Part shown: one piece after another, positions 1-64,000 of the stretch | Position numbering within the stretch: the stretch's first letter is position 1 | Layout of the letters: each line of letters begins with the position of its first letter | DNA from: Candidatus Nomurabacteria bacterium | GTDB lineage: Bacteria; Patescibacteriota; Minisyncoccia; Phycocordibacterales; UBA9973 | Direction: 5' to 3' | Assembly (NCBI GenBank): GCA_023898605.1 | Contig: CP060230.1 | Span: 3,944-67,943, forward strand | Length of the DNA stretch: 64,000 bases | Notes under the pieces: model-generated | The model's database searches: none | What the model saw: the letters and a program-made list of their open reading frames with translations, nothing else | What the model was told of the DNA's origin: nothing | Program-made: the position numbers and the translations under genes

Positions 1-1730
1 TCTCTTGTAATTATTTTTTCTTCTATCATTTTAACAAAGTCTTCTAGCTTTAGCACTTCACCTTTTTCTTCACCTCTTTTTTCTACTGTTACAGATTTGT
101 CTTCGACTTCTTTTTGTCCGATAACTAGTGTGTAGGGAGTCTTGGAAATTTTTGAGTTTCGTATTTTTTTGCCTAGAGAGTCAGAAGATTCATCTATCTC
201 AACTCTTATATTTTTAGAAGATAATATATCTCTCACTTCATGTGCATATGAAGACTCGTTTTCCCCGATAGGTATTATGTTTACCTGTCTTGGAGAAAGC
301 CATATAGGCCACGTACCACCGTAGTGTTCTATAAGAAATGCTATAAATCTCTCGTGAGTAGAAAGAGGAGCTCTGTGTATTACAAATACATCACCGTTTT
401 CTTCACCCTTGTCGTCTTTGTAAGTAAGTTCAAATCTTTTCTTTGCTGCAAAGTCTAGCTGAACTGTAGACATTGTTTCTGTTCTACCTATCACAGATTT
501 GAATTGTATATCTACTTTTGGTCCATAGAACGCCGCTTCGTCTTCTGCTTCGACAAACTTTACTCCCATTTCAACAAGGAGATTTCTTATTTCATTTTCT
601 GTAAAATCCCAGTTTTCTGGCTCATCTATATATTTTTCTTTTTTGTTTGGATCCCACTTAGAAAGTCTGAACCAATAATCCTTGAGGCCAAATATTTCAA
701 AGTATTCCATTGTCAGTCTTAGTGCTGCTTCGAACTCGCTTTTTATTTGGTCTTTTCTGCAGTATATATGAGCATCGTTCATACAAAGTCCACGAACTCT
801 GAGTAGTCCTGCCAATGTTCCAGATCTTTCGTTTCTGTACACTGTTCCATATTCTGCAAGTCTTAGAGGTAGGTCTCTATAGCTTCTTGGTTCATGGCGA
901 TACATTATATGGTGATGAGGGCAGTTCATTGCCTTGAGATAATATGTTCCATCATCCATCTCCATTTTTGGATACATGTCTTCTTCGTAATATGGTAAGT
1001 GTCCAGATGTCAGGAAAAGTTCTTTTTTTGCTAGGTGTGGAGTTACAACTCTTTTGTAGCCACCGCTAGCTTCTTTTTGGACAGCCAATTTTTCTACTTC
1101 ATCTCTTATGATTGTTCCGTTTGGTTGCCACATAACTAGACCCTTTCCAACCATCTCGTCTATGAAGAATAGTTTTTGTTCTTGTCCTATTTTTCTGTGG
1201 TCTCTTTTTTCCGCTTCTCTTCGCATTTCTTCGAACTCTTTTAGTTTTTCGTTACTTTCAAAAGCAATTCCGTATATACGAGTAAGCATTTTGTTTTTTT
1301 CACTTCCTCTCCAGTATGCACCAGAAATACGATCAAGCTTCCATGAGCCTTTTTGTATTTCTTGTTTTGGATTTTCTAAATGTCCGCCCCTGCAAAGATC
1401 GGTAAAATCTCCAGAGGTGTATAGTGTTATCTTTTCTCCTCTTTCTCCGATTTCTTGAATAAGTTCTTTTTTGTATTCATTGTCTTTGTAAACTTCTAGA
1501 GCTTCTTCTTGACTCACTTCTTTGTGAGAAAAGCTATCCCAAGACTTCAGAAGATCGCTCATTTTCTTTTCTATGTTTTTTAGGTCATCTTCACTTATTT
1601 TACCCTCTACGTCTATATCGTAATAAAATCCGTCTTCTATAGCTGGACCAAGGGTTAATTTACTACCAGGATATAGTTCTAAAACAGCAGCACCTAGAAG
1701 GTGGGCCAAAGTATGCCTGTATTTTTCCAT
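1..1730 (-). CDS. thrS: threonyl-tRNA synthetase; short form starting at the editing/N2 domain with no TGS domain; 3' end runs off the window
   Basis: Reverse-strand translation from the ATG at 1730 gives MEKYRHTLAHLLGAAVLELYPG..DHRKIGQEQKLFF..MNCPHHH..RVRGLCMNDAHIY. These match ThrRS editing-domain and class II catalytic motifs (E. coli RHSxAHLL, DHRKLG, PMNCPGH). The reading frame stays open to position 1. This gene is missing from the ORF track because it is truncated at the window edge. Confidence 0.85.
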   Translation of the reverse strand, partial: MEKYRHTLAHLLGAAVLELYPGSKLTLGPAIEDGFYYDIDVEGKISEDDLKNIEKKMSDLLKSWDSFSHKEVSQEEALEVYKDNEYKKELIQEIGERGEKITLYTSGDFTDLCRGGHLENPKQEIQKGSWKLDRISGAYWRGSEKNKMLTRIYGIAFESNEKLKEFEEMRREAEKRDHRKIGQEQKLFFIDEMVGKGLVMWQPNGTIIRDEVEKLAVQKEASGGYKRVVTPHLAKKELFLTSGHLPYYEEDMYPKMEMDDGTYYLKAMNCPHHHIMYRHEPRSYRDLPLRLAEYGTVYRNERSGTLAGLLRVRGLCMNDAHIYCRKDQIKSEFEAALRLTMEYFEIFGLKDYWFRLSKWDPNKKEKYIDEPENWDFTENEIRNLLVEMGVKFVEAEDEAAFYGPKVDIQFKSVIGRTETMSTVQLDFAAKKRFELTYKDDKGEENGDVFVIHRAPLSTHERFIAFLIEHYGGTWPIWLSPRQVNIIPIGENESSYAHEVRDILSSKNIRVEIDESSDSLGKKIRNSKISKTPYTLVIGQKEVEDKSVTVEKRGEEKGEVLKLEDFVKMIEEKIITR

Positions 1731-1790
1731 TTGTTGTGTCTCCATATATAGACCGATTATAGCAGAAAATAGGCCTTTTTCTAGGAGCTA

Positions 1791-4700
1791 TTACTCTAGG
1801 AGTTTCAAGTCATCTACTATCAAGTTTTTCTCTCCGTTTTTCTCCTTTAGAGTTACATAAGCTGCTATGATCTGTCCCTTTTCTAGATTACTTCCAGCTT
1901 TGTTTAGTGCGTCTGGGAATATAACACCCTCAATTGTTCCAGTCTTGTCTTCCAGTTTTACAAACGCCATTTTTGAGTTTGTTTTTGTGTAGTGCACTTT
2001 TATATCAGAAACCATACATGCTACTAAGTATTTTTGAGCTATCTTGTTACTAGTTATCTCTTCTATTGTTTTTGCATTTTTTTGCTTTATTCTTTCTTCG
2101 TATTTGTCGAGTGGATGACCAGAAACATAAACTCCCAGAAGCTCCTTTTCCCAGATTAGTTTGTCTTTTATGTCAGCTCTATTTCCTGGCGTTAATTTGA
2201 ACTCGTTTATTTCTGATGTTTCTCCAAAAAGGGAAGCTTGGTTTTTGTTACTATTTCCTTCTTTTATAAAAAGAAGCATGTTTCCCATATTTTCTAGAAG
2301 TTCACCTCTATATCCAAACACATCCATTGCTCCGCTTTTGATAAGTGCTTCTAGAGATTTTTTGTTTAGGTTTCTGTGATTTATTCTTGTCAGAAATTCT
2401 CCTATAGAAGAAAACTTACCACCTTTCTTTCTCTCTTCTATTATTGCGTCAGATATATCGGTTCCAAGGTTTTTTATTGTGTATAAGCCAAATCTTATAG
2501 CTCTCGATTCTTTCAAATCTTCTCCGTTTTCAGATACAACAGTAAATCCACCAAAGCTATCATTTATGCTTGGAGGAAGAACGTTTATTTTCATCCTTTT
2601 ACATTCGGCTAGGATTGGCGATATTTTATCTATATCTCCAGATTCTGCTGTCAGTATGGCGGTCATATAGGGAACAGGATAGTTCGCCTTCATATAAGCT
2701 GTTTCGTAAGCAACCTTTCCGTAACTTGCGGCGTGAGCCTTGTTGAATCCATAACCTTGGAATGGCTCAAATAGATCCCAGATTTTTTCTGCTTCTTTTT
2801 TACTCATTCCAGAATATTTTATACAACCTTCTACGAATCTAACATGTTGCTTTGCCATTTCTTCTGGAATTTTTTTACCAACGGCTTTTCGGAACTTGTC
2901 CACTTCACCCCAGTCGTACCCAGAAAGTTCAAGTGCGGTGAAAAGTAGGTCATCTTGATACACAAGAAGTCCCAAAGAAGGTGCGAGGAAGTTTTTCATT
3001 TTTGGGTGATAGAAGGTTATGGGTTTTTTACCATGCTTTCTTTCTATATATTCATCTATGGTTTGCATCGGTCCTGGACGATAAAGCGCAACCATAACGT
3101 TTAGGTCATGTATGCTTGTTGGTTTTAGTTTTATAAGTTTTTGCGTCATGCCTGCGCCGTTCAACTGAAAGACTCCTTCTGTTTCTCCTCTGGCAAGCAT
3201 CTCGAAAGTTTTTTTATCGTCTAATGGTATTTTGTTTATATCTATTTTTTCTTCGTATATTTTTTCTACGAGTTTTATAGAGTCTGCTAGAAACGCTAAG
3301 TTTCTGATACCAAGAAAGTCGAATTTCACCAGACCGACGTCTTCAACAGCGTGCATATTGTATTGGGTTATAAGTTTACCTCCTTTCGGGTCAAGTTGTA
3401 CTGGAGTGTAATCAGTTAGTTCTCCTGGTGAGATAACGACACCTGCTGCGTGAACAGAAATGTGTCTTGCTGAACCCTCTATCTTTTTTGCCATGTCTAA
3501 AATTATCTTTGCGTCTCTGTCGGTCTCGTACATTTCTTTTAGTTCTGGTACGAGTTCCATTGCATGATCTATTGTCATGGGGAATCCTTGGGATCCCATA
3601 GGTATCATCTTGGATATGACGTCTCCAGTGTTGTATGGATATCCTAGCGCCCTAGCTACGTCTCTTACTGCGCCCCTTGCCATCATTGTTCCAAAAGTAC
3701 CTATTTGGGCTACTTTGTTTTCACCGTATTTTTGTTTGGCGTATTCGATCATCTCGTCTCTTCTGTTGTCTGCTATGTCTAGATCTATATCGGGAGCTGA
3801 CGGTCTAAATGGGTTCAAGAATCTTTCAAACGGTAGGTTGTAGAAAAGAGGATCAACATTTGTAATACCGCAAACATAAGAAACTAGCGAACCAGCAGCT
3901 GAGCCTCTTGTGTTTGTATATATACCGTTTTCTTTTGCAAAACGCATAAGGTCGGCAACTATAAGAAAATATGATGAATAACCCTTATCTTTTATGATAC
4001 CGAGTTCGTATTCTAGTCTTTTTACAACCTCATCGTCTTTTTTTAGTCCAACACTTTCAACAAGTGAGTAACATCTATCTTTTAGAACTTCGTCTGGAGA
4101 TTTGCCTTTTTCTGTTTCAAAAATAGGGAAGTATAAGTTTCCTATGTCTATTTCTATATCAACCATGTCTGCTATTTTTAGGGTGTTTTCTACCGCTCCT
4201 TCTATGTCGCCAAAAACTTCTTTTGCCTCACTTGGCCCTATGAGAGAGTAGTCGCCGTCTTTCATGCTCATCTTTGCTTCTCCGACTTCTGAACCAGTAT
4301 TTATCGCAACTAGAGTATCGTGAGCTTCTCCGTCTTCTTTGTGTAGGTAATGTGAGTCCCATGTTCCAACAATCGGTAGATCTACTTCTTTTGCAATAGA
4401 AACTATTTTTTCGACAAGTGGCATATACCAGTCCACTTCTTCGTGTTTCATAACTTCGACAAAAAGATTTTCTCTACCAAAACATTTTTCATAAAATTTG
4501 AGCAATTCTTTTGCGTCGTCTATGCGATCATTTTTGATAAGTTGTACAAACTCACTTCCAGGACAACCAGACAAACAAATTATTCCTTCAGAATATTTTT
4601 CTAGGAGTTCTTTGTCTATTCTTGGTTTGTAATAGAATCCTTCTATGTGTGCGATAGAAGTTAGTTTCATCAGGTTTTTGTAACCTTTCTCGTTTTTGGC

Positions 4701-4973
4701 TATGAGGGTTAGGTGGTAGCTTTTTGTATCGAATTCGGGACTTCTATCATGACGAGTTCTTCTGGCAACATAGGCCTCGAAACCAATGATTGGTTTGATG
4801 CCTTCTTTTTTACATGTTTTATAAAATTCGATAGCGCCGTACATCGCTCCGTGATCTGTTAGAGATAAAGCGGGCATTTTTTGTTCCTTCGCCTTTTTTA
4901 CAAGATCTGGAATCTTCGAAAGACCGTCTAGTAGAGAATAGTGTGAATGCGTATGGAGGTGTACGAATGACAT
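1791..4973 (-). CDS. dnaE: DNA polymerase III alpha subunit
   Basis: The 1122-aa ORF carries a PHP domain (HLHTHSHYSLLDG), polymerase core motifs and a C-terminal OB fold. The start is placed at the internal Met (MSFVHLHTHS) at 4973 rather than the ORF-track start at 5159. Confidence 0.9.
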   Translation of the reverse strand: MSFVHLHTHSHYSLLDGLSKIPDLVKKAKEQKMPALSLTDHGAMYGAIEFYKTCKKEGIKPIIGFEAYVARRTRHDRSPEFDTKSYHLTLIAKNEKGYKNLMKLTSIAHIEGFYYKPRIDKELLEKYSEGIICLSGCPGSEFVQLIKNDRIDDAKELLKFYEKCFGRENLFVEVMKHEEVDWYMPLVEKIVSIAKEVDLPIVGTWDSHYLHKEDGEAHDTLVAINTGSEVGEAKMSMKDGDYSLIGPSEAKEVFGDIEGAVENTLKIADMVDIEIDIGNLYFPIFETEKGKSPDEVLKDRCYSLVESVGLKKDDEVVKRLEYELGIIKDKGYSSYFLIVADLMRFAKENGIYTNTRGSAAGSLVSYVCGITNVDPLFYNLPFERFLNPFRPSAPDIDLDIADNRRDEMIEYAKQKYGENKVAQIGTFGTMMARGAVRDVARALGYPYNTGDVISKMIPMGSQGFPMTIDHAMELVPELKEMYETDRDAKIILDMAKKIEGSARHISVHAAGVVISPGELTDYTPVQLDPKGGKLITQYNMHAVEDVGLVKFDFLGIRNLAFLADSIKLVEKIYEEKIDINKIPLDDKKTFEMLARGETEGVFQLNGAGMTQKLIKLKPTSIHDLNVMVALYRPGPMQTIDEYIERKHGKKPITFYHPKMKNFLAPSLGLLVYQDDLLFTALELSGYDWGEVDKFRKAVGKKIPEEMAKQHVRFVEGCIKYSGMSKKEAEKIWDLFEPFQGYGFNKAHAASYGKVAYETAYMKANYPVPYMTAILTAESGDIDKISPILAECKRMKINVLPPSINDSFGGFTVVSENGEDLKESRAIRFGLYTIKNLGTDISDAIIEERKKGGKFSSIGEFLTRINHRNLNKKSLEALIKSGAMDVFGYRGELLENMGNMLLFIKEGNSNKNQASLFGETSEINEFKLTPGNRADIKDKLIWEKELLGVYVSGHPLDKYEERIKQKNAKTIEEITSNKIAQKYLVACMVSDIKVHYTKTNSKMAFVKLEDKTGTIEGVIFPDALNKAGSNLEKGQIIAAYVTLKEKNGEKNLIVDDLKLLE

Positions 4974-5025
4974 AAATAAATTATACCAATACACAGAATC
5001 ATCTCTAGTCTTACAACACTGGTTT

Positions 5026-5640
5026 ATGTTTGGTATAATTAGTATCGTGATACAAAAGATAGTAGGCATAGACGAAGCGGGCAGGGGTTCACTTGCTGGA
5101 CCCGTGTCGGTTGGCGCTATCTCGTGTGATGAAAGTTTCCTCAAAAAGCTAGAAGCCATAGGCAGGATTCCAGATTCTAAAAAACTATCTCCTCAAAAAA
5201 GAGACGAATGGTTCTCTAGGATAAAAGAGTGGAAAAAGGAAGGTTTACTGGACTATTCTATTTCTCTGGTAAATTCTGAGACCATAGATCGAGATGGTAT
5301 ATCTCACTCCATAAGGACTGGTATAAAAAGAAATCTCAAAAAACTAAGCATAAGACCATCAAATAGCATAATTCTCCTAGACGGCGGGCTTGTAGCGCCA
5401 AAAGTGTACTCTTCTCAAATAGCCATAATAAAGGGTGATGAAAAAATACCTCTTATAGCCCTTGCCTCCATAGTTGCCAAAGTCTTAAGAGACAGACATA
5501 TGGATAGGGTTGGCATACGCATGCCAGAGTACTTTTTCGAGGTTCACAAGGGGTATGGGACCAGACTCCACTATCAATGCCTTAAAAAACACGGTATTTC
5601 TAGCCTCCACAGGAAAACCTTTGTACATATTGACAAATAA
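5026..5640 (+). CDS. rnhB: ribonuclease HII
   Basis: The GIDEAGRGSLAGPV active-site motif near the N-terminus and the ~200 aa length fit RNase HII. The exact start is uncertain and may be GTG-initiated. It is transcribed divergently from dnaE. Confidence 0.8.
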   Translation: MFGIISIVIQKIVGIDEAGRGSLAGPVSVGAISCDESFLKKLEAIGRIPDSKKLSPQKRDEWFSRIKEWKKEGLLDYSISLVNSETIDRDGISHSIRTGIKRNLKKLSIRPSNSIILLDGGLVAPKVYSSQIAIIKGDEKIPLIALASIVAKVLRDRHMDRVGIRMPEYFFEVHKGYGTRLHYQCLKKHGISSLHRKTFVHIDK

Positions 5641-5705
5641 GGCTTTTTTGTGATATAATAAAGAAGAATAGATCGCAATTCCGCGATTTACAAAAAAATA
5701 CCGAC

Positions 5706-6356
5706 ATGAACCATAAAGATATGGATAATGCTCAAATCAGGGCATTTACATCAGTACTCTTTGAAAGAAAGAAAAATGAAAGAACGGGTGAATACGAAGA
5801 TGTTCCTCTCAATGAGTCACAAAAAACCACATTTTTCTCTGGAAGTATTTTCTACAAGTTTGAACGCACAACATTGAAATTTCTGGTCGTTGACTACAGA
5901 ATTTCTAGTGGAATAATCGTGCCTAAGTTTCCTGGAGGGATGTGTTCTTTTGCAAAAGAAGAAACAACCGAAGAGACATGTCTCAGAGAATGTTTCGACG
6001 AAACAGAGCTTACTCCTGATATTTCAAAATCAGAGATTGTTCGTTTTACCATGGCGAGACAAAAAGACTTGGCGCCAAAGCATTACAAGGCTTTTTACCT
6101 TCATCATGAGTATGAGGGCGAGCTCAAGAAGACGTCTTCTGATGGAGGGGAAACGAGTCCACCTTACTGGATGGCCGCCGAAGAAGTGGCGGAGAAAATT
6201 TTCAACCAGCATTACCAGGCGGCAAAAAGAGCTTTCGAGATATTGTGCAGTGTTTACAATAAATCCCTGGATCATAAAACAGCTTGTGGTTTTGCCGGAC
6301 TTGGATTTAGCAGAAGAGACGAAAGATTAAAAGAATATTTCTCCAGGAATATCTAA
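5706..6356 (+). CDS. divergent NUDIX-like hydrolase (hypothetical)
   Basis: The stretch GGMCSFAKEETTEETCLRECFDETEL approximates the Nudix box (Gx5Ex7REUxEExGU) with irregular spacing. A clean rho-independent terminator follows the gene. Confidence 0.4.
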   Translation: MNHKDMDNAQIRAFTSVLFERKKNERTGEYEDVPLNESQKTTFFSGSIFYKFERTTLKFLVVDYRISSGIIVPKFPGGMCSFAKEETTEETCLRECFDETELTPDISKSEIVRFTMARQKDLAPKHYKAFYLHHEYEGELKKTSSDGGETSPPYWMAAEEVAEKIFNQHYQAAKRAFEILCSVYNKSLDHKTACGFAGLGFSRRDERLKEYFSRNI

Positions 6357-6372
6357 TCAGATCTTTAACACC

Positions 6373-6401
6373 ACCGGTGCTTTATGCACCGGTGTTTTTT
6401 A
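6373..6401 (+). terminator. rho-independent terminator
   Basis: A caccggtgc/gcaccggtg hairpin is followed by a T6 run. Confidence 0.55.
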
Positions 6402-6439
6402 TTGCAAAATACAGGTTTTTCTGGTATAGTCTTCTTCGT

Positions 6440-6649
6440 ATGGTTATTCGAATGAGACATACGCGATCTCATACTGCCAATAGAAGAAGTCACCACAAGG
6501 TGAAAAATCAGGCAGTTACAGAGGACAAAGAAACAGGTGTAGTAAGACTACGCCATAGAGCTTCTTTGGAAACTGGAGAGTATAAAGGCAGAAAAGTCCT
6601 GAACACTATGAAGAGCGCGGAAAAGAAATTAAAGAAAAAAACAAAGTAG
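6440..6649 (+). CDS. possible ribosomal protein bL28-like small basic protein
   Basis: MVIRMRHTRSHTANRRSHHKVKN..GVVRLRH loosely resembles the bL28 N-terminus (..GNNRSHALN..VRILVNG) but lacks the Zn-binding cysteines. It is highly basic. The start was chosen at an internal Met of the 6377 ORF. Confidence 0.3.
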   Translation: MVIRMRHTRSHTANRRSHHKVKNQAVTEDKETGVVRLRHRASLETGEYKGRKVLNTMKSAEKKLKKKTK

Positions 6650-6760
6650 TACAAGCCCGGGGAAGTAATATACTTTTTCGGGCTTGTATTGCTTCAGGTC
6701 TCTATCAAGAGCTATACGGATTATAAAATTAACAAAAACATAATTATTGTTCTTTAGCCC

Positions 6761-7657
6761 ATGGCAAACAGACATTTATCTAGATCAATCGTACTTCAAA
6801 CCCTATTTGAGGGTGACTTTAATGGTTTTGACGAAAATGTTGTCAAAGCCTCTCTGGAAAAAAACTTGGAAGAGTTTGCGCCAGGGAGTGATGACAATGA
6901 GTTTGTTCACAATCTTATCGAAACAATCGTTCGAAAAAGAGAAATAATAGACGATGTTATAGAGAAAGCCGCTCCAGAGTGGCCACTCGAAAAAATAAAC
7001 CCTGTAGACAGAAACATATTGAGACTTGGTCTCTCTGAACTTTTGTTTGCAGATAGAAAAGACGTTCCTCCAAAGGTTGCGATAAACGAAGCTATTGAGC
7101 TCGCAAAAAGTTTTGGCGGGGATTCTTCTTCTCGTTTTATAAACGGGGTTCTTGGTGCTGTCTACAAAGAACTGGGTGAACCAGGAAAAGACGATACGGC
7201 AAAAAAGAAAGAGGAAGTAGATCTAACAAAAATTCCTGTAGATCAAAAAGCTGGTAGTGTAGTTTTCTCTCGAGGCAAAGATGGAATCATGTTTGCTATG
7301 GTTCACGACGTTTTTGGCTACTGGACCCTTTCAAAGGGTGGAGTAGAGGAGGGTGAGACACCAGAAGAAGCTGTGATAAGAGAAGTCAAAGAAGAGATCA
7401 ACCTAGATATCAAGGTTCTAAAACAGCTTGGTGAGAACGAATATATCGCTTCTCATCCAGAAAGAGGAAAAGTTAGAAAGCATGTTTTTTACTTCCTTTC
7501 TGAAGCAAAATACGGACCACTAAAACTAGAATCATCTGGTGGATTGGACGATACAAAGTGGTTCAAACCAGAAGAACTCGCAGATCTTCGTGTTTACGAT
7601 GACGTTGCAGGGCTATTGGCTGAATCGATAAATCTTATATCCAAAGACGAGGTTTAA
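6761..7657 (+). CDS. nusB: transcription antitermination factor NusB fused to a C-terminal NUDIX hydrolase domain
   Basis: The N-terminal ~140 aa are typical NusB ([10 protein letters not shown]...[26 protein letters not shown]). The C-terminal ~130 aa carry a canonical Nudix box, [23 protein letters not shown]. Confidence 0.75.
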
Positions 7658-7681
7658 AAGGGCAAAGAATAAAATAAAAAT

Positions 7682-8377
7682 ATGATAGATTTTACTCCAT
7701 TTGAGGAAAAGATAGGTATTGTTTTTGTAAACAAGTCTATCTTGACCCAAGCATTTATACATAGATCGTATCTAAACGAAAATCCAAAGCTCGGTCTTGA
7801 ACACAACGAAAGACTCGAGTTTCTTGGTGATGCTGTTTTGGAACTTTCTGTTACTGATTATCTTTACAAGAAATATCCAGATGAAGACGAAGGTATACTG
7901 ACTTCATACAGAGCTGCTCTTGTAAATGCAGTTATTATTTCCGATGTTGCAACAAAGCTCGGGATGAATGACTTTATGCTACTTTCCAAGGGTGAAGCAA
8001 AAGACACTGGTAAAGCCAGGAGCTTCATACTTGCCAATGCCTTTGAAGCTCTTATAGGAGCTATATATATAGATCAAGGTTATGAAAAAGCAGATGAGTT
8101 TATCTCTAAAACTATACTTACTCTTACTGACATAGTTGTAAAAAAGAAACTTTGGAAAGATTCAAAAAGTTTTGTTCAAGAAAAAGCACAAGAGTTCCTT
8201 TCCGTTACGCCTTCTTACCAAGTTTTGTCAGAAAGTGGTCCAGATCACGACAAACTTTTTACAGTAGGAGTTTTCTTTGGTGAAGAGTTGGCAGCCGAAG
8301 GAAAAGGTAAAAGCAAACAAGAAGCTGAACAAAAAGCAGCCGAAAGAGCCCTAGATGATAGAGGCTGGAGAAATTAA
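7682..8377 (+). CDS. rnc: ribonuclease III
   Basis: The RNase III signature ERLEFLGDAVLEL is present, with a C-terminal dsRBD (KSKQEAEQKAAERAL). Confidence 0.9.
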   Translation: MIDFTPFEEKIGIVFVNKSILTQAFIHRSYLNENPKLGLEHNERLEFLGDAVLELSVTDYLYKKYPDEDEGILTSYRAALVNAVIISDVATKLGMNDFMLLSKGEAKDTGKARSFILANAFEALIGAIYIDQGYEKADEFISKTILTLTDIVVKKKLWKDSKSFVQEKAQEFLSVTPSYQVLSESGPDHDKLFTVGVFFGEELAAEGKGKSKQEAEQKAAERALDDRGWRN

Positions 8378-8392
8378 TGTTAAAATATTTTT

Positions 8393-10654
8393 GTGAGAAG
8401 ATTACTTGCACTAAAACTTCAAGGATTTAAATCGTTTGGAAATAAAACGGATATAGAGTTTACAACATCTGTAACTGCCGTTGTTGGTCCAAACGGTTCT
8501 GGTAAATCAAACGTAGTAGAAGCACTACGGTTTGTTTTGGGTGAACAATCCATGAAAAGCATGAGAGGAAAAAGTGGTAGTGACCTTGTTTTCAAAGGAT
8601 CAAAAATTCTCCCAAAGCAAAACAGAGCGAGTGTCTCGATTGTTTTTGACAATAAAGACAGGGTTTTCAAAATAGGTGATGAATCTTCTATAAATGTAGA
8701 TTTTGAAAAAATTGAGATAAGCAGAGAGGTTTTTTCTGATGGTTCTAGTACCTACAAAATAAACGGAAGCGACGTTAGACTAAAAGATATAGTAGAACTT
8801 CTGTCTTCTCTCAATATAGGAGCTTCTGGACACCATATAATTTCTCAAGGAGAAGCGGACAGGATACTCTCGTCCTCTGCAAAAGACAGAAAACAAATGA
8901 TAGAAGATGCTCTGGGACTCAAGATATTTCAGATAAGAATAAAAGAAGGTCAAAGAAAACTAGACAAAACAAGAGAGCACTTGAAAGAAGTTGAAGTTTC
9001 TAGAAGAGAAATTGCTCCACACCTTCGTTTCTTGAAAAAACAAGTAGAAAAAGTAGAAGAAGCAAAAAGTTTAAGAGAAGATCTATCTTCTAAATATTCG
9101 GAATATCTAAAAATAGAAGAATCTTATATCAAGAGTCAAAAGGAGTTCTTTGATACAAAGAGTAAAGAATTGAATGACAAGAAAAAAGAACTAGAAGATT
9201 CTTTGGCAAAAGAAAGCAAAAACATTCCAACCGAAAGCGGAAGTCAACAATTTAAAATAGAAGAAGAAAGAATAGAAAAAGATATTTCTGAAATAAGAAA
9301 AACAAAAGATGAAATAAACAAAAACTTTGCAAAAATAGAAGTGCTTCTCGAAATGGAAGAAGCAAAGAAAAGAGAGCTTTCTGATAGTGCAAAAAGAGAC
9401 GCAGTAACAAATGTTCCATTTGCAAAAATAAAAGACTTCGCGATAAATCTTGAGGAGGAACTAGGAAATATCTCAAAAATTTCTGACATTTCTTCTGTAA
9501 AAGACGCAATAGAAAGATCAATAAGAAATATAAAATCTTTTATTGAAAAATACAGTAGTCCAGTTCTTCTAAATAGCACAATAGAAAACCACGAAGAAAA
9601 AATAAAAGAACTTTTATTAGAAAAATCAAAAATAAGTACAACCTTAAACTCTCTTGAAGAAAGAGAGCTCAAGGCTCTAGAAAAACTAGAGTCTCTCAAG
9701 GCGAGCAAGGACCAAAAGAACCAAGACTCTGTGGATTCTCAAAGAAAGATTTTTGAGATCAAGTCTTCTCTTCAGAATATCCAATCCGAAATAGATATAA
9801 ATGAAGTAAGGGAAGAATCTTTCAAAAAAGAAGAAGTAGATTTCGATAACGAACTAAAGGAGGGAAGTGTTTTGATCGGTGAGTTTATACTTGGGTTTAG
9901 AACTTTTGAATTGAAAGAAGGAATAGAAACAAATAGAGATTCTCAGTACACAAGAAAGAAAGATATAGAAAAGATAAAAATAAAACTAGAATCTTTTGGA
10001 GCGGGTGATTCTGGAGACATCATGAAGGAGTACGAGTCTGTCGTAGAAAGAGATAACTTCTTGCAAAAAGAGATAGATGATATAAATGACTCTATTTCTT
10101 CTCTAGAGAAAATTATAGAAGAATTCCAGGTAGAACTCGACAATAGGTTCAAAGATGGCGTTCAAAAAATAAATAATGAATTCAAAGAACTATTTTCTCT
10201 TATGTTTGGTGGGGGATCAGCAGGACTATCTTTTGTAAAAAATACCAAGAAGATTTCTTCAGAAGATGAAATAGTAGAAGATGAGGATGAACAAAAAGAA
10301 GAGGGCATAGAGATAAGCGTCAATCTTCCACATAAAAAGGTTAGAGAGCTAGAGATGCTATCTGGTGGAGAAAGGTCACTTACATCTATCGCACTTTTGT
10401 TTGCTATATCACAAGTAAACCCACCACCATTTTTGGTTCTAGATGAAACTGACGCTGCGCTTGATGAAGCAAACTCAAAGAGATATGGTTCTATGCTAGA
10501 TAGACTTTCCAAATTCTCTCAACTTATCGTAGTTACTCACAACAGAGAAACAATGTCTCACGCTGGAGTTTTGTACGGAGTTACTGTCGGAAAAGACGGA
10601 GCTTCAAAACTTCTTTCTATCGAGTTCAATGATGCAGAAAGCTACGCTAAATAA
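8393..10654 (+). CDS. smc: SMC-family chromosome segregation ATPase (short, 753 aa)
   Basis: The N-terminal Walker A (GPNGSGKSN), long coiled-coil middle, C-terminal ABC signature (LSGGERSLTSIALLFA) and Walker B (LVLDETDAALDE) fit an SMC. A GTG start was inferred. Confidence 0.7.
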   Translation: MRRLLALKLQGFKSFGNKTDIEFTTSVTAVVGPNGSGKSNVVEALRFVLGEQSMKSMRGKSGSDLVFKGSKILPKQNRASVSIVFDNKDRVFKIGDESSINVDFEKIEISREVFSDGSSTYKINGSDVRLKDIVELLSSLNIGASGHHIISQGEADRILSSSAKDRKQMIEDALGLKIFQIRIKEGQRKLDKTREHLKEVEVSRREIAPHLRFLKKQVEKVEEAKSLREDLSSKYSEYLKIEESYIKSQKEFFDTKSKELNDKKKELEDSLAKESKNIPTESGSQQFKIEEERIEKDISEIRKTKDEINKNFAKIEVLLEMEEAKKRELSDSAKRDAVTNVPFAKIKDFAINLEEELGNISKISDISSVKDAIERSIRNIKSFIEKYSSPVLLNSTIENHEEKIKELLLEKSKISTTLNSLEERELKALEKLESLKASKDQKNQDSVDSQRKIFEIKSSLQNIQSEIDINEVREESFKKEEVDFDNELKEGSVLIGEFILGFRTFELKEGIETNRDSQYTRKKDIEKIKIKLESFGAGDSGDIMKEYESVVERDNFLQKEIDDINDSISSLEKIIEEFQVELDNRFKDGVQKINNEFKELFSLMFGGGSAGLSFVKNTKKISSEDEIVEDEDEQKEEGIEISVNLPHKKVRELEMLSGGERSLTSIALLFAISQVNPPPFLVLDETDAALDEANSKRYGSMLDRLSKFSQLIVVTHNRETMSHAGVLYGVTVGKDGASKLLSIEFNDAESYAK

Positions 10655-10657
10655 AGA

Positions 10658-12502
10658 TTAAAGTATTTTTATATAATCAAGCCAAGGAATAGAATTTTTT
10701 TCCTCTGGGTTTATATATATAGTCCCTGTTCCTTGCGCGGGTATGATTTGGCCAGAAATCCTATCAAGATTTTTGTTTAGTTCTTGTATTTCTGTTTGTG
10801 GTTTTGAGGAAAACTCCGTATATCCCTTGCTGTAAGAAGGATCTTCCCCATATATATAATCTATTTTACCAGTACTTTTTTCTAAATCTATATATTTTTC
10901 ATTTATTTTTATAGATTCAAAATCCAGATCTTTATAGGATAGGTTTACTATATATATAGCAATTTGCCCTTTAGAATTTATATAAGGATACATTCTTATA
11001 TCTTCTAACAAAGAATCACTTTGTGAAAGGTTTCGGATAGTTATTTTTGCTGGCACATAGTTTGATTTGAAAACATCTCTTATTGATCTAAAAGAGAAAT
11101 ATGGTGTCCTTCTAACAAAATTTCCGACATCTTCCGGCTCATTGTTTTTTGTATTGTTCAAAACATGGCGCTTGTTTATCATTGCATTTCCACCACTGGT
11201 TGAGAGCGTGTGGTAGTTTGCTAATTTTATAAAATTTCCATGCTCAGAGTTTTCTTTATTTAGTAGATTTATAAAATCACCAACAAAAGCTGCGTGTAAT
11301 ATCGAGTTGGCTAGAGCGCCACCGGTTTTGCTATTGTCTTGGTTTATGTTCCATTCTGTTACGATCATATCTTTGTTTTCAAAAGTTTTTCTGTAGTACT
11401 CTAATATCACAGGGATAGAGGTATCTAGATTGTTCGATATACTTTCGTTGTCTATGGTTCTCAGCTCTTTAACGGAACATTCAAAAATAGAATTTTTATC
11501 CATTGTTTTGTATATATCATTACAACCAAAAAATCCATGATAAAAGTGCATTACATAAGTATCATAATTTCTTTCCTGCATTTCTTCGTTGAGCGCGATA
11601 TTCCACTGTGAGTTGAAGCTGTAATCAGAGTCGAAACCATCTGCGGTCTCTTCAAATCCTTTTTTGGGAGCAGAAGTCACTGCAAACTTTATCTCCGGAT
11701 AGACGTTTTTTATTTTTGATCTAAATTCTTCCGCACCATCAAGATATCTTGAAACAGCTAACTGTGCTTGTATTTTTGGGTCTCCAGATTGATAGTAATC
11801 ATTTCCCTTTGAATACATTTCATTTCCCATTTCTACATATTCTATATTTACACCAGAGTCTATCAGGAAAGATATTTGCTCCAAGATTTCATCGGGTGTT
11901 CCGTTTTTCATGTTTATTGTGTATGAAATACTAGAATTTGATACTTTTGATATATCCACAATGTCTCTTATGAAGTTTCTCGGCAATTTGTTTTGGTAAC
12001 CCTCGAGGTAAGAAAGTCCTCCATACTTTGATTTCGGAGAAGTTATTTCTTGAACCTCTTTTTCTTCACCTGTTTTTTCTCTGTCTGAGATTATGTAACC
12101 AAAACCTCTAACTTCGTTATTGGGAAGAAGATTAATTTTTTCTTCAGGTGTTAGTAATTTTTCAACCTGATCATCAGATAGCCATACTCTTTGATAGTGT
12201 ACCAAGCCACCAACGTTTCTTATTGAATTAAGCGATAGTTCTGTCAATAAGGTTTTTATATCTTCGTCACCCCAAGGACCTATTTCGTCCCAGTACTTTG
12301 CAAGGTTTGCTCCGTATATGTTTTTTTCTACAGGCATTGACTCAGTGCTTTCTATACTTATATTTAGATTCAATATCTTCGTGTTTTGTACTATTGGTTT
12401 TGTATATTCTGCTTTTTTAATAAAAAATAAGGCTAAAACAAAAAGTACCAGTATAATAATTCCCAAAAAAAATTTTATATATTTATGTCTTTTTGGTTCC
12501 AT
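10658..12502 (-). CDS. membrane-anchored clan GH-A glycoside hydrolase-like protein
   Basis: An N-terminal TM helix is followed by a VEMGNEMY (acid/base NE) motif and an IVTEWN (nucleophile TE) motif typical of the GH5/GH30/GH39 clan. Confidence 0.45.
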   Translation of the reverse strand: MEPKRHKYIKFFLGIIILVLFVLALFFIKKAEYTKPIVQNTKILNLNISIESTESMPVEKNIYGANLAKYWDEIGPWGDEDIKTLLTELSLNSIRNVGGLVHYQRVWLSDDQVEKLLTPEEKINLLPNNEVRGFGYIISDREKTGEEKEVQEITSPKSKYGGLSYLEGYQNKLPRNFIRDIVDISKVSNSSISYTINMKNGTPDEILEQISFLIDSGVNIEYVEMGNEMYSKGNDYYQSGDPKIQAQLAVSRYLDGAEEFRSKIKNVYPEIKFAVTSAPKKGFEETADGFDSDYSFNSQWNIALNEEMQERNYDTYVMHFYHGFFGCNDIYKTMDKNSIFECSVKELRTIDNESISNNLDTSIPVILEYYRKTFENKDMIVTEWNINQDNSKTGGALANSILHAAFVGDFINLLNKENSEHGNFIKLANYHTLSTSGGNAMINKRHVLNNTKNNEPEDVGNFVRRTPYFSFRSIRDVFKSNYVPAKITIRNLSQSDSLLEDIRMYPYINSKGQIAIYIVNLSYKDLDFESIKINEKYIDLEKSTGKIDYIYGEDPSYSKGYTEFSSKPQTEIQELNKNLDRISGQIIPAQGTGTIYINPEEKNSIPWLDYIKIL

Positions 12503-12506
12503 GATT

Positions 12507-13928
12507 TTATTCTAAACCAAGATAGATGTTTTCTTCTATATATTTTATAAGATCCAAAGTGTCTTCTTTTCTATCATTGCTTCCTAGTACGATTATTCCA
12601 ATAGGACGCTTGGTAAACTCGTTTACATTTATTTCAAAAATACCAAGATTTGTTTCTTTGGCGAGAGATGTGTAACCACGTTTTCCTCCCATGTATCCTT
12701 CTTGCCCCAAGAACTGACTCGTGTTTTTCCAGTAGTGATTTTCGGTTTCATAATCTTTTTCTACGGTTGTCTCAAGTACATATGGTTTGTAGAAGTATAT
12801 GTATCTAGCGAGTTTTAAGAGATCATACGCCGTTGATGTATTGAACTCTGATAATCCACTTGGATCATAAAATGTAGTGTATTCTAGCCCTATTGATTGA
12901 GCTTTTTTGTTCATCTGTTCTATAAAGTGATTTCTTCCTACAAATCTTGCCAATATTTCTGCAGCGTCGTTAGAAGAAACAAGTAATAGGGGATATATAA
13001 GGTCGCTTGTTGGGATTTTTTCTCCTACACTAAATCCGCCGTTTTGCCCCTCGGCACTAAGCATGTCTTTGGTTATTGTTACATCTCTTCTCTGACTTAC
13101 AACTTCTAGTTCTGTTAGGGCTGTCATTAGTTTTGTAACAGAAGCTATAGGTCTTACTTCAAGCATGTTCTTTGCAAGCAAGATTTCTCCACTTTCGAGG
13201 TCTCCCACTATATAACTTTCTGAATCAATATTTGGTTTTTTGTTTTTATCTAAAAGAAAATAACTTTCACCTTGAGCTATTTTCCCTATTTCTGATTCGC
13301 TATATATAGAAACTTTTGTTCCTATGTCTGACCATTCGTACAGATCTTTTGCATCTTCTGTCGAAAGTCTTATGCATCCACCAGAGTATTGTGATGTTTT
13401 TGGGTAGGGTATTCCATTTTCATAGCTAGGCCATCCGTGTATAAAAAAGTTTCCAAAAAACTGCATACTATATGGCATCCAAGCTCTACCGACAGAAGAA
13501 AGATGGTTTTCTTCCTTTGTTTTTATAGAAAATTCTCCACCTGGGGTTTCCCAGTAGCTTCCAGGTTTTCCTTTGCGTAATACTTCTATTTCTTTTACTA
13601 CCTCGCCGTCTTCGTAGGCAAAAAGCTTCATTGTCTCTAGATTTATTCTTATTATTTTTCCTTCTTCTGGAGGAATAAAATCTTCGTCTGTTATATTTCC
13701 CAGATACACTCCAGCTGTTTTGTCTTCTGGAGGAGTGTATGCTACAGCCTCTATAACTTCAGCTTTATTTTTTCTACCTATGAGATTTTCAGTTTCGTCT
13801 ACGATCTTTGAAAATTCTATTTTAACGAAACTTCCACCAGCTAAAACAACGTGAGAAATTAGTATTCCACTTCCTATTGCGACAAAAACCATTACGAAAA
13901 AATATATTCTCGAAAAGAATTTTTTCAT
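12507..13928 (-). CDS. fusion of L,D-transpeptidase (YkuD) and D-alanyl-D-alanine carboxypeptidase (peptidase S11)
   Basis: After an N-terminal TM, the YkuD catalytic region is FIHGWPSYENG..SGGCIRL. The C-terminal half carries the SxxK motif (ASVTKLMTA) and the SxN motif (VSSNDAA) of PBP5/DacA-type carboxypeptidases. Confidence 0.65.
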   Translation of the reverse strand: MKKFFSRIYFFVMVFVAIGSGILISHVVLAGGSFVKIEFSKIVDETENLIGRKNKAEVIEAVAYTPPEDKTAGVYLGNITDEDFIPPEEGKIIRINLETMKLFAYEDGEVVKEIEVLRKGKPGSYWETPGGEFSIKTKEENHLSSVGRAWMPYSMQFFGNFFIHGWPSYENGIPYPKTSQYSGGCIRLSTEDAKDLYEWSDIGTKVSIYSESEIGKIAQGESYFLLDKNKKPNIDSESYIVGDLESGEILLAKNMLEVRPIASVTKLMTALTELEVVSQRRDVTITKDMLSAEGQNGGFSVGEKIPTSDLIYPLLLVSSNDAAEILARFVGRNHFIEQMNKKAQSIGLEYTTFYDPSGLSEFNTSTAYDLLKLARYIYFYKPYVLETTVEKDYETENHYWKNTSQFLGQEGYMGGKRGYTSLAKETNLGIFEINVNEFTKRPIGIIVLGSNDRKEDTLDLIKYIEENIYLGLE

Positions 13929-13929
13929 T

Positions 13930-15903
13930 TTATTCGGCGAGTATAAAGTCTATAGTTTTATTGTCCATGTCGACCTCTTTTGCTTTTATTTTTATCGGGT
14001 CACCGAGCCTTAGTTTTTTCTTTGATTTTTTTGCGGCCAGGATGGTTCCATATTCATCTACTGACCATTCGTCATCAGAAAGATCTTCGATTCTTATAAC
14101 GCCTTCTGCCTTTGAAAGGTTATCACTTACAAAAATACCCCAATCCATGATACCGGTTATAGTTCCTTCTAGAGTTTCACTCTTGTGTTGTCCAATATAT
14201 TCTACTTGCTTCCACTTGATAGAAGTCCTCTCTGCTTCTTGAGCATCACGCTCTCTTTGAGACGAGTGTATACATATATCTTCGTATATAGGCAGGTCTT
14301 TCATCGGGATTTTTTCTCCTTTGAGCCTTGCCTTTAGTAGTCTGTGCACTACAAGATCTGGATAACGTCTTATAGGTGAAGTGAAGTGTGTATAGTGAGA
14401 AAGCGCTAGACCAAAGTGTCCTATGTTGTCTGTAGAATATATAGCTTTTGCCATAGATCTTATAAGTAGATCATTTATTATGTCTTGTTCGTTTGTACCA
14501 TGTACTTCCTCGACTATTCTTTCTATATCTTTTGGAGTTATTTCTTTCTTATTGTAATTTTGTGCTTCGAGTTTATATCCAAGGTGTTTTAGAAGGGAAA
14601 CGAGGTCGCCAACTCTTTCTTTGTCAGGTGTATCATGAACTCTGTATACAAATATACCCATACCTTTTTTCTTTGGTGTCATAAATCTAGCCACGCGCTC
14701 GTTTGCAAGTAGCATTAGGTCTTCTATTATTTCGTTTGTTCTTTGGTGTATTTTGTGACTTACAGATATAGGTACACCTTTTTGATCAAGCAAAAACTTA
14801 ACCTCTACTTGTTCTGCCACGATACTACCTCGCTTCATTCTCTTGTCTCGTAGTTTTCTTGTTATTTCATCTAATTTTTTTAGCTCGTCAGAAAGTATGC
14901 CACCTTTTTCTAGAGAATCTTGCGCCTCTTCGTATGTAAATCTTTTTTTAGACTGTATAACTGTTTCGCCAAACCACTCACTTAAAACATTTCCGTGTTT
15001 GTCCATATTGAAAATAGCACTCATTGTTAGCCTGTCTTGGCCTTCGACAAGAGAACAAAGGTTGTTTGAAAGCACGTGTGGAAGCATGGGGATTGTTCTG
15101 TCTACCATATACACAGAAGTTGCTCTGTCGTATGCCTCCTCATCTATCTGGCTACCATTTGTTACAAAAAAAGATACGTCTGCTATATGGACTCCAACTT
15201 CATATGTTTCGTTTCCAAGATCTTTTATGTGTATAGCGTCGTCGAAGTCTTTGGCATCAAACGGGTCTATTGTAAATACTTTTTCTTCACGTAAATCTCT
15301 TCTTCTAACTTTTTCTTTTTCACTTATACCCCTTCTTTCTAATTCTCCTGCTTCAAAAACAACATCTTTTTCGTGTTCCGGAACAAAGCCTCTTTCTAGT
15401 GCTATACCAGCCATGTGAGCATTGTGTTCGCCAGACTTTCCGAGAACCCTTTCGACTTCTCCTATTGGGAGTTGTCTTCTACTTTTCCATTCTGAAATAC
15501 TACAAAGAACTAGGTCACCCTCTTTGCTACCAGAAAGATATTCTTTTGGGATAAGTATTTCTGTATGTATTCTTTTGTCTGTAGGGGATACCAAGAAAGC
15601 ATCACCCTCTTTGATTATTTTTCCTACACAGCCTCTTCGGCCTTTTCTCAATATCTCTTTTACTTCACCTGTTAAATAGCGATTTTTTTGTTTTGGGTGA
15701 ACTAGTATTTTTACAGTATCGCCATGGAGAGCCGTTCCGAGAAAGTCTGGATCTATACTAATCCTTTTTTTACCGTTTGGGTCTATAACCGTACCCCAGC
15801 CTCGAAGCGACACCGAAAGGTTGCCTATAACATAGCGACTAGAAGTTTCTTTACCGGTCTTTGTTTTCTTTGGTTTTTTCATTTCTAGGGATAATAATAC
15901 CAC
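13930..15903 (-). CDS. rnr: ribonuclease R
   Basis: Cold-shock-like N-terminal domains, the RNB catalytic domain (DPFDAKDFDDAIHI) and a C-terminal S1 domain are all present. Confidence 0.85.
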   Translation of the reverse strand: MVLLSLEMKKPKKTKTGKETSSRYVIGNLSVSLRGWGTVIDPNGKKRISIDPDFLGTALHGDTVKILVHPKQKNRYLTGEVKEILRKGRRGCVGKIIKEGDAFLVSPTDKRIHTEILIPKEYLSGSKEGDLVLCSISEWKSRRQLPIGEVERVLGKSGEHNAHMAGIALERGFVPEHEKDVVFEAGELERRGISEKEKVRRRDLREEKVFTIDPFDAKDFDDAIHIKDLGNETYEVGVHIADVSFFVTNGSQIDEEAYDRATSVYMVDRTIPMLPHVLSNNLCSLVEGQDRLTMSAIFNMDKHGNVLSEWFGETVIQSKKRFTYEEAQDSLEKGGILSDELKKLDEITRKLRDKRMKRGSIVAEQVEVKFLLDQKGVPISVSHKIHQRTNEIIEDLMLLANERVARFMTPKKKGMGIFVYRVHDTPDKERVGDLVSLLKHLGYKLEAQNYNKKEITPKDIERIVEEVHGTNEQDIINDLLIRSMAKAIYSTDNIGHFGLALSHYTHFTSPIRRYPDLVVHRLLKARLKGEKIPMKDLPIYEDICIHSSQRERDAQEAERTSIKWKQVEYIGQHKSETLEGTITGIMDWGIFVSDNLSKAEGVIRIEDLSDDEWSVDEYGTILAAKKSKKKLRLGDPIKIKAKEVDMDNKTIDFILAE

Positions 15904-15954
15904 AGGTTTTCGGATTTGACCGAATCGATTTATTTTGGTAATATCACTCTCGTT

Positions 15955-16260
15955 ATGTTAACCATAAGAATGCAAAGAACAGGAAGAAAAAACCAGCCTT
16001 TTTTCAAGATCGTACTTACTGATTCGAAGAGGGCACCTAAGAGCGGTAAATTTATCGACTCTTTGGGCTACTACAATCCGAAAAGCGGAGAAGTTGTTTT
16101 GAAAGGTGACGAGATAAAAAGAAGAATCAAGGAGGGAGCAAAGACTTCTGAGACAGTTCATAACTTTCTAGTAAAAGAAGGACTTATAGACTCAAAGAAG
16201 GTAAACAATCTTCCTAAAAAAGCACCAACTAAGAAGAGAAAAGAACTAAAACAATCATAA
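15955..16260 (+). CDS. rpsP: 30S ribosomal protein S16 with a basic C-terminal extension
   Basis: MLTIRMQRTGRKNQPFFKIVLTDSKRAPKSGKFIDSLGYYNP aligns with E. coli S16 ([36 protein letters not shown]). The start was moved to the internal ATG at 15955. Confidence 0.85.
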   Translation: MLTIRMQRTGRKNQPFFKIVLTDSKRAPKSGKFIDSLGYYNPKSGEVVLKGDEIKRRIKEGAKTSETVHNFLVKEGLIDSKKVNNLPKKAPTKKRKELKQS

Positions 16261-16363
16261 TTTTTGGTTGAATTTTTCTGCTTAGATTGTATACTATAAT
16301 TTGACTCCAGGAGTGGTCGCTGACTCTGGGATGATTATCATAAAAGGCGATAAGAATTTGAAA

Positions 16364-16693
16364 ATGGAACAAAATGATAAAGCTTTTCTAGAATACGTAG
16401 TAAAAGCACTGGTAGATAATCCAGATGATGTAAAAGTAGATAGAACAGTAGATGAAATGGGAGTACTCATAACTCTGTCAGTAAACAAAGACGATATGGG
16501 TAAGATAATCGGAAGACAAGGAAACACAGCAAAAGCTATAAGAACACTTCTAAGAGTTATCGGTATGAAAAATAACTCTAGAGTAAACCTAAAGATCAAT
16601 GAGCCAGAAGGTGGAATGGGAGGATCATCTATGGGCGGAGGAGATAACTCTTCAGTAGTAGATGAGGCAATGGAAGATCTAAAAGGAATCTAA
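16364..16693 (+). CDS. KH-domain RNA-binding protein (YlqC/UPF0109-like) downstream of rpsP
   Basis: The KH motif IGRQGNTAKAIRTLL and the conserved rpsP-KH gene order support the call. The start is at MEQNDKAF. Confidence 0.6.
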   Translation: MEQNDKAFLEYVVKALVDNPDDVKVDRTVDEMGVLITLSVNKDDMGKIIGRQGNTAKAIRTLLRVIGMKNNSRVNLKINEPEGGMGGSSMGGGDNSSVVDEAMEDLKGI

Positions 16694-16700
16694 ATAAACA

Positions 16701-16729
16701 AAAACCGGGTTAACCCGGTTTTTGTTTTT
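16701..16729 (+). terminator. rho-independent terminator
   Basis: An aaaaccgggttaacccggtttttgttttt hairpin is followed by a T-run. Confidence 0.6.
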
Positions 16730-16738
16730 GATATAATT

Positions 16739-17044
16739 TTGGACGTGAATAAAACTTTTTCTTATAAATCAAAAATATGGATTTATCCAGGGGAAGCTGC
16801 TTGGTATTTTGTCAGTATAGTTGGTAAAACCGCGGAAGAAATAAGGGCTCTTCAAACTAAACTCCCCAAAAGAGGCTTTGGATCTATAAGAGTAAGTGTA
16901 ACCCTAGGAGAGAGTTCATGGGATACATCTATATTTCGTGATAATAGGTCCGGAGGATACCTCCTGCCTATAAAGAAATCTATAAGAAAAAAGGAGGGAG
17001 TCTGGGAAGGAGACGAAGTAGAGCTAAAAATAGCCATAAGATGA
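16739..17044 (+). CDS. DUF1905-like small protein
   Basis: Residues W..F..I, a G.IRVSVTLG motif, the conserved W and a GDEVEL C-terminal pattern resemble the DUF1905 (YdeI/OmpD-associated) fold. Confidence 0.4.
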   Translation: MDVNKTFSYKSKIWIYPGEAAWYFVSIVGKTAEEIRALQTKLPKRGFGSIRVSVTLGESSWDTSIFRDNRSGGYLLPIKKSIRKKEGVWEGDEVELKIAIR

Positions 17045-17156
17045 GAAAAACCCCTTTGTGGAGAAAAAGAGGCGGTTTTCCCCTAGAATTGGTATAATAC
17101 TACTGTTATCAAATAACATCCTCTTTTTAGATTATAGAAAGGGAATAAACAAAAAT

Positions 17157-17411
17157 ATGGAAAAGAAAACATCTGCATTTATGAAGCCTATGAATATCAG
17201 CGATGATCTTGCTGCTGTTGTGGGTAAGGGACCTATGCCTAGGTCAGAAGTTGTAAAGCAACTATGGGTTTATATCAAGGCAAATAACCTACAAGACCCA
17301 AGTAATAAGAGAAATATAAATGCTGACGCAAATCTAAAGAAGGTTTTTGGAGGAAAGGACGTTGTAAATATGTTCGAAATGACAAAGCTTGTTTCAAAAC
17401 ACCTGTCATAA
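17157..17411 (+). CDS. SWIB/MDM2 domain protein
   Basis: KPMNISDDLAAVVGKGPMPRSEVVKQLWVYIKANNLQDPSNKRNINADANLKKVFG is a canonical SWIB domain. The start is at the internal Met. Confidence 0.6.
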   Translation: MEKKTSAFMKPMNISDDLAAVVGKGPMPRSEVVKQLWVYIKANNLQDPSNKRNINADANLKKVFGGKDVVNMFEMTKLVSKHLS

Positions 17412-17433
17412 TCCCTTCTAAATAATAAGTGTA

Positions 17434-17460
17434 CAAAAGCCCCGAATAAGGGCTTTTGTG
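17434..17460 (+). terminator. rho-independent terminator
   Basis: An aaaagccc-gaataa-gggctttt hairpin is followed by T residues. Confidence 0.55.
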
Positions 17461-17500
17461 TTATAATAGAAGTATTATAAGTTTAATCTAATAAAAATAT

Positions 17501-18409
17501 ATGTTTGGTGCTATTGCTTTAGTTCTTGCTCTTCTAGTCGGTGGCGGTGTTGTCGCTGTTTCTGATGATGCTATTCCGGGTGACGCACTCTACGGCGTAG
17601 ATCTTGCTGTAGAAAAAATAAAATATTCTATAGCAGGTGAAGACAAAAAGAACGAATTAAAAATAAAATTTGCAGAAGAAAGAATCAAGGAAATTGGTGA
17701 ACTTGCTTCTGAAAAAGGCGTCAGTCTTACAAGTACAGATCTATCAACTGAAGAAATTTCTTCTCTCGAAGTTGAATTCTTCACTAATGAAACAATTGTA
17801 AAAATAGAAGCTGGTGATAAAAAATACGGCTTTCTAACAATAGAGAATACTCAAGACGCAGTAATCTCTGAAATTGCTTCTAGATATAATCTAGACCCAG
17901 AAAAAGTTAGGTCTATGGCTGTATTTTCTACAGAAGATAGAGAAAGTAGACCAGAAGACAAAGAGTTTCTAAATAAAACAAACTCACCGGTTTTCTCAGA
18001 CGATGAAAGTGACGATCTTTCAGATGCTCTAAAAAGTGCTGAAGGTATTTTCTCAGTAGAAGATGGTGACAACAAAGTAGAATCTCTAAAAAGTGTTGTA
18101 GAAGATTTATCTATAATACTTGGTAATGATTTCAAAATCGAAATAAAAACAGATGATGGAAAACTAAAAATCAAAAGTGATGATGACGAGCTAGAGATTG
18201 AGGCCGAAGACGAAAGTGACGACGATCATGGTTCATTATCTGATGACGATGACGACGATAACGATGATTCCATATCTGACGATGATGAAGACGATGATGA
18301 TAATTCTGGTAGTGGAAATAGTGATGACGACGACGATGATGATGACGACGACGATGACCACTCAGGAAAAGGCGGTGGAGGCGATGACGACGACGATGAC
18401 GATAATTAA
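17501..18409 (+). CDS. membrane-anchored hypothetical protein with an extreme poly-Asp C-terminal tail
   Basis: An N-terminal TM is followed by a PGDALYGVDLAVEKIK region that is DUF5667-like. The C-terminal ~70 aa are almost pure Asp with Asn/Ser/Gly, encoded by a gat/gac low-complexity repeat at about 18190-18410. Confidence 0.5.
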   Translation: MFGAIALVLALLVGGGVVAVSDDAIPGDALYGVDLAVEKIKYSIAGEDKKNELKIKFAEERIKEIGELASEKGVSLTSTDLSTEEISSLEVEFFTNETIVKIEAGDKKYGFLTIENTQDAVISEIASRYNLDPEKVRSMAVFSTEDRESRPEDKEFLNKTNSPVFSDDESDDLSDALKSAEGIFSVEDGDNKVESLKSVVEDLSIILGNDFKIEIKTDDGKLKIKSDDDELEIEAEDESDDDHGSLSDDDDDDNDDSISDDDEDDDDNSGSGNSDDDDDDDDDDDDHSGKGGGGDDDDDDDN

Positions 18410-18439
18410 TAAAAAATAAAAATCTTAGCATAAAGAAGT

Positions 18440-19237
18440 ATGCACTTTCACGTGGTTACGCTTTTTCCAGAAAGCTTCGATTCTTATCTCAAGGAATCGA
18501 TAATTGGTAGAGCAATAAAACAAAAAAAGATAAAAGTAACTTTCTACAATCCTCGAAAGTTTGTTTCTGGTAAATATAAGCGTGTTTGGCCAGACGGCAA
18601 CGTTTCTCTTATAGTAGATGGCAAGCCGTTTGGTGGTGGTCCCGGGATGATACTCCGGGCTGAACCGGTAATAAAAGCAATAGAAAAAGCACTAAACAAA
18701 ATCAATTCTGCTTCGCCAAGGCTTCGTAGAACTCCAAAAGTTAAGATAATAAACTTTGCACCAAGCGGAAAAAAGTTCTCTACAACTTATGCAAAAACTA
18801 CTTCAAAAAAATATACAGATATAATCCTTATATGTGGTAGATACGAGGGTATAGATGCTCGTATAAACAAAGTTTTCAAAACGGAAAAAATTTCTATCGG
18901 AGATTACGTTCTGACGGGCGGGGAACTCCCAGCAATGGTTGTTATAGACTCTATGGCAAGACAAATACCCGGGGTTCTGGGTAACCACGATTCTCTCGAA
19001 GAAGAAAGAGTCTCAAGTAGTGAGTTCTATACTAGACCAGAAGTGCTTACTTGGTTTAGTAAGTATAAGGTTGATAACTCAGGAAAGATTATTGAAAATA
19101 AACAAAGGTCTAAATCGTCGTCTCGACGATCGACCAACCATGCAAAGCAAGGTTTAGACAAAAAATACAAAGTCCCAAAAGTTCTCCTTTCTGGTGACCA
19201 CAAAAAGATAGAAGAATGGAAAAAAGGTAAAAAGTAA
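18440..19237 (+). CDS. trmD: tRNA (guanine37-N1)-methyltransferase
   Basis: MHFHVVTLFPESF..GRAIK..PYGGGPGM-type motifs (here KPFGGGPGMILRAEP) are present. It has a C-terminal extension. Confidence 0.8.
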   Translation: MHFHVVTLFPESFDSYLKESIIGRAIKQKKIKVTFYNPRKFVSGKYKRVWPDGNVSLIVDGKPFGGGPGMILRAEPVIKAIEKALNKINSASPRLRRTPKVKIINFAPSGKKFSTTYAKTTSKKYTDIILICGRYEGIDARINKVFKTEKISIGDYVLTGGELPAMVVIDSMARQIPGVLGNHDSLEEERVSSSEFYTRPEVLTWFSKYKVDNSGKIIENKQRSKSSSRRSTNHAKQGLDKKYKVPKVLLSGDHKKIEEWKKGKK

Positions 19238-19262
19238 AAAACCACCCCGGAGGGTGGTTTGT
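19237..19262. terminator. bidirectional rho-independent terminator
   Basis: An aaaaaaccaccccggagggtggttt hairpin has an A-run upstream and T residues downstream. It sits between convergent trmD and the lipoprotein gene. Confidence 0.55.
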
Positions 19263-19285
19263 ACTTTTGCGCTGGAATCTGTAAC

Positions 19286-19663
19286 TTAGTCCTTGTTAAG
19301 GAGATCCAGTGTTTTCTGGTAGCGGATTTCCCGATGGTTCGGGTCGTCCCAGATTCCTTCTATGATCGGCCTTCTTCCGACCTCGATGGCATCTATGACT
19401 TGCTGATATTCTGCCATCAGCTTATCGTCATAACTATCAGGGAGACAGAATGCTTTTGCATTTTTGCTGGTACCGAGGTAACCGTGGAGTTTGGGGAGGT
19501 TACCGATGATATTCTTATCGATACCTGTTACGGTCATCTGTACTCGCTCCTCAGAAACAGTAGTGCTTTTATCCACGAAGAATAGATTGGCATTACTGTT
19601 ACAGGCAGTAAAAAATACGGTGAAAACTGCAGAAATCAAAAGGGCAAAAATCAACTTTTTCAT
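19286..19663 (-). CDS. small lipoprotein (hypothetical) encoded by a locally GC-rich gene
   Basis: The signal peptide ends in the lipobox-like FFTAC. The gene is visibly GC-richer (~45%) than its neighbours. Confidence 0.45.
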   Translation of the reverse strand: MKKLIFALLISAVFTVFFTACNSNANLFFVDKSTTVSEERVQMTVTGIDKNIIGNLPKLHGYLGTSKNAKAFCLPDSYDDKLMAEYQQVIDAIEVGRRPIIEGIWDDPNHREIRYQKTLDLLNKD

Positions 19664-19772
19664 AGTAAAAACGGATTTGGTTTGACTATATTAAAACATA
19701 AAACTAGAGATTTTGCAAGTTTTTCCACAAAATATCTATATTTCCTATATATAAGTGATATAATCTATACAT

Positions 19773-20501
19773 ATGGAAAAACCACCAAAAATAATACAAA
19801 AAGCCAAAAAATGGTTAGGATTAGGAGTAATAGCGGGCGCTAGTATGCTACCAAACGAGTCTCAGGCTCAAGTAGAAACTAGTATGATAGAAGACGAGCC
19901 TTCTATAGAATCAGTAAGACAAGAAAATACCATAAGAGAAGAAGCTCCAGAAAAAACTGCTCACATAGAAGAAGCATATGAGGTTTCTTCTGGCGCGAGT
20001 CTAGAATCTCTAGAGTCAGAGAAAAGAGAGCTTCAAGCAGAATACAGAAAGATTGAAGCGGAATATGAACAAATAATAAACAAGTTTCTTGTTACGCTAA
20101 AAGAGTCAGAATTATTCTTGGCAAAAAACGGAGATAAGGAGGCAGCAAAAGCCTTCTCAAGGGCGGATATTTTACCAAAAGAGATAAAAGAAGCTTTTGA
20201 AAGTTTGGTTCAAAAAAGAGTTGGTCAAGAAATCACAGAAGAGGGTGCTGTCGAATATGTTTTTCAATATGTTTTTAATGGAACGGGCAACGATGAAAAA
20301 TCATCTGAGATAGCAAGCACGTTTCAATTTATGTTGGCACAAAAAACACTAGGAACTACTATTGATCAGAACAGTCAGGATATACAAAGACACGTTATTC
20401 TAGGAGAAGGGTACAAGGATCAAGTAAAAACTCTTTTAGAAATGCAAAAATTGCAACGACAAATAAGTTCTTTGGACGAGCAAATAGCTTCTCTTAACTA
20501 G
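19773..20501 (+). CDS. secreted coiled-coil hypothetical protein
   Basis: It has an N-terminal signal peptide with a basic N-region, a hydrophobic core and AQ-rich ends. The rest is E/K/Q-rich and coiled-coil-like. Confidence 0.35.
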   Translation: MEKPPKIIQKAKKWLGLGVIAGASMLPNESQAQVETSMIEDEPSIESVRQENTIREEAPEKTAHIEEAYEVSSGASLESLESEKRELQAEYRKIEAEYEQIINKFLVTLKESELFLAKNGDKEAAKAFSRADILPKEIKEAFESLVQKRVGQEITEEGAVEYVFQYVFNGTGNDEKSSEIASTFQFMLAQKTLGTTIDQNSQDIQRHVILGEGYKDQVKTLLEMQKLQRQISSLDEQIASLN

Positions 20502-21260
20502 ATGATTATAAATACTTACAAAAAAGAAGGCGAAACCCCGCTTGAGTGTATTTTGCGTTTGAGGCAAGAAGGCACTATAACCGAAAATGAAAAAGCAACT
20601 TATGCTGGGAGACTTGATCCTATGGCAGAAGGAGTTCTGGTTATCCTTTCCGGGCAAGATGTTCACCAAAAAGAAGAATATCTAAAACTAGATAAAGAAT
20701 ACGAGGTAGACATACTTTTTGGAGTTTCTACTGATACGGGAGATGTTCTTGGAATAATTCAAAATTCAAAATTCAAAAGTCAAAATAATTTTATATCATT
20801 TTCTGCGATAGCAGAAGATAATATAAAAGCGGCTCTAAGTAAATGCATCGGAAGTTTCGAGGAAGAGTACCCTGTGTATTCTTCGCGCACTGTTTCCGGT
20901 AAACCACTTTTTTCCTTGGCTCGTCTTGGACAGATTTTTCACACCCCAAAACATAAAGTCACTATACATTCTATTATTCTCAATAATGTCATAACTAGAA
21001 ATGGGAAAGATATAGCAGAAGAATCTATACAAAGGATTGCAAAAGTAAAAGGGGACTTCAGACAAAATGAAATAATTTCCCTGTGGGAAAAGTTTGCAGA
21101 TGAGTACAAAGCGGAAGATTTACAAATAATAAAAATAAAAGTTTCTTGCGCCAGTGGAGCATATATGAGAGTCCTTGCGGAAAAAATAGGCAAAGATCTC
21201 GGCACACCCTCGCTAGCTTATAGGATAAAGAGGACGAGAGTGGGAGAGTATAAAACTTGA
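20502..21260 (+). CDS. truB: tRNA pseudouridine(55) synthase-like (TruB family)
   Basis: AGRLDPMAEGVLVILSG matches the TruB catalytic motif (GTLDPLATGML), and KEYEVDILFG matches KRYRV. Confidence 0.6.
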   Translation: MIINTYKKEGETPLECILRLRQEGTITENEKATYAGRLDPMAEGVLVILSGQDVHQKEEYLKLDKEYEVDILFGVSTDTGDVLGIIQNSKFKSQNNFISFSAIAEDNIKAALSKCIGSFEEEYPVYSSRTVSGKPLFSLARLGQIFHTPKHKVTIHSIILNNVITRNGKDIAEESIQRIAKVKGDFRQNEIISLWEKFADEYKAEDLQIIKIKVSCASGAYMRVLAEKIGKDLGTPSLAYRIKRTRVGEYKT

Positions 21261-21287
21261 CATTTTGATATATATTGTGGTATAACG
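21258..21287 (+). promoter_or_regulatory. sigma70-like promoter
   Basis: A -35 TTGACA (21258-21263) is separated by an 18-nt spacer from a -10 TATAAC (21282-21287). It drives an orphan ~330-nt unit ending at the 21591-21627 terminator. Confidence 0.45.
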
Positions 21288-21590
21288 TAAACAAATGAGC
21301 TCTAATAAAAATTTTTCTGCAACTGGAATGTTTTCAGATGCAGTATCTTTTGGTTTCAAAATGGTCTATGAGGTCCTACTTTGGGTTGGTCGCTTGTTTA
21401 CTCACTTCAGGGTTTCGATTCAGAAATCTTGGTTTGAAAAAAAGAAGAATGACCAATCGGGATGGACACCTACTCAATCCTGGTTATTATTTACCTTTAT
21501 GTCCTTGGCGAGAATATCGATTTCTCCTATTAGGGCGCTTTCAAAGGCAAACCCGGTTTGGCCGCCTTCGAAACCAAAGAAGTAAAATAC

Positions 21591-21627
21591 GGATCTCCCT
21601 AAAGGAGATCCTTTTTCTTTTTTTATT
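21591..21627 (+). terminator. rho-independent terminator
   Basis: A ggatctccctaaaggagatcc hairpin is followed by tttttcttttttt. Confidence 0.6.
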
Positions 21628-21839
21628 TATTTGACATAAAACAAATTCTAGTATAGTATAAAGCCCGATTGAGATTGAGTTACGGGGGATTCAGTCAAAC
21701 TACTAATAGCATTTATTTTTGGCCAAGATGCTAAATAAAAAAGAGAGGTAAAACCAAAATTCGCTAAACAAGCAGAAGATGCTTGGCTTTTTTGCTTCTC
21801 TAAAAATTATAAGAGTTTTTAATAAAATTAATCAAAAAG

Positions 21840-24800
21840 ATGAGTTCAAAGACCAAAACACCACAAAAAAAGTTCTCAAAATACAGAGAGCCTTTCGTAA
21901 ACTATCCAAACCTTTTGGAGCATCAAGTCGATTCTTATAAGTGGTTCATAAAAGAAGGTATAGAAGAAATACTAAAAGAGTTTTCTCCTATAACAGATTA
22001 TTCTGGTAAAAAGTATGACCTAGAATTTTCAGACTTCACACTTTCTGAACCAAAAACAACTGAAGAGTTTGCAAAAGAAAACAAACTGACCTACGAAGCG
22101 ACACTCAAGGCTAGAGTAAAGCTTCTAAACAGGGTTATTGGTAATACAAAAGACCAAGAGATATTCATGACAGACATACCTCTTATGACACCTCACGGTA
22201 CATTTATCGTAAACGGTGTAGAAAGAGTTATAGTTCCTCAGCTGACAAGAAGTTTCGGTGTCTTCTTCACAGATCATGATATCAAAGGCAAAAAATACTT
22301 TGGTGCAAAAGTTATACCTTCTAGAGGTGTTTGGATTGAAATTGAGCAAGAACAAGATGAGGCCATATATGTAAGAATAGACAAGAAAAGAAAGTTCCCA
22401 ATCATCTCACTTCTAAGAACTATGGGAGCAGAAAGCGAGAAAGATCTACTTGCTCTTTTCGACAAGAAATATCATGACCAAATCAAGAGCATGATCGAGA
22501 AAGATCCTTCTAAAACTGCAATAGATGCATGTGTAGAAATATACAAAAAGCTTAGAGACGGAGATCTTGCTACCCCAGAAAACGCAAGAGAATATATAGA
22601 CTCTATATTTAGCGCAGAAAGATATGACTTAGCTGTTGTTGGACGATATCAATTCAACAAAAGATTCAAGAAAGACATAAGTCCAAAAACTCTAGAAAAC
22701 AGAACTCTTACAAAGGAAGATATGGCTCTTGTTATAGAACACGTTATCGAGTTATATAACACTCCAAACGCAAAGGGTGACGATATAGACCACTTGGCAC
22801 AAAGAAGAGTTAGATTCGTTGGTGAGCTTTTGCAACAAAAGTTCAGAACAGGTATGACTCAGATCAAGAGAAATATCCAAGATAGAATGTCTACTATAGA
22901 TGCTGCTACTGCACTTCCTATAAATATCATAAACCAAAAGCCACTACAGGCTAGAATAAAAGAATTCTTTACTACAAACCAACTTTCACAGTTTATGGAC
23001 CAAGAAAACATTCTTGCGGAACTAGAGCACTCAAGAATCATATCCGCACTTGGACCAGGAGGACTTGCAAAAGAAAGAGCTGGGCTAGAAGTTAGAGACG
23101 TTCACACATCTCACTACGGTAGAGTTTGTCCTATTCACACACCAGAAGGTCAAAACATCGGTCTTGTTCTTCACCTTGCAACATACGCAAGAGTAAACCA
23201 ATACGGAATTATCGAAACTCCATACATGAAGGTTGAGAAAGGAAAAGTTACAGGAGAAATCGAGTATCTAAACGCTCTAGAAGAAGAGGGTATGATAGTT
23301 GCTCACGCCGGAACAAAACTAGATGACAACGGAAAAATAGTTGAGCCGATAATCGAGGCCAGAATCAAGACTTCACCAGGACTTATCGAAAGAGAAAAAG
23401 TTGACTATATAGATGTTGCTACAAATCAACCTCTATCTATTGCGACTTCTATGATTCCTTTCCTAGAACACAATGACGCGAACAGAGCGCTCATGGGATC
23501 TAACATGCAAAAACAAGCGGTACCTTGTATCGTTCCAGAAAAACCAGTTGTTGCAACAGGTATAGAGGAAGCCATTGCTAGATATTCAGGAAGACTTGTT
23601 ATAGCTGGAGAAGACGGAGAAATAGTAGAAGTAGACGGAAATAAAATAACTCTAAAAGGAAAAGAAAAGACAACTTACAAGCTTTCTACATTTTCTAGAA
23701 CAAACAAATTCTCTTTGTTCCACCAAAGACCTATAGTTTCTGTTGGACAAAAAGTGAAAAAAGGTGACGTTCTAGCCGACACATCATCCACAGTAGACGG
23801 ACAAGCATCTATCGGACAAAACGTTAGAGTTGCTTTCATGTCATTTAACGGATCAAACTACGAGGACGCGATAATCCTATCTGAAAGACTTGTTCAAAAT
23901 GCAAAGTTTACTTCTATCTATCTAGATGAGTTAACTTGTGTTGTTAGAGATACAAAACTCGGACCAGAAGTAACAACAAGAGATATACCAAACGTTGGAG
24001 AAAATAAACTAAAAGATCTAGACGAAGAAGGTGTTGTTAGAATCGGTGCAGAAGTTAGAGAAGGAGATATACTAGTTGGTAAAATTACTCCAAAGGGAGA
24101 AACAGAACTAACTCCAGAAGAGAGGCTGCTTAGATCTATCTTTGCTGAAAAAGCACGTGATGTAAAAGACTCATCTCTAAGAATGCCAAACGGTAAAAGA
24201 GGTAGAGTTATTTCTATCAAGATATTCTCTAGAGAAAGAGGCGATCAACTAGAATCAGGTGTTATCAAGAAAATAGTTATCGAAGTTGCTCAAGTTAGAA
24301 ACATATCAGTCGGAGACAAGCTTGCTGGACGACACGGTAACAAGGGAGTTATCTCAACAATACTTCCAGTAGAAGATATGCCATACGATGAAAACGGTGA
24401 TCCAGTAGATGCAATCCTTACACCACTTGGTATACCTTCTCGTATGAACCTAGGACAGATTCTAGAAATGCACCTTGGTATAGCTGCTGAAACACTCGGC
24501 TACCAAGCTATAGTTCCTCCTTTCTGTGGAGCTACAGTAGAAGAAATAAGTGATGAGCTAGAAAAAGCAGGGTTCCCAAGAAGTGGACAGATACCTCTAT
24601 ACGACGGAAAGACAGGAGAAAAATTCGATAAAGATATCGCAGTTGGAATCATGTATATCTTGAAACTTCACCACATGGTAGAAGACAAGATTGCTATGCG
24701 TTCTATCGGACCATACTCACTTATCACTCAACAACCACTACAAGGTAAAGCTCAAGGTGGAGGACAAAGATTTGGAGAAATGGAAGTCTGGGCACTAGAA

Positions 24801-25022
24801 GGTTACGGAGCCTCTTATACACTAAGAGAAATGCTTACATACAAGTCTGATGACATCGTTGGTCGAACTCAGGCTTTTGATTCGATTATCAAAGGTAAAA
24901 ACATAAGTCAGGTAAACGCACCGGCTTCATTCCAAGTGATGCTCAATTACTTGAGAGGTCTGTCTCTAGATGTTGAACTTCAAAACGAAACATCAAAACC
25001 TGTCGAAGAAACCGAGAATTAA
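21840..25022 (+). CDS. rpoB: DNA-directed RNA polymerase beta subunit
   Basis: This is a 1060-aa protein with conserved rpoB blocks including the GDK..AGRHGNKGV motif. Confidence 0.95.
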   Translation: MSSKTKTPQKKFSKYREPFVNYPNLLEHQVDSYKWFIKEGIEEILKEFSPITDYSGKKYDLEFSDFTLSEPKTTEEFAKENKLTYEATLKARVKLLNRVIGNTKDQEIFMTDIPLMTPHGTFIVNGVERVIVPQLTRSFGVFFTDHDIKGKKYFGAKVIPSRGVWIEIEQEQDEAIYVRIDKKRKFPIISLLRTMGAESEKDLLALFDKKYHDQIKSMIEKDPSKTAIDACVEIYKKLRDGDLATPENAREYIDSIFSAERYDLAVVGRYQFNKRFKKDISPKTLENRTLTKEDMALVIEHVIELYNTPNAKGDDIDHLAQRRVRFVGELLQQKFRTGMTQIKRNIQDRMSTIDAATALPINIINQKPLQARIKEFFTTNQLSQFMDQENILAELEHSRIISALGPGGLAKERAGLEVRDVHTSHYGRVCPIHTPEGQNIGLVLHLATYARVNQYGIIETPYMKVEKGKVTGEIEYLNALEEEGMIVAHAGTKLDDNGKIVEPIIEARIKTSPGLIEREKVDYIDVATNQPLSIATSMIPFLEHNDANRALMGSNMQKQAVPCIVPEKPVVATGIEEAIARYSGRLVIAGEDGEIVEVDGNKITLKGKEKTTYKLSTFSRTNKFSLFHQRPIVSVGQKVKKGDVLADTSSTVDGQASIGQNVRVAFMSFNGSNYEDAIILSERLVQNAKFTSIYLDELTCVVRDTKLGPEVTTRDIPNVGENKLKDLDEEGVVRIGAEVREGDILVGKITPKGETELTPEERLLRSIFAEKARDVKDSSLRMPNGKRGRVISIKIFSRERGDQLESGVIKKIVIEVAQVRNISVGDKLAGRHGNKGVISTILPVEDMPYDENGDPVDAILTPLGIPSRMNLGQILEMHLGIAAETLGYQAIVPPFCGATVEEISDELEKAGFPRSGQIPLYDGKTGEKFDKDIAVGIMYILKLHHMVEDKIAMRSIGPYSLITQQPLQGKAQGGGQRFGEMEVWALEGYGASYTLREMLTYKSDDIVGRTQAFDSIIKGKNISQVNAPASFQVMLNYLRGLSLDVELQNETSKPVEETEN

Positions 25023-25047
25023 TCAAACTTAACTAATCAAAAAATAT

Positions 25048-28000
25048 ATGAAAACACTAAAACTAAACAATTTTGATTCGATAGGGATAAAGCTGGCTTC
25101 TCCGGATGCTATAAGAGATTGGTCTTATGGTGAAGTTACAAAGCCGGAAACTATCAACTACAGAACAGGTAGAAGTGAGAGAAACGGTCTTTTCGACGAA
25201 AGAATATTTGGTCCAGAGAAAGACTACGAATGTTATTGTGGTAAATACAAGAGAATAAGATTCCAAGGTGTTGTTTGTGAAAAATGTGGAGTTGAAGTAA
25301 CAAGAGCTATTGTTAGAAGAGAAAGAATGGGTCACATTGAACTTTCTACACCTGTTGCACACATCTGGTACTTGAAAGCTATTCCTTCAAGAATGTCTAC
25401 ACTTCTTGGTATTGCAGCTGGTGACCTAGAGAAAGTAGTGTACTTTGCAGGTTACATAGTTACAAAAGTTCACGAGGAAGAAAAAGCTAGAGTTCTAAAA
25501 GAGATAGATCAAGAATACAAACAAAAAATCAAGTCTATAGAAGATGAGAAAGACAGAGAGAAACTAAAAGAACTATTCCTTTCTGCAAAAAAAGAAATAG
25601 CAGAAATACAAATAGGAAAGGTTTGGGGAGAAATAAACTATCACCACTTCTCTATCAAGTACGGTGCATGTTTCGAGGCTTCTATCGGTGCTGAAGCAAT
25701 ATACAACATAATGAAATCTCTAGATCTAGAGAAGGAACTAGAAAGAACTCTACTTGCTATTGAAGATGCAGGTAAAATGGAAAAAGAGAAGTTGAAGAAG
25801 AAACTTGCCCTTGTTAGATCTATGATCAAGGCAAACATAAGACCAGAATGGATGTTCCTAACAGTTCTTCCTGTTATTCCTCCAGGACTTAGACCTATGG
25901 TTGCTATAGACGGAGGAAAGCACGCAACTTCAGATATAAACGACCTCTACAGAAGAGTTATAAACAGAAATAACAGACTTAAGAAACTAAAAGAGATTCA
26001 TGCTCCAGACGTGATCTTGAGAAACGAAAAAAGAATCTTACAAGAAGCTGTAGACGCTCTTATAGATAACTCTATGTGTCAGTCTTCAGACTCACAAGCA
26101 ATGTCCAAGAGTCAAAAGAGAGCACTTAAATCTCTTTCTGATAACTTGAAGAGTAAACAAGGTCTTTTCAGACAAAACCTACTTGGTAAGAGAGTGGACT
26201 ACTCAGGTAGATCAGTTATTGTGGTTGGTCCACAACTTAGACTCAATCAATGTGGTCTTCCAAAACACATGGCACTAGAGCTATTTAGACCATTTATAAT
26301 CTCAAAACTAGTTGAGAGAGAATACGCATACAATATAAGAGGTGCAAACAGACTTATAGATGATCAAGTTCCAGAAGTTTGGGCAATACTAGAAGAAGTA
26401 ATACAAAACAAATTTGTTCTTCTTAACCGTGCTCCAACTCTTCACAGACTTGGTATTCAAGCTTTCAATCCTACACTTATCGAGGGTAATGCTGTACAAC
26501 TTCACCCGCTAGTTTGTCAGGCTTTCAACGCTGACTTCGACGGAGACACAATGTCAGTTTATGTTCCTCTTTCAAAAGAAGCACAGAAAGAATCAGAAAT
26601 GTATATCTGTTCTGCAAAGAACCTACTTAAGCCTGCAAACGGAGATCCTATTGCTAACCCTAGAATGGACATGGTTTTGGGATGTTTCTGGATGACAAAA
26701 TCAGTAGATGGAGAAAAGGGTGAAGGTGCTTACTTCACAAGTCCAAACCACGCAATACTTATGTATGACTTCCGAGAGGTTGGTATACACGCAAAAATAT
26801 TTGTTATGCCTACTGATAAGGAGAAATACAGTATATTTGGAGGTAAGGTATTTGAAACAACAGTTGGAAGACTACTCTTCAATACTATACTTCCTGAAGA
26901 CTTCCCGTATGTAAACGAAGAAATTACAGCTGGAAAAGTTTCAAAACTTGTAGATGAATTCATCCTCAAGTATGGAATAGACGAAACACCAAAATTCCTA
27001 GACAAGATCAAGGAGTTCGGTTTCAAGTATGCAACAAAGAGTGGTACAACTTGGAGTATTGCAAACGTTCGTGTTCCAGAAGAAAAGAAAGACATAATTG
27101 AAGCATCTAGAAAGAAAGAGGCAGAAATCGTATCACAATGGCAAGAAGGTCTTCTTTCTCAAGAAGAAAAGTATAGAAAAGTTATCGAGATATGGGACAA
27201 GGCAAAGGGAGACGTTGAGGCTCTCTTGGCTAGAGACTTGGACAAGGGAAGTTCTACATACGACCTTATACATCCGAAAGCTAGAGGTTCTATGTCTAAC
27301 ATTTCTCAGATGGCTGGTATGAAGGGTCTTATCCAAAACACTACAGGTAGAATTATCGATTATCCGATCATTCCATCTTATACAGAGGGTCTTTCTCCTA
27401 TACAATACTTCATCTCAACTCACGGTTCACGTAAGGGTCTAGCCGACACCGCTCTAAACACAGCGAAGGCGGGATACCTAACAAGAAGACTTGTTGATGT
27501 TGCACAAGACGTTGTGATAACAGAAGAAGACTGTAAGACTACAGAAGGAAAAACTCTAACAAAAGAAAATATTTCTGGTATAGAAATATCTCTATCTAAA
27601 AATATAAGAGGTAGAGTTCTTGCAGAACCTATCAAAGACCAAAAAGGAGAGGTTGTATTCAAGAAGGGTCACATGATAACAAAAGAACAAGCTGATGAAA
27701 TAGAGGCTATGGGAGTAGAAGAAGTTATCGTTAGAACTCCTATGACATGTAAAACAAAGTATGGTGTTTGCCAAAAATGTTACGGTCTAGATCTTGGTAG
27801 AAATGAACTTGTAAAAGACGGAGAAGCTATCGGTATAATCGCAGCACAAGCTATCGGTGAACCTGGTACACAGCTTACACTTAGAACATTCCACGCCGGA
27901 GGTGTTGCTGGATCTGACATTACACAAGGTCTTCCTAGAGTTGAAGAAATCTTCGAAAGAAGAGCACCTAAGAATCCAGCTACTATATCAGAGACAAGTG

Positions 28001-28677
28001 GTGAGGTTATCGACATCGTTGATACTCCTACAGAAAAAAGAATTACTGTTCTTTCTGATACAAAGAGAGATGGAAAACCAAACGAAATAGTTTATGAAGT
28101 AAACTACCCTAGACTTATCGCTGTAAAGAAGGGAGAAATTGTAAAGAAAGGACAACTTCTTACAGATGGTTCTGCAGATATTTCAGAAATATTAAAATTT
28201 GGAGGAAAGGAAATGGCAGAAGACTATATCGTAAACGAAATAAACAAAGTTTACGAGCTTCAGAGTGCGTCTATCTCTAGAAAGCATATAGAGATAATCA
28301 TAAGACAAATGTTCTCTAGAAAGAGAGTCAAAGATTCTGGAGACACTACATTTTCTCCAGGAGAGCTTGTAGAATCACTAGAACTTGAAGAAGAAAACGA
28401 TTCAGTTATTGAAAGCGGTGGTAAGCCTGCTACTTTCGAAAACTTGGTTCTTGGAATAAGTGAAGTTTCTCTTACAACAAAGAGCTGGCTATCTGCTGCT
28501 TCATTCCAAAACACAAACAAGGTTCTTATCAACAATGCCATGAAGGGTGGTATAGATAGACTGAGAGGTCTAAAAGAAAACGTAATCATCGGTAGACTGA
28601 TACCAGCTGGTACCGGTTTCAGAGGTGAACTAGAAGGTCTATTTGTAGACGAAGATACAGAAGAGTACGCTGATTAA
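25048..28677 (+). CDS. rpoC: DNA-directed RNA polymerase beta' subunit
   Basis: The 1209-aa protein carries the Zn-binding CxxC..CxxC, the catalytic NADFDGD motif, and trigger loop/bridge helix regions. Confidence 0.95.
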   Translation: MKTLKLNNFDSIGIKLASPDAIRDWSYGEVTKPETINYRTGRSERNGLFDERIFGPEKDYECYCGKYKRIRFQGVVCEKCGVEVTRAIVRRERMGHIELSTPVAHIWYLKAIPSRMSTLLGIAAGDLEKVVYFAGYIVTKVHEEEKARVLKEIDQEYKQKIKSIEDEKDREKLKELFLSAKKEIAEIQIGKVWGEINYHHFSIKYGACFEASIGAEAIYNIMKSLDLEKELERTLLAIEDAGKMEKEKLKKKLALVRSMIKANIRPEWMFLTVLPVIPPGLRPMVAIDGGKHATSDINDLYRRVINRNNRLKKLKEIHAPDVILRNEKRILQEAVDALIDNSMCQSSDSQAMSKSQKRALKSLSDNLKSKQGLFRQNLLGKRVDYSGRSVIVVGPQLRLNQCGLPKHMALELFRPFIISKLVEREYAYNIRGANRLIDDQVPEVWAILEEVIQNKFVLLNRAPTLHRLGIQAFNPTLIEGNAVQLHPLVCQAFNADFDGDTMSVYVPLSKEAQKESEMYICSAKNLLKPANGDPIANPRMDMVLGCFWMTKSVDGEKGEGAYFTSPNHAILMYDFREVGIHAKIFVMPTDKEKYSIFGGKVFETTVGRLLFNTILPEDFPYVNEEITAGKVSKLVDEFILKYGIDETPKFLDKIKEFGFKYATKSGTTWSIANVRVPEEKKDIIEASRKKEAEIVSQWQEGLLSQEEKYRKVIEIWDKAKGDVEALLARDLDKGSSTYDLIHPKARGSMSNISQMAGMKGLIQNTTGRIIDYPIIPSYTEGLSPIQYFISTHGSRKGLADTALNTAKAGYLTRRLVDVAQDVVITEEDCKTTEGKTLTKENISGIEISLSKNIRGRVLAEPIKDQKGEVVFKKGHMITKEQADEIEAMGVEEVIVRTPMTCKTKYGVCQKCYGLDLGRNELVKDGEAIGIIAAQAIGEPGTQLTLRTFHAGGVAGSDITQGLPRVEEIFERRAPKNPATISETSGEVIDIVDTPTEKRITVLSDTKRDGKPNEIVYEVNYPRLIAVKKGEIVKKGQLLTDGSADISEILKFGGKEMAEDYIVNEINKVYELQSASISRKHIEIIIRQMFSRKRVKDSGDTTFSPGELVESLELEEENDSVIESGGKPATFENLVLGISEVSLTTKSWLSAASFQNTNKVLINNAMKGGIDRLRGLKENVIIGRLIPAGTGFRGELEGLFVDEDTEEYAD

Positions 28678-28697
28678 GTTTTCTCGCTTCTAAAATT

Positions 28698-30473
28698 ATG
28701 CGAGATACAGTTTCAAAAATAAAAGAATCTATATCTATCGAAGATGTTATAGGTTCTTATATAAAACTGGAAAAAGCAGGATCTAACCTGAAGGCGGTTT
28801 GTCCTTTTCACAAAGAAAAGACACCTTCCTTTATGGTTTCTCCTTCTCGCGGTTCTTATTATTGTTTTGGCTGTGGTGCCAAGGGTGACATATTTAGTTT
28901 TGTTGAAGCTTTCGAGGGTCTCGATTTCAAAAGGGCTCTCGAGGTTTTGGCAAAAAGAGCGGGTGTTCCTATAACATACGAAAGAAGTGAAAAAAGCAAC
29001 AAAAAAGACAAGCTTTATGAAATCATGGAAGAAGCTACAATCTTTTTTGAAAACAACTTGAAAGACATGCCTATTGCCTCGAAATATCTTTTGGATAGGG
29101 GGGTTAAAAGTGAAAGTATAGACAAGTTTAGAATAGGCTTCGCATTAGATTCTTGGGACGCGCTTTATAAGCATCTTTCGTCTTCTGGGTTTTCTACAGA
29201 AGATATAAATCTTGCGGGCCTTATAAAAGAGGGAAATAAATCTGGTCAGTTTTATGACAGATTTCGTTCTAGGATTGTTTTCCCTTTGTGTGATTCATCT
29301 GGAAGAGTGATAGCTTTTTCTGGGAGATATCTGGAGGTCCCAGGAAATAGTAGTGGCAAAGATATTGAACCAGCAAAGTACTTGAATAGTCCTGAAACTC
29401 CGATTTTTTCAAAAGGCGCAAGTTTTTATGGTATAAATCTTGCCAAAAACAAAATAAGAGAAAAAAAGAGTGCGATTATTGTAGAGGGACAGTTTGACCT
29501 AGTTCTTTCTCATCAGTTTGGTTTTGAAAACACAATAGCAACAAGCGGTACAGCTTTTTCTGTAAATGAAAAAAACGAAGACCTTGGAGGGCTAACTCAC
29601 TTTGGAATGATAAAAAATATCGCCGAAAAGATAATACTGGCTTTTGACGGAGATAAGGCGGGAATAAGAGCTTCTTATAGGGCCACAGATTTGGCTCTAG
29701 AGAAGGGTTTATCTGTTGAAATAGTCACTATTCCAACTGACGAAGATCCGGCCGATATATTGAAGAAAGACAGTGCTAGGTGGGGTGAAATATTGTCTCA
29801 TGGAAAAGACGCAACACTTTTCTTTTCAGAATTTTTGAGAGAAAAAAGCAAAAACAAAGAAGACTTGGCGAAAAATATCTATACAAAGATAGTTCCACTT
29901 CTTTCAAAAATAGACAGCGAAATAGTTCGAAAAGAAAAAATAAATACAATTTCTTCCAAACTAGATTTAGATAGTTTGAGCATAGAAAAAGATGTAGATA
30001 ATTATCTAAGAAAAAATATCAAGACGTCTTATATCGACGAGAGAAGTTCAAGTGAAGATTTGCCAGAAAGAAAAGATAGAGGAGATATAGCATCTCAAGC
30101 GTTGGGGCTTCTATTTTATCTATATGGAAGTGAAGATAAACAAAAAGAGACAGAAGAATACGAAAAACAAATCAAGGCAATACTGGGAGATGAATACGAA
30201 TCTTATAAATCACTCGCAGAGAGTCGGAAAGAAGAACTACTTTTTTCTCTCGATAATGAAATTGCATCTAGAGAAGTAGGATCATCTATATTTGAAGAGG
30301 TCTTGATAAATCTTGAAGAATCGGTAGGATGGGATAGGCTGGATAAACTCAGGGAAGAAATAGATAGGGCCGAAGAACTGGGAGACGAATCAGAAGCTCT
30401 AGAGAAAATAAAACAGTTTGTGGATCAAAGAAAAAAATTAGATGTATTAATAGAAAAAAGAACTAAATTATAA
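28698..30473 (+). CDS. dnaG: DNA primase
   Basis: The Zn-finger [16 protein letters not shown] is followed by a Toprim domain ([16 protein letters not shown]). Confidence 0.9.
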
Positions 30474-30475
30474 AT

Positions 30476-31771
30476 ATGAAAAGTAAAACAAAAAAAACAA
30501 CTAAAAAAGTGGCAAAGAAAACTGCAAAGAAAGCAGTAAAAAAAGCTCCAAAGAAGGCAGCCAAAAAGGCTCCTAAAAAAGCATCTAAGAAAAAAGTGGC
30601 AAAGAAAACTGCAAAGAAAGCAGTAAAAAAAGCTCCAAAGAAGGCAGCCAAAAAAACAGTAAAAAAATCCGCACCAAAAAGAGGTAAGAAAAAACAAGAA
30701 GATCTCGACACAAAAAAATCCCAGATGATAGAGAAGGGAAAAAAGAGAGGTTTTATAACATACGATGAAATTCTAAAAGAATTTCCAAATATTGAACAAG
30801 ACATACCATTTCTAGAGGCACTATATGAGGACATGAATATTTCCGGAATAGACGTTCTAGAAGGAGGAAATATACTTGATCTGGATCAAGATAAAAACGA
30901 TATATCAAAATACCTTTCTCCAAGAGAGATTTCCCAATATGACTCTATACAAATATATCTAAAAGAAATCGGACAATATCCACTTTTGTCTGCGGCTGAA
31001 GAGAGAGAGCTCGCTAAAAGAATAGAAAAAGGTGACGATGAAGCAAAAAACCTTCTAGCCAGAAGCAACCTTCGTCTTGTTGTTTCTATCGCCAAGAAGT
31101 ATGTTGGTAGATCAAGCGACCTTACTCTTTTAGACCTTATACAAGAAGGAAACTTGGGTCTTTTCAAAGCGGTAGAGAAGTTTGATTGGACAAAAGGTTA
31201 CAAGTTCTCAACTTATGCTACTTGGTGGATAAGACAATCTATAACTCGTGCTATTGCCGACCAGTCTAGAACTATCAGAATACCAGTTCATATGGTTGAA
31301 ACTATTTCAAAATACAAACAAGTTGTAAGAAGACTTTCTCAAGATCTTGGTAGAGATCCACTCCCACAAGAAATTGCTACAGAAATGGGAATAGACGTAG
31401 AAAAAGTTCACGTTATAGAAACAATAAACCAAGAAACAGTTTCCCTAGAAAAGCCTATAGGAAACGACGGAGATGAGAAGTCTACAAAGGGTGAGTTTAT
31501 CCCAGATGAAAAGATACTAAGACCAGACCAAGAAGTTTCTAGAAATCTTCTTTCTGAACAAATAAGAGAAGTTCTAGAGGAACTTTCTCCAAAAGAGAAA
31601 AAGATTCTAGAAATGAGATATGGTATAAACACCGGTGTTCAGCACACCTTGGAAGAAGTTGGTAGGGAGTTTAATGTTACTCGTGAGCGTATCAGACAAA
31701 TCGAGGCCAAGGTTCACGACAAGCTAAGACAAAACGAAAAAATCCAAAGACTAAAGAACTATTTTGATTAA
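30476..31771 (+). CDS. rpoD: RNA polymerase sigma-70 factor with a Lys/Ala-rich histone-H1-like N-terminal repeat region
   Basis: Regions 1.2-4.2 are present ([45 protein letters not shown]). The N-terminal ~65 aa are (A/V)KK(A/T)-type repeats. Confidence 0.9.
30509..30658 (+). repeat. in-frame tandem duplication inside rpoD with an 87-bp period
   Basis: A ~63-bp segment, gtggcaaagaaaactgcaaagaaagcagtaaaaaaagctccaaagaaggcagccaaaaa, occurs twice 87 bp apart. It encodes [20 protein letters not shown]. Confidence 0.7.
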
Positions 31772-32487
31772 TTCAAAACCCCGTCTATAGCATTTTTAAG
31801 TTCTTCGATAGGATAAGCGCCACTTACGAGTGTCGCTTTTCCTGTTTTTGAGTTGAATACAACTGAGTGAGGTGTACCTTTTGCGCCAGCTTCTCCTGCT
31901 AGTTTTATATCAGCTTCTACTAGAGGTAGAGTTTCTTTTGTATCTATACAAGTTTCTATTCTTGCGTCAGTGTAACCCAGATTTTGTGCTGTTTGCCACA
32001 AATCGCTAGCCGGTATTTCATTTGAAACTAGATAGTCCAGGTATGTCCAGAATGCGTCTTCTCCAGAATATTTTGCAACACACTCTGTTGCTATAGCTTT
32101 GTCTTTAGCTTCTGGATGAAGGCTTGTAAGAGGGAAATGTCTATATACCCAAGCAATTTGTCCATCGTATTCTTCTAGGGCTTGTTTTACTGTAGGATGA
32201 AATTTCTTACAGAAAGGACAATCTATATCTGAATATTCTACAAGAAGTACAGGTGCATTTTTGTCACCTCTTATGTGCTCATCTTTCTCTAGCTTTATTC
32301 CCAAAGATGTAGAGCTACCTGTATTTGTTTCAGCATTTTTTTCTGCAGGTTTTATATCTTTCAAGAGCATCGCTCCTCCGATTATTACCGCAGCCAAAAC
32401 TATAGCACTACCGATTGGCAAGTCTTTTTTCTTTTTCGGTTGGGACTCTATTTGTATATTGTTTTGATCATTTTGTGTATTTTCCAT
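31768..32487 (-). CDS. DsbA/thioredoxin-family thiol:disulfide oxidoreductase, membrane-anchored
   Basis: A TM helix is followed by a thioredoxin fold with CPFC ([14 protein letters not shown]). The start was moved to the internal Met at 32487 to avoid overlapping the divergent neighbour. Confidence 0.6.
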
Positions 32488-32560
32488 AGAGATAATTATA
32501 GCAAGAGCTGACCATATCCACCTGTTGAAAATATGAGTTTTTGTGGTAAAATGTTCCCAC

Positions 32561-33814
32561 ATGAACTTGGGTAAAATTTTTGTTTATTTCCTAACCTTTT
32601 TCGCCTTGTATATACAGGTGTTTTTTCTACTTATTCACTTCAGAGAAACAAAAAAATCCAAAAAAAATCCTAAACCAACCCACGATACAAATATGAAAGA
32701 TCTACCTTTTGTATCTATTATAGTGCCTTGTTGGAATGAGGAGGGGACAATAAGAAAGACTATACAATCCCTTCTTATGCTAGATTATCCAAAAAATAAG
32801 TTTGAGATTATAGCGGTTGACGACGGTAGTACTGACGGTACCTGGAAAGAAATGCAAAACTTTTCAAACAACCCTCAAGTAAAAATTTTCCAAAAGGAAA
32901 ATGGAGGAAAGCATACAGCAGTAAATCTCGGTATTGAACATGCAACCGGAGATTTTATAGGGTGTTTAGACTCTGACTCGTTTGTACACAACAAAGCTTT
33001 GAAGAGAATAATTCAGACATTTAGAAGAAGTAACGATACAATGGCAGTTATACCTACTCTTATAATTCATAACCCAAAAAGCTTCATCCAAAAAGTTCAA
33101 GTTGCCGAGTATGATATGGCGGCTTATATAAAAAAAGTTCTTTCTGACATAGATGCGATACAGGTTACACCCGGACCTTTTTCTTTTTTTAGGAAAGAAG
33201 TATTTCAAAAAATAGGTAAATTCAAAAAAGCGCACAACACAGAAGACCAAGAAATCGCTCTTCGTATGCATGAGGCCGGTATGAAGATAGCACTTTCTCC
33301 ACACTCGTTTGTATATACAGTTAGTCCAAATACGACAAAAAAGCTTTATAAACAAAGGGTTAGATGGACATACGGCTTTTTCAAGAATGTTATAGATTAC
33401 AAACATATGCTCTTGAAGAAAAAGTACGGAAACATAGCAACTTTTACATTACCAGTAGCACTTTTTACGATAGGTGGTGTTGCGGTTTCTACTCTCATAC
33501 TGTTGATTAGATTTGTATCAAACTCCATACAAAAGATCAGGGGGATTTATTTTGCAGGATTTAGAACGGATGGTTTTCATCTTTTTAATCTAGATTGGTT
33601 CTTTTTCAATACAGATATTGTTGTTTTCCTTTCTCTGTTTTTAGTATCGATAACTTTCTTCTGGGTTTTTCTTGGAAGAAAAATATCCAAGGGAAGGGGA
33701 TTTCTTTCTTTTGATATTTTTTATTTTTTGGTTGCTTACTACCTACTGTCTCCATTTTGGGTTTTCAAGTCTGCGTGGAATACAGCTATTTCTAAAAAAC
33801 CTTCTTGGCGATAA
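32561..33814 (+). CDS. family 2 glycosyltransferase (membrane-bound, processive type)
   Basis: The GT-A fold motifs VSIIVPCWNEEGTI..IAVDDGSTDGT..DSD and QRVRW-like (QRVRWTYG) are present, with multiple C-terminal TM helices. Confidence 0.7.
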   Translation: MNLGKIFVYFLTFFALYIQVFFLLIHFRETKKSKKNPKPTHDTNMKDLPFVSIIVPCWNEEGTIRKTIQSLLMLDYPKNKFEIIAVDDGSTDGTWKEMQNFSNNPQVKIFQKENGGKHTAVNLGIEHATGDFIGCLDSDSFVHNKALKRIIQTFRRSNDTMAVIPTLIIHNPKSFIQKVQVAEYDMAAYIKKVLSDIDAIQVTPGPFSFFRKEVFQKIGKFKKAHNTEDQEIALRMHEAGMKIALSPHSFVYTVSPNTTKKLYKQRVRWTYGFFKNVIDYKHMLLKKKYGNIATFTLPVALFTIGGVAVSTLILLIRFVSNSIQKIRGIYFAGFRTDGFHLFNLDWFFFNTDIVVFLSLFLVSITFFWVFLGRKISKGRGFLSFDIFYFLVAYYLLSPFWVFKSAWNTAISKKPSWR

Positions 33815-33828
33815 AATTATAAAAACAT

Positions 33829-34470
33829 ATGAAAAACTCTATCAGAAAAGTATCTATAATAGCGCTAGTTATTTCTTTGGCAATCTTTACCCTGATGTTA
33901 CTTATTTCGAAGTTTATCGCAGATAAAAAAATAAATACTCTTATTAATCTACAGAGTGACATATCAGAAATTATTTCTAGCGCCGATATAGATGTACAAA
34001 AATATCAAGAAGAATACTGTGAGTCTCTTTCCAGTGGAGAAAGTGCTATCTCAAGAGAGCTTTCTGACCTTTCAGATAGACTTTCTTATGCTGAAGAGAA
34101 TCTATCGACCAACACACAAGAGGTCAAAGAAATAAGGAGTCTTTATTCTGTATTTCAGATCAAAAATTTCCTTATCCTAGAAGATGTCAAAGACGACTGT
34201 AATCTGGATACTGTTTCCGTGCTGTATTTCTACAAAACAGATAACTGCATCAAGTGTTCTGACCAAGGTTATGTTCTGTCTGCGCTGAGAGATGATTTTC
34301 CAAACGTAAAAGTATTTTCTTTCCCAGAAATAGATAAAACCTTTTCTCAAGAAGTACTGGAGTATAAATATGGCTTTGAGGGTGATGTTTATCCAGCTTT
34401 AGTTATAGATGGTACTTTATACAAAGGATTTCAGTCTCTAGAAAAACTAAAAGAAATAGTTTCAGAATAA
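33829..34470 (+). CDS. membrane-anchored protein with a C-terminal thioredoxin-like CxxC domain (hypothetical)
   Basis: An N-terminal TM is followed by a C-terminal YFYKTDNCIKCSDQ CxxC in a Trx-like context. Confidence 0.35.
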   Translation: MKNSIRKVSIIALVISLAIFTLMLLISKFIADKKINTLINLQSDISEIISSADIDVQKYQEEYCESLSSGESAISRELSDLSDRLSYAEENLSTNTQEVKEIRSLYSVFQIKNFLILEDVKDDCNLDTVSVLYFYKTDNCIKCSDQGYVLSALRDDFPNVKVFSFPEIDKTFSQEVLEYKYGFEGDVYPALVIDGTLYKGFQSLEKLKEIVSE

Positions 34471-34519
34471 TAGTTTGACACAACACAAAACTCGCTGTAA
34501 TATGTACAAAAATTGTACA

Positions 34520-35535
34520 TCCTCCAGCTACCCCTCAAGCAGAACACATTGCTGTTCTTTATAGTACACACTAGGAATTCTAAAATCAATCACTTCTCTC
34601 GGTCGGTCATTGATGAAGGAAAGAATACTTTCAATTTCTTCATCAGTTACGGTACTAACGTCTCTCTTCTTGGGTACAAAACATCTAATCCATCTATTGG
34701 TATTCTCTACCAGCCCCTTCTCCCATGAATGATAGGGATGTGTGAAGTATATGTTAGTATTTAATTGCTCTTCAATCACTTTCCAGTGATTGAAAGCGAT
34801 GTCATTGTCAGTGGTTATAGTTTTAAGAGATTGACCATTGAACATTTCAGAAAGCGCGTGATTGATAGTCACGTGTTTTCTGTTTGGGAGCCTCTTTATG
34901 AGAGTATGTTTAGTTAAGCGATCAGTCGCCACAAGAAGTGACCAGGTGCTTTTTTTAGAAACAATAAAATCTACCTCCCAGTGACCAACACCAACTAATA
35001 CGGGCCTATTTTTAATATATTTTCTATTATCTTTAGGGTTATCATATTTATACCTCTTCCTTCCACTCTTTTTCTTGTTCCATGACCAAAACAGGTACCT
35101 TTCTAGACATCTAGAGTCAATAAACTTATATATTGCTTTATCTGAACATGTTATTTCATGTTCTTTATCTAAATACCCACTTATTTGTTTAGGTGACCAT
35201 TTTTCAATAAGTTTCTTCTCCACAAACCCAACTAAGAATCTATCCATAGAGACTTTCAAGCACTGCCTCTTTGATCTCCATCTTTTAATATATGATCTAT
35301 GTTGGGCTTTATCTGCTATATATTCTCCATTTACTCTATTTCTGTTGACTTCACTACTTATAGTACTTGGGCTTCTACCTAATAGCATAGCTATATCTCT
35401 AATCTTTATGCTTCTACTCAATGATTTTTCAATCACAAATCTTTCCTCAAAAGAAAGATGTTTATATTGTTTTTTCTTTTTCATATGACAATAAACTTAA
35501 CTTATAAATTGTTCTGCTTCAAAGTTCGTTGGGGG
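34520..35535 (-). mobile_element. IS30-family insertion sequence
   Basis: The element contains the transposase ORF. Imperfect terminal inverted repeats share the AAGCAGAACA core at about 34538-34547 and about 35510-35519. The flanking cargo has higher GC. Confidence 0.6.
34528..35484 (-). CDS. IS30-family DDE transposase
   Basis: An N-terminal HTH (HLSFEERFVIEKSL..IRDIAMLLGRSPSTISSEVNRN) precedes the DDE core with HWEVDFIV and a C-terminal RPRE motif. Confidence 0.85.
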   Translation of the reverse strand: MKKKKQYKHLSFEERFVIEKSLSRSIKIRDIAMLLGRSPSTISSEVNRNRVNGEYIADKAQHRSYIKRWRSKRQCLKVSMDRFLVGFVEKKLIEKWSPKQISGYLDKEHEITCSDKAIYKFIDSRCLERYLFWSWNKKKSGRKRYKYDNPKDNRKYIKNRPVLVGVGHWEVDFIVSKKSTWSLLVATDRLTKHTLIKRLPNRKHVTINHALSEMFNGQSLKTITTDNDIAFNHWKVIEEQLNTNIYFTHPYHSWEKGLVENTNRWIRCFVPKKRDVSTVTDEEIESILSFINDRPREVIDFRIPSVYYKEQQCVLLEG

Positions 35536-35542
35536 CATAAAA

Positions 35543-36121
35543 ATGATGAGATTAACCAGTGACGCCAAAAAAGCTCTGTCCAGGATAGAGAAAGGCAAAG
35601 AATGGAAGCCAGAAAGGTTATCCAAAATAAAAAGTTTCAATGACATTGTCCAGCGAAACTATCTTGAGGTCTTTGGGGCTTCTATTTCTAACAAAAACAT
35701 GCAAAGACTTGTCTGGTCTTCCGAATATATTTCGAACACTAACAATTTGAGCAAGGGCTCAAGGGATGCTGCGGTAAGGTCTTTTGTTGTTGAAATAGAG
35801 TTTTTTGAAGAGTTTGTAAAAGAACTTGAAAAGATGGGTAATACAAAACTCAATCTTATAGTTTTTTTCGCAACTCGAGTTTTGGGCTCAGCTCCTATTG
35901 GAGCTATTTCAAAGCTACACCTGGAGTTTGTGAGGGATATGACGGCATTGGCAACGATATCTCCCATGTCTCAGCTTTTTGAGAACTTAAACAACAAGCT
36001 TCTTACATTGGAAGAAAAATCTTCTAAAAGTACATGGCTCAGACAGCATGCTGCCGAGATTCGTTTCCGTGGATTCAATGTGGTTGCGGGGGCAAATAAA
36101 AAGCCGTTAATTGAAGAATAA
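35543..36121 (+). CDS. hypothetical protein, possible IS-associated cargo
   Basis: The 192-aa ORF has no recognisable motif. It has higher GC (~40%) than the background, its own strong terminator, and sits between the IS30 and tRNA-Thr. Confidence 0.3.
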   Translation: MMRLTSDAKKALSRIEKGKEWKPERLSKIKSFNDIVQRNYLEVFGASISNKNMQRLVWSSEYISNTNNLSKGSRDAAVRSFVVEIEFFEEFVKELEKMGNTKLNLIVFFATRVLGSAPIGAISKLHLEFVRDMTALATISPMSQLFENLNNKLLTLEEKSSKSTWLRQHAAEIRFRGFNVVAGANKKPLIEE

Positions 36122-36130
36122 TACTAATCA

Positions 36131-36164
36131 AAATCCGCTGGCATACCAGCGGATTTTTTATTTT
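36131..36164 (+). terminator. rho-independent terminator
   Basis: An aaatccgctgg-cata-ccagcggatttttt hairpin is followed by attttt. Confidence 0.65.
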
Positions 36165-36165
36165 C

Positions 36166-36241
36166 TGGAGCCGAAGGCGAGACTCGAACTCGCGACCTAC
36201 CGCTTACAAGGCGGTTGCTCTACCAACTGAGCTACTTCGGC
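36166..36241 (-). tRNA. tRNA-Thr (anticodon UGU), CCA encoded
   Basis: The minus-strand sequence GCCGAAGTAGCTCAGTTGGTAGAGCAACCGCCTTGTAAGCGGTAGGTCGCGAGTTCGAGTCTCGCCTTCGGCTCCA has a 7-bp acceptor stem, a D-loop with AGTTGGTA, the anticodon loop CTTGTAA and a T-loop with GTTCGAGTC. Confidence 0.85.
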
Positions 36242-36294
36242 GTATTGTTTTGTAGGATGATATTATCGTTTTTTGACCAAATAATCAAGTCTTT

Positions 36295-36726
36295 CTATAT
36301 TCTTTCTTGATCTTCAAAATATGCTTCCTCCTCCTCTTTTTCTTCGTTTTTTTCCTTTATATGTCTTTTGAATTTTCGAACCTTTACTCTGTAATCGGTA
36401 AAGTTATGCATGAAGAAATTTGCGATCATTTCCCACAGATCTTTTGGTTTTTCTATATGAGGGAATCTTTTTTGAGCTTCGCTCTTTATTTTGTGAGAAA
36501 GCAAAATAAACATCTTTGCCACAAATAGGGCAAATGACTGGAAGCCTTTTTTGATAGTTTTTACAGAAGATTTTCTAAGAGAAGCTAGAGTTCCGTCTAT
36601 TGCTTCAAAATATATAGGATCTCTGTCGTATATATCTATTTCTTCATTTCTTAGCATTGCTATCTTTTTGCCCAAAAATATAGACAAAACTATAGCAGAA
36701 CCAAAAAACAATATAAAGTAAAACAT
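36295..36726 (-). CDS. small membrane-anchored hypothetical protein
   Basis: An N-terminal TM is followed by a charged C-terminus. The gene lies directly downstream of tsf on the same strand. Confidence 0.3.
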   Translation of the reverse strand: MFYFILFFGSAIVLSIFLGKKIAMLRNEEIDIYDRDPIYFEAIDGTLASLRKSSVKTIKKGFQSFALFVAKMFILLSHKIKSEAQKRFPHIEKPKDLWEMIANFFMHNFTDYRVKVRKFKRHIKEKNEEKEEEEAYFEDQERI

Positions 36727-36729
36727 GGT

Positions 36730-37509
36730 TTATGATACTGACTTGTATATCAGTCTATCTATTGTAGCACTATTATCCTCAAGCAATCTAGATATAGTTT
36801 TTTCCCCATCTTTTATAAATGGTTGTTCCAATAGAGTTATTTCTTTTAGGTAAGAATCAACCTTACCTTTTAGCATTTTTTCTTGGATGTCTTCTGGTTT
36901 TCCAGACTCTTTTATTTCTTCTCTAAACAGTTCAGTCATTTTTTCTAGAGTATCAGAGTCTACATCGTCTCTTTTTAGGTACTGTGGTCTCATAGCTGTT
37001 GCATGCATAGCTATGTCTTTTGCAAGTTCCGGTGTTCCTCCTTTTAGGATGATAACAGAACCGCTTTTTTTGTCGTGGTGTACATATAGCCCTATAGTTT
37101 CACCATCGTAACTTTCTAGTTCTTTTACTTGTATATTTTCACCAATCTTTTGTACGAGTTCGGATATTTTTGATTCAGCATATTCTTTTGCTGCATCTTC
37201 GCTATCTAGGAGTTTTTCTGTTACTTCTTCTGCAAACTTTACAAATTCTTCGTTTTTAGAAACAAAATCTGTTTCGCAAGAAATTTTGCTTATAGCAACC
37301 TTATTTCCACTTTGTTTTATGGTTATGATTCCATCACTAGAGTCTCTATCTGCCTTTTTTGCCATTATTTCACTAGACTTCTTCTGTAGTATAAGAAGAG
37401 CTTTTTCCATATCTCCCTCGGCTTCTTCTAGTGCTTTTTTGCACTGCATTACAGAGACACCAGTTTTGTCTCTTAGTTCTTTTACAGCTTCTGCTCCTAT
37501 TTGACTCAT
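36730..37509 (-). CDS. tsf: elongation factor Ts
   Basis: The UBA-like N-terminus (AVKELRDKTGVSVMQCKKALEEAEGD) is followed by the dimerisation/core domain. Confidence 0.9.
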   Translation of the reverse strand: MSQIGAEAVKELRDKTGVSVMQCKKALEEAEGDMEKALLILQKKSSEIMAKKADRDSSDGIITIKQSGNKVAISKISCETDFVSKNEEFVKFAEEVTEKLLDSEDAAKEYAESKISELVQKIGENIQVKELESYDGETIGLYVHHDKKSGSVIILKGGTPELAKDIAMHATAMRPQYLKRDDVDSDTLEKMTELFREEIKESGKPEDIQEKMLKGKVDSYLKEITLLEQPFIKDGEKTISRLLEDNSATIDRLIYKSVS

Positions 37510-37574
37510 ATAAAAATAAAAAAATTATTAAACCAATAAAACAAAAAAACTTAGCGTTTTGCCACCCTCTAAGA

Positions 37575-38264
37575 TTAAGAGTTTGAAGCAGCGTTAGCTA
37601 GTTCTTTTACAACCTTTTCAATTGTACGCAAACTAGCGTCATTTGCAACTATAGGATATGTGATTTTGCTGATATCACAATCAGTGTTTGCTAGTGCGAT
37701 TACAGGTATATTCATGTTTACCGCTTCGTCTACGGCAACGTTTTCATTTCTAGGGTCTATTATTACAACAGCATCTGGCATACCATCCATATTTCTAAGA
37801 CCAGTAAAATCTCTCTCTAGTTTTTCGTTCTCTTTGTCAATCATTAGTCTTTCTTTCTTTGTGTACTTGTTTATTTCACCAGAATTTTTTTGCTCTAGAT
37901 TGTCTTCTAGTTTCTTTACTCTTTTCTTTACTTCTGTCCAGTTTGTTAGTGTCCCAGGAACCCATCTTGAAGAAACATAAGGAAGATTTCTTGAAGAAGC
38001 ATTTTCTTCTACAACTCTCTTTGCTTCAGCTTTTGTTCCAACGAACAAAATAGCCTTGTTTTTTTCTGCCAACGCTTTTAGAAAATCTGTAGCTTCTTTG
38101 ATTTGAGATATTGTTTTTTGTATATCAATTATGTCGTTTTCACCTTGATTTGTTTCTATAAAATCTTTCATAGAAGGGTGTCTTCTTGATTTACTGAAAC
38201 CATAATGAGCCCCGCTTACTCGGAGATCCTTAGCTTTTTCGTCTATATTTTGTATTTCTGTCAT
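37575..38264 (-). CDS. rpsB: 30S ribosomal protein S2
   Basis: The S2 family sequence includes GAHYGFSKSRRHP..LFVGTK..PGTLTNW. The start is at the internal Met (MTEIQNI). The rpsB-tsf operon order is conserved. Confidence 0.9.
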   Translation of the reverse strand: MTEIQNIDEKAKDLRVSGAHYGFSKSRRHPSMKDFIETNQGENDIIDIQKTISQIKEATDFLKALAEKNKAILFVGTKAEAKRVVEENASSRNLPYVSSRWVPGTLTNWTEVKKRVKKLEDNLEQKNSGEINKYTKKERLMIDKENEKLERDFTGLRNMDGMPDAVVIIDPRNENVAVDEAVNMNIPVIALANTDCDISKITYPIVANDASLRTIEKVVKELANAASNS

Positions 38265-38491
38265 GGCGAGCATTCTACCAGAATAAGGCCAATTGTGCAA
38301 TAGCCCACAGCTCCCCAATATCCCTTATAGACTAAAAGGATTTTTTGGAGTAATATGCAGAAAGTATGAGTCCCGTTAGAAACCGCGGTCATTGGTACGG
38401 GAAAACACTTTTATAAAGATGTCGATAATTTATATACTTAATAAATATTAAAACAGTGACGGTCTTTTGACCACGACCTGTTTCTAACGAG

Positions 38492-39763
38492 ATGAGGCAA
38501 TCAAAACTATTCACAAAGACCAGAAAAGAGGCTCCGGCTGACGAAGTCGCTGAAAATGCCAAGATGCTTATAAGGGCTGGTTTTGTCCACAAAGAAATGT
38601 CGGGAGTTTACTCGTTTTTACCACTAGGATTAAGGGTTATCGAAAACATCTCGTCAATAATAAGAGAAGAAATGAACAAGGTTGGAGGGGTAGAAATGAA
38701 GTCTGCAGCACTTCAGAGAAAGGAGGTTTGGGAGAAAACAAGATGGTCAGATGAAGTTGTAGATAACTGGTTCAAAACTGAGTTGAAAAATGGTACAGAA
38801 CTAGGTCTTGCGTTTACTCACGAAGAACCACTAACCGCAATGATGAAAAACTATATATCATCTTACAAAGATTTGCCTGTTTATCCTTATGACATCATGA
38901 CTGTTTTTAGAAACGAAGCTAGAGCAAAAAGCGGCATAATGAGGGGAAGAGAATTTTTTTGGAAAGCGCTTTATTCTTTCTCAAAGGACAAAGAAGAGCA
39001 CGATGCGTTTTATGAAAAGATAAAAGATTCTTATACAAACATATTCAATAGAGTTGGAATAGGCGAAAGCACATTTCTAACTTTTGCTTCTGGTGGAAGT
39101 TTTTCCAAATACTCACACGAGTTTCAAACTCTTTCTTCAGCAGGAGAAGACACTGTGTATATAGACAAAGACAAAAAGATAGCAATAAACAAAGAAGTAT
39201 ATACAGACGAAGTTATTTCTGATTTGGGTCTAGATAAAAATAATCTTTTGGAAGAAAAAGCAATTGAAGTCGGAAATATATTTTCTCTTGGAGATAAATT
39301 TTCTGAACCATTGGAACTTACTTACAAGGGTGAAAATGGTGAACCACAAAATGTTTTCATGGGTAGTTACGGTATAGGTATTTCTAGACTTATGGGTGTT
39401 GTTGTAGAAACAAACAAAGATGACAAAGGAATAATTTGGCCAAAAGAAATAACTCCATTCAAGGCACATCTTCTTGTAATTGGTGAAGATCAAAATGTAA
39501 AAGATGCTGGAGAATCTCTTTATCTAGAATTGAAAGCTTCTGGCATAGAAACCTTGTTTGATGACAGAGACGGTGTTTCTCCTGGAGAAAAACTTGGAGG
39601 CGCTGATCTTGTCGGTATTCCTGTTAGAATAGTCGTTTCCAAGAAAAGTCTGGATGCGGGTGGTTATGAGTTCAAAGAAAGAAATAGCGATAACTCGATG
39701 GTTTTGTCTAACACTGAGCTCATAGATACAATTTCTGAAATTTACAAAAAACATGATCAATAA
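38492..39763 (+). CDS. proS: prolyl-tRNA synthetase (short form lacking the editing INS domain)
   Basis: Class II aaRS motifs and an anticodon-binding C-terminal domain are present. The 423-aa length is typical of short archaeal/eukaryal-like ProRS. Confidence 0.85.
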   Translation: MRQSKLFTKTRKEAPADEVAENAKMLIRAGFVHKEMSGVYSFLPLGLRVIENISSIIREEMNKVGGVEMKSAALQRKEVWEKTRWSDEVVDNWFKTELKNGTELGLAFTHEEPLTAMMKNYISSYKDLPVYPYDIMTVFRNEARAKSGIMRGREFFWKALYSFSKDKEEHDAFYEKIKDSYTNIFNRVGIGESTFLTFASGGSFSKYSHEFQTLSSAGEDTVYIDKDKKIAINKEVYTDEVISDLGLDKNNLLEEKAIEVGNIFSLGDKFSEPLELTYKGENGEPQNVFMGSYGIGISRLMGVVVETNKDDKGIIWPKEITPFKAHLLVIGEDQNVKDAGESLYLELKASGIETLFDDRDGVSPGEKLGGADLVGIPVRIVVSKKSLDAGGYEFKERNSDNSMVLSNTELIDTISEIYKKHDQ

Positions 39764-40799
39764 GTTTTATAGAATTTTTTCAAATGATATCGGTATAGAT
39801 CTTGGTACAGCAAATACTCTAGTCTATATAAAAGGACATGGTGTGGTTATAGCAGAGCCTTCTGTTGTGGCGCTGAACACTAAAACCGGAAGAATCGTTG
39901 CAGTTGGAGGAGAAGCAAAAGAGATGCTTGGTAGAACACCAGCACATATCAAGGCAATAAGACCACTTGTAGATGGTGTTATTTCTGATTTTGAAGTTAC
40001 AGAAGAGATGCTTGCTTATCTTATAAACAAAGCAGAAAAAATTTCTAAAAAATATTTTAGACCAAGAGTTGTTATTGGTGTTCCAACCGGTGTTACAAAC
40101 GTAGAGGCAAGAGCGGTTTATGATGCAGCAAAAAGTGCCGGTGCAAGAGAGGTTTATATAATCGAAGAGCCGATGGCCGCAGCGATAGGAATAAAGATGC
40201 CTATCAAAGAACCAAAAGGTTCTATGGTTATCGATATCGGTGGCGGTACAACTGATGTTGCAGTTATTTCTCTTGGTGGAATTGTGAAGGCAAAAAGTAT
40301 GAAGATTGCAGGAGATAGATTCAACTCTGATATTTCTCTTTATCTTCGTGATGAGTTCAAGATTTTGATAGGGGAAAAAACAGCAGAGCAGATCAAGGTT
40401 GCCGTTGGATCTGTACTAGAAGAAGAACCAAAAGAAATAGTTGTGAGAGGCCGTGACATAGTAACAGGTCTTCCAAGAGAAGTTGTAGTCACAGATAGTG
40501 ATGTGCGCGAAGCCATAGCGGTTTCTGTGACAAATATGATAGACGGTATAAAAGAAATTCTAGAAACAACTCCACCAGAAGTTCTTTCCGATGTTATGCA
40601 AAGAGGTATAACGCTTACTGGAGGAGGCGCACTACTTAGAGGACTTGCACCACTACTTGAAACAATACTTTCTATACCAGTTAGAGTATCAAGCGACCCG
40701 CTGACTGCTGTTGTTAGAGGTACTGGTGTTATACTAGATGACATAGAGACATACAAAGATGTCTTGATGAGAGAAGACAATGAGTTACCTCCTCGCTAA
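39753..40799 (+). CDS. mreB: rod shape-determining protein MreB
   Basis: It has the actin-like ATPase motifs IGIDLGTANT, VIDIGGGTTDVAV and LTGGGALL. Confidence 0.9.
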   Translation: MINKFYRIFSNDIGIDLGTANTLVYIKGHGVVIAEPSVVALNTKTGRIVAVGGEAKEMLGRTPAHIKAIRPLVDGVISDFEVTEEMLAYLINKAEKISKKYFRPRVVIGVPTGVTNVEARAVYDAAKSAGAREVYIIEEPMAAAIGIKMPIKEPKGSMVIDIGGGTTDVAVISLGGIVKAKSMKIAGDRFNSDISLYLRDEFKILIGEKTAEQIKVAVGSVLEEEPKEIVVRGRDIVTGLPREVVVTDSDVREAIAVSVTNMIDGIKEILETTPPEVLSDVMQRGITLTGGGALLRGLAPLLETILSIPVRVSSDPLTAVVRGTGVILDDIETYKDVLMREDNELPPR

Positions 40800-41538
40800 A
40801 AGAAAAAAGAAGAGAACAAGAGATTTTATAATCTTACTTGTTCTTTTTGTTTTGTTTTTTCTTTTGTTAGACAAGGGATATCCCAAGTTTGTTAGAAATA
40901 TATTTGTTGGTTTAGATAAAAGTGTAGATTTTTCTATCGAAACAAGAACTAGAAAAGAACTTATATACGAAAACAAACTTTTGAGAGAAGAAAATGAAAA
41001 ACTAAAACTTATAAGTCTTGCATATATACCACTCGAAGAAGAGAACGAGAGACTAACTGGACTTCTGGGTTCGTCTTTAAATCTAGAAAAAGATCTACTC
41101 GTAGGGAGAGTTATATCTAACTATGTTCAGTCTATATACGGATCTATGATTATAGATGTAGGATTGGACAGCGGCGTTGATGTTGGAGATAGGATATATG
41201 GGCAAGACTCTATTTTGATAGGAGAAGTTATGGAAGTTTTCGATAAAGAGTCAAAAGTTATTTTGTATAGTTCTTATGGTGCAGAAGTTTATGGATTTGT
41301 AAGTGAAACTGGCGCAGAAATAAAACTAGACGGGGCGGGTGTCGGTTCATACGAAGCGTTTTTACCAAGAGATCTTGATATACAAGAAGGTATGACAATC
41401 GAAGGAAAAACTAGAGGATCTATACTCGCAACTGTTGTCGACGTAGTTTCAGACCCTAGGGATCCCTTGCAACACGTTTTGTTCAAAACTCCTATCAATA
41501 TTTACAACACTATAGATGTTGGTGTTGCACTAAACTAA
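40780..41538 (+). CDS. mreC: rod shape-determining protein MreC
   Basis: An N-terminal TM and a coiled coil (LLREENEKLKL) precede a C-terminal beta-rich domain. It lies immediately downstream of and overlapping mreB. Confidence 0.7.
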   Translation: MSYLLAKRKKKRTRDFIILLVLFVLFFLLLDKGYPKFVRNIFVGLDKSVDFSIETRTRKELIYENKLLREENEKLKLISLAYIPLEEENERLTGLLGSSLNLEKDLLVGRVISNYVQSIYGSMIIDVGLDSGVDVGDRIYGQDSILIGEVMEVFDKESKVILYSSYGAEVYGFVSETGAEIKLDGAGVGSYEAFLPRDLDIQEGMTIEGKTRGSILATVVDVVSDPRDPLQHVLFKTPINIYNTIDVGVALN

Positions 41539-41540
41539 AA

Positions 41541-42740
41541 ATGTTTGAATTTGAAATAACAAAAAAAGGTTCTTATAAAAAAGAGAGACTAGGAATTATA
41601 CATACAAAAAATGGTGATATACAAACGCCAGCTTTTGCTGTTGTGGGTACAAAAGCAACAGTCAAGGCCCTAACACCAAAACAAGTTTTAGAATCTGGCG
41701 CCCAGGTTATGTTGGCAAACACTTTTCATCTTTATCTTGAACCAGGTAGAGATGTTGTAAAAAAACACGGAGGTTTTGGCCCGATGGCTGCATGGCACGG
41801 TCCGACAATAACTGACTCAGGGGGGTTCCAGGCGTTTTCTCTCGGAGCGGCGTTCGGTAGAAATATATCCAAAGTAGCAAGGGGCGACGAAGACGCACTA
41901 GATCCAACAGAAGCAGATTTGGGAACAGAATCTTTTGCTAGGATTGACGAAGACGGCGTTTCTTTCAAGTCTCCAATAGATGGGAGTTTGCACAGGTTTA
42001 CGCCAGAAAGTTCTATGGAAGTTCAGTGGGATCTGGGAGCCGATATAATATTTGCTTTTGACGAGTGTACGTCTCCGATGGCTTCTTATGAATACCAAAG
42101 AGAAGCTATGGATAGAACTCATAGATGGGCAAAAAGATGCATAGATAGACATGAACAGCTCGATACCGAAAAAGTCCAAGCACTTTTTGGTGTAGTGCAA
42201 GGCGGACGTTTTGAAGACTTGCGCAAAGAATCGGCAAAAGTTTTGGGAGAAATGAACTTTGATGGTTTTGGCATAGGAGGATCTTTCAATAAGGATGATC
42301 TCGGTGAAGCTGTGGGGTGGGTGAGTGATACATTACCAGAAGAGAAACCAAGACACCTTTTGGGGATAGGAGAACCAGGCGACGTTGTACTTGGGGTGAA
42401 AGAAGGCATGGATCTTTTCGATTGTGTTTCTCCTACTCGCATAGCAAGAAACGGAAGGCTTCATACCAGAAACGGAGATATAAATATATTTAACGCATCT
42501 TACAAGAATGATTTTTCTAGAATTGAGGAAGGTTGCGAGTGTTATACTTGTCAGAATTTTACTAAGGCCTATATAGCACACCTTTTCAGGTCAAAAGAAA
42601 TGCTTGCAGGTACTCTTGCCTCGATACACAATGTTTATTTTATGAACAAACTTTTTTCTGATATAAGGGACTCAATAAAAGAAGACAGATTTGAAGAGTT
42701 TGAAAAAGAATTTTTTTCAAAATATTATGCAAAAAAATAA
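41541..42740 (+). CDS. tgt: queuine tRNA-ribosyltransferase (tRNA-guanine transglycosylase)
   Basis: The TIM-barrel TGT motifs TPAFAVVGTKATVKALTP, FQAFSLG and DECT, plus a C-terminal Zn site (CECYTC..H), are present. Confidence 0.85.
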   Translation: MFEFEITKKGSYKKERLGIIHTKNGDIQTPAFAVVGTKATVKALTPKQVLESGAQVMLANTFHLYLEPGRDVVKKHGGFGPMAAWHGPTITDSGGFQAFSLGAAFGRNISKVARGDEDALDPTEADLGTESFARIDEDGVSFKSPIDGSLHRFTPESSMEVQWDLGADIIFAFDECTSPMASYEYQREAMDRTHRWAKRCIDRHEQLDTEKVQALFGVVQGGRFEDLRKESAKVLGEMNFDGFGIGGSFNKDDLGEAVGWVSDTLPEEKPRHLLGIGEPGDVVLGVKEGMDLFDCVSPTRIARNGRLHTRNGDINIFNASYKNDFSRIEEGCECYTCQNFTKAYIAHLFRSKEMLAGTLASIHNVYFMNKLFSDIRDSIKEDRFEEFEKEFFSKYYAKK

Positions 42741-42972
42741 ACCACAAAAAGGGGATATATACATTCATTACAAAGATCAAGATAAAAAATATGAAATAGT
42801 TTCTTTGGCTTTTGATACAGAGTCAGAAAAAGAAGTTGTAGTTTATAAACCTTTGTATGAACCTAATCATCTTTCTGGTACAGAGATGGATTTTTTTGTT
42901 AGAGAAATCAATATTTTCATGGAAGATATTGAGATAGAGGGAAATTTAATCCCAAGATTTAGAAAAGTATAA
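42727..42972 (+). CDS. DUF1653-like small protein
   Basis: GDIYIHYKDQDKKYEIVSLAFDTESEKEVVVYKPLY..IPRF matches the DUF1653 pattern (YRHYKG..Y.V...A.HTET.E..VVYR.LY...PRF). Its start overlaps the tgt stop by ~14 nt. Confidence 0.5.
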   Translation: MQKNKPQKGDIYIHYKDQDKKYEIVSLAFDTESEKEVVVYKPLYEPNHLSGTEMDFFVREINIFMEDIEIEGNLIPRFRKV

Positions 42973-42977
42973 AAAGC

Positions 42978-43011
42978 ATAACACAAAACTACGATCGTAG
43001 TTTTGTGTTAT
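42978..43011. repeat. perfect 34-bp palindrome
   Basis: ataacacaaaactacga/tcgtagttttgtgttat has no loop. It lies between the DUF1653 gene and the downstream lipoprotein gene. Confidence 0.6.
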
Positions 43012-43068
43012 CTATGCTTGGCTTAATTTGACTTATCTTTTTCATAGGAGTAATCTCAAGAAAAAGAC

Positions 43069-43539
43069 TTGCTCATGAAAAATATACTGATAGTGTTATT
43101 CTTTTTGTTTGAGCTTGCTTCTTGCGCTCTTTTTGGAGATAAAAAGATTTCTTCCAATGATTACTCAGATTATGACATGATAATCTTGATTCCTATCGAG
43201 ACAAAAACCGATCCGGAAAAAACAGTCAGAGACTATTATCTCAATCTGGGACTGTCTAGAGATGAAATTCTTTTTATTGATTCACTTGATTCTTGTCGGG
43301 ATACTCTCGATGAGATATTGAGAGAAGATCCAGAATACTTTTTCTATGAAATAAGTGAAGACCTTATCTTGATAGAGATGTCTCTTATTATTTTTTTATC
43401 GGAAAAAGAAAGGGGTACGCCTGAAGAAGAGCTTATGTTCCCATTGCCTTACATAGTCACAAAGTACCGAGATTTTATCCGGGATTGCGGTTGTGACGGA
43501 GAAGCCTATAAACATAACAAAAGATACAGAAAGTCTTGA
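43069..43539 (+). CDS. putative lipoprotein (hypothetical)
   Basis: The signal peptide ends in a lipobox-like LASC. The mature part is acidic, with a Cys-rich C-terminus (DCGCDGE). Confidence 0.35.
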   Translation: MLMKNILIVLFFLFELASCALFGDKKISSNDYSDYDMIILIPIETKTDPEKTVRDYYLNLGLSRDEILFIDSLDSCRDTLDEILREDPEYFFYEISEDLILIEMSLIIFLSEKERGTPEEELMFPLPYIVTKYRDFIRDCGCDGEAYKHNKRYRKS

Positions 43540-43567
43540 GTCCGTGCTTGCACGGACTTTTTATTTT
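43539..43567 (+). terminator. rho-independent terminator
   Basis: An agtccgtg-cttg-cacggact hairpin is followed by ttttatttt. Confidence 0.6.
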
Positions 43568-43606
43568 GGTCTTTTTGTGTCAAAGTAGAGTTGTTATACA
43601 TACATT

Positions 43607-43753
43607 ATGTCCAAGCCATTTAAGCTAGAAAGTTCATATAAGCCATCAGGTGATCCCAGAACGAAAGAATTCACAATATATGGTAATTCTTCGTACGGGA
43701 CGAGATGTGGTAATCTAATGTTTTGTTTATGTCAAAAAGTATTTTTAAATTAA
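43607..43753 (+). pseudogene. duplicated 5' fragment of uvrB (N-terminal 16 codons) forming a 48-codon ORF
   Basis: The ORF begins MSKPFKLESSYKPSGD, and the bona fide UvrB ~120 bp downstream begins MSKSIFKLNSSFAPSGDQ. The nucleotide similarity is ~70% over ~50 bp, and the ORF then diverges. Confidence 0.4.
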
Positions 43754-45834
43754 ATAGCTCGTTTGCTCCGTCAGGTGATCAGCCCCAAGCAATAAAGGGG
43801 CTTTTGGGTGGTCTAGACAAGGGTTACGAAAGGCAAACACTACTTGGTGCAACGGGTACAGGAAAGACGTTTACCATGGCAAATGTTATCGAGTCTTGGG
43901 GTAAGGCAACACTTGTGATAGCTCATAACAAAACTCTAGCAGCCCAGCTTGCCAGTGAGTTCAAAGAGTTTTTCCCAAACCATGCAGTTCACTATTTTGT
44001 TTCTTATTACGACTTCTATCAACCTGAAGCGTATTTGCCAGTTACCGATACTTATATAGAAAAAGACGCTCAAATCAACGAAGAAATCGACAGACTAAGA
44101 CACGCCTCAACCCAAGCTCTTCTGACGAGAAAAGATACTATAATTGTTGCTTCCGTTTCTTGTATATATGGCCTCGGTAGTCCAAAAGAGTACGAGAGTG
44201 TAAATATGAGGATAAACATTGGAGATACTATTTCTAGGAGTGATTTTATGAAAAAACTCATCGAAATACATTTCGAGAGAACAAACGCGGACTTGTCTTC
44301 CGGAACATTTAGATCTATTGGTTCTAGGGTAGACGTTATGCCTATTTCAGAAACTTTTTATTATCAGATAGATTTTTCTGGTAATGTCATAGAAAAAATT
44401 ACAAAAATAGAACCAATAAGTTCTTCTGTAATCTCTGATGAAAAAAGTATATTTATTTTTCCAGCAAAGCACTTCATCACAAAGAAAGATGAAAGAGAAA
44501 GAGCGATTAGAGATATAAAGGAGGAGCTCAAGATACAATTGAAAAAACTTGAGAAAGAAGGAAAGCTTCTTGAGGCAGAAAGATTAAAGAGAAGAACTAA
44601 TTATGACCTAGCTATGATCAAAGAAGTTGGTTATTGTTCTGGTATCGAAAATTACTCTAGACATTTTTCTGGTAAGAGTGAGGGTGAACCACCAGAGACA
44701 CTTCTTTCTTATTTTCCGCATAACGAAGATGGAACACCAGACTTTCTAACCATTATCGATGAATCTCATGTTACACTCCCACAACTTCGTGCAATGCACA
44801 GAGGGGATGCTTCTCGTAAAACGACTCTAGTTGAACATGGTTTTCGTTTGCCGTCGGCCAAAGACAACAGACCTCTAAGATACGAAGAATTTGTAGAGAG
44901 AATAGGACAAGTTATATACACATCTGCAACACCAGGTGAAGAAGAGAAAACTACAAGTGATCAAATTGTTGAACAAATCATAAGACCAACAGGACTTGTA
45001 GACCCAGAAACTATCATAAGGCCAGTTGTCCCTACTTTTTCGGATACAAAGGCTAAAACTTTGTCTAAAGGACAAAGTTCGCCCGATCCTTCGCGGAGCG
45101 AAGGATATAAGGGTCAGGTGAAAGATTTTATCGATGAAGCGGTTTCGACCATATCTGGAGGGGGGCGTGTTCTTGCTACAACTCTAACTAAAAAAATGGC
45201 GGAAGATTTGGCAAGTTATCTAAAAGAAAAAGATATCAATGCAGAATATTTGCATAGCGATATAGAAACACTAGATAGAATAAAACTTCTAACAGAGTTT
45301 AGAAAAGGGAAGTTCGATTGTCTTGTAGGAGTGAATCTTCTACGTGAAGGACTAGACTTGCCAGAAGTTGAGCTTATCGGGATACTCGACGCAGACAAAG
45401 AGGGATTTTTGAGAAGTGAAACTTCGCTTATTCAGACTATTGGTCGTGCAGCTAGAAACGTAAAAGGTAGAGTAATACTATATGCAGATATCATGACCGG
45501 TTCACTTGATAGGGCTATAAACGAAACAGCCAGAAGGCGAGCTATTCAAATAGAGTACAACAAAAAACACGGAATAACTCCAAAGACGATAGAGAAAAAG
45601 ATCAAAGACATAACTGAAGAAATCGTGAGAGAGCATGACAAGAGTGTTATGTATAACTTGGCTCTTGACTTAGAAGTGTTTGGTGCACTTGATGGAGATA
45701 AAAAAGCTAGCGCTATAAAGAAAATAATAAAACAAAAAGAAAAAGAGATGAATCAAGCCGTGAAAGAACTCGACTTTGAAACAGCGGCAATTTTGAGAGA
45801 CGAAATAAAAATATTAAATTCAAAAATTATTTAA
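43729..45834 (+). CDS. uvrB: excinuclease ABC subunit B
   Basis: It has the conserved UvrB N-terminus (KLNSSFAPSGDQPQAIKGLL), helicase motifs I-VI (GATGTGKT, DESH), and a C-terminal UvrB/UvrC interaction motif (DFETAAILRDEI). The ATG is at 43729; the ORF track used an upstream TTG. Confidence 0.95.
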   Translation: MSKSIFKLNSSFAPSGDQPQAIKGLLGGLDKGYERQTLLGATGTGKTFTMANVIESWGKATLVIAHNKTLAAQLASEFKEFFPNHAVHYFVSYYDFYQPEAYLPVTDTYIEKDAQINEEIDRLRHASTQALLTRKDTIIVASVSCIYGLGSPKEYESVNMRINIGDTISRSDFMKKLIEIHFERTNADLSSGTFRSIGSRVDVMPISETFYYQIDFSGNVIEKITKIEPISSSVISDEKSIFIFPAKHFITKKDERERAIRDIKEELKIQLKKLEKEGKLLEAERLKRRTNYDLAMIKEVGYCSGIENYSRHFSGKSEGEPPETLLSYFPHNEDGTPDFLTIIDESHVTLPQLRAMHRGDASRKTTLVEHGFRLPSAKDNRPLRYEEFVERIGQVIYTSATPGEEEKTTSDQIVEQIIRPTGLVDPETIIRPVVPTFSDTKAKTLSKGQSSPDPSRSEGYKGQVKDFIDEAVSTISGGGRVLATTLTKKMAEDLASYLKEKDINAEYLHSDIETLDRIKLLTEFRKGKFDCLVGVNLLREGLDLPEVELIGILDADKEGFLRSETSLIQTIGRAARNVKGRVILYADIMTGSLDRAINETARRRAIQIEYNKKHGITPKTIEKKIKDITEEIVREHDKSVMYNLALDLEVFGALDGDKKASAIKKIIKQKEKEMNQAVKELDFETAAILRDEIKILNSKII

Positions 45835-45855
45835 TTATTTAATCAATATTAATTT

Positions 45856-46386
45856 ATGACAACAGCAGAAAGTTTATTTATATTAGTAACAATTATTGGT
45901 TTTTTAGTTTTTATTTTTTTAAAAAAAGTTAATTGGAAAGGTTTAGGTTTTAAGCCAAATTCTTTTTTAAAAGGTTGGTGGTTGATTGTACTTTTTAATA
46001 TTATTATTTTTTGTTTAGTTCAATTTGCATTAATTAAAAAATTTATAAGTCTTCCAGTGTGGATGTTAGATAAAGATCCAATAATACCACTTTTTGCGAT
46101 AACATTTTTACAAGAGATATTATTTAGGGGTGTTATAATAAACTTTTTTGAAAAGTTCGGGAAAAGAAAAGCTTTATGGATTAGTATTACTATTTTTGTT
46201 TTATTCCATTTAATAGCTCCATATACTTGGAACAGTGTCGGTCTTATTTTTGCAGGATTAACTCTTGTTGCGGGATATTTTTGGGGTTGGCACTTCTTAA
46301 AATATAGAAATATATATATGTTAGGCGTTTCCCATTTCTTGGTAAACTTAAGTTTTAACTTTGTATTTTTTGAGTTACTTTCGTAG
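45856..46386 (+). CDS. CPBP-family intramembrane metalloprotease (CAAX protease-like)
   Basis: Multi-TM with the EExxxR motif (LQEILFRGV) and the FxxxH motif (FVLFHL), plus a second conserved His (GVSHFLVN). Confidence 0.6.
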   Translation: MTTAESLFILVTIIGFLVFIFLKKVNWKGLGFKPNSFLKGWWLIVLFNIIIFCLVQFALIKKFISLPVWMLDKDPIIPLFAITFLQEILFRGVIINFFEKFGKRKALWISITIFVLFHLIAPYTWNSVGLIFAGLTLVAGYFWGWHFLKYRNIYMLGVSHFLVNLSFNFVFFELLS

Positions 46387-46389
46387 TTT

Positions 46390-47391
46390 TTATATTGAGA
46401 TTTCTTCTATTTCCGGATTTCTTAACCTTTCTAGGAATCTATCTACACTATATCTACCACCTCCAGTTATAAATAGAACTGACAGAACTCCAAACAGTGT
46501 TATGTGTGAGTACACATCTTCTTTGAAATAGAAGAATGTTGTTGTTATAACGAAAAATGCAATTGTTGCAGTAAGTCTTGTCTGAAAACCGATAAGTAGA
46601 AATAGTCCGACAACAAGCTCTATAACCGCAACAGACAAGATCCACATAGCACTAGATACATCTATAACTCCTTGTAGGTTGTATAGGTTTACTACAGTTT
46701 CAGAAAAGTGTGGGTTTAGAAGTTTCTCAAATAGTGCAAGATAGATAAGTGCGCTACCGATACCCACTCGAAGGATGAAAGAGATATATGGTTTCAGGTG
46801 CTGGAAAGAAAGTCTCCTTAGTCCGATTATGTCATCTATGCCGGGTCTAGGATTTTCTAGTATAAGTAGACATATTGCGGCTGCTAGAAATTCTATATTT
46901 CCAAAAATATAAAAGTCTTGGAATATTGCACTGAAAAATAGTGCACAAGCTACTATTGTCATAGGTAGAAGCATAAAACCAGCAAGTAGGAAGAAACCAA
47001 CAAAGAGTTCTATGACGGCGATAGTTTCTCCAGCTGAAGCAAGAGGAGATATCAGTGCGCCCTTGGCACCGGCACCCATGAGAGCTATACCTAGGGATAG
47101 TCTAAGTATCCACGGTATGAATTCTCCATAGGAGTGTATTCTCTTTTTCATTTCATCTATTTTTTGTCCAACAAAGTAACTTTTGTGTGCCGCAAAATAA
47201 AGAACAAGTACAACAAGTATTGTGATAAGCATCATTAGTAGGTTCGTTGGATTGTGAAGGGCAGAGAATAGAAAACCAAAATCATTTCCTTTGGTTACTT
47301 CCAGTGTTCCTTCTGGAACCACATATCCGACGTGTGCGCTTGTAATTTTCGGTAATAGTATTGTAGCTAGTATAGATGTTATGTATTTCAT
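46390..47391 (-). CDS. DoxX-family membrane protein (tandem DoxX-like halves)
   Basis: It is polytopic with two DoxX-like blocks (ILRLSLGIALMGAGAKG... and ILRVGIGSALIYLALFEK...). Confidence 0.45.
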   Translation of the reverse strand: MKYITSILATILLPKITSAHVGYVVPEGTLEVTKGNDFGFLFSALHNPTNLLMMLITILVVLVLYFAAHKSYFVGQKIDEMKKRIHSYGEFIPWILRLSLGIALMGAGAKGALISPLASAGETIAVIELFVGFFLLAGFMLLPMTIVACALFFSAIFQDFYIFGNIEFLAAAICLLILENPRPGIDDIIGLRRLSFQHLKPYISFILRVGIGSALIYLALFEKLLNPHFSETVVNLYNLQGVIDVSSAMWILSVAVIELVVGLFLLIGFQTRLTATIAFFVITTTFFYFKEDVYSHITLFGVLSVLFITGGGRYSVDRFLERLRNPEIEEISI

Positions 47392-47423
47392 ACAAAAATA
47401 TTATATAACTTTGAGTTCAAATA

Positions 47424-47456
47424 AAAAAGCCGTGTTTTACACGGCTTTCTTTTTTG
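47424..47456. terminator. bidirectional hairpin terminator
   Basis: aaaaaagccgtg-tttta-cacggctttctttttt. Confidence 0.55.
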
Positions 47457-47712
47457 GGGACTGTTCATATTCCAGACTTCGTGCCTCTTCAACACTCAAC
47501 CTTTGTGTGAATTCAACCTCAAACACCTGCTTCTTGCTGTTTGGACTATAGTTTACATCCTCTTTATATAATATGAGAACATAGTCGCTCTTTCTTAGAT
47601 TGAGGTTTTTGATATAGTCTTTGAGGTCAAGAACGCTTCTTTTTATTTCTCTTTTTCCCCCTCTTTGGTGGTATATGGGCCCTAAGTGGCGCATATTTAC
47701 TACTTTTCCCAT
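47437..47712 (-). CDS. small basic hypothetical protein
   Basis: A 91-aa ORF with no recognised motif, followed by a terminator on its strand. Confidence 0.25.
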   Translation of the reverse strand: MGKVVNMRHLGPIYHQRGGKREIKRSVLDLKDYIKNLNLRKSDYVLILYKEDVNYSPNSKKQVFEVEFTQRLSVEEARSLEYEQSPKKKAV

Positions 47713-47760
47713 AAGGTTCAGTTTTTCTGTATAATATACTTATATTTTATTTTTTCAACT

Positions 47761-48012
47761 ATGGAGACATTTACACAAAAAGTTCTAAAAGTCGTATCCA
47801 AAATAAAGAAAGGTGAGACCATGAGTTATTCTGAGGTTGCAAAAAGAGCAGGGAGCCCAAAAGCTTCTCGCGTCGTTGGTAGTATCATGAAGAAAAATTA
47901 TGACACCAAAATCCCATGTCATAGAGTTATAAAGTCAGACGGTACTCCGGGTCAATACAATCGTGGAAAAGAAAACAAAATAAAAATACTCAAAAAAGAA
48001 GGGGCCATATAG
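47761..48012 (+). CDS. ogt: O6-alkylguanine-DNA alkyltransferase, C-terminal DNA-binding/catalytic domain only
   Basis: An HTH (MSYSEVAKRAGSPKASRVVGSIM) is followed by the active-site PCHRV with the acceptor Cys retained, so it is not an Atl-type PWHRV. It is 83 aa from the internal ATG. Confidence 0.65.
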   Translation: METFTQKVLKVVSKIKKGETMSYSEVAKRAGSPKASRVVGSIMKKNYDTKIPCHRVIKSDGTPGQYNRGKENKIKILKKEGAI

Positions 48013-48100
48013 ATCTTCTAAAAATTGTTTTTCGTGCTATAATCTCACCATCTAAATATAGATACACCCCCACTATCTCTTGTTTGGGGGCGTTTGGCTT

Positions 48101-50782
48101 ATGGCAAAAGAAAAAGACAACAAAAAAGAAGATTGGATAAAGGTTAAGGGTGCAAAAACTCATAATCTTAAAAATATCGATGTAGAAATGCCACGAAACA
48201 AAATGGTGGCTATTACTGGTATGAGCGGCTCGGGCAAGAGTTCGCTTGCTTTCGATACTATATTTGCAGAAGGTCAAAGAAGATATGTAGAGAGTCTTTC
48301 TGCATATGCTAGACAGTTTTTGAACCAGATGCCAAAACCAGACGTCGATGAAATAGTTGGTCTTTCTCCGGCAATATCTATCGATCAGAAGACAAGGTCC
48401 AACAATCCACGTTCTACTGTCGCAACGATAACAGAGATATATGACTATCTTCGTGTGATGTTTGCCAGAGTTGGTAGACCGTACTGTCCGCTTTGTGGAG
48501 AAGAAATAAAAAAACTTTCAAACGAAGAAATCATCTCTTTTGTTTTTTCAAAAGTAGAAGAAGAAATCAAAAAAACCAAAAAAGAAAAAAGAGAAGTAAT
48601 GGGTCTAAGTCAATCAAAAGGATTGACCGACCGAACTTCCCAGAGGGAAGTTTTAGGTATATCTTGGGATGAAAGTCCGGTTACTGTTTTTTCTCCTATA
48701 GTTCGCGGTAGAAAGGGTGAGTACTACCAACTACTTTATGATCTACTAAACAAAGGTTATGCAAAGGTTAGAATAGATGGAGGTATAAAAAATCTTCGTG
48801 ACAGGATAGATCTGTCCAAAACAAAAAAACACGATATCGATATATTTGTCGACGAGCTTTTCTTTCACGAGTTTGTTGGTGAAGAAAAGTCTACAACTAG
48901 AACAAGACTTGCAGAAGCAGTAGAAAGAGCACTTCTGGAGGCTGACGGCCTCGTAACTATAAAAATTGGTGATGAAGAAATGACACTCTCTTCCAAGTTT
49001 GCATGTCCAAACGACGGTTTTTCTTTTCCAGAGATAGAACCTAGACTTTTCTCATTCAACTCTCCATATGGTGCTTGTGAAGTATGTAATGGTATAGGAA
49101 CCAAGTTTTTTGGAGGTGATGAGCCGTGCGAAACGTGTTTGGGTGCGAGACTTAGAAAAGAAGCTCTCAATGTTTTTCTAATCTCTGGAAAGAAGAAAGT
49201 AAATATCCTAGACCTCGTCTCGCTGTCTGTTACTGATGCAGTGGACTTTTTTATAGAACTAAAACTTTCTCAGCAAGAAAAAGAGATCGCTAAAACAGTT
49301 GTTAGAGAAATTGAAACCAGACTTCAGTTTTTGTCAGACGTTGGACTTGGATATCTGTCACTAGATAGAAAGGCGGGAACGCTTTCTGGTGGAGAAAGCC
49401 AGCGTATAAGACTCGCTTCTCAGCTAGGTTCTAGACTTGTTGGTGCGATGTATGTACTTGATGAGCCAACTATAGGACTACACCAAAGGGACAACGACAG
49501 ACTTATAAAAACTCTTCTGAATCTACGAGATCTCGGTAACACTATAATTATTGTAGAACATGATGAAGATACGATATATGCTTCTGACTACATAGTAGAT
49601 ATAGGTCCAAAGGCGGGCGTTCATGGTGGAGAAGTTATTGCTATGGGATTTCTAGATGAATTTCTTTCTGCTGACAAACTACCCAAAGCTGTGAGTGACT
49701 CTAGAACATTGCGATATCTTCGAAACGAAGAATTGATAGAACTCCCAGAAAAGAGAAGAACAAGCGAGAAGGGTAAAATCCAGATTCGTGGAGGAAATGT
49801 TTTCAATATAAAAAATATGGATGTAGATATTCCTCTAGGAAAGATGGTTTGTATAACCGGTGTTTCTGGTTCTGGAAAAAGTTCTTTTATGTACGAGATT
49901 TTGCACAGAAACTTAGAAGCCAAGTTTGAAAAGAGACGAAGAAGTATATCGACTTATAATTGCAAAAGCTTTTCTGGATCAGAGTATCTTTCTAGATCTG
50001 TTCTCATAGATCAGTCTCCGATAGGTAGAACACCTAGGTCAAACATCGCAACTTATACAGGAGCATTTACTCATATAAGAGATATATTTTCTGCGACAGA
50101 AGAAGCAAGGTTCCGTGGCTGGAAACCAAACAGATTCTCTTTCAATGTAAAAGGTGGTAGATGTGAAGCTTGCGAAGGTAATGGTCAGATTGCAGTAGAG
50201 ATGCACTTTCTACCAACGGTTTATGTAACTTGTGATGTTTGTGGTGGAAAGAGGTTCGACAAAGAAACACTCCTAGTAAAGTACAAAGGAAAAAATATCC
50301 ACGATGTACTCCAAATGACAGTAGAAGAAGCTGTAGATTTCTTCGAAGATATTCCTGCTGTGGCCGATCGTTTAAGTACTTTAAACGATGTAGGCCTAGG
50401 TTACATAAAGTTAGGCCAGAGTGCTACGACACTTTCTGGAGGAGAAGCACAAAGAGTCAAAATATCTTCTGAGCTTTATCGAAGACACACAGAGAAAACT
50501 ATATATCTTCTAGATGAACCAACCGTGGGATTGCACTATGATGATGTGGCAAAACTGTTAGAGGTTTTGAAGATGCTGGTAGAAAAAGGGCATACAGTCG
50601 TGCTTATAGAACACCATATGGATATCATAAAATCTTCTGACTATATAATCGACATAGGTCCAGAGGGTGGAGTTGGTGGAGGTAGAATCATTGCAAAAGG
50701 TACGCCAGAAGATGTTGCAGATAATCCAAAAAGTTATACTGGTCAGTATCTCAAAAAAGTTTTGAAAATAAAGAAAAAATAA
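48101..50782 (+). CDS. uvrA: excinuclease ABC subunit A
   Basis: It has two ABC ATPase modules (GMSGSGKSSLAFDTI; GVSGSGKSS; two LSGGE signatures) and Zn-finger cysteines (CPLCGEE, CEVCNG, CEACEGNG, CDVCGG). Confidence 0.95.
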   Translation: MAKEKDNKKEDWIKVKGAKTHNLKNIDVEMPRNKMVAITGMSGSGKSSLAFDTIFAEGQRRYVESLSAYARQFLNQMPKPDVDEIVGLSPAISIDQKTRSNNPRSTVATITEIYDYLRVMFARVGRPYCPLCGEEIKKLSNEEIISFVFSKVEEEIKKTKKEKREVMGLSQSKGLTDRTSQREVLGISWDESPVTVFSPIVRGRKGEYYQLLYDLLNKGYAKVRIDGGIKNLRDRIDLSKTKKHDIDIFVDELFFHEFVGEEKSTTRTRLAEAVERALLEADGLVTIKIGDEEMTLSSKFACPNDGFSFPEIEPRLFSFNSPYGACEVCNGIGTKFFGGDEPCETCLGARLRKEALNVFLISGKKKVNILDLVSLSVTDAVDFFIELKLSQQEKEIAKTVVREIETRLQFLSDVGLGYLSLDRKAGTLSGGESQRIRLASQLGSRLVGAMYVLDEPTIGLHQRDNDRLIKTLLNLRDLGNTIIIVEHDEDTIYASDYIVDIGPKAGVHGGEVIAMGFLDEFLSADKLPKAVSDSRTLRYLRNEELIELPEKRRTSEKGKIQIRGGNVFNIKNMDVDIPLGKMVCITGVSGSGKSSFMYEILHRNLEAKFEKRRRSISTYNCKSFSGSEYLSRSVLIDQSPIGRTPRSNIATYTGAFTHIRDIFSATEEARFRGWKPNRFSFNVKGGRCEACEGNGQIAVEMHFLPTVYVTCDVCGGKRFDKETLLVKYKGKNIHDVLQMTVEEAVDFFEDIPAVADRLSTLNDVGLGYIKLGQSATTLSGGEAQRVKISSELYRRHTEKTIYLLDEPTVGLHYDDVAKLLEVLKMLVEKGHTVVLIEHHMDIIKSSDYIIDIGPEGGVGGGRIIAKGTPEDVADNPKSYTGQYLKKVLKIKKK

Positions 50783-50811
50783 AAAAGCCGGAATGATTTC
50801 CGGCTTTTTTC
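50781..50811. terminator. bidirectional rho-independent terminator between convergent uvrA and the P-type ATPase
   Basis: aaaaaagccggaa-tgat-ttccggctttttt. Confidence 0.65.
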
Positions 50812-53357
50812 TATCTTTTGTTGAAGTAGTATTTCATCGTTTCAAGACCTATTACATTTACGAGTCCTATCATCAACACCCCGACTAGCCATATTGGACT
50901 TAGTGCTACTGTTCCGAGTAAGTTTGATATTGGCGCTACATAAACACTAGATAGTATTGTTACAAGACCTATTATAACTCCAAAGAAAACATATTTGTTT
51001 TCCCAGATTTTGTATTGACCTAGGTTCATATCTAGTCTTTCGATTGAGAAAGAAAGGAAGAGTAAATAGGTTGCAAATGATAGATATGTGAAGGTTCTGG
51101 CGATTTCTATATCTACGTATTTTTGCAAGAAAAAGTAAACCAAGAACAAAAACGTACTAGAAAATATTCCTCTTACAAATGTGTACATCAATATATCTCT
51201 ATCGATAACTTTTTGTTTGAACAAACCTTTTTTCTTTGTAGGTTTGTATTCTCTATATCCAAACGTAAATCCTAGAGCTGGGAATATATCTGAAAAGAAT
51301 TTTACAAATAGTATCTGTATAGCGTTTAGTGGGAGAGCGAGACTCATAGCGATAGATCCTCCGATAAGAAGTAGTTCGTCGAAAGAGTCTGCGAGTAGGT
51401 AGACAATAACAGTTCTCATTTTTTGTTTTATAGATCTACCTTCTTTGATTGCAGAAACTATAGTTGTGTAGTTGTCGTCTAGTAGCACAAGATCGGCCGC
51501 GCCTTTGGCAACATCAGTTCCGCTTCCCATGGCAACTCCTATCGATGCAGTTTTTAGAGCCGGAGCATCATTTACACCGTCTCCTGTTACAGAAACTATT
51601 TCTCCAATCGATTCGTATATTTCGACAAGTCTTTTTTTGTGAGAAGGGGAAACCCTAGCAAATATATCTATGTCTTTGATTCTTGTTTTTAGTATTTCAT
51701 CAGACATGTTTTCTAACTCTTCTCCTGTTATTATTTCTGCATCACCTTCAACTAACCCAGAGTCTTTTGCTATATAAAGAGCGGTTTTTGGGTGGTCACC
51801 CGTTACAAGAACAGTTCTTACGCCTTCTAGTTTTATGTCTTTTATTGCTTCACGCACACCTTCTCTTACCGTGTCACTAAAACGAAGCATGCCTTTCCAA
51901 GAAAATGTTTCTTTTTCTATTATTTCTTCTATTTTTTCTATATTTTTGTTTTCTATTTCTTTTTCTACAACACCGAGTATTCTTTCTCCAACTTCTGCAA
52001 AAGAATCTATTTGTTTATTTATCGCGTCTTTGTTGTGTGACCTTGTTTTGTTTATTAGTATGTCTGGCGCACCAAGTAGTGATAGATAGAGTTTCCCACC
52101 TTTTTCGTACAAAACCCCAGAGAATTTATTGAGAGAAGTAAATGGGATTTTTTCTATTATCGTATGGTTTTTGTACAGAGGGTGTAGTTCTTTTCTGTTT
52201 TGGTATTCTTTTTCTAGAGCAACTTCTAGAGGACGTCCCCCTATAAGATTGCCTTCTTGGTCTAACTCTCCGTGTATGTTGAGCATCGCAGAAAGTAGTA
52301 GTGATTCTTTGTCTTCGGCTTCTTCACCTACGAGAGAAAGTTTGCCTTCTGTTATAGTTCCAGTTTTATCTGTCATTATTATACTTACGTTACCCAGAGT
52401 TTCTGCAGAATTTAGTTTTCTTACAACACCTTTTTTCTTGAGTAAGTGTATAGATCCTATCGATAAAACCAGAGTTAGGGCTATCGGGAGACTTTCTGGT
52501 ATGGCAGAAACTATAATAGCGATAGATAGAACTAGTATCTCTCTAGTATCATAACCACTTTGTACACCAAGAATAAGTATGATTACCCCTAGGGACAAAA
52601 GTCCTATTGTTATTTTTTTGGCCAGAGAAGAAACAGCTTTTTGTATAGGAGATACACCTTTCTTACTTTCTTTTACAAGACCTGCGATCTTTCCAATTTC
52701 TGTATTGCTTCCAGTTGCTGTTATCACTGCTTTACAAAGTCCACCAAAAACCAGTGTTCCCGCGTATAGCATGTTTTTTCTATCACCGAGAACAGTATTT
52801 TTATCCAAAACTTTTTCACTTTTCTTTTCTGGCAGAGATTCTCCTGTGAGTATTGCTTCGTCTACTTCTAGGTCTTTCGAAGATAGTATCCTTGCATCAG
52901 CTGGCACTTTGTCACCAGATCGCAATATTATGATATCTCCCGGAACCAATAGTTTTGAATCGACAAGTAGTCTTTGTCCTCCTCTTATAACAATAGTCTT
53001 GAGAGATATATAACTTTCTAGTTTTTTTATAGAGTTGTCGGCTTTGAGCTCCTGATAAAATCCTAGTCCGATGTTTATAAGAATCGCAACTATTATAAAA
53101 ATAGCTTCATTTGTTTTACCTAAAAATATAGATATGAGAGAAGAAACCGCTAGAAGTATGATAAGCGGATTGTTTACTTGTCTTGCTAGTATATCTAGTT
53201 TTAGAGTTTTTTTGTCTTTGGCCGGGATGTTTTTGCCATATTTTTTTTGTCTAGAAGATACTTCTTCTTCTGAGAGGCCATCTCTTCTGGATTCGAGCAT
53301 CTCTATTGCTATATCTGTTTCTAGTGCGTAATACGGGATGTTTTTTTGTTTTTCCAT
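50811..53357 (-). CDS. P-type cation-transporting ATPase (P2/P3-type, Ca2+/Mg2+-like)
   Basis: The phosphorylation site DKTGTIT, the TGES actuator motif (ILTGESLPE), GDGVNDAPAL, and 8-10 TM helices are present. Confidence 0.9.
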   Translation of the reverse strand: MEKQKNIPYYALETDIAIEMLESRRDGLSEEEVSSRQKKYGKNIPAKDKKTLKLDILARQVNNPLIILLAVSSLISIFLGKTNEAIFIIVAILINIGLGFYQELKADNSIKKLESYISLKTIVIRGGQRLLVDSKLLVPGDIIILRSGDKVPADARILSSKDLEVDEAILTGESLPEKKSEKVLDKNTVLGDRKNMLYAGTLVFGGLCKAVITATGSNTEIGKIAGLVKESKKGVSPIQKAVSSLAKKITIGLLSLGVIILILGVQSGYDTREILVLSIAIIVSAIPESLPIALTLVLSIGSIHLLKKKGVVRKLNSAETLGNVSIIMTDKTGTITEGKLSLVGEEAEDKESLLLSAMLNIHGELDQEGNLIGGRPLEVALEKEYQNRKELHPLYKNHTIIEKIPFTSLNKFSGVLYEKGGKLYLSLLGAPDILINKTRSHNKDAINKQIDSFAEVGERILGVVEKEIENKNIEKIEEIIEKETFSWKGMLRFSDTVREGVREAIKDIKLEGVRTVLVTGDHPKTALYIAKDSGLVEGDAEIITGEELENMSDEILKTRIKDIDIFARVSPSHKKRLVEIYESIGEIVSVTGDGVNDAPALKTASIGVAMGSGTDVAKGAADLVLLDDNYTTIVSAIKEGRSIKQKMRTVIVYLLADSFDELLLIGGSIAMSLALPLNAIQILFVKFFSDIFPALGFTFGYREYKPTKKKGLFKQKVIDRDILMYTFVRGIFSSTFLFLVYFFLQKYVDIEIARTFTYLSFATYLLFLSFSIERLDMNLGQYKIWENKYVFFGVIIGLVTILSSVYVAPISNLLGTVALSPIWLVGVLMIGLVNVIGLETMKYYFNKR

Positions 53358-53423
53358 AGTAAATTATTATATCACGGGGCGATTTCGTTTTTGGTCCGAG
53401 TCGATATATAATCAGATTGTTTT

Positions 53424-54692
53424 ATGCAAAAGAAAGACCTGAAAAAGTTTAATCTTCCAGATTCTCCAGGAGTTTATTTTTTCATCGGAAAAAATAAACC
53501 CTCTAGCAAGAAAGAGGAGATCCTATATATAGGTAAGGCAACTTCTCTCAAAGATAGAGTAACTAGCTACTTTTCTAGCGACCTTATCAATTCTAGAGGC
53601 GCACATATCGTCGATATGGTTTTTCGAGCTAGCAAAATCAAATACGAAAAAACAGATACAGTTCTAGAAGCGATACTACTCGAGGCAAACTTGATAAAAA
53701 AATACAAACCCTACTACAACACCAAAGAAAAAGATGATAAGAGTTGGAACTCGGTAGTAGTAACCAAAGAAGAATTTCCAAGAATCTTGCTTGTTAGAGA
53801 GAAGGACATAGATAGGGTGAACATGACCGTGACTTCTAAAAAGGCAGGACTGTCTAACGCAAAGATTTCAGAGGTCTTTGGTCCTTATCCAAAATCTTCG
53901 CATATAAAAGAAGTTCTGCGAATAATAAGAAAGATTTTTCCTTATGATGACAACTCTTCTAGAAGTAGCTATGGTGCAGAGTTCTACAAACAAATAGGGC
54001 TTTCTCCAGATAAAAAGAGCAAAGAAGCCAAGGCACTGTATAAACACAACATAAAACACATAGAGATGTTTCTAGATGCTAAAAAGAAAAAAATAATTTC
54101 TGAGCTCAAGAAAAAGATGCAAGATTTTTCTAAACAAAAAAAGTTTGAAGAAGCCGCCAAGATCAGAAACAAGATATTTGCAATTGATCACATAAACGAC
54201 ATCGCACTTCTGAAAAACGATATTTATGAAGAAGGAAATAGACCAAAGTTTAGAATAGAATCGTACGACATATCGCACCACGGAGGAAAGAGTATGGTTG
54301 GTGTTATGGTTGTACTGGACAACAAAATCTTGGACAAAAACGAATATAGGAAGTTCAACATCAAATCTCGTGACAAGTCCGACGATACTGGCGCACTAAA
54401 AGAAGTACTTGAAAGGAGGTTTTCTCATACAGAGTGGAGTATGCCAGACCTTATAGTTATAGATGGGGGTAAACCACAATATAACGCTGGAGAAAATTTT
54501 CTCAAAAAACACAAAATCGATATACCTCTTGTAACTGTTGTAAAAGACGAAAAACACAAACCAAAAGGCTTCTTGGGCGATGAAAACATGATCAAACTTC
54601 ACAAAGAAGCGATACTCCTATCGAACTCAGAGGCGCACAGATTTGCTATAACATTCCATAAGAAAAAGAGAAGTAAAGATTTTATAAAGTAA
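53424..54692 (+). CDS. uvrC: excinuclease ABC subunit C, short form lacking the C-terminal (HhH)2
   Basis: The GIY-YIG N-terminal nuclease (GVYFFIGKN..ILYIGKATSLKDRV), a UvrBC-interacting region and the RNase-H-like endonuclease domain (ESYDISHHGGKSMVGVMVV) are present. The protein ends at ~422 aa. Confidence 0.8.
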   Translation: MQKKDLKKFNLPDSPGVYFFIGKNKPSSKKEEILYIGKATSLKDRVTSYFSSDLINSRGAHIVDMVFRASKIKYEKTDTVLEAILLEANLIKKYKPYYNTKEKDDKSWNSVVVTKEEFPRILLVREKDIDRVNMTVTSKKAGLSNAKISEVFGPYPKSSHIKEVLRIIRKIFPYDDNSSRSSYGAEFYKQIGLSPDKKSKEAKALYKHNIKHIEMFLDAKKKKIISELKKKMQDFSKQKKFEEAAKIRNKIFAIDHINDIALLKNDIYEEGNRPKFRIESYDISHHGGKSMVGVMVVLDNKILDKNEYRKFNIKSRDKSDDTGALKEVLERRFSHTEWSMPDLIVIDGGKPQYNAGENFLKKHKIDIPLVTVVKDEKHKPKGFLGDENMIKLHKEAILLSNSEAHRFAITFHKKKRSKDFIK

Positions 54693-54733
54693 TTTCTATT
54701 TACTATCTTCTAAAGTGCTAATATACTAGTTAT

Positions 54734-55711
54734 ATGCTCAAAGTTGCAGTGCTCCGCGGTGGGCCAAACGAAAATTATGATATATCTATAGCTTCAGGCG
54801 AAAGCATAATTTCTGCACTAAAAACTCACAGTGATATAGAGGCCCAAGATCTTTTCTTTACAAAAGACATGAATCTTTTGTGGAAAGGTAGACCGCTTAG
54901 GATAGAAGATCTTCACAAACACTTTGATCTTGTTTGGAACAATCTTCACGGTTTTTATGGAGAAGATGGAAAAATACAAACCTTGTTTGAAAACTTTGGT
55001 GTAAAACACACTGGTCCTGGGGCCTGTGCTTCGGCTTCTGCGTTCCATAAAAGAATCGCCAAAGACGTTGCCAAAAATCACTCTGTCAAAACTCCAGAAT
55101 ATGTTTTGATTGATTTCTCTCCATACTTCATAGATCAAGATGAAGAAGAAATAGTTGCCAAAGAAACAGACAAGGTTTTCAGAAAGATAGCTCCACCTTG
55201 GATTGTGAAGCCTCTTTCAGATAGTTTTTCTCGTGGAGTTGTACTGGCTAGAACGTTGCCAGAGCTTGCTATCTCGATAGCTCGTAGCTATGAATCTGGA
55301 GAAGACATAATGGTAGAAGAGTATATCGAAGGATCAGAGTTTTCTGTCGGAGTTATAGATGGATATAGGGGAGAGAACTACTACATACTTCCTCCAGTCA
55401 AAAGAACTTCTTCTGGGAAGCACTTGTCTCACGAAGACGTGTGTAGTGGAATCAGTTGCCATAGTTTCAAGACTATAGATGAAAATAGTAAGTCAGAACT
55501 TATGAGAGTTGCACGTGTCGTGCATGATGCACTAGGTATGAAAGATTATTCTTCTAGTGATTTTATAGTTCATCCAAAGAAAGGAGTTTATTACCTTGAA
55601 ACAGATGCCTTGCCAGATTTGCGAGAAAGTTCTCCGTTTCGAGTTGGGTTAGATTCGGTGGGTGGAACAATCGAAGACTTCGTAAAACATATAGTTTCTA
55701 GAAAAAGATAA
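54734..55711 (+). CDS. ddl: D-alanine--D-alanine ligase
   Basis: It has the ATP-grasp fold with an N-terminal MLKVAVLRGGPNENYDISIASG and a C-terminal D-Ala-D-Ala ligase domain. Confidence 0.75.
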   Translation: MLKVAVLRGGPNENYDISIASGESIISALKTHSDIEAQDLFFTKDMNLLWKGRPLRIEDLHKHFDLVWNNLHGFYGEDGKIQTLFENFGVKHTGPGACASASAFHKRIAKDVAKNHSVKTPEYVLIDFSPYFIDQDEEEIVAKETDKVFRKIAPPWIVKPLSDSFSRGVVLARTLPELAISIARSYESGEDIMVEEYIEGSEFSVGVIDGYRGENYYILPPVKRTSSGKHLSHEDVCSGISCHSFKTIDENSKSELMRVARVVHDALGMKDYSSSDFIVHPKKGVYYLETDALPDLRESSPFRVGLDSVGGTIEDFVKHIVSRKR

Positions 55712-55737
55712 AAAACCCAGATGATTTCTGGGTTTAT
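55711..55737 (+). terminator. hairpin terminator after ddl
   Basis: An aaaaacccagatgatttctgggttt hairpin has a weak T-tract. Confidence 0.4.
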
Positions 55738-55775
55738 ACAATTATTTAATTTTTTAATAGATGATCTTTTGACGT

Positions 55776-56090
55776 CTATTTTTTGTGAATTTCTTCCGCG
55801 ATTCGATGCGCTTCTTTAATTTTTTCCTCTGTAAAAAATAAGGTTGGTACAGACCTACTATTGCTTACATGAATAGCGTTTGGTTCAAATTTTAATATGT
55901 TTATGCAATTAAAACAAATAATATGATTACATTCCGCACGAGGGTGTGAGCCCTTATCTGAATCATAACCAATGATACAGCAGGTGGCGTAAGGTGGTAT
56001 AGGATCGTTACACCTTGCGCAAGTACCGTTCTCATTTTTCTTCTTTTTTTGAGGAAAGACCGAAAAGAAAGACGATAATATTTTTTTCAT
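55776..56090 (-). CDS. small Cys-rich zinc-ribbon protein (hypothetical)
   Basis: The 104-aa ORF has CARC...CC...ECNHIICFNC, i.e. two CxxC-type pairs (treble-clef/zinc-ribbon-like), and a basic N-terminus. It is co-directional with and downstream of the OLD nuclease gene, across a 470-bp structured spacer. Confidence 0.4.
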   Translation of the reverse strand: MKKILSSFFSVFPQKKKKNENGTCARCNDPIPPYATCCIIGYDSDKGSHPRAECNHIICFNCINILKFEPNAIHVSNSRSVPTLFFTEEKIKEAHRIAEEIHKK

Positions 56091-56214
56091 GATAGATCAT
56101 TTGATTTCTTTCATATTATAAAAGTTCTTATACTTTTGCAACCTAAAAATAAAAATCTTTTTATTGATAAAGGTAACATTATTTGTTGCTCTGAAAATGA
56201 AATAGTACTTTATG

Positions 56215-56334
56215 GGTAATGACGTCGGCAGTAACTATACTGCCCTAACCGGGAGCAATGCTCCACGGCGCACGTATGACCGCATAACTCATAGTACATT
56301 TCACCCCGTCATGAGAAACATGGCGGGTTTTTTA
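56215..56334 (+). ncRNA. candidate small structured RNA (~115 nt) ending at an intrinsic terminator, antisense to the OLD and Zn-ribbon transcription direction
   Basis: Several stable hairpins (ggcagta-acta-tactgcc, ggagc-aat-gctcc) and a terminal ccccgtcatg-agaaa-catggcggg + T6 terminator. There is a possible weak promoter at about 56163-56210. It is non-coding and GC-richer than the flanks. No rfam-like motif was recognised. Confidence 0.3.
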
Positions 56335-56479
56335 TATTTAGGCAGTGTCGAGCACTGCGTAGCTCTTTTTAAAAAAGAGCGAAGCGGTGGACCTCAGTAT
56401 ATTTGATTTTAACCAGATTGTTAAGGAGATTAAGGCTTGGTGGGACCTTAAGGACCTTGTAATAGTAACTTGATATTGC

Positions 56480-56560
56480 TTTAGGGGTATGGGGGTACCC
56501 CCAGAAGTCGACCCCCGAGGGGGTTAGAGATAGCCGTATAGGGGTCGATGGACAAAAACA
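56480..56560. repeat. GC-rich compound palindromic element immediately 3' of the OLD nuclease stop
   Basis: gggggtaccccc, cccccgaggggg and the outer tcgacccc...ggggtcga inverted repeats, in a ~35% GC genome. Confidence 0.5.
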
Positions 56561-56569
56561 AGTGGTTTT

Positions 56570-58219
56570 TTAGTCTGAGAAAATATTTTCAATAATATCT
56601 TTCAGCCTTTGCGGTATAGCGGTTGAATCTAAGTCTTTAAATGTCTTGAAAGCGTTAAAAGGTTTGGTCCCACTTGGGATGGTTATACCTGCGGTGCTAC
56701 ATACTTGTTCAAAATCAGGGTCAAGAATTTCTGTCTTTCCAATATCTCTTGAATCTGTCACTCCTTGTTCAATATTACTATTAGAATCAGTACTACCTGC
56801 ATCTTTGTCGTAAATCACAATGTACGGTATACGGAAAGCATTTAAAACTTTTATGAAAAATGGTATTGCCTCTTTTCCGCCACACTCAACAATGGTAATG
56901 CCATAATCATAAAATAAATACTCTGGATTTATATTCCCAGCAATTACAGGAAGCACGACTTTTTCTGTATCTCCCTCTACTAATACAACTTTGCGTCCAA
57001 AAAACATCTCATTTCTTTCAGGGTCAAATTCAGTGAGAAGTTTAAAATTTTTCTTTTCTTCTGCTTGAGGGAAAATCTCATCAGTATACTGAATAATTTT
57101 GGTACCAGTGGCCATATCTTTTTTAACAGCAATGCCAATAGATTGGTATTCAGTCATATCAATGAAGAAGCTTGAGTGGGTAGTGAAAATAACTTGGTCA
57201 CTTTCTGAAATTTCCTTGAGCAGAGCAAACATTGACCTCTGCATTTGTGGATGAAGATATAGTTCTGGTTCTTCTATTCCGAATATTAAAGCTTTTGCTT
57301 TCTCGCCACGTTCTTTCTTTAGGAGTTCAGCATATGCTCTAAATATCACAAATATAACAGAGCGTTGTAAGCCATGTCCTTTATCTTCTATGGCAGTAAA
57401 CACTCCGTCATTGACCATAATTCGTGTTCCAGACTGGAACACTTCCTTAATACTAGGAGGTGTTACATCAAGCTTTATACTCGTTCCTCTCATGTGTGCA
57501 GATAATTTCTCACTAAGCGTTGTCTCAAAGTCTTTAAGCTGAGTAATTCTTCCGTCCTGCTCTTCATTTTCACCCATGAGCAACTTATTAAATTCTTCAT
57601 TCACTCTCTTAAGTTCATTGTTCTCTAGAACACTACTCAACATCGTGTTGACAATCTGACCGAATCTTGATTTTTCAGTAATCTTTGCTTCCTCTTTGAT
57701 ATCTTTTACAGCTGGCACATACAAGAAATCAGGCAAATACCCGTTTGCGACAGTTGCCCAACCAAAAGGTTTTGGTTTCCAATAGTAGTGTTTCTCTGCT
57801 GATGTGAATGGGTCAATTTCTTCTTTTTCAAGAATTTCAACAGCATCTTTTTTATCTTTATCATTCTCAAACTTATCTCCAAGAATCACTGCTGAAAAAA
57901 GGTGGTTATCATCTCCTTCGAAATAGTATTCTTTTTTCAGAATTACTGTTTGTTCGTCATCTAATAGGTATTTTGAAAATGTTTTCTTTGCATCATCATT
58001 TAAATCATTGAACCAAATCTGTATAACTATAGGTTGTTTAGTGTCGTTGAAATAATCAACTGGTAGTTTTTGTGTACTACTAAAAAATAGGTCTAGAGAT
58101 TTTAATACATTAGATTTACCAGCATTGTTTTCTCCTATAAAAGCCATTAGATTGTCGAAATCTATCCTTTCAGTCTTAAATGATTTGAAATTTTTTATAG
58201 ATACTCTAGTGATTTTCAT
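56570..58219 (-). CDS. OLD-family (overcoming lysogenization defect) ATP-dependent endonuclease with N-terminal ABC-type ATPase and C-terminal Toprim; stand-alone (class 1-like)
   Basis: The Walker A is GENNAGKSN (..FKSF..), the ABC signature-like motif is KGHGLQRSVIF, the Walker B/D-loop is LIFGIEEPELYLHP and the H-loop is TTHS. The Toprim domain has VVLVEGDTEKVVL (catalytic Glu) and IVIYDKDAGS (DxD). The ATG is at 58219; the ORF track used an upstream TTG. Confidence 0.75.
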   Translation of the reverse strand: MKITRVSIKNFKSFKTERIDFDNLMAFIGENNAGKSNVLKSLDLFFSSTQKLPVDYFNDTKQPIVIQIWFNDLNDDAKKTFSKYLLDDEQTVILKKEYYFEGDDNHLFSAVILGDKFENDKDKKDAVEILEKEEIDPFTSAEKHYYWKPKPFGWATVANGYLPDFLYVPAVKDIKEEAKITEKSRFGQIVNTMLSSVLENNELKRVNEEFNKLLMGENEEQDGRITQLKDFETTLSEKLSAHMRGTSIKLDVTPPSIKEVFQSGTRIMVNDGVFTAIEDKGHGLQRSVIFVIFRAYAELLKKERGEKAKALIFGIEEPELYLHPQMQRSMFALLKEISESDQVIFTTHSSFFIDMTEYQSIGIAVKKDMATGTKIIQYTDEIFPQAEEKKNFKLLTEFDPERNEMFFGRKVVLVEGDTEKVVLPVIAGNINPEYLFYDYGITIVECGGKEAIPFFIKVLNAFRIPYIVIYDKDAGSTDSNSNIEQGVTDSRDIGKTEILDPDFEQVCSTAGITIPSGTKPFNAFKTFKDLDSTAIPQRLKDIIENIFSD

Positions 58220-58375
58220 GGTTTTCTTTAGGAATAGGTCTATATACAATATCGACCAGTGTTATCAATTTTGTAGCTTGTTCTAAAGCATCTTGGTCCG
58301 ACAAGTCTGTGCCAATTTCTTTTTTATAAAAGTTAGCATCCTGTCAGGAATACATTGCTTCAAATTCAAATTTTG

Positions 58376-58448
58376 TGGACCTGAGGAGATTTGAACTCCT
58401 GACCTTTCGCTTGCAAAGCGACTGCTCTACCAACTGAGCTACAGGCCC
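58376..58448 (-). tRNA. tRNA-Ala (anticodon UGC), CCA not encoded
   Basis: The minus-strand sequence GGGCCTGTAGCTCAGTTGGTAGAGCAGTCGCTTTGCAAGCGAAAGGTCAGGAGTTCAAATCTCCTCAGGTCCA has a 7-bp acceptor stem, the anticodon loop TTTGCAA, a T-loop with GTTCAAATC, and the G3:U70-compatible GGGCC...GGTCC acceptor typical of tRNA-Ala. Confidence 0.85.
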
Positions 58449-58453
58449 AAAAT

Positions 58454-58553
58454 ATTTTTTAGTTATTAAACTGAGCCCCGACGTTCTACTTTGTAGAAGT
58501 GCGGGGCCCCGTACCTCTCTTGCAAGAGAGCGTCGGGGCTACAGGCCCAAAAT
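58454..58553. repeat. partial tandem duplication of the tRNA-Ala 5' end, split by a 61-bp GC-rich palindromic (four-way-junction-like) insert
   Basis: The 16-bp direct repeat gctacaggcccaaaat occurs at 58438-58453 and 58538-58553. In the second copy the tRNA 5' segment aactgagc|ctacaggccc is split at 58477-58537 by cccgacg...cgtcgggg, which has 8-bp terminal inverted repeats and three internal hairpins. Confidence 0.6.
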
Positions 58554-58766
58554 TAACTAAAAACTTAAAACTCAAAATTCATAACTTTATATCATGTACT
58601 GTTCGGACCCTGTCCGCCTAATTCTGGCGGAAACTGAGCACGGTGAGATACTGCTAATATTTCAAGTTTATACTGATCCTTTCCGGGGTCTAGCCCTCAC
58701 AAAACCAGTACGGAATATATTAGGACAAAATCCAAACAAAAGCAACCCCGATTTTGGTAAAAAAAT

Positions 58767-58794
58767 GGACAAAAGCTGAAAAATATCTATAATG
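58767..58794 (+). promoter_or_regulatory. sigma70-like promoter (TGGACA-16-TATAAT) for the small basic peptide gene
   Basis: tggacaaaagctgaaaaatatctataat lies immediately upstream of the ATG at 58803. Confidence 0.35.
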
Positions 58795-58802
58795 CTATCT
58801 AT

Positions 58803-58883
58803 ATGAATAAAAAGAAAAAAGTGGTTAGAAAGAAGAAAGCCAAGAAAGTAGAAAAGAAACAAGTTACTGCAAGACACAGATAG
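58803..58883 (+). CDS. candidate 26-aa highly basic peptide
   Basis: The ORF encodes MNKKKKVVRKKKAKKVEKKQVTARHR. It has a consensus-like promoter directly upstream and no Shine-Dalgarno sequence, so it may be leaderless. It is below the ORF-track size cutoff. Confidence 0.2.
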   Translation: MNKKKKVVRKKKAKKVEKKQVTARHR

Positions 58884-59046
58884 TCTTGATTTTTGGCAAT
58901 ATTTTGTTAGAATCAGGATTGTAAGTACGAGGCAGTGCGAAGAGCATAGCTTTTTATTTCGCCTTATACTTCGTCTGGTCGAAAAAATCAGTTTTGCCTT
59001 TGTGGCAAAACTGCTCCATTAATAAATGATAATTTGAAATATTATT

Positions 59047-59199
59047 ATGGACGATATGAACAACAATGTTGTAAACACAGCAGCAGAAGGAACAGAGACT
59101 ACAGAAGAAGAACAAATGAACGCTGCTCCTATGATGGATGATGCTACAGACGAAACATCATCTGAAGAAGAAACTACAGAAGAAGGCGAGATGGCCTAA
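59047..59199 (+). CDS. candidate 50-aa highly acidic peptide
   Basis: The ORF encodes MDDMNNNVVNTAAEGTETTEEEQMNAAPMMDDATDETSSEEETTEEGEMA. It is followed 12 nt later by a strong intrinsic terminator, with a promoter-like TTGATT-16-TAGAAT at about 58886-58913. Confidence 0.3.
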   Translation: MDDMNNNVVNTAAEGTETTEEEQMNAAPMMDDATDETSSEEETTEEGEMA

Positions 59200-59211
59200 A
59201 TTCTCAATCAA

Positions 59212-59242
59212 AAAGCCCTAGATTTTCTCTAGGGCTTTTTGA
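59212..59242 (+). terminator. rho-independent terminator
   Basis: An aaaagccctaga-ttttct-ctagggcttttt hairpin is followed by a T-run. Confidence 0.65.
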
Positions 59243-59264
59243 TTTTGTATAGTAAAATCTGTTT

Positions 59265-60014
59265 GTGAATCAAAAAGAAAAAATAATTATATATGGCCGA
59301 AACGCTGTAGAAGAAACCCTAGATATAAAACCAGCATCTATAAGGGAGATTTTTTTGTATGACGGTGCAGAGGAGTCATTCCAGAAAAGGATCAGAGCTA
59401 TAGCCTCGAAACATAGTATCAGGGTTAGTGGTGCGTCAAAAAGCTTCATGACAAAAAAGTTGGGAGATGTTGTACACCAGGGTGTGATGGCGGTTCTAGA
59501 TATGGAAATCGTTAACTTCGGAGATTGGTACGAGAAAGCAAGAGAAAGCGAAAGAAAAGACCCAATAGTTATAATCGACAGCCTAGAAGATGTTGGAAAT
59601 GTCGGAGCGATAGTTAGAAGCGCAGCAGCGTTTGGAATAAAAAATATTTTTCTAGAAAAGAAAAAAGATATTTCAGGATTTATTTCTAGGATTTTCAAAT
59701 CTTCTGCTGGTCAGGTAAATAGACAAAACATAGTTTTCATAGGTAACACTAACGAAACACTTCGCAAACTAAAAGACATAGGATACTGGAGTGTTGCATT
59801 AGATATGGATGGCGAAACAAAACTTTCAGAAATGACTTTTGATATGCCTACTGTTTTTGTTGTTGGGAAAGAAGGTGAAGGAGTCCCTCCGAAAACCATG
59901 GAGATTTGTGACTTTAGAGTAAAGATACCTATGAAAGGTGGCGTAGAGTCACTAAACGCTTCTGTTTCTATTGGAATCGCTTTTTATGAATGGTCACTAG
60001 ATAACTTGAAATAG
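59265..60014 (+). CDS. rlmB: SpoU/TrmH-family 23S rRNA 2'-O-ribose methyltransferase (RlmB-like)
   Basis: An N-terminal substrate-binding domain (IIYGRNAVEE) is followed by the SPOUT catalytic motifs (LEDVGNVGAIVRSAAAFG; VVGKEGEGV; ESLNASVS). Confidence 0.7.
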   Translation: MNQKEKIIIYGRNAVEETLDIKPASIREIFLYDGAEESFQKRIRAIASKHSIRVSGASKSFMTKKLGDVVHQGVMAVLDMEIVNFGDWYEKARESERKDPIVIIDSLEDVGNVGAIVRSAAAFGIKNIFLEKKKDISGFISRIFKSSAGQVNRQNIVFIGNTNETLRKLKDIGYWSVALDMDGETKLSEMTFDMPTVFVVGKEGEGVPPKTMEICDFRVKIPMKGGVESLNASVSIGIAFYEWSLDNLK

Positions 60015-60016
60015 TT

Positions 60017-61303
60017 ATGGATAAACTTATCGATCAAAAAAGCTATCAGAAAAAACTACTACTCAACTTGAAGGTTGGTTCTTTTTTGGCGAGAAGGGAG
60101 GTTAGGAGATCAAATCCATGGACGACTATTTTGATTATATTTGTGATGACACTAACGTTCTTGAACCTAGTTGTTGTTTCTGGAATCTTGGTTGGACTTA
60201 TCGAAGGATCAGAAGAAGCAAACAGAGAAAGATACACTAGTGATGTGATACTTTCTCCTCTTCCAGAAAGAGAATACATACGAGACTCAACTCGTATAGA
60301 AAAGGAAATCAAGAAAGCTCCAGGTTACGCCATGAGTACTTCTAGATATGTTTTGTCAGGAACAGTTGTTTCCAATTACAAAGACACTTTGAGAAAAGAC
60401 GAGAAGAATAACATAAGCGGTGGATCTATAGTCGGTATCAACCCCGAACTCGAAGACCAGATAACACACATATCAGAAACAGTGATAGAGGGGGAATATC
60501 TGACATCTTCTGATTCTGACAAGATCATGATTGGAAAAGATCTTTTGTACCAATACACTCCGATTGATTCCCCAGGATTTTCGGTTTTGAAAGATGTCGG
60601 TGTTGGTTCTAGAGTTTTGGTTAGAGTTGGAGACAGTGAAAGAGAAATGTTCGTCAAAGGTATATTGAAGAGTAAAGCTGGAGAAGTCGACGCTAGGATT
60701 TTCATGACAGCAAGTGAGGCTAGAAAACTCGGAGGACGAAGCGACCTAAACGTAGACGAGATAGCGGTAGAACTCGCACCAGGATATAGCGTAGAGGCGT
60801 TTAGAGATTATCTTTTAGAAAAAGGTTTTGGTGACAATGCTAGGATTCAGACATGGGAAGACGCTCAGCCGAAATTCTTGAAAGATATCAAAACAACATT
60901 TGCTCTTCTCGGTAACATGATTTCTTCTATCGGACTTGTTGTTGCGAGTATCACAATATTTATCGTTATATTCGTAAACGCTATTACTCGTAGAAGATAT
61001 ATAGGTATCTTGAAAGGTGTTGGGGTAACAAAGGGTGCGATAGAGATATCGTATGTTTTACAAGCACTTTTCTACGCTATTTCTGGAGTTCTCATAGGAA
61101 CACTACTTGTATTTTTGGTTTTGAAGCCTGCTATATATGCGAACCCTATAGATTTTCCATTTTCAGACGGTATATTGGTTGCAACTGCACTCGGTACTTT
61201 TTTCCGAGCGGTGATTTTGTTCTTGGCGACACTTGTTGCGGGATACATACCAGCTTATATAGTTATCAAGCAAAACACACTAGACGCGATATTGGGAAGA
61301 TAA
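60017..61303 (+). CDS. ABC transporter permease, FtsX/MacB-like
   Basis: An N-terminal TM, a large periplasmic domain, and a C-terminal FtsX-type 3-TM bundle with the GVTKG..LF motif. Confidence 0.7.
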   Translation: MDKLIDQKSYQKKLLLNLKVGSFLARREVRRSNPWTTILIIFVMTLTFLNLVVVSGILVGLIEGSEEANRERYTSDVILSPLPEREYIRDSTRIEKEIKKAPGYAMSTSRYVLSGTVVSNYKDTLRKDEKNNISGGSIVGINPELEDQITHISETVIEGEYLTSSDSDKIMIGKDLLYQYTPIDSPGFSVLKDVGVGSRVLVRVGDSEREMFVKGILKSKAGEVDARIFMTASEARKLGGRSDLNVDEIAVELAPGYSVEAFRDYLLEKGFGDNARIQTWEDAQPKFLKDIKTTFALLGNMISSIGLVVASITIFIVIFVNAITRRRYIGILKGVGVTKGAIEISYVLQALFYAISGVLIGTLLVFLVLKPAIYANPIDFPFSDGILVATALGTFFRAVILFLATLVAGYIPAYIVIKQNTLDAILGR

Positions 61304-61347
61304 TTTACTAAAATATACTAAAATCTAATTAACTAAATTTATAAAAC

Positions 61348-62022
61348 ATGATCAAAGCAGACAACATAACAAGAGTTTTCAAAAACGGACAAAACGAACT
61401 CTGGGCACTCAAGGGTATATCTTTCGAAGTAAAAGAAGGTGAGTATCTTGTTATAACAGGAAGAAGTGGATCTGGTAAGTCTACACTGCTGTATCAGCTC
61501 GGTCTTTTAGATTATCCGACAGATGGTGATGTGTATATCGCTGGTGTTCCAACTGGAAACCTAGATAGTGAAACCAGAACAAGAGTTAGACTAGAATCGC
61601 TAGGATATGTTTTTCAAGATTATGCGATACTTCCATCTCTTACTGCACTTGAAAACGTGATGGTCCCACTACTCATGCAAGGCAAAAGCGAAGAGTTTGC
61701 AAAACAAAAGGCCGAGATAGCTCTCGGTAAGGTTGGTCTTGGTGACAGGATGGATCACACACCAGCCAAACTTTCTGGAGGACAACAACAAAGAGTCGCT
61801 ATCGCAAGAGCGCTCGCACACGAACCAAAAATCATTTTTGCCGACGAACCAACAGCAAACCTAGACTCAGAAACAGCAGAGTCGGTACTAGATGTTTTTG
61901 GAGATTTGCACAAAAGCGGACAAACTATAATCATGGTTACTCACGAAGAAGAGTATGCAAAAAGAGCTGACAGAGTCATAACTTTGTCAGACGGAGAAAT
62001 CGTTGAAGATAAAAAGGTTTAA
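61348..62022 (+). CDS. ABC transporter ATP-binding protein (MacB/LolD-type)
   Basis: It has the Walker A GRSGSGKST, the Q-loop, the signature LSGGQQQRVAIARAL, the Walker B IIFADEPT and the H-loop. Confidence 0.85.
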   Translation: MIKADNITRVFKNGQNELWALKGISFEVKEGEYLVITGRSGSGKSTLLYQLGLLDYPTDGDVYIAGVPTGNLDSETRTRVRLESLGYVFQDYAILPSLTALENVMVPLLMQGKSEEFAKQKAEIALGKVGLGDRMDHTPAKLSGGQQQRVAIARALAHEPKIIFADEPTANLDSETAESVLDVFGDLHKSGQTIIMVTHEEEYAKRADRVITLSDGEIVEDKKV

Positions 62023-62023
62023 A

Positions 62024-62575
62024 ATGAAAACTTTAATTGTAGATAATCATACGAAAAACATAGATGAATTGAAAAATCTCTTTAAAAATTCTAATGTAAT
62101 AAAAAAAGAGTATTTCAAAAAAGATTTAGATGTCTCTGAGTACGATCTAGTTGTATTTTCTGGGGGTTCAGATGTTCCAACTGTTTTAAGACATAAAGAT
62201 TTTTATAAAGACGAAATAGATTTTGTAAAAGATATAAAAAAACCAGTTTTGGGAATATGTCTTGGTTTTGAAATAATTGCAGCAGCTTTTGGAGGAAGGC
62301 TGTTCGAACTAGACGAGGAGAAAAGAGGGGTTGTAGATATAAAAATAAAAAATGAAGAAATTTTTGAGGGGAAAGAATTAAATATAAAGGTCTACGAAGC
62401 ACACACTATCGGTATTAAAAAAGCACCAGACTATTTTGTAGAGCTTGCTAGATCAGAGCATGGTATTGAAATTATGCTTAATAAGAAAAATAAAATATTG
62501 GCAATTCAATTTCATCCAGAAATCAAAAATAACTCAGAATTGCTGGGACTACTTTTGGAAAAAATATTAAGTTAG
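62024..62575 (+). CDS. class I glutamine amidotransferase-like protein
   Basis: The GATase1 nucleophile elbow is GICLGFE, and the catalytic His is in FHPE. Confidence 0.55.
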   Translation: MKTLIVDNHTKNIDELKNLFKNSNVIKKEYFKKDLDVSEYDLVVFSGGSDVPTVLRHKDFYKDEIDFVKDIKKPVLGICLGFEIIAAAFGGRLFELDEEKRGVVDIKIKNEEIFEGKELNIKVYEAHTIGIKKAPDYFVELARSEHGIEIMLNKKNKILAIQFHPEIKNNSELLGLLLEKILS

Positions 62576-62618
62576 ATTTTACTTTATCTTATAATCCTTT
62601 TAAACTATAATATAAACT

Positions 62619-64000
62619 ATGTACGACCCAGAAAGAGTAACATACTTTGCTGAGACTGATTATCGTAATCAGAGAACCAAGTTTGGAATCAAGGCAATAG
62701 ACAGAACCAAGCACATATATGTGATCGGTAAAACCGGTATGGGTAAGTCTACCTTGCTCGAAAACATGGCTATACAAGACATCCAAAACGGTGAGGGTTT
62801 TGCATATATCGATCCACACGGAGCTACAGCGGAAAAACTACTTTCGTTTATACCAGAACACAGAATAAAAGATGTTATATACTTCGCACCTTTCGATACA
62901 GAGTTTCCGATATCGTTCAATATCATGGAAGACGTTGGTCCGGACAAGAGACACCTAGTTGCTTCTGGGCTTATGAGTGCATTCAAGAAAATCTGGGCAG
63001 ATGCTTGGAGCGCTAGAATGGAGCACATCTTGAACAATACTATTCTTGCTCTACTAGAATATCCTGACGCAACTCTATTGTCTGTAAACAAAATGCTAAC
63101 AGACAAAGAATACAGGAAAAAAGTTGTAGACAATGTGCAAGATTTTTCTGTAAAAAGTTTCTGGGTTGATGAGTTTGCAAAATATACTGACAGATTTGCA
63201 GCAGAGGCAACACCTGCTATACAAAACAAAGTTGGACAGTTTACATCGAATCCACTTATAAGAAACATAATCGGTCAGCCCAAGTCTAGTTTCGACATAA
63301 GAGATATCATGGACAACAAAAAGATTCTGATCATGAACCTTTCCAAGGGTCTTGTTGGTGAACAGAATGCAAAGCTTCTAGGAAGTATGCTTGTTACCAA
63401 GATCTATCTTGGCGCTATGTCTAGAGCCGATCTTTCTGAGCAAGATATCAAAACAAAACCAAACTTTTATTTTTATGTGGACGAGTTCCAGACATTCGTC
63501 AACGAAACATTTGCCGAGATTCTTTCTGAGGCGAGAAAATACAAACTCAACCTTACTATCGCTCACCAGTACATAGAGCAGATGATTGACCAAGTTAGGT
63601 CCGCTGTTTTTGGAAACGTTGGTACAACTATCGCTTTTCGTGTAGGACCATTTGATGCAGAAGTTCTAGAAAATATATTTATGCCTCGATTTACCAAGAC
63701 CGATCTTGTGAATCTAGGTTTTGCTCAAATATATCTGACTATGTCTATCGACGGAGTAGGTTGTCCGCCGTTTTCTGCAAAGACCTTGCCACCTATATCT
63801 ACCGAACACGAATCGTTTAGATCCCAGATACTAGAAAGCTCTAGAACTCAGTTTGCAAAACCTCGAAAAGAAGTAGAAGAAAATATAATAAAAACTTTGG
63901 GGGAAAACGAAAAGAAAGAAATGCCGTCTGGTGGTGGAGAAAGAGATTTCAATAAAAAAGATTTTTCTCGAGATAGAAAACCTATAAAGAAAATCTCTGG
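62619..64000 (+). CDS. HerA/FtsK/TraD-like P-loop ATPase (DUF87/AAA_10-type; possible type IV secretion/DNA-translocation coupling protein); 3' end outside the window
   Basis: The Walker A is IGKTGMGKST near the N-terminus and the Walker B is FYFYVDEFQTF. The ORF is open to the window end. It is missing from the ORF track because no stop lies inside the window. Confidence 0.45.
   Translation, partial: MYDPERVTYFAETDYRNQRTKFGIKAIDRTKHIYVIGKTGMGKSTLLENMAIQDIQNGEGFAYIDPHGATAEKLLSFIPEHRIKDVIYFAPFDTEFPISFNIMEDVGPDKRHLVASGLMSAFKKIWADAWSARMEHILNNTILALLEYPDATLLSVNKMLTDKEYRKKVVDNVQDFSVKSFWVDEFAKYTDRFAAEATPAIQNKVGQFTSNPLIRNIIGQPKSSFDIRDIMDNKKILIMNLSKGLVGEQNAKLLGSMLVTKIYLGAMSRADLSEQDIKTKPNFYFYVDEFQTFVNETFAEILSEARKYKLNLTIAHQYIEQMIDQVRSAVFGNVGTTIAFRVGPFDAEVLENIFMPRFTKTDLVNLGFAQIYLTMSIDGVGCPPFSAKTLPPISTEHESFRSQILESSRTQFAKPRKEVEENIIKTLGENEKKEMPSGGGERDFNKKDFSRDRKPIKKIS

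What the first reader, a model, noticed from the sequence alone, without database searches (positions are those of the whole stretch)
5706..7657. NusB-NUDIX fusion protein preceded by a second, divergent NUDIX-like paralogue
The nusB gene encodes a full NusB domain fused in-frame to a complete Nudix hydrolase domain with a canonical Nudix box ([23 protein letters not shown]). The gene immediately upstream encodes another protein with a degenerate Nudix box. NusB normally stands alone or with ribE. Coupling an antitermination factor to a nucleotide-diphosphate-X hydrolase suggests a link between rRNA transcription antitermination and nucleotide/alarmone or RNA 5'-cap (NAD/Np4A) turnover.
Basis: partly seen in the sequence, partly recalled or inferred. 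Interest (0 to 1): 0.55.

Follow-up and report, generated by a model that had tools for sequence, protein, structure and literature searches.

The report
NusB antiterminator fused to Nudix domain
In this tiny-genome (CPR/Patescibacteria) bacterium and many relatives, the rRNA transcription factor NusB carries an extra Nudix domain on a flexible tether; the domain resembles enzymes that cleave Ap4A-type nucleotides, and no searchable paper describes the fusion.

Summary
The main observation holds. ORF 6761-7657 encodes 298 aa: a bona fide NusB (aa 1-138), a disordered K/E-rich linker, and a Nudix domain with a complete catalytic box. It is not a frameshift artefact. The identical protein sits on 12 independently assembled contigs, and about 80 diverged cluster representatives (down to 32% identity) keep the single ORF.

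The fusion is the usual form of NusB in a large part of the Paceibacteria, in a conserved rpmF | nusB-Nudix | rnc | smc arrangement. Sister lineages have plain NusB followed by rnc. By sequence and predicted fold, the Nudix domain is closest to diadenosine-polyphosphate hydrolases (Aquifex Ap4A hydrolase, Thermus Ndx1, NUDT2). It does not reach the RppH, NudC or MutT cut-offs.

Family-wide, the catalytic Glu equivalent to NUDT2 E58 has been replaced at least 11 times, while other non-catalytic residues of the domain stay conserved. The shared role is therefore probably ligand binding; this genome's copy looks catalytically competent.

The "upstream paralogue" (ORF216) is a real but divergent, rare stand-alone Nudix gene. 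It is separated from nusB by rpmF, has its own promoter and terminator, and is not a close paralogue.

Function is inferred only. I found no paper describing the fusion.

The parts
6761..7174 (+). NusB domain (aa 1-138) of the fusion protein
   Evidence: Pfam PF01029 119 bits and TIGR01951 120.7 bits (cut-off 88.35). PDB hits: T. maritima NusB at E 1e-19, plus Aquifex, E. coli and M. tuberculosis NusB, with the [21 protein letters not shown] signature aligned. AF2 predicts seven helices with pLDDT about 80-97.
7175..7249 (+). Flexible linker (aa 139-163, [25 protein letters not shown])
   Evidence: AF2 pLDDT is below 50 for aa 141-152 and pTM is 0.53, so the domain orientation is undefined. 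Across the family the length is 11-45 aa (median 22) and the composition is K/E-rich. The GEPGKDD motif also ends the stand-alone NusB proteins of sister lineages.
7250..7657 (+). Nudix domain (aa 164-298, plus stop codon), ApnA-hydrolase-like
   Evidence: Pfam PF00293 68.9 bits. PDB sequence hits: Ndx1 Ap6A hydrolase at E 3e-12, Aquifex Ap4A hydrolase, CT771 and NUDT2. Foldseek: 3i7u with target TM-score 0.86-0.89 and rmsd 2.0-2.6 A; 1vc8 with 0.85.
7337..7405 (+). Nudix box [23 protein letters not shown] (aa 193-215)
   Evidence: Read directly from the sequence. G193, E208 and E212 are invariant, and E199, R207 and E211 nearly so, in 67 homologues of at least 61% identity. E208 aligns with NUDT2 E58.
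5706..6356 (+). ORF216: stand-alone, divergent Nudix-fold protein. It is not part of the nusB operon.
   Evidence: Pfam NUDIX 31.2 bits. A single-sequence search of 5.8e9 proteins returned only the protein itself, and a profile search returned 7 proteins. Homologues sit in the same slot in L023 (36% identity) and L009 (27%, canonical box).
5630..5659 (+). Promoter-like site for ORF216 (TTGACA-18 nt with TG-TATAAT, 12 of 12 matches)
   Evidence: Consensus scan. This is a pattern match only.
6372..6394 (+). Terminator-like hairpin plus T-run after ORF216
   Evidence: 9 pairs, 7 of them G-C, followed by TTTTTTATTG.
6440..6649 (+). rpmF (ribosomal protein L32), between ORF216 and nusB-Nudix
   Evidence: PF01783 39 bits and TIGR01031 46 bits. 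Called as a 69-aa gene in public annotation. It precedes nusB-Nudix in nearly all fusion loci.
7682..8377 (+). rnc (RNase III), 25 nt downstream of the fusion gene; probably co-transcribed
   Evidence: Pfam Ribonucleas_3_3 134 bits plus dsrm. nusB is followed by rnc in every locus that extends past nusB, including those with plain NusB.
8393..10654 (+). smc, the next gene in the conserved array
   Evidence: BLAST synteny. Pfam SMC_N in public annotation.
5026..5640 (+). rnhB (RNase HII), left border of the variable slot that holds ORF216
   Evidence: PF01351 121 bits; synteny.

Best explanation
SHOWN. The gene encodes a genuine NusB, the boxA-RNA/S10-binding subunit of the rRNA antitermination complex. 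Its C-terminal tail was already disordered and charged before the fusion, and it has since acquired a Nudix-fold domain of the dinucleoside-polyphosphate (ApnA) hydrolase type. This is the normal NusB of a large Paceibacteria (CPR) subclade. It heads a conserved nusB-Nudix | rnc | smc array. The two domains are joined by a flexible tether of about 25 residues. In this genome every catalytic residue of the Nudix box is present.

INFERRED (mechanism). NusB with S10 binds boxA in the 5' leader of nascent rRNA and rides with RNA polymerase. The tether lets the Nudix domain reach the polyphosphate-linked 5' end of that same RNA, either a 5'-triphosphate or an Np4N-type cap. In catalytically intact lineages such as this one, the domain hydrolyses that end to a 5'-monophosphate. 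This would mark the leader, which RNase III (the next gene) cuts off, for 5'-end-dependent decay, and would recycle NusB and S10.

In the many relatives that have lost the NUDT2-E58-equivalent Glu, the domain would only bind the 5' end. The family-wide role would then be recognition of a nucleotide-polyphosphate moiety, with hydrolysis optional.
For: Domain identities and cut-offs.

Not an artefact: the identical protein is on 12 independently assembled contigs. All of the top 120 homologues carry both Pfam domains. 79 of the best 150 50%-identity representatives carry both domains.

Synteny: 28 fusion loci show rpmF | nusB-Nudix | rnc, and 9 sister-lineage loci show plain NusB followed by rnc. 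Plain NusB proteins end in the same GEPGKDD motif plus a charged tail.

Nudix type: the best PDB matches by sequence and by fold are Ap4A/Ap6A hydrolases, MutT1/Rv2985 (an ApnA-ase), CT771 and NUDT2.

Precedents: enzymes of this kind can act on RNA 5' ends. NUDT2 trims PPP-RNA to P-RNA (PMC8616924). NpnN caps exist in bacteria and are removed by the Nudix enzyme RppH (PMC7044304, PMC8833179).

Tether: the linker has pLDDT below 50 and pTM is 0.53, which is typical of an enzyme held near a co-localised macromolecular substrate.

Functional link between Nus factors and RNase III in 30S biogenesis: Bubunenko et al. 2012, as listed in the references of PMC5725501.

Precedent for a NusB-like N-terminal domain delivering a C-terminal enzyme to rRNA: RsmB. 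The NusB domain here gives sub-threshold RsmB hits.

The box is fully conserved in the window's clade.
Against: There is no biochemical evidence of any kind, and the substrate is inferred from distant relatives (22-33% identity).

The Nudix domain is acidic (pI 4.8; family median 5.3), so it offers no obvious RNA-binding surface.

It fails the RppH and NudC curated thresholds.

The catalytic Glu is lost in 56 of 83 family members, with at least 11 independent changes. That is hard to reconcile with an essential hydrolytic step, and it fits a sensor or structural role at least as well.

The pre-rRNA leader is removed by RNase III anyway, so the benefit of 5'-end conversion is speculative.

No rRNA operon lies in the window, so boxA and its distance from the 5' end could not be examined.
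Confidence: 0.35

Rival explanations
1. Ligand sensor. The Nudix domain binds a free nucleotide signal (Ap4A/ApnA, another NDP-X, or an alarmone) and modulates NusB's entry into the antitermination complex. This would couple rRNA synthesis to stress or nutrient state, as the Nudix effector domain does in NrtR transcription regulators. Catalytically intact versions would also turn the signal over.
For: The catalytic Glu (equivalent to NUDT2 E58) is repeatedly lost. Meanwhile K192 (98%), Y244 (95%), Y279 (95%), W188 and W267 (91%) stay conserved in 43 degenerate-box representatives. NrtR is a precedent for a Nudix-like effector domain in a transcription factor (PMC2330246). The domain is acidic, like small-molecule ApnA hydrolases, and the nearest folds are ApnA hydrolases.
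Against: AF2 predicts no fixed interface between the domains: the linker is disordered and pTM is 0.53. Allosteric control of NusB therefore has no visible route. The window's whole clade keeps a perfect catalytic box, which a pure sensor would not need. I could not show that the conserved residues line a pocket rather than the fold core.
Confidence: 0.25
2. Housekeeping fusion. The Nudix domain is an ordinary free-nucleotide hydrolase (ApnA or NTP house-cleaning) that became fused to NusB in streamlined genomes for co-expression only, with no mechanistic coupling to antitermination.
For: This genome's copy has a complete box and an ApnA-hydrolase-like fold. The flexible linker and undefined domain orientation would allow independent action. 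Gene fusions of this kind are a general possibility in reduced genomes (general knowledge).
Against: No stand-alone Nudix gene lies next to nusB in the sister lineages that have plain NusB, so this is not a simple fusion of neighbouring genes. The domain has been retained, with conserved non-catalytic residues, in many lineages where the catalytic Glu is gone. A pure enzyme would be expected to decay or be deleted in such small genomes. The fusion is stable down to 32% identity.
Confidence: 0.15
3. Structural subunit. The Nudix fold serves as a protein-protein module of the CPR antitermination complex. This would be analogous to SuhB, an enzyme-fold protein that is an integral part of the E. 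coli rrn antitermination complex. Catalysis would be incidental.
For: Catalytic residues are dispensable across the family, yet the domain is kept. SuhB is part of the rrnTAC and contacts NusA (PMC6614797). One family member adds a further weak Rho_N-like tail.
Against: The perfect box in the window's clade (67 of 67) and the near-universal Lys192 point to a nucleotide or phosphate ligand. No partner interface could be tested. Whether these genomes lack SuhB was not examined.
Confidence: 0.15
4. Artefact. An assembly or annotation frameshift joined two separate genes.
For: None found.
Against: The frame is continuous. The identical 298-aa product is on 12 contigs from independent assemblies. 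Hundreds of homologues at 32-74% identity keep one ORF of about 300 aa.
Confidence: 0.01

Closest known systems
NusB (E. coli, T. maritima, Aquifex; TIGR01951 / PF01029)
   Same: The N-terminal 138 aa score above the equivalog cut-off. The fold is the same helical one, and the C-terminal signature [20 protein letters not shown] is conserved.
   Different: It carries a 160-aa C-terminal extension (linker plus Nudix domain). Canonical NusB is a single-domain protein of about 130-150 aa. The gene context is rpmF | nusB | rnc rather than ribH-nusB.
Dinucleoside-polyphosphate (ApnA) Nudix hydrolases: Aquifex aq_158 Ap4A hydrolase (3i7u), T. thermophilus Ndx1 Ap6A hydrolase (1vc8), C. trachomatis CT771, human NUDT2
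   Same: These are the best sequence and fold matches (E 3e-12; target TM-score 0.85-0.89). The W-T-x-x-K-G motif lies before the box, the Nudix box is complete, and E208 aligns with NUDT2 E58.
   Different: Identity is only 22-33%. The domain is fused to NusB, whereas these enzymes stand alone (MutT1 is fused to a histidine-phosphatase domain). Most diverged members of the fusion family lack the catalytic Glu. Activity is untested.
RppH (bacterial RNA 5' pyrophosphohydrolase / Np4 decapping enzyme)
   Same: Nudix fold. The proposed chemistry is the same: removing pyrophosphate or a cap from RNA 5' ends to license decay (PMC7044304, PMC8833179).
   Different: It is not a family member: 35 bits against a cut-off of 118. 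The domain here is acidic, and any RNA targeting would have to come from the NusB domain rather than from the Nudix domain itself.
RsmB/Sun 16S rRNA m5C methyltransferase
   Same: Same architectural logic and order: an N-terminal NusB-like RNA-binding domain followed by a C-terminal catalytic domain that acts on rRNA. The NusB domain here gives partial RsmB hits.
   Different: The catalytic domain is a Nudix fold, not a methyltransferase. The N-terminal domain is an orthologous NusB, not merely NusB-like. RsmB scores are far below the cut-offs (56 against 319 bits).
NrtR (Nudix-related transcriptional regulators)
   Same: A Nudix-like domain, often catalytically impaired, is attached to a transcription-regulating module and used to read a nucleotide ligand (PMC2330246). 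An NrtR Nudix domain appears among the fold hits (poor rmsd).
   Different: The partner is a winged-helix DNA-binding domain rather than NusB. The ligand is ADP-ribose. The Nudix domain is N-terminal. There is no specific sequence relationship.

Membership tests
NusB (TIGR01951 / PF01029) | Score above the curated equivalog and Pfam cut-offs | tested here: met
   TIGR01951 120.7 bits against 88.35; PF01029 119.2 against 23.1.
NusB (TIGR01951 / PF01029) | All-helical fold of about 130 aa, homologous to solved NusB structures, with the conserved C-terminal helix signature | tested here: met
   AF2 predicts 7 helices with high pLDDT. PDB: 1tzt at E 1e-19, plus 3r2c, 3d3b and 1eyv, with [16 protein letters not shown] aligned.
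NusB (TIGR01951 / PF01029) | Binds S10 (NusE) and boxA RNA and supports rrn antitermination | not testable with these tools
   No rRNA operon is in the window. The boxA-like GTTCTTTA at 6749 is not above chance.
Nudix hydrolase superfamily (PF00293) | Nudix box GX5EX7REUXEEXGU | tested here: met
   G193-x5-E199-x7-R207-E208-V-K-E211-E212-I-N-L; only the penultimate G is replaced, by N. Pfam 68.9 bits against 21.1.
Nudix hydrolase superfamily (PF00293) | Alpha/beta/alpha Nudix fold | tested here: met
   The AF2 model matches 3i7u with target TM-score 0.86-0.89 and rmsd 2.0-2.6 A.
Nudix hydrolase superfamily (PF00293) | Mg2+-dependent pyrophosphohydrolase activity | not testable with these tools
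   This needs an enzyme assay. 56 of 83 relatives lack the E208 equivalent.
ApnA (Ap4A/Ap6A) hydrolase subgroup (Ndx1, aq_158, NUDT2-like) | Closest relatives by sequence and fold; W-T-x-x-K-G motif preceding the box | tested here: inconclusive
   These are the best hits in both searches, and the motif WTLSKG aligns with WTPPKG. However, identity is 22-33% and no curated threshold model was available.
ApnA (Ap4A/Ap6A) hydrolase subgroup (Ndx1, aq_158, NUDT2-like) | Hydrolysis of ApnA | not testable with these tools
   This needs an enzyme assay.
RppH (PRK00714 models) | Score above the equivalog cut-off | tested here: not met
   The best RppH model gives 35 bits against a cut-off of 118.
NudC (NAD-cap decapping; NF001299) | Score above the cut-off; downstream SQPWPFPxS motif | tested here: not met
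   32.2 bits against 158. No SQPWPFP motif is present in the translated sequence.
MutT (TIGR00586 / PRK10776) | Score above the cut-off | tested here: not met
   27.3 bits against 97.9, and 30.4 against 148.
ORF216 as a Nudix-fold protein | Pfam NUDIX above the cut-off; intact Nudix box | tested here: inconclusive
   Pfam 31.2 bits against 21.1 is met. The box is degenerate: a 2-aa insertion, RECFDE, and no terminal G. The homologue in L009 has a canonical box.
ORF216 as a paralogue of the fused Nudix domain | Specific similarity beyond the shared superfamily motif | tested here: not met
   27% identity over 78 aa with pairwise E 0.009, centred on the box. The L009 homologue against the fused domain gives E 3e-4 over 56 aa.

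The most novel reading that the evidence does not exclude
A Nus factor with a built-in nucleotide-polyphosphate reader and hydrolase. In a major CPR class, the rRNA antitermination complex would carry its own Nudix module that recognises the 5'-triphosphate or Np4N cap of the nascent boxA-containing transcript (or a free ApnA alarmone), and in some lineages cleaves it. This would directly couple antitermination and rRNA maturation to RNA 5'-end chemistry or alarmone levels. No such coupling is known for any Nus factor.
Probability: 0.3. Interest if true: 0.75.

Novelty: new variant of a known kind. Interest (0 to 1): 0.5.

Why it matters
NusB is one of the most conserved transcription factors in bacteria and is treated as a single-domain RNA-binding adaptor. 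Here a whole class of ultra-small bacteria has permanently attached a Nudix module of the Ap4A-hydrolase type to it.

If the module acts on the 5' end of the bound transcript, it would be the first case of 5'-end processing or decapping built into an antitermination complex. If it reads free ApnA, it would give the Ap4A "alarmone" a direct target in rRNA synthesis, which bears on a long-standing question about what Ap4A does.

The natural series of catalytically intact and catalytically dead variants, sometimes differing within one genus-level group, offers a ready-made experiment. In practice, public annotation calls these proteins simply "NusB", so the extra domain is invisible to users.

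Tried and rejected
1. Frameshift or assembly artefact: rejected.

2. ORF216 as an adjacent paralogue and part of the same system: rejected. rpmF lies between the genes, ORF216 has its own promoter and terminator, similarity is weak, and it occupies a variable slot in only 3 loci.

3. RppH, NudC or MutT membership: rejected on curated cut-offs.

4. boxA-like GTTCTTTA just before the nusB start codon as an autoregulatory site, by analogy with suhB (PMC5725501): the motif is present in 6 of 31 related upstream regions against 0.9 expected (p 2e-4 uncorrected). That is not significant after testing all 6-mers. In the window the core GYTCTTTA occurs 8 times against 10.5 expected. I leave it as an unproven lead.

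5. Looking for the rRNA leader and boxA: no rRNA is in the window.

6. Foldseek against afdb50, to see the architecture in UniProt and outside the CPR: the library was unavailable.

7. Literature: searches for NusB+Nudix, Nudix+Patescibacteria, NusB+Candidate Phyla Radiation and NusB+MutT+fusion found nothing on this architecture.

8. 'Nudix-only' representatives (P0198, P0202, P0214 and others) as evidence of split genes: most begin inside the linker or the NusB C-terminus and look like fragments or truncated gene calls. Their context could not be fetched.
Full report
**1. What is in the sequence**

On the + strand the region reads as follows:

| Gene | Coordinates |
|---|---|
| rnhB (RNase HII) | 5026-5640 |
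| ORF216 | 5706-6356 |
| rpmF (L32) | 6440-6649 |
| 298-aa fusion ORF | 6761-7657 |
| rnc (RNase III) | 7682-8377 |
| smc | 8393-10654 |

dnaE lies on the opposite strand to the left.

The 298-aa ORF is uninterrupted. Residues 7-136 match Pfam NusB (119 bits) and the NCBIfam equivalog TIGR01951 (120.7 bits, cut-off 88.35). Residues 182-277 match Pfam NUDIX (68.9 bits, cut-off 21.1).

The gene immediately upstream is rpmF, not the second Nudix gene.

**2. The fusion is not an artefact**

- The identical protein is annotated at NCBI as 'transcription antitermination factor NusB [Candidatus Nomurabacteria bacterium]'. It is encoded on 12 contigs from independent assemblies.
- All 120 best homologues (61-74% identity, 295-318 aa) carry both Pfam domains.
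- An exhaustive search of 1.8 billion 50%-identity representatives gave 140 hits at E<=1e-30.
- Of the best 150, 79 carry both domains, and about 60 of those are full-length fusions reaching down to 32% identity.

**3. Distribution and origin**

In one genome per GTDB species, 28 full-length fusion loci were recovered. They are labelled Nomura-, Wolfe-, Niyogi- and Giovannonibacteria, Elulimicrobiales, UBA5272, Paceibacterota, and several TPA bins labelled 'Saccharibacteria'. All belong to the Patescibacteria group.

Synteny is strongly conserved: dnaE(-) | rnhB | variable slot | rpmF | nusB-Nudix | rnc | smc.

Nine loci from sister lineages (Yanofskybacteria, other Parcubacteria, Microgenomates, Chisholmbacteria) have a plain NusB of 124-176 aa directly followed by rnc, with no Nudix gene nearby. 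The plain Parcubacteria proteins end with the same GEPGKDD motif, followed by a short charged tail.

I conclude that the nusB-rnc linkage is older than the fusion. The Nudix domain was appended to a disordered tail that already existed, in a Paceibacteria subclade. It did not arise by fusing neighbouring genes.

**4. Anatomy**

AlphaFold2 with 67 homologues gives mean pLDDT 86. It predicts a seven-helix NusB domain, a Nudix alpha/beta/alpha domain, and a linker (aa 141-152) with pLDDT below 50. The pTM is 0.53, so the relative orientation of the two domains is undefined.

Across the family the linker is 11-45 residues long (median 22) and rich in K, E, D and P.

The NusB part aligns with solved NusB proteins. 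T. maritima gives E 1e-19, followed by Aquifex, E. coli and M. tuberculosis, and the alignment includes the [22 protein letters not shown] segment.

**5. What kind of Nudix domain it is**

By sequence, the best solved relatives are:
- T. thermophilus Ndx1, an Ap6A hydrolase (E 3e-12)
- Aquifex Ap4A hydrolase
- Deinococcus DR1025
- C. trachomatis CT771
- C. elegans and human Ap4A hydrolases

By fold, the same set leads: 3i7u with target TM-score 0.86-0.89 and rmsd 2.0-2.6 A, then 1vc8 at 0.85, then MutT1/Rv2985 (a Nudix diadenosine polyphosphatase), CT771 and NUDT2.

The WTLSKG motif before the box aligns with WTPPKG of the animal Ap4A hydrolases. E208 aligns with human NUDT2 E58, and E212 with Ndx1 E50. 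These are the positions mutated in PDB entries 4ijx (E58A) and 1vc9 (E50Q).

RppH, NudC and MutT models all score far below their curated cut-offs. The domain is therefore ApnA-hydrolase-like. It is not a member of the RppH or NudC families.

**6. An unexpected family-wide pattern**

In the window's own clade (67 sequences of at least 61% identity), G193, E208 and E212 are invariant. E199, R207 and E211 are nearly so.

The picture changes among the 62 diverged 50%-identity representatives. Only 11 keep the complete box, and E208 is replaced by I, V, K or A in most.

On a neighbour-joining tree of 83 fusions, E208 is present in 27. Its state changes at least 11 times, including between close relatives:
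- L006 (RE) versus L007 (RK)
- Giovannonibacteria L010/L011 (RE) versus L012/L017 (RK)

In the 43 degenerate-box representatives, non-catalytic residues remain highly conserved:

| Residue | Conservation |
|---|---|
| K192 | 98% |
| Y244 | 95% |
| Y279 | 95% |
| W188 | 91% |
| W267 | 91% |
| Y228 | 86% |
| D183 | 86% |

K192 aligns with the Lys of the Ap4A-hydrolase PKG motif, and Y279 with C. elegans Tyr121. From my own knowledge of that enzyme, these are a phosphate contact and an adenine-stacking residue. That assignment was not tested here.

My reading is that the domain is under selection everywhere, but hydrolysis is dispensable in many lineages. The common denominator is probably binding of a nucleotide-polyphosphate ligand. 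One caveat applies: I could not separate pocket residues from fold-core residues.

**7. ORF216**

It is a real gene. The identical 216-aa protein is annotated at NCBI as 'NUDIX domain-containing protein', and it matches Pfam NUDIX at 31 bits.

Its box is degenerate: PGGMCSFAKEETTEETCLRECFDETEL. There is a two-residue insertion between G and E, REUxEE has become RECFDE, and the final G is lost.

It has a perfect sigma-70-type consensus promoter at 5630-5659 and a terminator hairpin at 6372-6394. It is therefore its own transcription unit.

A single-sequence search of 5.8 billion proteins returned only the protein itself. A three-sequence profile returned 7 proteins.

Homologues occupy the same rnhB | X | rpmF slot in two other species: L023 (36% identity) and L009 (27% identity, with a canonical box). 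Other species hold unrelated ORFs in that slot.

Similarity to the fused Nudix domain is marginal and centred on the box (E 0.009). ORF216 is a rare, fast-evolving stand-alone Nudix protein in a variable slot. It is neither a conserved partner nor a close paralogue of the fusion.

**8. How it most likely works**

Shown:
- a genuine NusB
- an ApnA-hydrolase-type Nudix domain
- a flexible tether
- a conserved operon-like array with RNase III
- a catalytically complete box in this genome

Inferred, as my preferred model (about 0.35): NusB with S10 binds boxA in the 5' leader of nascent rRNA. The tether lets the Nudix domain engage the polyphosphate-linked 5' end of that RNA, either PPP or an Np4N cap. 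In box-intact lineages it converts that end to a monophosphate. This would license decay of the leader released by RNase III and recycle NusB and S10. In box-degenerate lineages the domain would only bind.

Precedents for this model:
- NUDT2 trims PPP-RNA (PMC8616924).
- NpnN caps exist in bacteria and are removed by a Nudix enzyme (PMC7044304, PMC8833179).
- RsmB shows the same logic of a NusB-like domain followed by an rRNA enzyme.
- Nus factors and RNase III cooperate in 30S biogenesis (reference 3 of PMC5725501).

Against it:
- the Nudix domain is acidic, pI 4.8
- catalysis has been lost repeatedly
- there are no experimental data

Rivals:
- An NrtR-like ligand sensor (0.25; PMC2330246).
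- A housekeeping ApnA or NTP hydrolase fused only for co-expression (0.15). This is disfavoured because the domain is retained without its catalytic Glu.
- A SuhB-like structural subunit of the antitermination complex (0.15; PMC6614797).

**9. Novelty and score**

The architecture is abundant in public databases but is annotated only as 'NusB'. Four full-text searches found no paper describing it. It is a new variant of a known kind: a Nus factor with an added Nudix module. It is not a new kind of system.

I set interest at 0.5. It gives transcription and RNA-decay specialists a concrete, testable lead. Two features add value: the ApnA-type identity of the domain, and the natural intact/dead catalytic series. 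Function is entirely inferred.

Noticed in passing
window 6749-6759 (GTTCTTTAGCC, ending 2 nt before the nusB-Nudix ATG); also L004, L001, L016, L008 and L015 upstream regions: A boxA-like motif (gamma-proteobacterial consensus GYTCTTTAANA, PMC5725501) lies directly in front of the nusB-Nudix start codon, and similar motifs occur in several relatives. This would suggest suhB-style autoregulation. Enrichment is weak, though: 6 of 31 loci against 0.9 expected, which is not significant after multiple testing. The window holds 8 copies of the core against 10.5 expected.
   Followed up: partly
slot between rnhB and rpmF: window 5641-6439; L009 4146-4628; L023 3626-4255; other loci: This intergenic slot varies between species. 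It holds a small, fast-evolving stand-alone Nudix family in three species and unrelated ORFs of 130-450 aa in others.
   Followed up: partly
window 6650-6700 (ACAAGCCCG...19-nt loop...CGGGCTTGT after rpmF): A 9-bp perfect inverted repeat follows the rpmF stop codon. It has a long loop and no T-run, so the terminator scan did not call it. Its role (terminator, processing site or leader structure of the nusB operon) is unknown.
   Followed up: no
P0124 (358 aa, relative), residues 322-356: This NusB-Nudix relative has a degenerate box (KKIKSE) and carries an extra C-terminal tail with a weak Rho_N-like match (PF07498, E 0.0015, below the cut-off). Other representatives (P0156, P0165, P0203, P0265) have NusB plus unrecognised C-terminal extensions of 60-200 aa. 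The NusB C-terminus therefore seems to be a hot spot for added modules in the CPR.
   Followed up: partly
window 1791-5159 (-): The longest dnaE ORF is 1122 aa, but public annotation calls 1060 aa. The extra 62 N-terminal codons overlap the rnhB start on the other strand and are probably not translated.
   Followed up: partly
window 10658-12502 (-), 19773-20501 (+), 33829-34470 (+), 35543-36121 (+), 36295-36726 (-): Several sizeable ORFs, including one of 614 aa next to smc, have no Pfam match at E<=1e-5. The rest of the scanned window is ordinary housekeeping: RNase R, an L,D-transpeptidase/D-Ala-D-Ala carboxypeptidase fusion, trmD, truB, rpoB, rpoC, dnaG, rpoD, tsf and rpsB.
   Followed up: no

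Follow-up and report, generated by a model that had tools for sequence, protein, structure and literature searches.

Does the OLD-family nuclease gene that lies beside tRNA-Ala in this DNA belong with its neighbours to a new defence system, or has it simply come to lie next to them? The original prediction favoured the former, a module for phage defence or mobile-element exclusion comprising the nuclease, a 104-aa zinc-ribbon protein and a structured spacer RNA. The whole stretch of DNA analysed, 64 kb in length, is called the window here. The explanation that we regard as probable is that the locus is a degenerate islet of ~2 kb at the 3' end of tRNA-Ala, whose only intact cargo is a Class 1 OLD nuclease. 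The gene and its motifs are as follows.

56570-58249, minus strand: OLD open reading frame in the window
56570..58219, minus strand: nuclease of 549 aa assigned to Class 1 of the OLD family, with an ABC-type ATPase at the N-terminus and a Toprim domain at the C-terminus (Pfam, PADLOC, PDB)
58112-58135, minus strand: Walker A, GENNAGKS (aa 29-36)
aa 281-286: ABC signature, GHGLQR
aa 311-319: Walker B, LIFGIEEPE
aa 347-350: H-loop, THSS
56960-56983, minus strand: Toprim Glu, LVEGDTEK (aa 413-420; E415)
56801-56815, minus strand: Toprim DxD, DKD (aa 471-473; D471/D473)

The ATG at 58219 is the likely true start; the resulting 549 aa are identical to the database protein P0001. Among 20 aligned homologues the motifs show no or almost no variation, with E415 and D471/D473 invariant and aligned with the Toprim domain of Ts OLD, and the Pfam matches (AAA_15, 162 bits; OLD-like_TOPRIM, 71 bits) agree with the motifs. 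It is clear that the protein is a full-length ABC-ATPase/Toprim fusion in which every catalytic motif is intact, as had been predicted.

Stand-alone OLD genes, namely those of P2 Old, Ts OLD, Vc OLD and YbjD, constitute Class 1, for which both biochemistry and a role in defence have been reported (PMC10568477, PMC12392090, PMC13261556). The PADLOC profile 'Old' matched the window protein at 294 bits, above AriA (175 bits) and GajA (at most 158 bits); the top match in the PDB was 6P74, Ts OLD from Thermus scotoductus (E 8e-33, 117 bits; GajA 48 bits); and P2 Old is 26% identical with 97% of the query aligned. Since its best scores are with these three, the protein is assigned by sequence to the stand-alone Class 1, and the claim that the arrangement fits no described OLD architecture does not hold.

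The position of the gene at a tRNA is equally plain.

58375..58448, minus strand: tRNA-Ala, anticodon TGC (ARAGORN; Rfam tRNA, 71 bits)
58474..58553, minus strand: pseudo-copy of the tRNA 5' end, with the exact 16-mer ATTTTGGGCCTGTAGC, then GCTCAGTT, and a ~60-nt GC-rich hairpin between them

The OLD start lies 155 nt downstream of the tRNA 3' end, directly 3' of the tRNA as the original prediction had it. Within ~12 kb on the upstream side and 5 kb on the downstream side, where the window ends, its neighbours are uvrB, uvrA, a P-type ATPase, uvrC, ddl, rlmB and a MacB-type ABC transporter; these are housekeeping genes, and no helicase, reverse transcriptase or HNH partner is found among the annotated neighbouring ORFs, again as predicted. 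No GajB/UvrD-like helicase gene adjoins OLD, the only helicase-like proteins nearby being UvrB, ~10 kb away, and UvrA. PADLOC gave zero matches to the small ORFs neighbouring OLD, Rfam gave no retron match at the locus, and the NCBIfam profile retron_eff_Eco8 scored OLD at 59 bits, against a cut-off of 250. The entire 64-kb window contains no homologue of Mod, Res, integrase or DUF488. In the pseudo-copy of the tRNA 5' end the 16-nt repeat is exact, at a spacing of 100 nt, and the hairpin has z -6 to -7 on both strands; this hairpin, with its palindrome at 58496-58548, corresponds to the second GC-rich palindromic element described earlier.

Features that would delimit an islet, and the one further gene-like feature within it, are listed below.

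56387..56406, minus strand: degenerate direct repeat of the tRNA-Ala 3' end, TCAAATATACTGAGGTCCAC, 17/20 identical
56478..56545, strand not assigned: GC-rich palindromic end of the OLD cassette, TCGACCCC...GGGGTCGA and GGGGGTACCCCC, with the palindrome at 56478-56537
58209..58343, minus strand: small-ORF remnant inside the islet, originally ~50 aa (...FYKKEIGTDLSDQDALEQATKLITLVDIVYRPIPKENHENH*), with an in-frame TGA after 'MYS'

The repeat lies 1988 bp downstream and is the sole further match to the tRNA 3' end in the 64 kb at up to 3 mismatches, where 0.00 are expected; the match stops at ~20 nt. On this evidence it is taken to be an att-like scar that forms the distal boundary of an islet of ~2.0 kb, the proximal boundary being the tRNA 3' end. 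The GC-rich end has a local GC of at least 65% and predicted hairpins and, together with the palindrome at 58496-58548, it flanks the tRNA-OLD unit as had been described. It is collinear with the region that follows the OLD cassette in the closest OLD locus, L014 (global score 21.5 versus 6.2 +/- 2.5 for shuffles, 0/300 of which reach it). Furthermore, the motif CCCCCNCGGGGG is carried only by same-species contigs and L014 among 100 loci, and TCAAATN8GTCCAC from the att-like repeat is also found after the GC-rich element of L014. The distal end of the islet, GC-rich palindromes and att-like motif together, is on these alignments common to the window and L014.

The small-ORF remnant, which overlaps the OLD ATG by 14 nt, matches over 36 aa, at 78% identity, an ORF of 50 aa that is intact and lies directly downstream of OLD in L014. 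With a profile built from four members, the window remnant among them, the ORF is found in L058, L040 and L022, and the window copy itself is recovered with E 5e-27; neither Pfam nor PHROG holds a family for the remnant, which is probably a pseudogene. Beyond OLD the islet contains no other ORF of note, leaving OLD as its only intact cargo.

A tRNA-anchored island had been suggested, and comparison with a contig of the same species, L013, shows that the locus is also strain-variable. L013 is 98.6% identical to the window up to 56551-56571 and unalignable beyond, where a SET-like ORF begins; the point of divergence is the OLD stop codon, the entire spacer is retained, and only 129 nt of the alternative allele are covered. 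The OLD position is, on this alignment, strain-variable and occupied by a different gene in one strain of the species. Since neither the GC-rich end nor the att-like repeat is lost in L013, this portion of the islet does not itself vary within the species. Alternatively, and in keeping with the same retention, cargo may have been replaced inside a fixed hotspot instead of an islet having been inserted. Three further same-species contigs break within the spacer.

The closest relatives of the window OLD, at 69-82% identity, come from Adlerbacteria, Kaiserbacteria, Levybacteria and one contig labelled Woesearchaeota. By comparison, in the closest lineage with the same backbone Ddl is only 28% and UvrC 47% identical, and the OLD gene is absent from a related genome that shares backbone synteny. 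Distant CPR lineages thus differ much less in OLD than in their backbone genes, which shows that the gene travels on small tRNA-linked elements between these lineages and, apparently, also a DPANN archaeon. All six independent loci with OLD at this identity adjoin restriction-modification (R-M) genes, mostly Type III (Mod-Res). OLD is directly downstream of and co-directional with the R-M genes in five of them (four Mod-Res pairs and one methylase-gene pair), and in the sixth it neighbours a Type IIG R-M system; a tyrosine integrase is next to OLD in three (L001, L007 and L015). In substance, then, the relatives do have a known partner that is missing here. With all six beside R-M genes, the lone OLD of the window may be inactive or may need R-M functions encoded elsewhere in the 619-kb genome.

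These contexts invite two further readings. It is possible, although doubtful, that the CPR/DPANN OLD clade is a functional extension of R-M: Mod-Res-OLD operons would be carried by a family of elements that target tRNAs, share a conserved GC-rich palindromic end and repeatedly encode a small 'DLSDxEA' protein of ~50 aa. Of these elements the window would hold a stripped-down orphan, and the 138-nt terminated RNA of the spacer (see below) would be a separate, new lineage-specific sRNA. Were this so, OLD may finish off restricted DNA where recombination and repair machinery is minimal. In the Mod-Res-OLD operons of this reading the gene before OLD would end close to the OLD start or overlap it.

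An unlikely explanation is that OLD has been orphaned from an R-M-coupled system, in which, in this CPR/DPANN clade, it would be the third component and act downstream of a Type III Mod-Res pair, for example by degrading restricted DNA; the window copy would be non-functional alone or reliant on R-M elsewhere. The position of OLD behind R-M genes in five of the six contexts and the Type IIG neighbour in the sixth fit such a coupling, as does its spacing, since the gene preceding OLD, a small ORF after Res, overlaps its start by 4 nt in two contexts and Res ends 4-23 nt before OLD in two others; the window itself has none of these R-M genes. However, neither the type of R-M system nor the small genes in between are constant from locus to locus, defence genes form island clusters without functional coupling, and Class 1 OLDs act alone where assayed (PMC12392090, PMC13261556). 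The OLD ORF of the window, intact and with all of its motifs, is furthermore not decaying.

The remaining elements of the original prediction lie between the zinc-ribbon gene and OLD.

55713-55735: predicted terminator after the Cys-rich ORF
55776..56090, minus strand: Cys-rich (CxxC...CxxC) ORF of 104 aa, from homologue comparison a backbone gene outside the islet
56198..56335, plus strand: structured small-RNA candidate of 138 nt, in which an intrinsic terminator follows a multibranch stem of 106 nt
56305-56327, plus strand: intrinsic terminator of the RNA candidate, followed by a T-run
56341..56381, strand not assigned: pair of short hairpins, GCAGTG..CACTGC and GCTCTTTTT.AAAAAGAGC, separating the RNA candidate from the att-like repeat

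The spacer had been described as 470 bp, GC-rich and structured; its length is in fact 479 bp, while its strong folding and its locally higher GC were borne out (40% overall and 46% over 56198-56569, the window being at 36.7%). It folds far better than shuffled sequences, with z -5.3 on the minus strand and, for 56195-56340, z -6.9 on the plus strand. The antisense, terminated small-RNA candidate was likewise recovered, with a minimum free energy of -55.9 kcal/mol and z -6.9 on the plus strand versus -4.4/-4.5 on the minus strand. No Rfam family matched it at E up to 1. L013 differs from it by only two substitutions (56217 U>C and 56286 A>G), which lie opposite each other in one helix.

That OLD, the zinc-ribbon protein and the spacer RNA form one new defence or exclusion module at tRNA-Ala is nevertheless highly improbable. 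The idea was attractive in that the three features lie side by side, both genes read in one direction, the spacer has strong structure and no known OLD partner is present; what decides against it is the comparative evidence. The spacer DNA has no BLASTN match in any of the six close OLD contexts or in the contigs L001-L009, and in these the RNA candidate likewise is near no OLD homologue; L014 alone of the six contexts has a weak collinear similarity, at the GC-rich distal end. In L013 the whole spacer persists beside a gene that is not OLD. The zinc-ribbon protein has only four homologues, all distant, among 1.84e9 representatives searched; its four cysteines are invariant across them, and no family in Pfam, PADLOC, NCBIfam or PHROG matched it above threshold. 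Two of the four homologues keep the Zn-ddl-uvrC arrangement of the window, none of the three contexts that were retrieved has an OLD gene, and tblastn against nine contigs (L001-L009, covering three of the six close OLD contexts) found no zinc-ribbon homologue. The zinc-ribbon gene and spacer are hence not conserved together with OLD homologues. Moreover, given the position of the att-like repeat, the islet takes in neither the zinc-ribbon gene nor the RNA candidate. By these comparisons the former belongs to the backbone, is specific to the lineage, keeps synteny with ddl-uvrC and is unrelated to the OLD islet, and the latter is backbone DNA that is no part of the OLD unit; as both would belong to the host backbone, no new multi-part system is indicated. 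The 'OLD + zinc-ribbon + RNA' module was rejected on the comparative data as an inserted gene merely juxtaposed with backbone DNA.

That OLD is a housekeeping or cell-cycle ATPase whose place at tRNA-Ala is incidental, as its housekeeping surroundings and the non-defence role of the archaeal OLD class Cran1 (PMC12796447) might suggest, is hardly credible for a gene that varies between strains, is shared by distant CPR lineages at a similarity far above that of backbone genes, sits in integrase/R-M islands in its relatives and is missing from a related genome with backbone synteny.

Returning to the degenerate islet, OLD would have arrived by integrase-mediated insertion at tRNA-Ala within a larger R-M/OLD island or, alternatively, on a mini-element mobilised in trans; the integrase and any R-M partner would then have been lost. 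Integration can only be inferred here, since the window has no integrase and offers only a short, degenerate att-like repeat. By analogy with characterised Class 1 OLDs, the protein would act as an ATPase-gated dimer with a two-metal Toprim site, nicking or degrading invading phage or plasmid DNA such that replication is blocked.

Few defence genes have been seen in ultra-small CPR genomes, and with this locus a clear Class 1 OLD nuclease joins them. Its practical value is mostly negative, in that an attractive module of nuclease, zinc-ribbon protein and RNA proves to be a juxtaposition. Two leads for a broader survey are the OLD clade that in the relatives is consistently behind R-M genes, mostly Type III Mod-Res, and the structured RNA candidate of the spacer.

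Among known systems, the Class 1 OLDs (P2 Old; Ts OLD, PDB 6P74; Vc OLD of Vibrio cholerae; YbjD of E. coli) are the best sequence matches. They share the single polypeptide of ATPase and Toprim (Glu, DxD), likewise have no dedicated helicase, reverse transcriptase or split-Toprim partner, and in the case of P2 old also occupy a mobile or variable locus. The window OLD differs from them in being only ~26% identical to P2 Old and in belonging to a CPR/DPANN-restricted clade. According to a review, Class 1 genes do not lie close to other defence genes (PMC10568477); this is true of the window, where none is near OLD, but R-M genes are beside OLD in 6/6 close homologues.

GajA of Gabija (Class 2) has the same ATPase-Toprim fold family, and its profiles match the window OLD at E 1e-47 or weaker; however, these scores are much below those of Class 1, no GajB/UvrD-like helicase is nearby, and the window protein aligns with Ts OLD with no extra Toprim insert. 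An Eco8-type retron (Class 3) resembles the window in combining an OLD-type effector with a nearby structured ncRNA candidate, but here there is no reverse transcriptase, and the RNA candidate, which lies beyond the islet on the strand opposite to OLD, has no retron match in Rfam. In PARIS (Class 4) the AriA profile matches the ATPase half of the window OLD at 175 bits; the full-length 'Old' profile scores far higher, and ATPase and Toprim are fused in one ORF with no separate AriB. With tRNA-linked islets the locus shares abutment on a tRNA 3' end, a distal direct repeat, strain variation and defence-gene cargo, differing in its lack of integrase and excisionase, its size of only ~2 kb and its degenerate repeat. 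In its relatives the R-M/OLD islands are larger and bear an integrase, and the locus resembles a decayed or minimal remnant of them.

All of the features named in the original prediction were found in the sequence; together with a small-ORF remnant that was noticed besides, they are:

58375-58448, minus strand: tRNA-Ala(TGC)
58209-58343, minus strand: remnant of a ~50-aa ORF, interrupted by TGA, of which an intact homologue follows OLD in L014, the locus with the closest OLD homologue
56570-58249, minus strand: OLD ORF, starting 155 nt downstream of the tRNA
56091-56569: non-coding spacer of 479 bp between OLD and the zinc-ribbon ORF
56478-56537 and 58496-58548: GC-rich palindromes
55776-56090, minus strand: zinc-ribbon ORF of 104 aa, with four invariant cysteines (CxxC...CxxC)

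The true start of OLD is likely to be the ATG at 58219, and the resulting protein of 549 aa has a Candidatus Nomurabacteria database entry that matches it at 100% identity. The ORF matches AAA_15 and OLD-like_TOPRIM in Pfam; Walker A, ABC signature, Walker B, H-loop, Toprim Glu and DxD are all present and, across 20 homologues, are invariant or nearly invariant.

The last 20 nt of tRNA-Ala are repeated once in the 64 kb, at 56387-56406, in the same orientation and 1988 bp downstream (17/20 matches; 0.00 expected). From the OLD stop codon to this repeat there is collinear similarity to the region that follows the OLD cassette in L014; the two distal ends have the blocks TTTGTTTT, ACCCCCNCGGGGG, GGGGTACCCC and TCAAATN8GTCCAC in common, and their global score is 21.5, compared to 6.2 +/- 2.5 for shuffles, none of 300 of which reached it. 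Both diagnostic distal-end motifs were restricted, among 100 loci, to same-species contigs and L014. Because of the tRNA repeat and the similarity of the distal end to L014, the islet is placed at about 56387-58374 and contains, in order, the tRNA boundary, the ~50-aa ORF remnant, OLD, the GC-rich palindromic end and an att-like scar. The spacer RNA candidate (56198-56335), two small hairpins and the zinc-ribbon gene are outside it.

Four contigs of other samples share 98.6-99.8% identity with the window across ddl, the zinc-ribbon gene and the spacer; in three of these the sequence stops within the spacer. In the fourth, L013, identity runs through the GC-rich element, four mismatches follow at 56551-56564, and from the OLD stop codon on the two sequences cannot be aligned. 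Its last 129 nt, which are all that is known of the alternative allele, hold the start of an opposite-strand ORF whose N-terminus resembles the start of a SET domain (E 0.003). Since L013 aligns through the spacer but not into OLD, the OLD segment varies between strains and the spacer is not bound to OLD. The SET-like gene (L013 1-129; MDKDLVIGKGNLAGKGVFANRNFKKGEIVISY...) occupies the place of the 3' end of the window OLD; it has no copy within the 64-kb window, its 38-aa fragment gave no word matches in a protein search, and RlmB, the ABC ATPase and the 64-aa spacer ORF, used as queries for the alternative allele, gave no exact products.

Several further elements were seen in and around the islet. 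The ~50-aa remnant belongs to a recurrent small protein of ~50-65 aa (motif '...EF+.IYK..G.DLSD.EALE.ATKLI.L...VY') without a Pfam or PHROG family. It lies upstream of OLD in the window and is intact and downstream in L014 (5764-5916) and L058 (2713-2910); elsewhere it is beside a large serine recombinase (L040 6207-6575, minus strand) and at the far end of a Kaiserbacteria island (L022 1987-2160, minus strand). It looks like a mobile-element-associated protein rather than a fixed OLD partner. On the other side of the tRNA, the 16 nt that open the tRNA-Ala region (ATTTTGGGCCTGTAGC) recur exactly 100 nt upstream (58438-58553, minus strand), and the upstream copy is followed by a GC-rich hairpin of ~60 nt and then GCTCAGTT. 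It is a pseudo-copy of the tRNA 5' end, interrupted by a palindromic insert, and may be a scar left when a second insertion took place on the 5' side. A dispersed repeat family was rejected for the GC-rich elements, as BLAST gave no further copies in the 64-kb window; an exact-pattern scan of JGI metagenomes gave 0 matches, and the motif had no match in viral contigs. Beyond these lie a strong promoter-like site (58766-58793; 11/12 matches) and an extremely acidic, D/E/T-rich 50-aa ORF without a family match (59047-59244, plus strand). After this ORF, and shortly before rlmB, comes a 17-nt inverted repeat without mismatches (59206-59244).

Homologues of OLD with 58-82% identity were found in Adlerbacteria, Kaiserbacteria, Levybacteria, other Patescibacteria and one contig labelled Woesearchaeota, and six independent loci were inspected.

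Gene order at the six loci with close OLD homologues
L003/L021, Adlerbacteria: Mod - Res - DUF5655/NucS-like - OLD
L007/L022, Kaiserbacteria: HTH_17 ... Mod - Res - 149 aa - OLD - small ORFs - tRNAs - integrase - DUF488
L015: HTH_17 - Mod - Res - OLD - ... - integrase - DUF488
L014, 82% identity to the window OLD: Mod - Res - OLD - 50-aa ORF
L023, labelled Woesearchaeota: two N6_N4 methylase genes - OLD
L001: Type IIG R-M and HTH genes (opposite strand), OLD, integrase - DUF488

In four of the six, OLD closes a co-directional series of genes, Mod-Res(-X)-OLD; in L003 and L007 the small gene directly ahead of it shares 4 nt with the OLD start, and 4-23 nt separate the end of Res from OLD in L014 and L015. 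A homologous tyrosine integrase (51-67% pairwise identity between the three) and a DUF488 gene lie just past OLD in half of the loci. In the nearest lineage with the same backbone synteny, Ddl and UvrC are only 28% and 47% identical to the window proteins. OLD thus differs far less between lineages than vertically inherited genes do, an indication that it has spread horizontally. No match to the OLD clade was found in viral contigs, and a scan of GTDB representative genomes with Ddl gave no close relative. The OLD of L023 (CAYHUT010000053.1, binned as Woesearchaeota, DPANN), which is 69% identical, is to be explained either by episymbionts exchanging the gene across domains or by a CPR contig placed in the wrong bin.

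These contexts bear on the main alternative, in which OLD proteins of this clade usually act downstream of R-M, mostly Type III, and the copy in the window has been orphaned. R-M genes adjoin OLD at every one of the six loci, and the whole 64-kb window holds no homologue of the relatives' Mod, Res, integrase or DUF488 proteins. We regard this as a real but unlikely explanation. The better account, which we consider probable on the combined analysis, is that an intact Class 1 OLD is carried on a variable tRNA-linked segment and acts as a Class 1 nuclease.

The original prediction had instead suggested that OLD, the zinc-ribbon protein and the spacer RNA could form one new module for phage defence or mobile-element exclusion. 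The zinc-ribbon protein has no family in Pfam, PADLOC, NCBIfam or PHROG, and its AlphaFold model (6-sequence alignment; pLDDT 56.8) was too low in confidence for a fold search. A word-indexed search of 5.8e9 proteins returned only itself; exhaustive HMMER against 1.84e9 representatives gave four distant homologues (53, 39, 32 and 39% identity). Those of 53% and 32% are convergent with ddl-uvrC, the same as in the window, with no OLD gene; of the two at 39%, the one whose context was retrieved (P0123, contig L017) has another neighbourhood, again without OLD. In contig L016, a GTPase gene is upstream of the homologue and the spacer is AT-rich and, by eye, unstructured. Conversely, the OLD contigs L001-L009 (three of the six contexts) have no zinc-ribbon homologue by tblastn, and the spacer has no BLASTN-level match in any of the six. 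The zinc-ribbon gene belongs to the backbone.

In an A-run near the 3' end of this gene (55785), all four same-species contigs have two extra A, giving a 112-aa version with a longer C-terminal extension; the window copy has either lost 2 nt or contains a sequencing error in the homopolymer. The more distant homologues have basic C-terminal tails. The excision-repair genes are clustered at 43723-55711 (uvrB, uvrA, the P-type ATPase, uvrC, ddl), and the order uvrA ... uvrC-ddl-zinc-ribbon is kept in a distantly related CPR contig (L016 6377-12363). UvrC is short (422 aa) and scores slightly under the TIGR00194 cut-off.

The spacer folds beyond shuffled controls (z -5.3), and the plus strand of 56195-56340 reaches z -6.9 with a canonical terminator at its end (56305-56327); the terminator and better z-score favour this strand for the RNA candidate. 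Only two substitutions fall inside the candidate in L013, 56217 U>C and 56286 A>G; they are opposed in one helix, where a U-A pair becomes a possible C-G pair, and lend weak support to selection on RNA structure. Alternatively, the structure could be the 5' UTR of the zinc-ribbon gene, whose transcript would arise from a minus-strand promoter-like site at 56424-56396. Rfam searches by E-value (50000-64000) and by gathering threshold (whole window) found two tRNAs only; neither the GC-rich hairpins nor the RNA candidate is accounted for by a known family. No copy of the RNA candidate was detectable outside the species (BLASTN of L001-L009; JGI exact-pattern scan of the RNA core, 0 matches). A retron ncRNA was rejected (no RT, wrong strand, candidate outside the islet), as was a 64-aa plus-strand gene (56212-56406; no family match, spanning the terminator and att-like repeat). 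The genomic placement of the RNA candidate speaks against its belonging to the OLD unit.

The three-part module is therefore very improbable: the zinc-ribbon gene occurs at ddl-uvrC without OLD, and the spacer is kept in L013 beside a different gene. What stands of the original interpretation is the tRNA-linked islet, with its 3'-end repeat and strain-variable OLD segment, and the stand-alone OLD; the new multi-part system does not.

To one side of OLD lie uvrB, uvrA, the P-type ATPase, uvrC and ddl, and to the other rlmB and a MacB-type ABC transporter; a housekeeping role for OLD itself, in whose place L013 has the start of another gene, is the least credible reading of all. The neighbourhood lacks a helicase gene, an RT gene and a separate gene for a Toprim protein. 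The arrangement had been thought not to be a described OLD architecture, which is wrong because OLD genes standing alone are Class 1 in the published scheme (PMC10568477). It is clear that the Class 1 OLD is intact and lies on a small, variable segment linked to the tRNA; its relatives are carried by integrase/R-M islands. By analogy with what is established for Class 1 (PMC10568477, PMC12392090), it would act as a dimeric Toprim nuclease, gated by its ATPase, that nicks or degrades invading DNA and blocks replication of that DNA. Defence has been demonstrated for P2 Old, Vc OLD (PMC12392090) and YbjD (PMC13261556).

Among known systems, the retron-Eco8 effector model of NCBIfam reaches 59 bits against a cut-off of 250. 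Gabija GajA gives weaker matches than Class 1 models both in PADLOC profiles (at most 158 bits for any GajA; 294 for full-length 'Old') and in solved structures (about E 5e-12, far behind the top match, Class 1 Thermus scotoductus OLD, 6P74, at E 8e-33). The PARIS AriA profile (175 bits) covers the ATPase half only, whereas P2 Old, the best phage relative, aligns over 97% of the protein at 26% identity.

Follow-up and report, generated by a model that had tools for sequence, protein, structure and literature searches.

The stretch of DNA analysed here (64,000 nucleotides, referred to as the window) comes from a Candidatus Nomurabacteria genome. Within it, a gap of 479 bp (56091-56569) separates the open reading frame of a Zn-ribbon protein (55776-56090) from that of an OLD-family nuclease (56570-58219/58249), both of which are encoded on the minus strand. 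A homologue search with the Zn-ribbon protein, intended as a handle on synteny, returned only the protein itself, making it an orphan. The OLD protein matched the Pfam families AAA_15 and OLD-like_TOPRIM and the PADLOC model 'Old' (9.1e-88), and is 100% identical to P0001. As in class 1 OLD systems, one polypeptide combines an ABC ATPase at the N terminus with a Toprim domain at the C terminus, and no helicase, reverse transcriptase or AriB partner accompanies it; the gene lies between a tRNA and non-coding DNA. The features of the locus are listed in Table 1.

Table 1. Features of the gap and of the adjoining DNA up to the intact tRNA-Ala gene (positions in the window).
Feature	Position	Strand	Description
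AT-rich divergent upstream region	56091-56197		21.5% GC; from the Zn-ribbon gene start to the structured element
Element A	56198-56303	+	three-way-junction fold, 106 nt; strand assigned from the terminator only
Intrinsic terminator	56305-56333	+	9-bp stem, 5-nt loop, T6
Ancestral tRNA-Ala 3' trailer, two hairpins	56342-56358 and 56362-56380	-	nhmmer alignment with L013
Displaced, decayed copy of tRNA-Ala, T-loop to 3' end	56387-56406	-	att-type direct repeat, far boundary of the island
Island end arm	56407-56571		GGACCT and TTAAGG short repeats (56421-56458); six GGGGT in palindromes (56484-56548)
OLD nuclease, cargo	56570-58219	-	class-1-like, single gene, 549 aa, ABC ATPase and Toprim
Conserved block directly upstream of the cargo gene	58225-58273	-	in both island versions; L032 13395-13443 at 95.9%
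Intact tRNA-Ala(UGC), integration target	58375-58448	-	follows Ddl in L012, L013 and L016; present in L032

The initial annotation described the spacer as having no open reading frame. One frame of at least 30 amino acids is in fact present within the gap, with 64 codons on the plus strand (56212-56406). A gene caller predicted it in the related strain locus L031, and the two strain substitutions that fall within it are one synonymous change and one Ile to Met. However, among 1.84 billion representatives the product had no relative except its own strain variant, it had no Pfam match, and the exact product is not on record. In addition, the frame runs over the intrinsic terminator, the non-coding tRNA trailer that is conserved in L013, and the tRNA fragment, and no ribosome-binding site was seen by eye. 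A frame that has no homologue or Pfam match and that overruns these three features leaves the gap effectively non-coding, so that the earlier description stands in substance if not to the letter, and the chance that a 64-aa protein is encoded here is close to nil.

The description of the spacer as much GC-richer than its surroundings also needs some adjustment. The GC content of 56198-56569 is 45.7%, compared with 36.7% for the window. The difference is clear against the adjacent AT-rich intergenic DNA (56091-56197, 21.5%), but only moderate against the flanking genes, which range from 30 to 43%. The spacer is a composite, the right half consisting of the scar and end-piece of an island and the left half of native DNA with a candidate RNA.

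The tRNA-Ala repeat and the exchangeable cargo

The displaced tRNA-Ala copy matches the 3' end of the intact gene (58375-58394) at 17 of 20 positions. This was the sole match of at least 15/20 on either strand of the 64 kb, and none of 30 shuffles reached 17/20. The repeat is short and imperfect. It adjoins a conserved tRNA trailer: positions 56320-56409 align with 9090-9006 of L013, a distant relative, which comprise the 3' end of tRNA-Ala and its trailer (nhmmer, E = 1.4e-7), and in L013 this trailer directly adjoins tRNA-Ala. The two sequences hardly differ over the first trailer hairpin and the CGTAGCT linker, and the second hairpin differs by two compensated pairs (GCTCTTTTT/AAAAAGAGC in the window, GCTTGTTT/AAACAAGC in L013). 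A decayed whole tRNA at 56387-56460 was considered and rejected, as ARAGORN predicted none and the 5' acceptor strand was absent on reading the sequence. A search for a conspecific empty site found none.

Between the tRNA copy and the OLD gene lies the end arm, which is rich in palindromes. All of the palindromes listed in the initial annotation were located, one of them with its 'tta' loop slightly mis-transcribed: GCTCTTTTT-A-AAAAAGAGC (56362-56380, the second trailer hairpin), GGGGGTACCCCC (56491-56502), CCCCCGAGGGGG (56513-56524), and TCGACCCC...GGGGTCGA (56509-56548). The motif GGGGT occurs six times in about 60 bp of the arm, the densest cluster in the window, where its frequency is 0.7 per kb. 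The GGGGTACCCC and CCCCCGNGGGGG palindromes are shared with the DNA downstream of the nearest OLD homologue, which is 82% identical and lies on another CPR contig (L011). That locus also has the AATCAAAT...GTCCAC end, and the similarity stops exactly at ...GTCCAC, although the match is weak (nhmmer E = 0.046) and comes from a single contig. When the GGGGTACCCC...CCCCCGNGGGGG pair was searched for in the viral_contigs collection, the two matches were in GC-rich phage contigs without tRNAs and were set aside as chance. The palindromes and short repeats of the arm may be protein-binding sites. The suggestion that the spacer held recombination sites is supported for its right-hand 180 bp, which contain the tRNA-Ala direct repeat and the cargo-linked palindromic arm.

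Comparison with closely related strains showed that the cargo of this locus varies. L031, L032, and L033 retain the whole spacer and carry SET and Shedu genes instead of OLD; in L032, positions 56572-58224 are swapped for genes of the SET (PF00856) and SduA_C (PF14082) families. The differences between strains are concentrated in 56461-58374, while the outer flanks are nearly unchanged (99.7% identity on the left, two differences in approximately 890 nt on the right). Within the arm, L032 and L033 have 13 differences in 56461-56571 (111 nt, about 12% diverged) and the palindromes are kept; a G deletion at 56491, for instance, is paired with C56502T. The left breakpoint lies at about 56461 in L032 and L033 and at about 56551 in L031, and this variation among strains suggests homologous exchange. 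Upstream of the OLD ATG, homology with the SET/Shedu strains returns after 6 nt, with the conserved block listed in Table 1, whose counterpart in L032 sits upstream of the Shedu gene start. This block probably contains a promoter and 5' UTR (TTGATA-16-TATATA, by eye); because the scan tool called no promoter there, we infer the promoter role.

Searches for the same arrangement elsewhere gave little. The genome_contigs and metagenome_contigs collections do not include the host genome or its close relatives; single-protein scans of the former with Ddl and OLD, and of the latter with Ddl, returned nothing. A search of metagenome_contigs with an OLD alignment found 10 loci, in which the regions downstream of OLD were unrelated to the spacer, and the same alignment found nothing in viral_contigs.

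Taken together, the spacer is very probably the junction of native DNA with a small genomic island inserted in the 3' end of tRNA-Ala. A direct repeat bounds the island, the original tRNA flank, homologous to the trailer of tRNA-Ala in a relative, lies beyond it, and the content is variable, OLD being replaced by SET and Shedu with diverged arms between conserved flanks. Read along the minus strand, the proposed order runs from tRNA-Ala (58448-58375) through the upstream block (58273-58225), OLD (58219-56570), and the arm (56571-56407) to the displaced tRNA copy (56406-56387), which would be followed by the original trailer (56380-56342) and native lineage-specific DNA. Insertion would have been by a tyrosine integrase acting at the T-loop sublocation, and the cargo would now be swapped by homologous recombination. 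The island is about 2 kb in length, with OLD as the sole long open reading frame in 56407-58374 and with only SET and SduA in the L032 version. No integrase or excisionase was found in these 2 kb, so the island cannot be autonomous and is treated as a remnant or mini-island rather than as an active element. The apparently exotic, hairpin-dense spacer is thus mostly ordinary biology, the scar of an integration at a tRNA gene.

The structured element and its terminator

The left half of the spacer contains the hairpin-dense stretch noted in the initial annotation, which was found to be a closed three-way junction (element A, Table 1). A stem of roughly 20 bp closes the fold around a single-stranded junction and two inner hairpins, GGCAGTA-ACTA-TACTGCC and GGGAGC-AAT-GCTCC. 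The minimum free energy of 56195-56340 is -55.9 kcal/mol (z = -6.89), and none of 200 shuffles folded as well. Among the six best-folding 110-nt segments of the 64 kb are one over the element and its terminator (56221-56330) and one over the arm palindromes (56476-56585). The stability of element A is nearly equal on the two strands (-40.6 kcal/mol for plus, -41.2 for minus) and there are almost no G.U pairs, so that the pairing suits a palindrome at the DNA level as well as an RNA. A strand call from folding energy was dropped because of this symmetry.

The textbook intrinsic terminator reported on the strand opposite the flanking genes was recovered independently by a terminator scan. Its sequence is CCCGTCATG-AGAAA-CATGGCGGG followed by T6, with nine pairs, six of them G-C, according to the scan tool, and it begins 1 nt past the fold of element A. 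A G.U pair in its stem becomes A.C on the minus strand (-14.7 kcal/mol on plus, -11.3 on minus) and the T run is present on the plus strand only; the terminator is accordingly predicted to be functional in form on the plus strand only. L013 has a hairpin in the same relative position, which appears to be bidirectional because it is bounded by an A run and a T run. With the terminator included, the candidate RNA is about 136-140 nt in length, rather than the approximately 115 nt first estimated.

Any promoter of the Zn-ribbon gene or of element A must fall in 56091-56197. By eye, a promoter-like sequence for the Zn-ribbon gene is present on the minus strand at about 56141-56113 (TTGCAA-15/17-TATAAT/TAATAT), and on the plus strand there is a weak -10-like CATTAT at 56177-56182, which reads TATTAT in L031, L032, and L033. 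No plus-strand promoter upstream of element A passed a sigma-70 scan, the consensus of which may not be that of a CPR host.

Database searches did not place element A in any known family. The Rfam scan proposed in the initial annotation found no housekeeping RNA (tmRNA, SRP, or 6S) in the spacer: at the gathering score, Rfam 15 identified two tRNAs in the whole window and nothing in the spacer, and with permissive filters at E ≤ 10, 55900-56800 gave only chance-level matches (E ≥ 0.5). Scans of 58440-59270 and of loci L011, L012, L013, and L016 yielded only tRNAs and chance matches. A covariance model of the candidate (R1), searched over 169 kb made up of the window plus 14 loci, recovered only itself. 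Searches with nhmmer found no homologues of element A outside strains that are 98-100% identical, a 30-nt exact pattern from the candidate core had no match in viral_contigs, and 56100-56600 had no blastn match in a phage collection. In the strains, element A has two substitutions in L031 and L032 (T56217C and A56286G) and is unchanged in L033. Both substitutions fall at a single internal loop; they do not cleanly compensate each other, and they slightly weaken the fold, from -55.9 to -54.8 kcal/mol. Duplexes predicted by RNAduplex between the candidate and 50 translation-start regions in the window were implausible, long-looped, and without an outlier, and were uninformative. Some OLD proteins are retron effectors; a retron ncRNA was considered here and rejected, there being no reverse transcriptase nearby.

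These observations leave a putative lineage-specific orphan small RNA as the likeliest identity for element A, though the odds that it is a real plus-strand RNA are put at a little under even. Such an RNA would be an independent transcript of about 140 nt belonging to the native flank, with no tie to OLD. It would be transcribed on the plus strand from the AT-rich region between it and the divergent Zn-ribbon gene, end at its own terminator, and might use the unpaired junction (CGCACGUAUGACCGC) to act in trans. As the candidate is well delimited (56198-56333, plus strand), it should be quick to check in metatranscriptomes.

Alternative readings of the spacer

The initial annotation had suggested that the structured RNA was a cis-antisense or trans-acting regulator of OLD, perhaps of an antitoxin-like kind. 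Proteins of the OLD family are toxic abortive-infection effectors, and P2 Old is a tRNase (PMC12445682), a toxicity that was counted in favor of an antitoxin-like RNA, as were the strong fold and separate terminator of a candidate lying only 237 nt from the 3' end of OLD. That same terminator, however, ends at 56333 and would halt transcription 237 nt short of the OLD 3' end (56570), so the candidate does not overlap OLD and is not antisense to it. Element A is also located beyond the att repeat at the island boundary, was retained in L031-L033, where SET and Shedu fill the slot of OLD, and was not found beside OLD homologues of 49-82% identity at approximately 20 loci (L002-L011 and L018-L025); nor did the candidate contain tandem repeats like those of type III antitoxins. 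An element that is kept without OLD and is missing beside OLD homologues elsewhere does not support an OLD-controlling RNA. The strain comparison has already largely refuted this proposal, which is now highly improbable, and the proposed link between the RNA candidate and OLD drops out of the annotation. It is unlikely, too, that element A is read on the minus strand, either as a long 5' leader of the Zn-ribbon gene or as the remnant of a former tRNA-Ala co-transcript. The minus-strand fold is as stable as that of the plus strand (z = -5.79), ancestral tRNA-Ala transcription ran in that direction, and the highest-scoring promoter-like site in the region (TTAACA-17-TATACT, 10/12; 56424-56396), located in the decayed tRNA fragment, points through element A toward the Zn-ribbon gene. 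Yet the number of promoter-like sites is that expected by chance (4, versus 4.3 in shuffles), and the nearer Zn-ribbon promoter-like sequence is downstream of element A and would leave it outside the mRNA. The terminator, moreover, is specific to the plus strand by its G.U pair and T run, 107 nt of DNA with 21% GC separate the element from the Zn-ribbon start codon, and no riboswitch or leader family matched it. A stronger competitor, possible although still well short of probable, is that element A is no gene for a functional RNA but a nested palindrome at the level of DNA, such as what is left of an older mobile element or of an att arm, or else a MITE-like insertion, at a long-lived tRNA-Ala hotspot, with the terminator serving to insulate convergent transcription. 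Consistent with this are the strand-symmetric and almost entirely Watson-Crick pairing, terminal inverted repeats that are imperfect and some 20-30 nt long, and two further nested GC-rich palindromic modules flanking tRNA-Ala (56484-56548 and 58474-58540), as well as the fact that three of the six best-folding segments of the 64 kb are at the tRNA-Ala locus. Element A is also missing in L012, L013, and L016, whose regions downstream of tRNA-Ala all differ, and the neighboring Zn-ribbon gene is likewise an orphan. Against it, no second copy of element A was found across the window and the loci searched (169 kb) and no target-site duplication is visible, while the placement of a canonical terminator 1 nt from the fold is that of many small RNA genes and GC enrichment amid AT-rich intergenic DNA is a classic signal of non-coding RNA.

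The arm raises the separate question of how the cargo is exchanged, and its GC-rich palindromes could be folded-DNA sites comparable to integron attC sites, at which defence cassettes are swapped by site-specific rather than homologous recombination. As in attC sites, the palindromes are imperfect, GC-rich, and placed at one end of an exchangeable gene to which they are linked, having been kept while the arm diverged by about 12% between cargo types. Furthermore, the segment exchanged in L031 runs from the OLD stop codon to a point 6 nt upstream of the ATG, and one shared upstream block serves either cargo. In contrast to integrons, the island has no integron-type or other recombinase, no R''/R' core motifs (RYYYAAC/GTTRRRY) were seen on reading 56480-56550, and the left breakpoints vary (~56461 versus ~56551), as homologous exchange predicts. 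Between the window and L011, the palindromes keep their sequence instead of covarying, which suits sequence-specific protein-binding sites at least equally. Site-specific exchange is considered very unlikely. A further idea, that the two arms (58225-58273 and 56407-56571) and the att repeat together make an integrase-less 'expression slot' at which CPR bacteria exchange single defence cassettes (OLD, or Shedu and SET), with the 140-nt RNA as a new CPR-specific component that might guide or regulate it, is unlikely. An integration scar at tRNA-Ala adjoining a lineage-specific, independent small RNA is the best explanation of the spacer as a whole, with a probability of roughly 0.6.

Comparison with known systems

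The candidate RNA resembles small RNAs with Rho-independent termination in its compact fold, the canonical terminator directly after it, its non-coding character, and a GC content well above that of the AT-rich intergenic surroundings. It differs from them in having neither a promoter call nor homologues, and in pairing that is strand-symmetric. The neighboring gene is comparable to P2 Old of class 1, being a single ATPase and Toprim protein for which the best PADLOC model is 'Old'; an RNA partner for OLD is not known, and none is supported here.

The island itself is most similar to the islands and prophage remnants found at tRNA 3' ends, in which an intact tRNA marks one end, a partial copy from the T-loop to the 3' end marks the other, and the tRNA trailer follows. 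In those systems, as here, the cargo varies by strain and includes defence genes. Attachment sites from the T-loop to the 3' end are a described sublocation of tRNA-targeting integrases (bioRxiv 10.1101/2020.11.02.365908), and mycobacteriophage Ms6 uses the T-loop of tRNA-Ala (PMC1762012). The present island departs from this pattern in its size (~2 kb, one gene), in the lack of an integrase or excisionase, in its decayed repeat (17/20), and in its CPR host, and the varying breakpoints suggest that its cargo is exchanged by homologous recombination.

Defence-gene hotspots consist of swappable cargo between conserved flanks, as in P2/P4-like elements and integrative hotspots. The frame here is made of short non-coding arms beside a tRNA rather than phage genes, and two cargo versions have been seen. 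The likeness is in the arrangement: a single position is occupied by OLD or by Shedu and SET in sister strains, and the borders, including the upstream block, are conserved. This analysis records a tRNA-Ala-linked defence slot in an uncultivated CPR (Nomurabacteria) lineage, which makes the slot useful for studying how immunity genes are gained and swapped in episymbionts with reduced genomes.

Composition of the spacer and its flanking genes

The 479-bp gap between the Zn-ribbon and OLD nuclease genes had a GC content of 45.7% over positions 56198-56569, against 36.7% in the window and 21.5% in the AT-rich stretch 56091-56197. The raised GC, the fold with its terminator, and every palindrome listed in the initial annotation were found. 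A search of 1.84 billion representatives gave the only ORF within the gap no relative beyond its own strain variant. Even with the threshold relaxed to E ≤ 10, Rfam 15 gave no match in the spacer, and it gave only two tRNAs in the whole window, so that SRP, 6S, tmRNA, known riboswitches and known ribozymes were ruled out, and with them the housekeeping identity that had been raised as an objection. Other very stable 110-nt folds in the window lay at 36136-36245 (-42.7 kcal/mol, containing tRNA-Thr), 34771-34880 (-40.3) and 16621-16730 (-39.7).

Features in and around the spacer (window positions)
Feature	Position	Strand	Remark
tRNA-Thr	36166-36241	-	
Zn-ribbon ORF	55776-56090	-	
Zn-ribbon/OLD gap	56091-56569		
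Three-way junction, closed	56198-56303	+	RNA folding
Canonical intrinsic terminator	56305-56327 + T6	+	1 nt past the fold
Sole ORF in gap	56212-56406		64 codons
Original tRNA-Ala trailer	56342-56380		
att repeat	56387-56406		17/20 identical to tRNA-Ala 3' end, 58375-58394
Promoter-like match	56396-56424	-	10/12
Island end arm	56407-56571		
OLD ORF	56570-58219	-	ATG at 58219; ORF lister extends to TTG at 58249
Common upstream block	58225-58273		
Indel segment	58274-58374		101 nt
tRNA-Ala(UGC)	58375-58448	-	
Direct repeat GCTACAGGCCCAAAAT	58438-58453 and 58538-58553		exact, 16 nt
Gene-free gap	58449-59040		roughly 600 bp
Nested palindrome	58474-58540		GC-rich, about 62 nt
GC-richer non-coding stretch	58560-58745	-	about 180 nt

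The cysteine-rich Zn-ribbon ORF is an orphan, with no homolog outside this species in 5.8 billion clusters. A 2-nt indel at 55778 sets it apart from the strains L001, L028-L031 and L032 and alters the C-terminus (104 vs 112 aa; region 55773-55809).

Probable integration scars at tRNA-Ala

Recombination sites, one of the two roles initially proposed, were supported for the right half of the spacer. The att repeat (GTGGACCTCAGTATATTTGA) covers tRNA-Ala from T-loop to acceptor end; it was the sole match of at least 15/20 on either strand of the window, and none of 30 shuffles attained 17/20. Such a T-loop sublocation has been described for tRNA-targeting integrases (10.1101/2020.11.02.365908), and Ms6 at tRNA-Ala serves as an example (PMC1762012). 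Positions 56320-56386 were homologous to DNA directly 3' of tRNA-Ala in the distant relative L013 (nhmmer E = 1.4e-7), with hairpin 1 and the CGTAGCT linker nearly identical and two compensated pair differences in hairpin 2. Together, the repeat and this homology point to the original trailer of tRNA-Ala and, beside it, the displaced and decayed 3' end of the gene. Approximately 2 kb has been inserted between the present tRNA-Ala and its old 3' end and trailer.

In the window tRNA-Ala is oriented toward Ddl, 2.7 kb off (54734-58448). The distant relatives L012, L013 and L016 keep the UvrC-Ddl pair and carry tRNA-Ala(UGC) after Ddl on the same strand, at only about 27 nt in L012 and L016. This difference indicates that an inversion or rearrangement took place at the tRNA-Ala hotspot.

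The end arm contained six copies of GGGGT in about 60 bp, the densest cluster of the 64 kb (0.7 per kb in the window). In L011, which has the closest OLD homolog from another CPR organism (82% identical), the GGGGTACCCC and CCCCCGNGGGGG palindromes likewise lay downstream of OLD, and about 100-150 nt past them similarity ended exactly at AATCAAAT-N8-GTCCAC. Because both arms share AATCAAAT while tRNA-Ala itself reads GTTCAAAT, the arm is probably element-derived up to a T-loop crossover. The arm of sister strains L032 and L033 was about 12% diverged yet kept the palindromes; for instance, loss of a G at 56491 coincided with C56502T, and a change at 56518 fell in a loop. The palindromes thus appear to belong to the island's end, and their conservation, together with short GGACCT and TTAAGG repeats, makes an att arm with putative protein-binding sites the most economical reading.

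On the 5' side of tRNA-Ala, the upstream GCTACAGGCCCAAAAT copy repeats about the first 17 nt of the tRNA (acceptor, D-stem, D-loop), and this tRNA copy is broken after nt 11 by the nested palindrome. Of all 110-nt segments in the 64 kb, that containing this palindrome folded most stably (-51 kcal/mol). Judged from sequence, 58449-58560 is a putative second scar; islands integrating at tRNA 5' ends via the D-loop have been described (10.1101/2020.11.02.365908). The non-coding stretch farther upstream folded well (z = -4.6 for 58449-58760), had no Rfam match at E ≤ 5 and was nearly identical in L032.

Exchangeable defense cargo

Contigs of three sister strains, L031, L032 (GCA_020428735.1) and L033, were 99.1-99.7% identical to the window up to 56571, and in the slot of OLD they encode a SET-domain protein and a Shedu (SduA_C) protein. 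Homology restarted at 58225, which is 6 nt before the OLD start codon (ATG), and tRNA-Ala followed. The common block, upstream of OLD in the window and of Shedu in the SET plus Shedu version, reads TTGATA-16-TATATA by eye; the promoter scan made no call there. Differences between L032 and the window clustered between the att repeat and tRNA-Ala (13 in 56461-56571, 2/49 in the upstream block, and the 101-nt indel), while the left flank was 99.7% identical and 58375-59265 had only two differences. The left breakpoint varied, at about 56461 in L032 and L033 and about 56551 in L031, which fits homologous exchange and not one fixed site.

The indel segment separates the common upstream block from the 3' end of the tRNA; it is missing from L032, and the near-repeats TCAATTTTG and TCAAATTTTG border it. 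Identity to L032 was about 99.7-99.8% up to 59265 and about 95% beyond (SpoU, FtsX and ABC genes; 59266-62021), a mosaic that would indicate recombination between fairly diverged Nomurabacteria lineages. In L032 (11854-13372) the SET-domain gene (108 aa) is convergent with the Shedu gene (393 aa) and starts about 10 nt past TGATAAAAT, an extended -10-like sequence so near that it suggests a leaderless mRNA.

The OLD protein was 100% identical to a protein from a Candidatus Nomurabacteria (Patescibacteria/CPR) MAG whose contig measures 619 kb; Ddl of the nearest other lineages was only about 50% identical, and neither this genome nor its close relatives are included in the genome and JGI metagenome collections. 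OLD is class-1-like, a single gene (PADLOC 'Old', 9.1e-88). P2 Old was recently shown to be a tRNase (PMC12445682), which makes the adjacency to a tRNA look suggestive, but that adjacency is explained by integration. Members of the OLD subfamily (L002-L011, L018-L025) were 58-82% identical across Nomura-, Adler-, Kaiser- and Levybacteria and usually had type III or IIG restriction-modification genes immediately upstream. OLD neighbored a tyrosine integrase and a DUF488 gene in two loci, L002 and L008, the second of which had tRNA genes alongside as well. These contexts suggest horizontal spread on islands. Small ORFs directly follow the OLD stop in some loci (L011 5765-5915, e.g. MIPQKTLNEYKRIYKEKTGEDLSDQEALEQ...; L008 6679-7154) and are lacking in the window. 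OLD homologs other than that of L011 (49-76% identity) had restriction-modification or defense neighborhoods, some beside integrases and tRNAs, and the DNA downstream of them was unrelated to the spacer.

The RNA candidate and known systems

The candidate falls within lineage-specific native DNA beyond the island and adjoins the orphan Zn-ribbon gene. A terminated RNA of ~115 nt had been proposed; the terminator is present in the sequence, and the length with terminator is about 136-140 nt. The MFE of 56195-56340 was -55.9 kcal/mol (z = -6.89). The candidate was identical in L033 and carried only T56217C and A56286G in L031 and L032; these changes border one internal loop, are not cleanly compensatory and shift the MFE from -55.9 to -54.8 kcal/mol. 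It was not found in L012, L013, L016 or any OLD locus (nhmmer; covariance model made from the candidate), and the window held no second copy. Persistence in strains without OLD and absence from all OLD loci, along with a position outside the island, speak against the proposed RNA controlling OLD, which we regard as very improbable.

A genuine + strand sRNA is our leading reading, at a probability of about 0.45. The terminator abuts the fold and is proper in form only on the + strand (G.U pair and T run; -14.7 vs -11.3 kcal/mol), and the element is GC-rich inside AT-rich intergenic DNA. However, the promoter scan passed no + strand site, and the two strands of the element fold about equally well (-40.6 vs -41.2), G.U pairs being nearly absent; that the element is instead a leader or co-transcript on the - strand seems unlikely. 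Two further nested GC-rich palindromic modules surround the same tRNA-Ala, making a DNA-level origin plausible, and a DNA-level relic is accordingly conceivable, though we favor it less than the sRNA. The three mismatches between the att fragment and the tRNA (CTCCT -> ATACT) create a -10-like TATACT on the - strand; the resulting TTAACA-17-TATACT is the best promoter-like match in 55500-57000 and may have arisen by chance.

The main value of the analysis lies in describing a tRNA-Ala-linked defense slot in a CPR bacterium and in sharply delimiting one orphan RNA candidate. The left half of the spacer resembles a terminated sRNA gene and is a candidate member of that class. The right half differs from known tRNA-targeted islands in that neither version, OLD or SET plus Shedu, contained an integrase, which points to a non-autonomous remnant or a slot kept up by homologous recombination; it shares with the scars of such islands the repeat, the original flank and the variable content.
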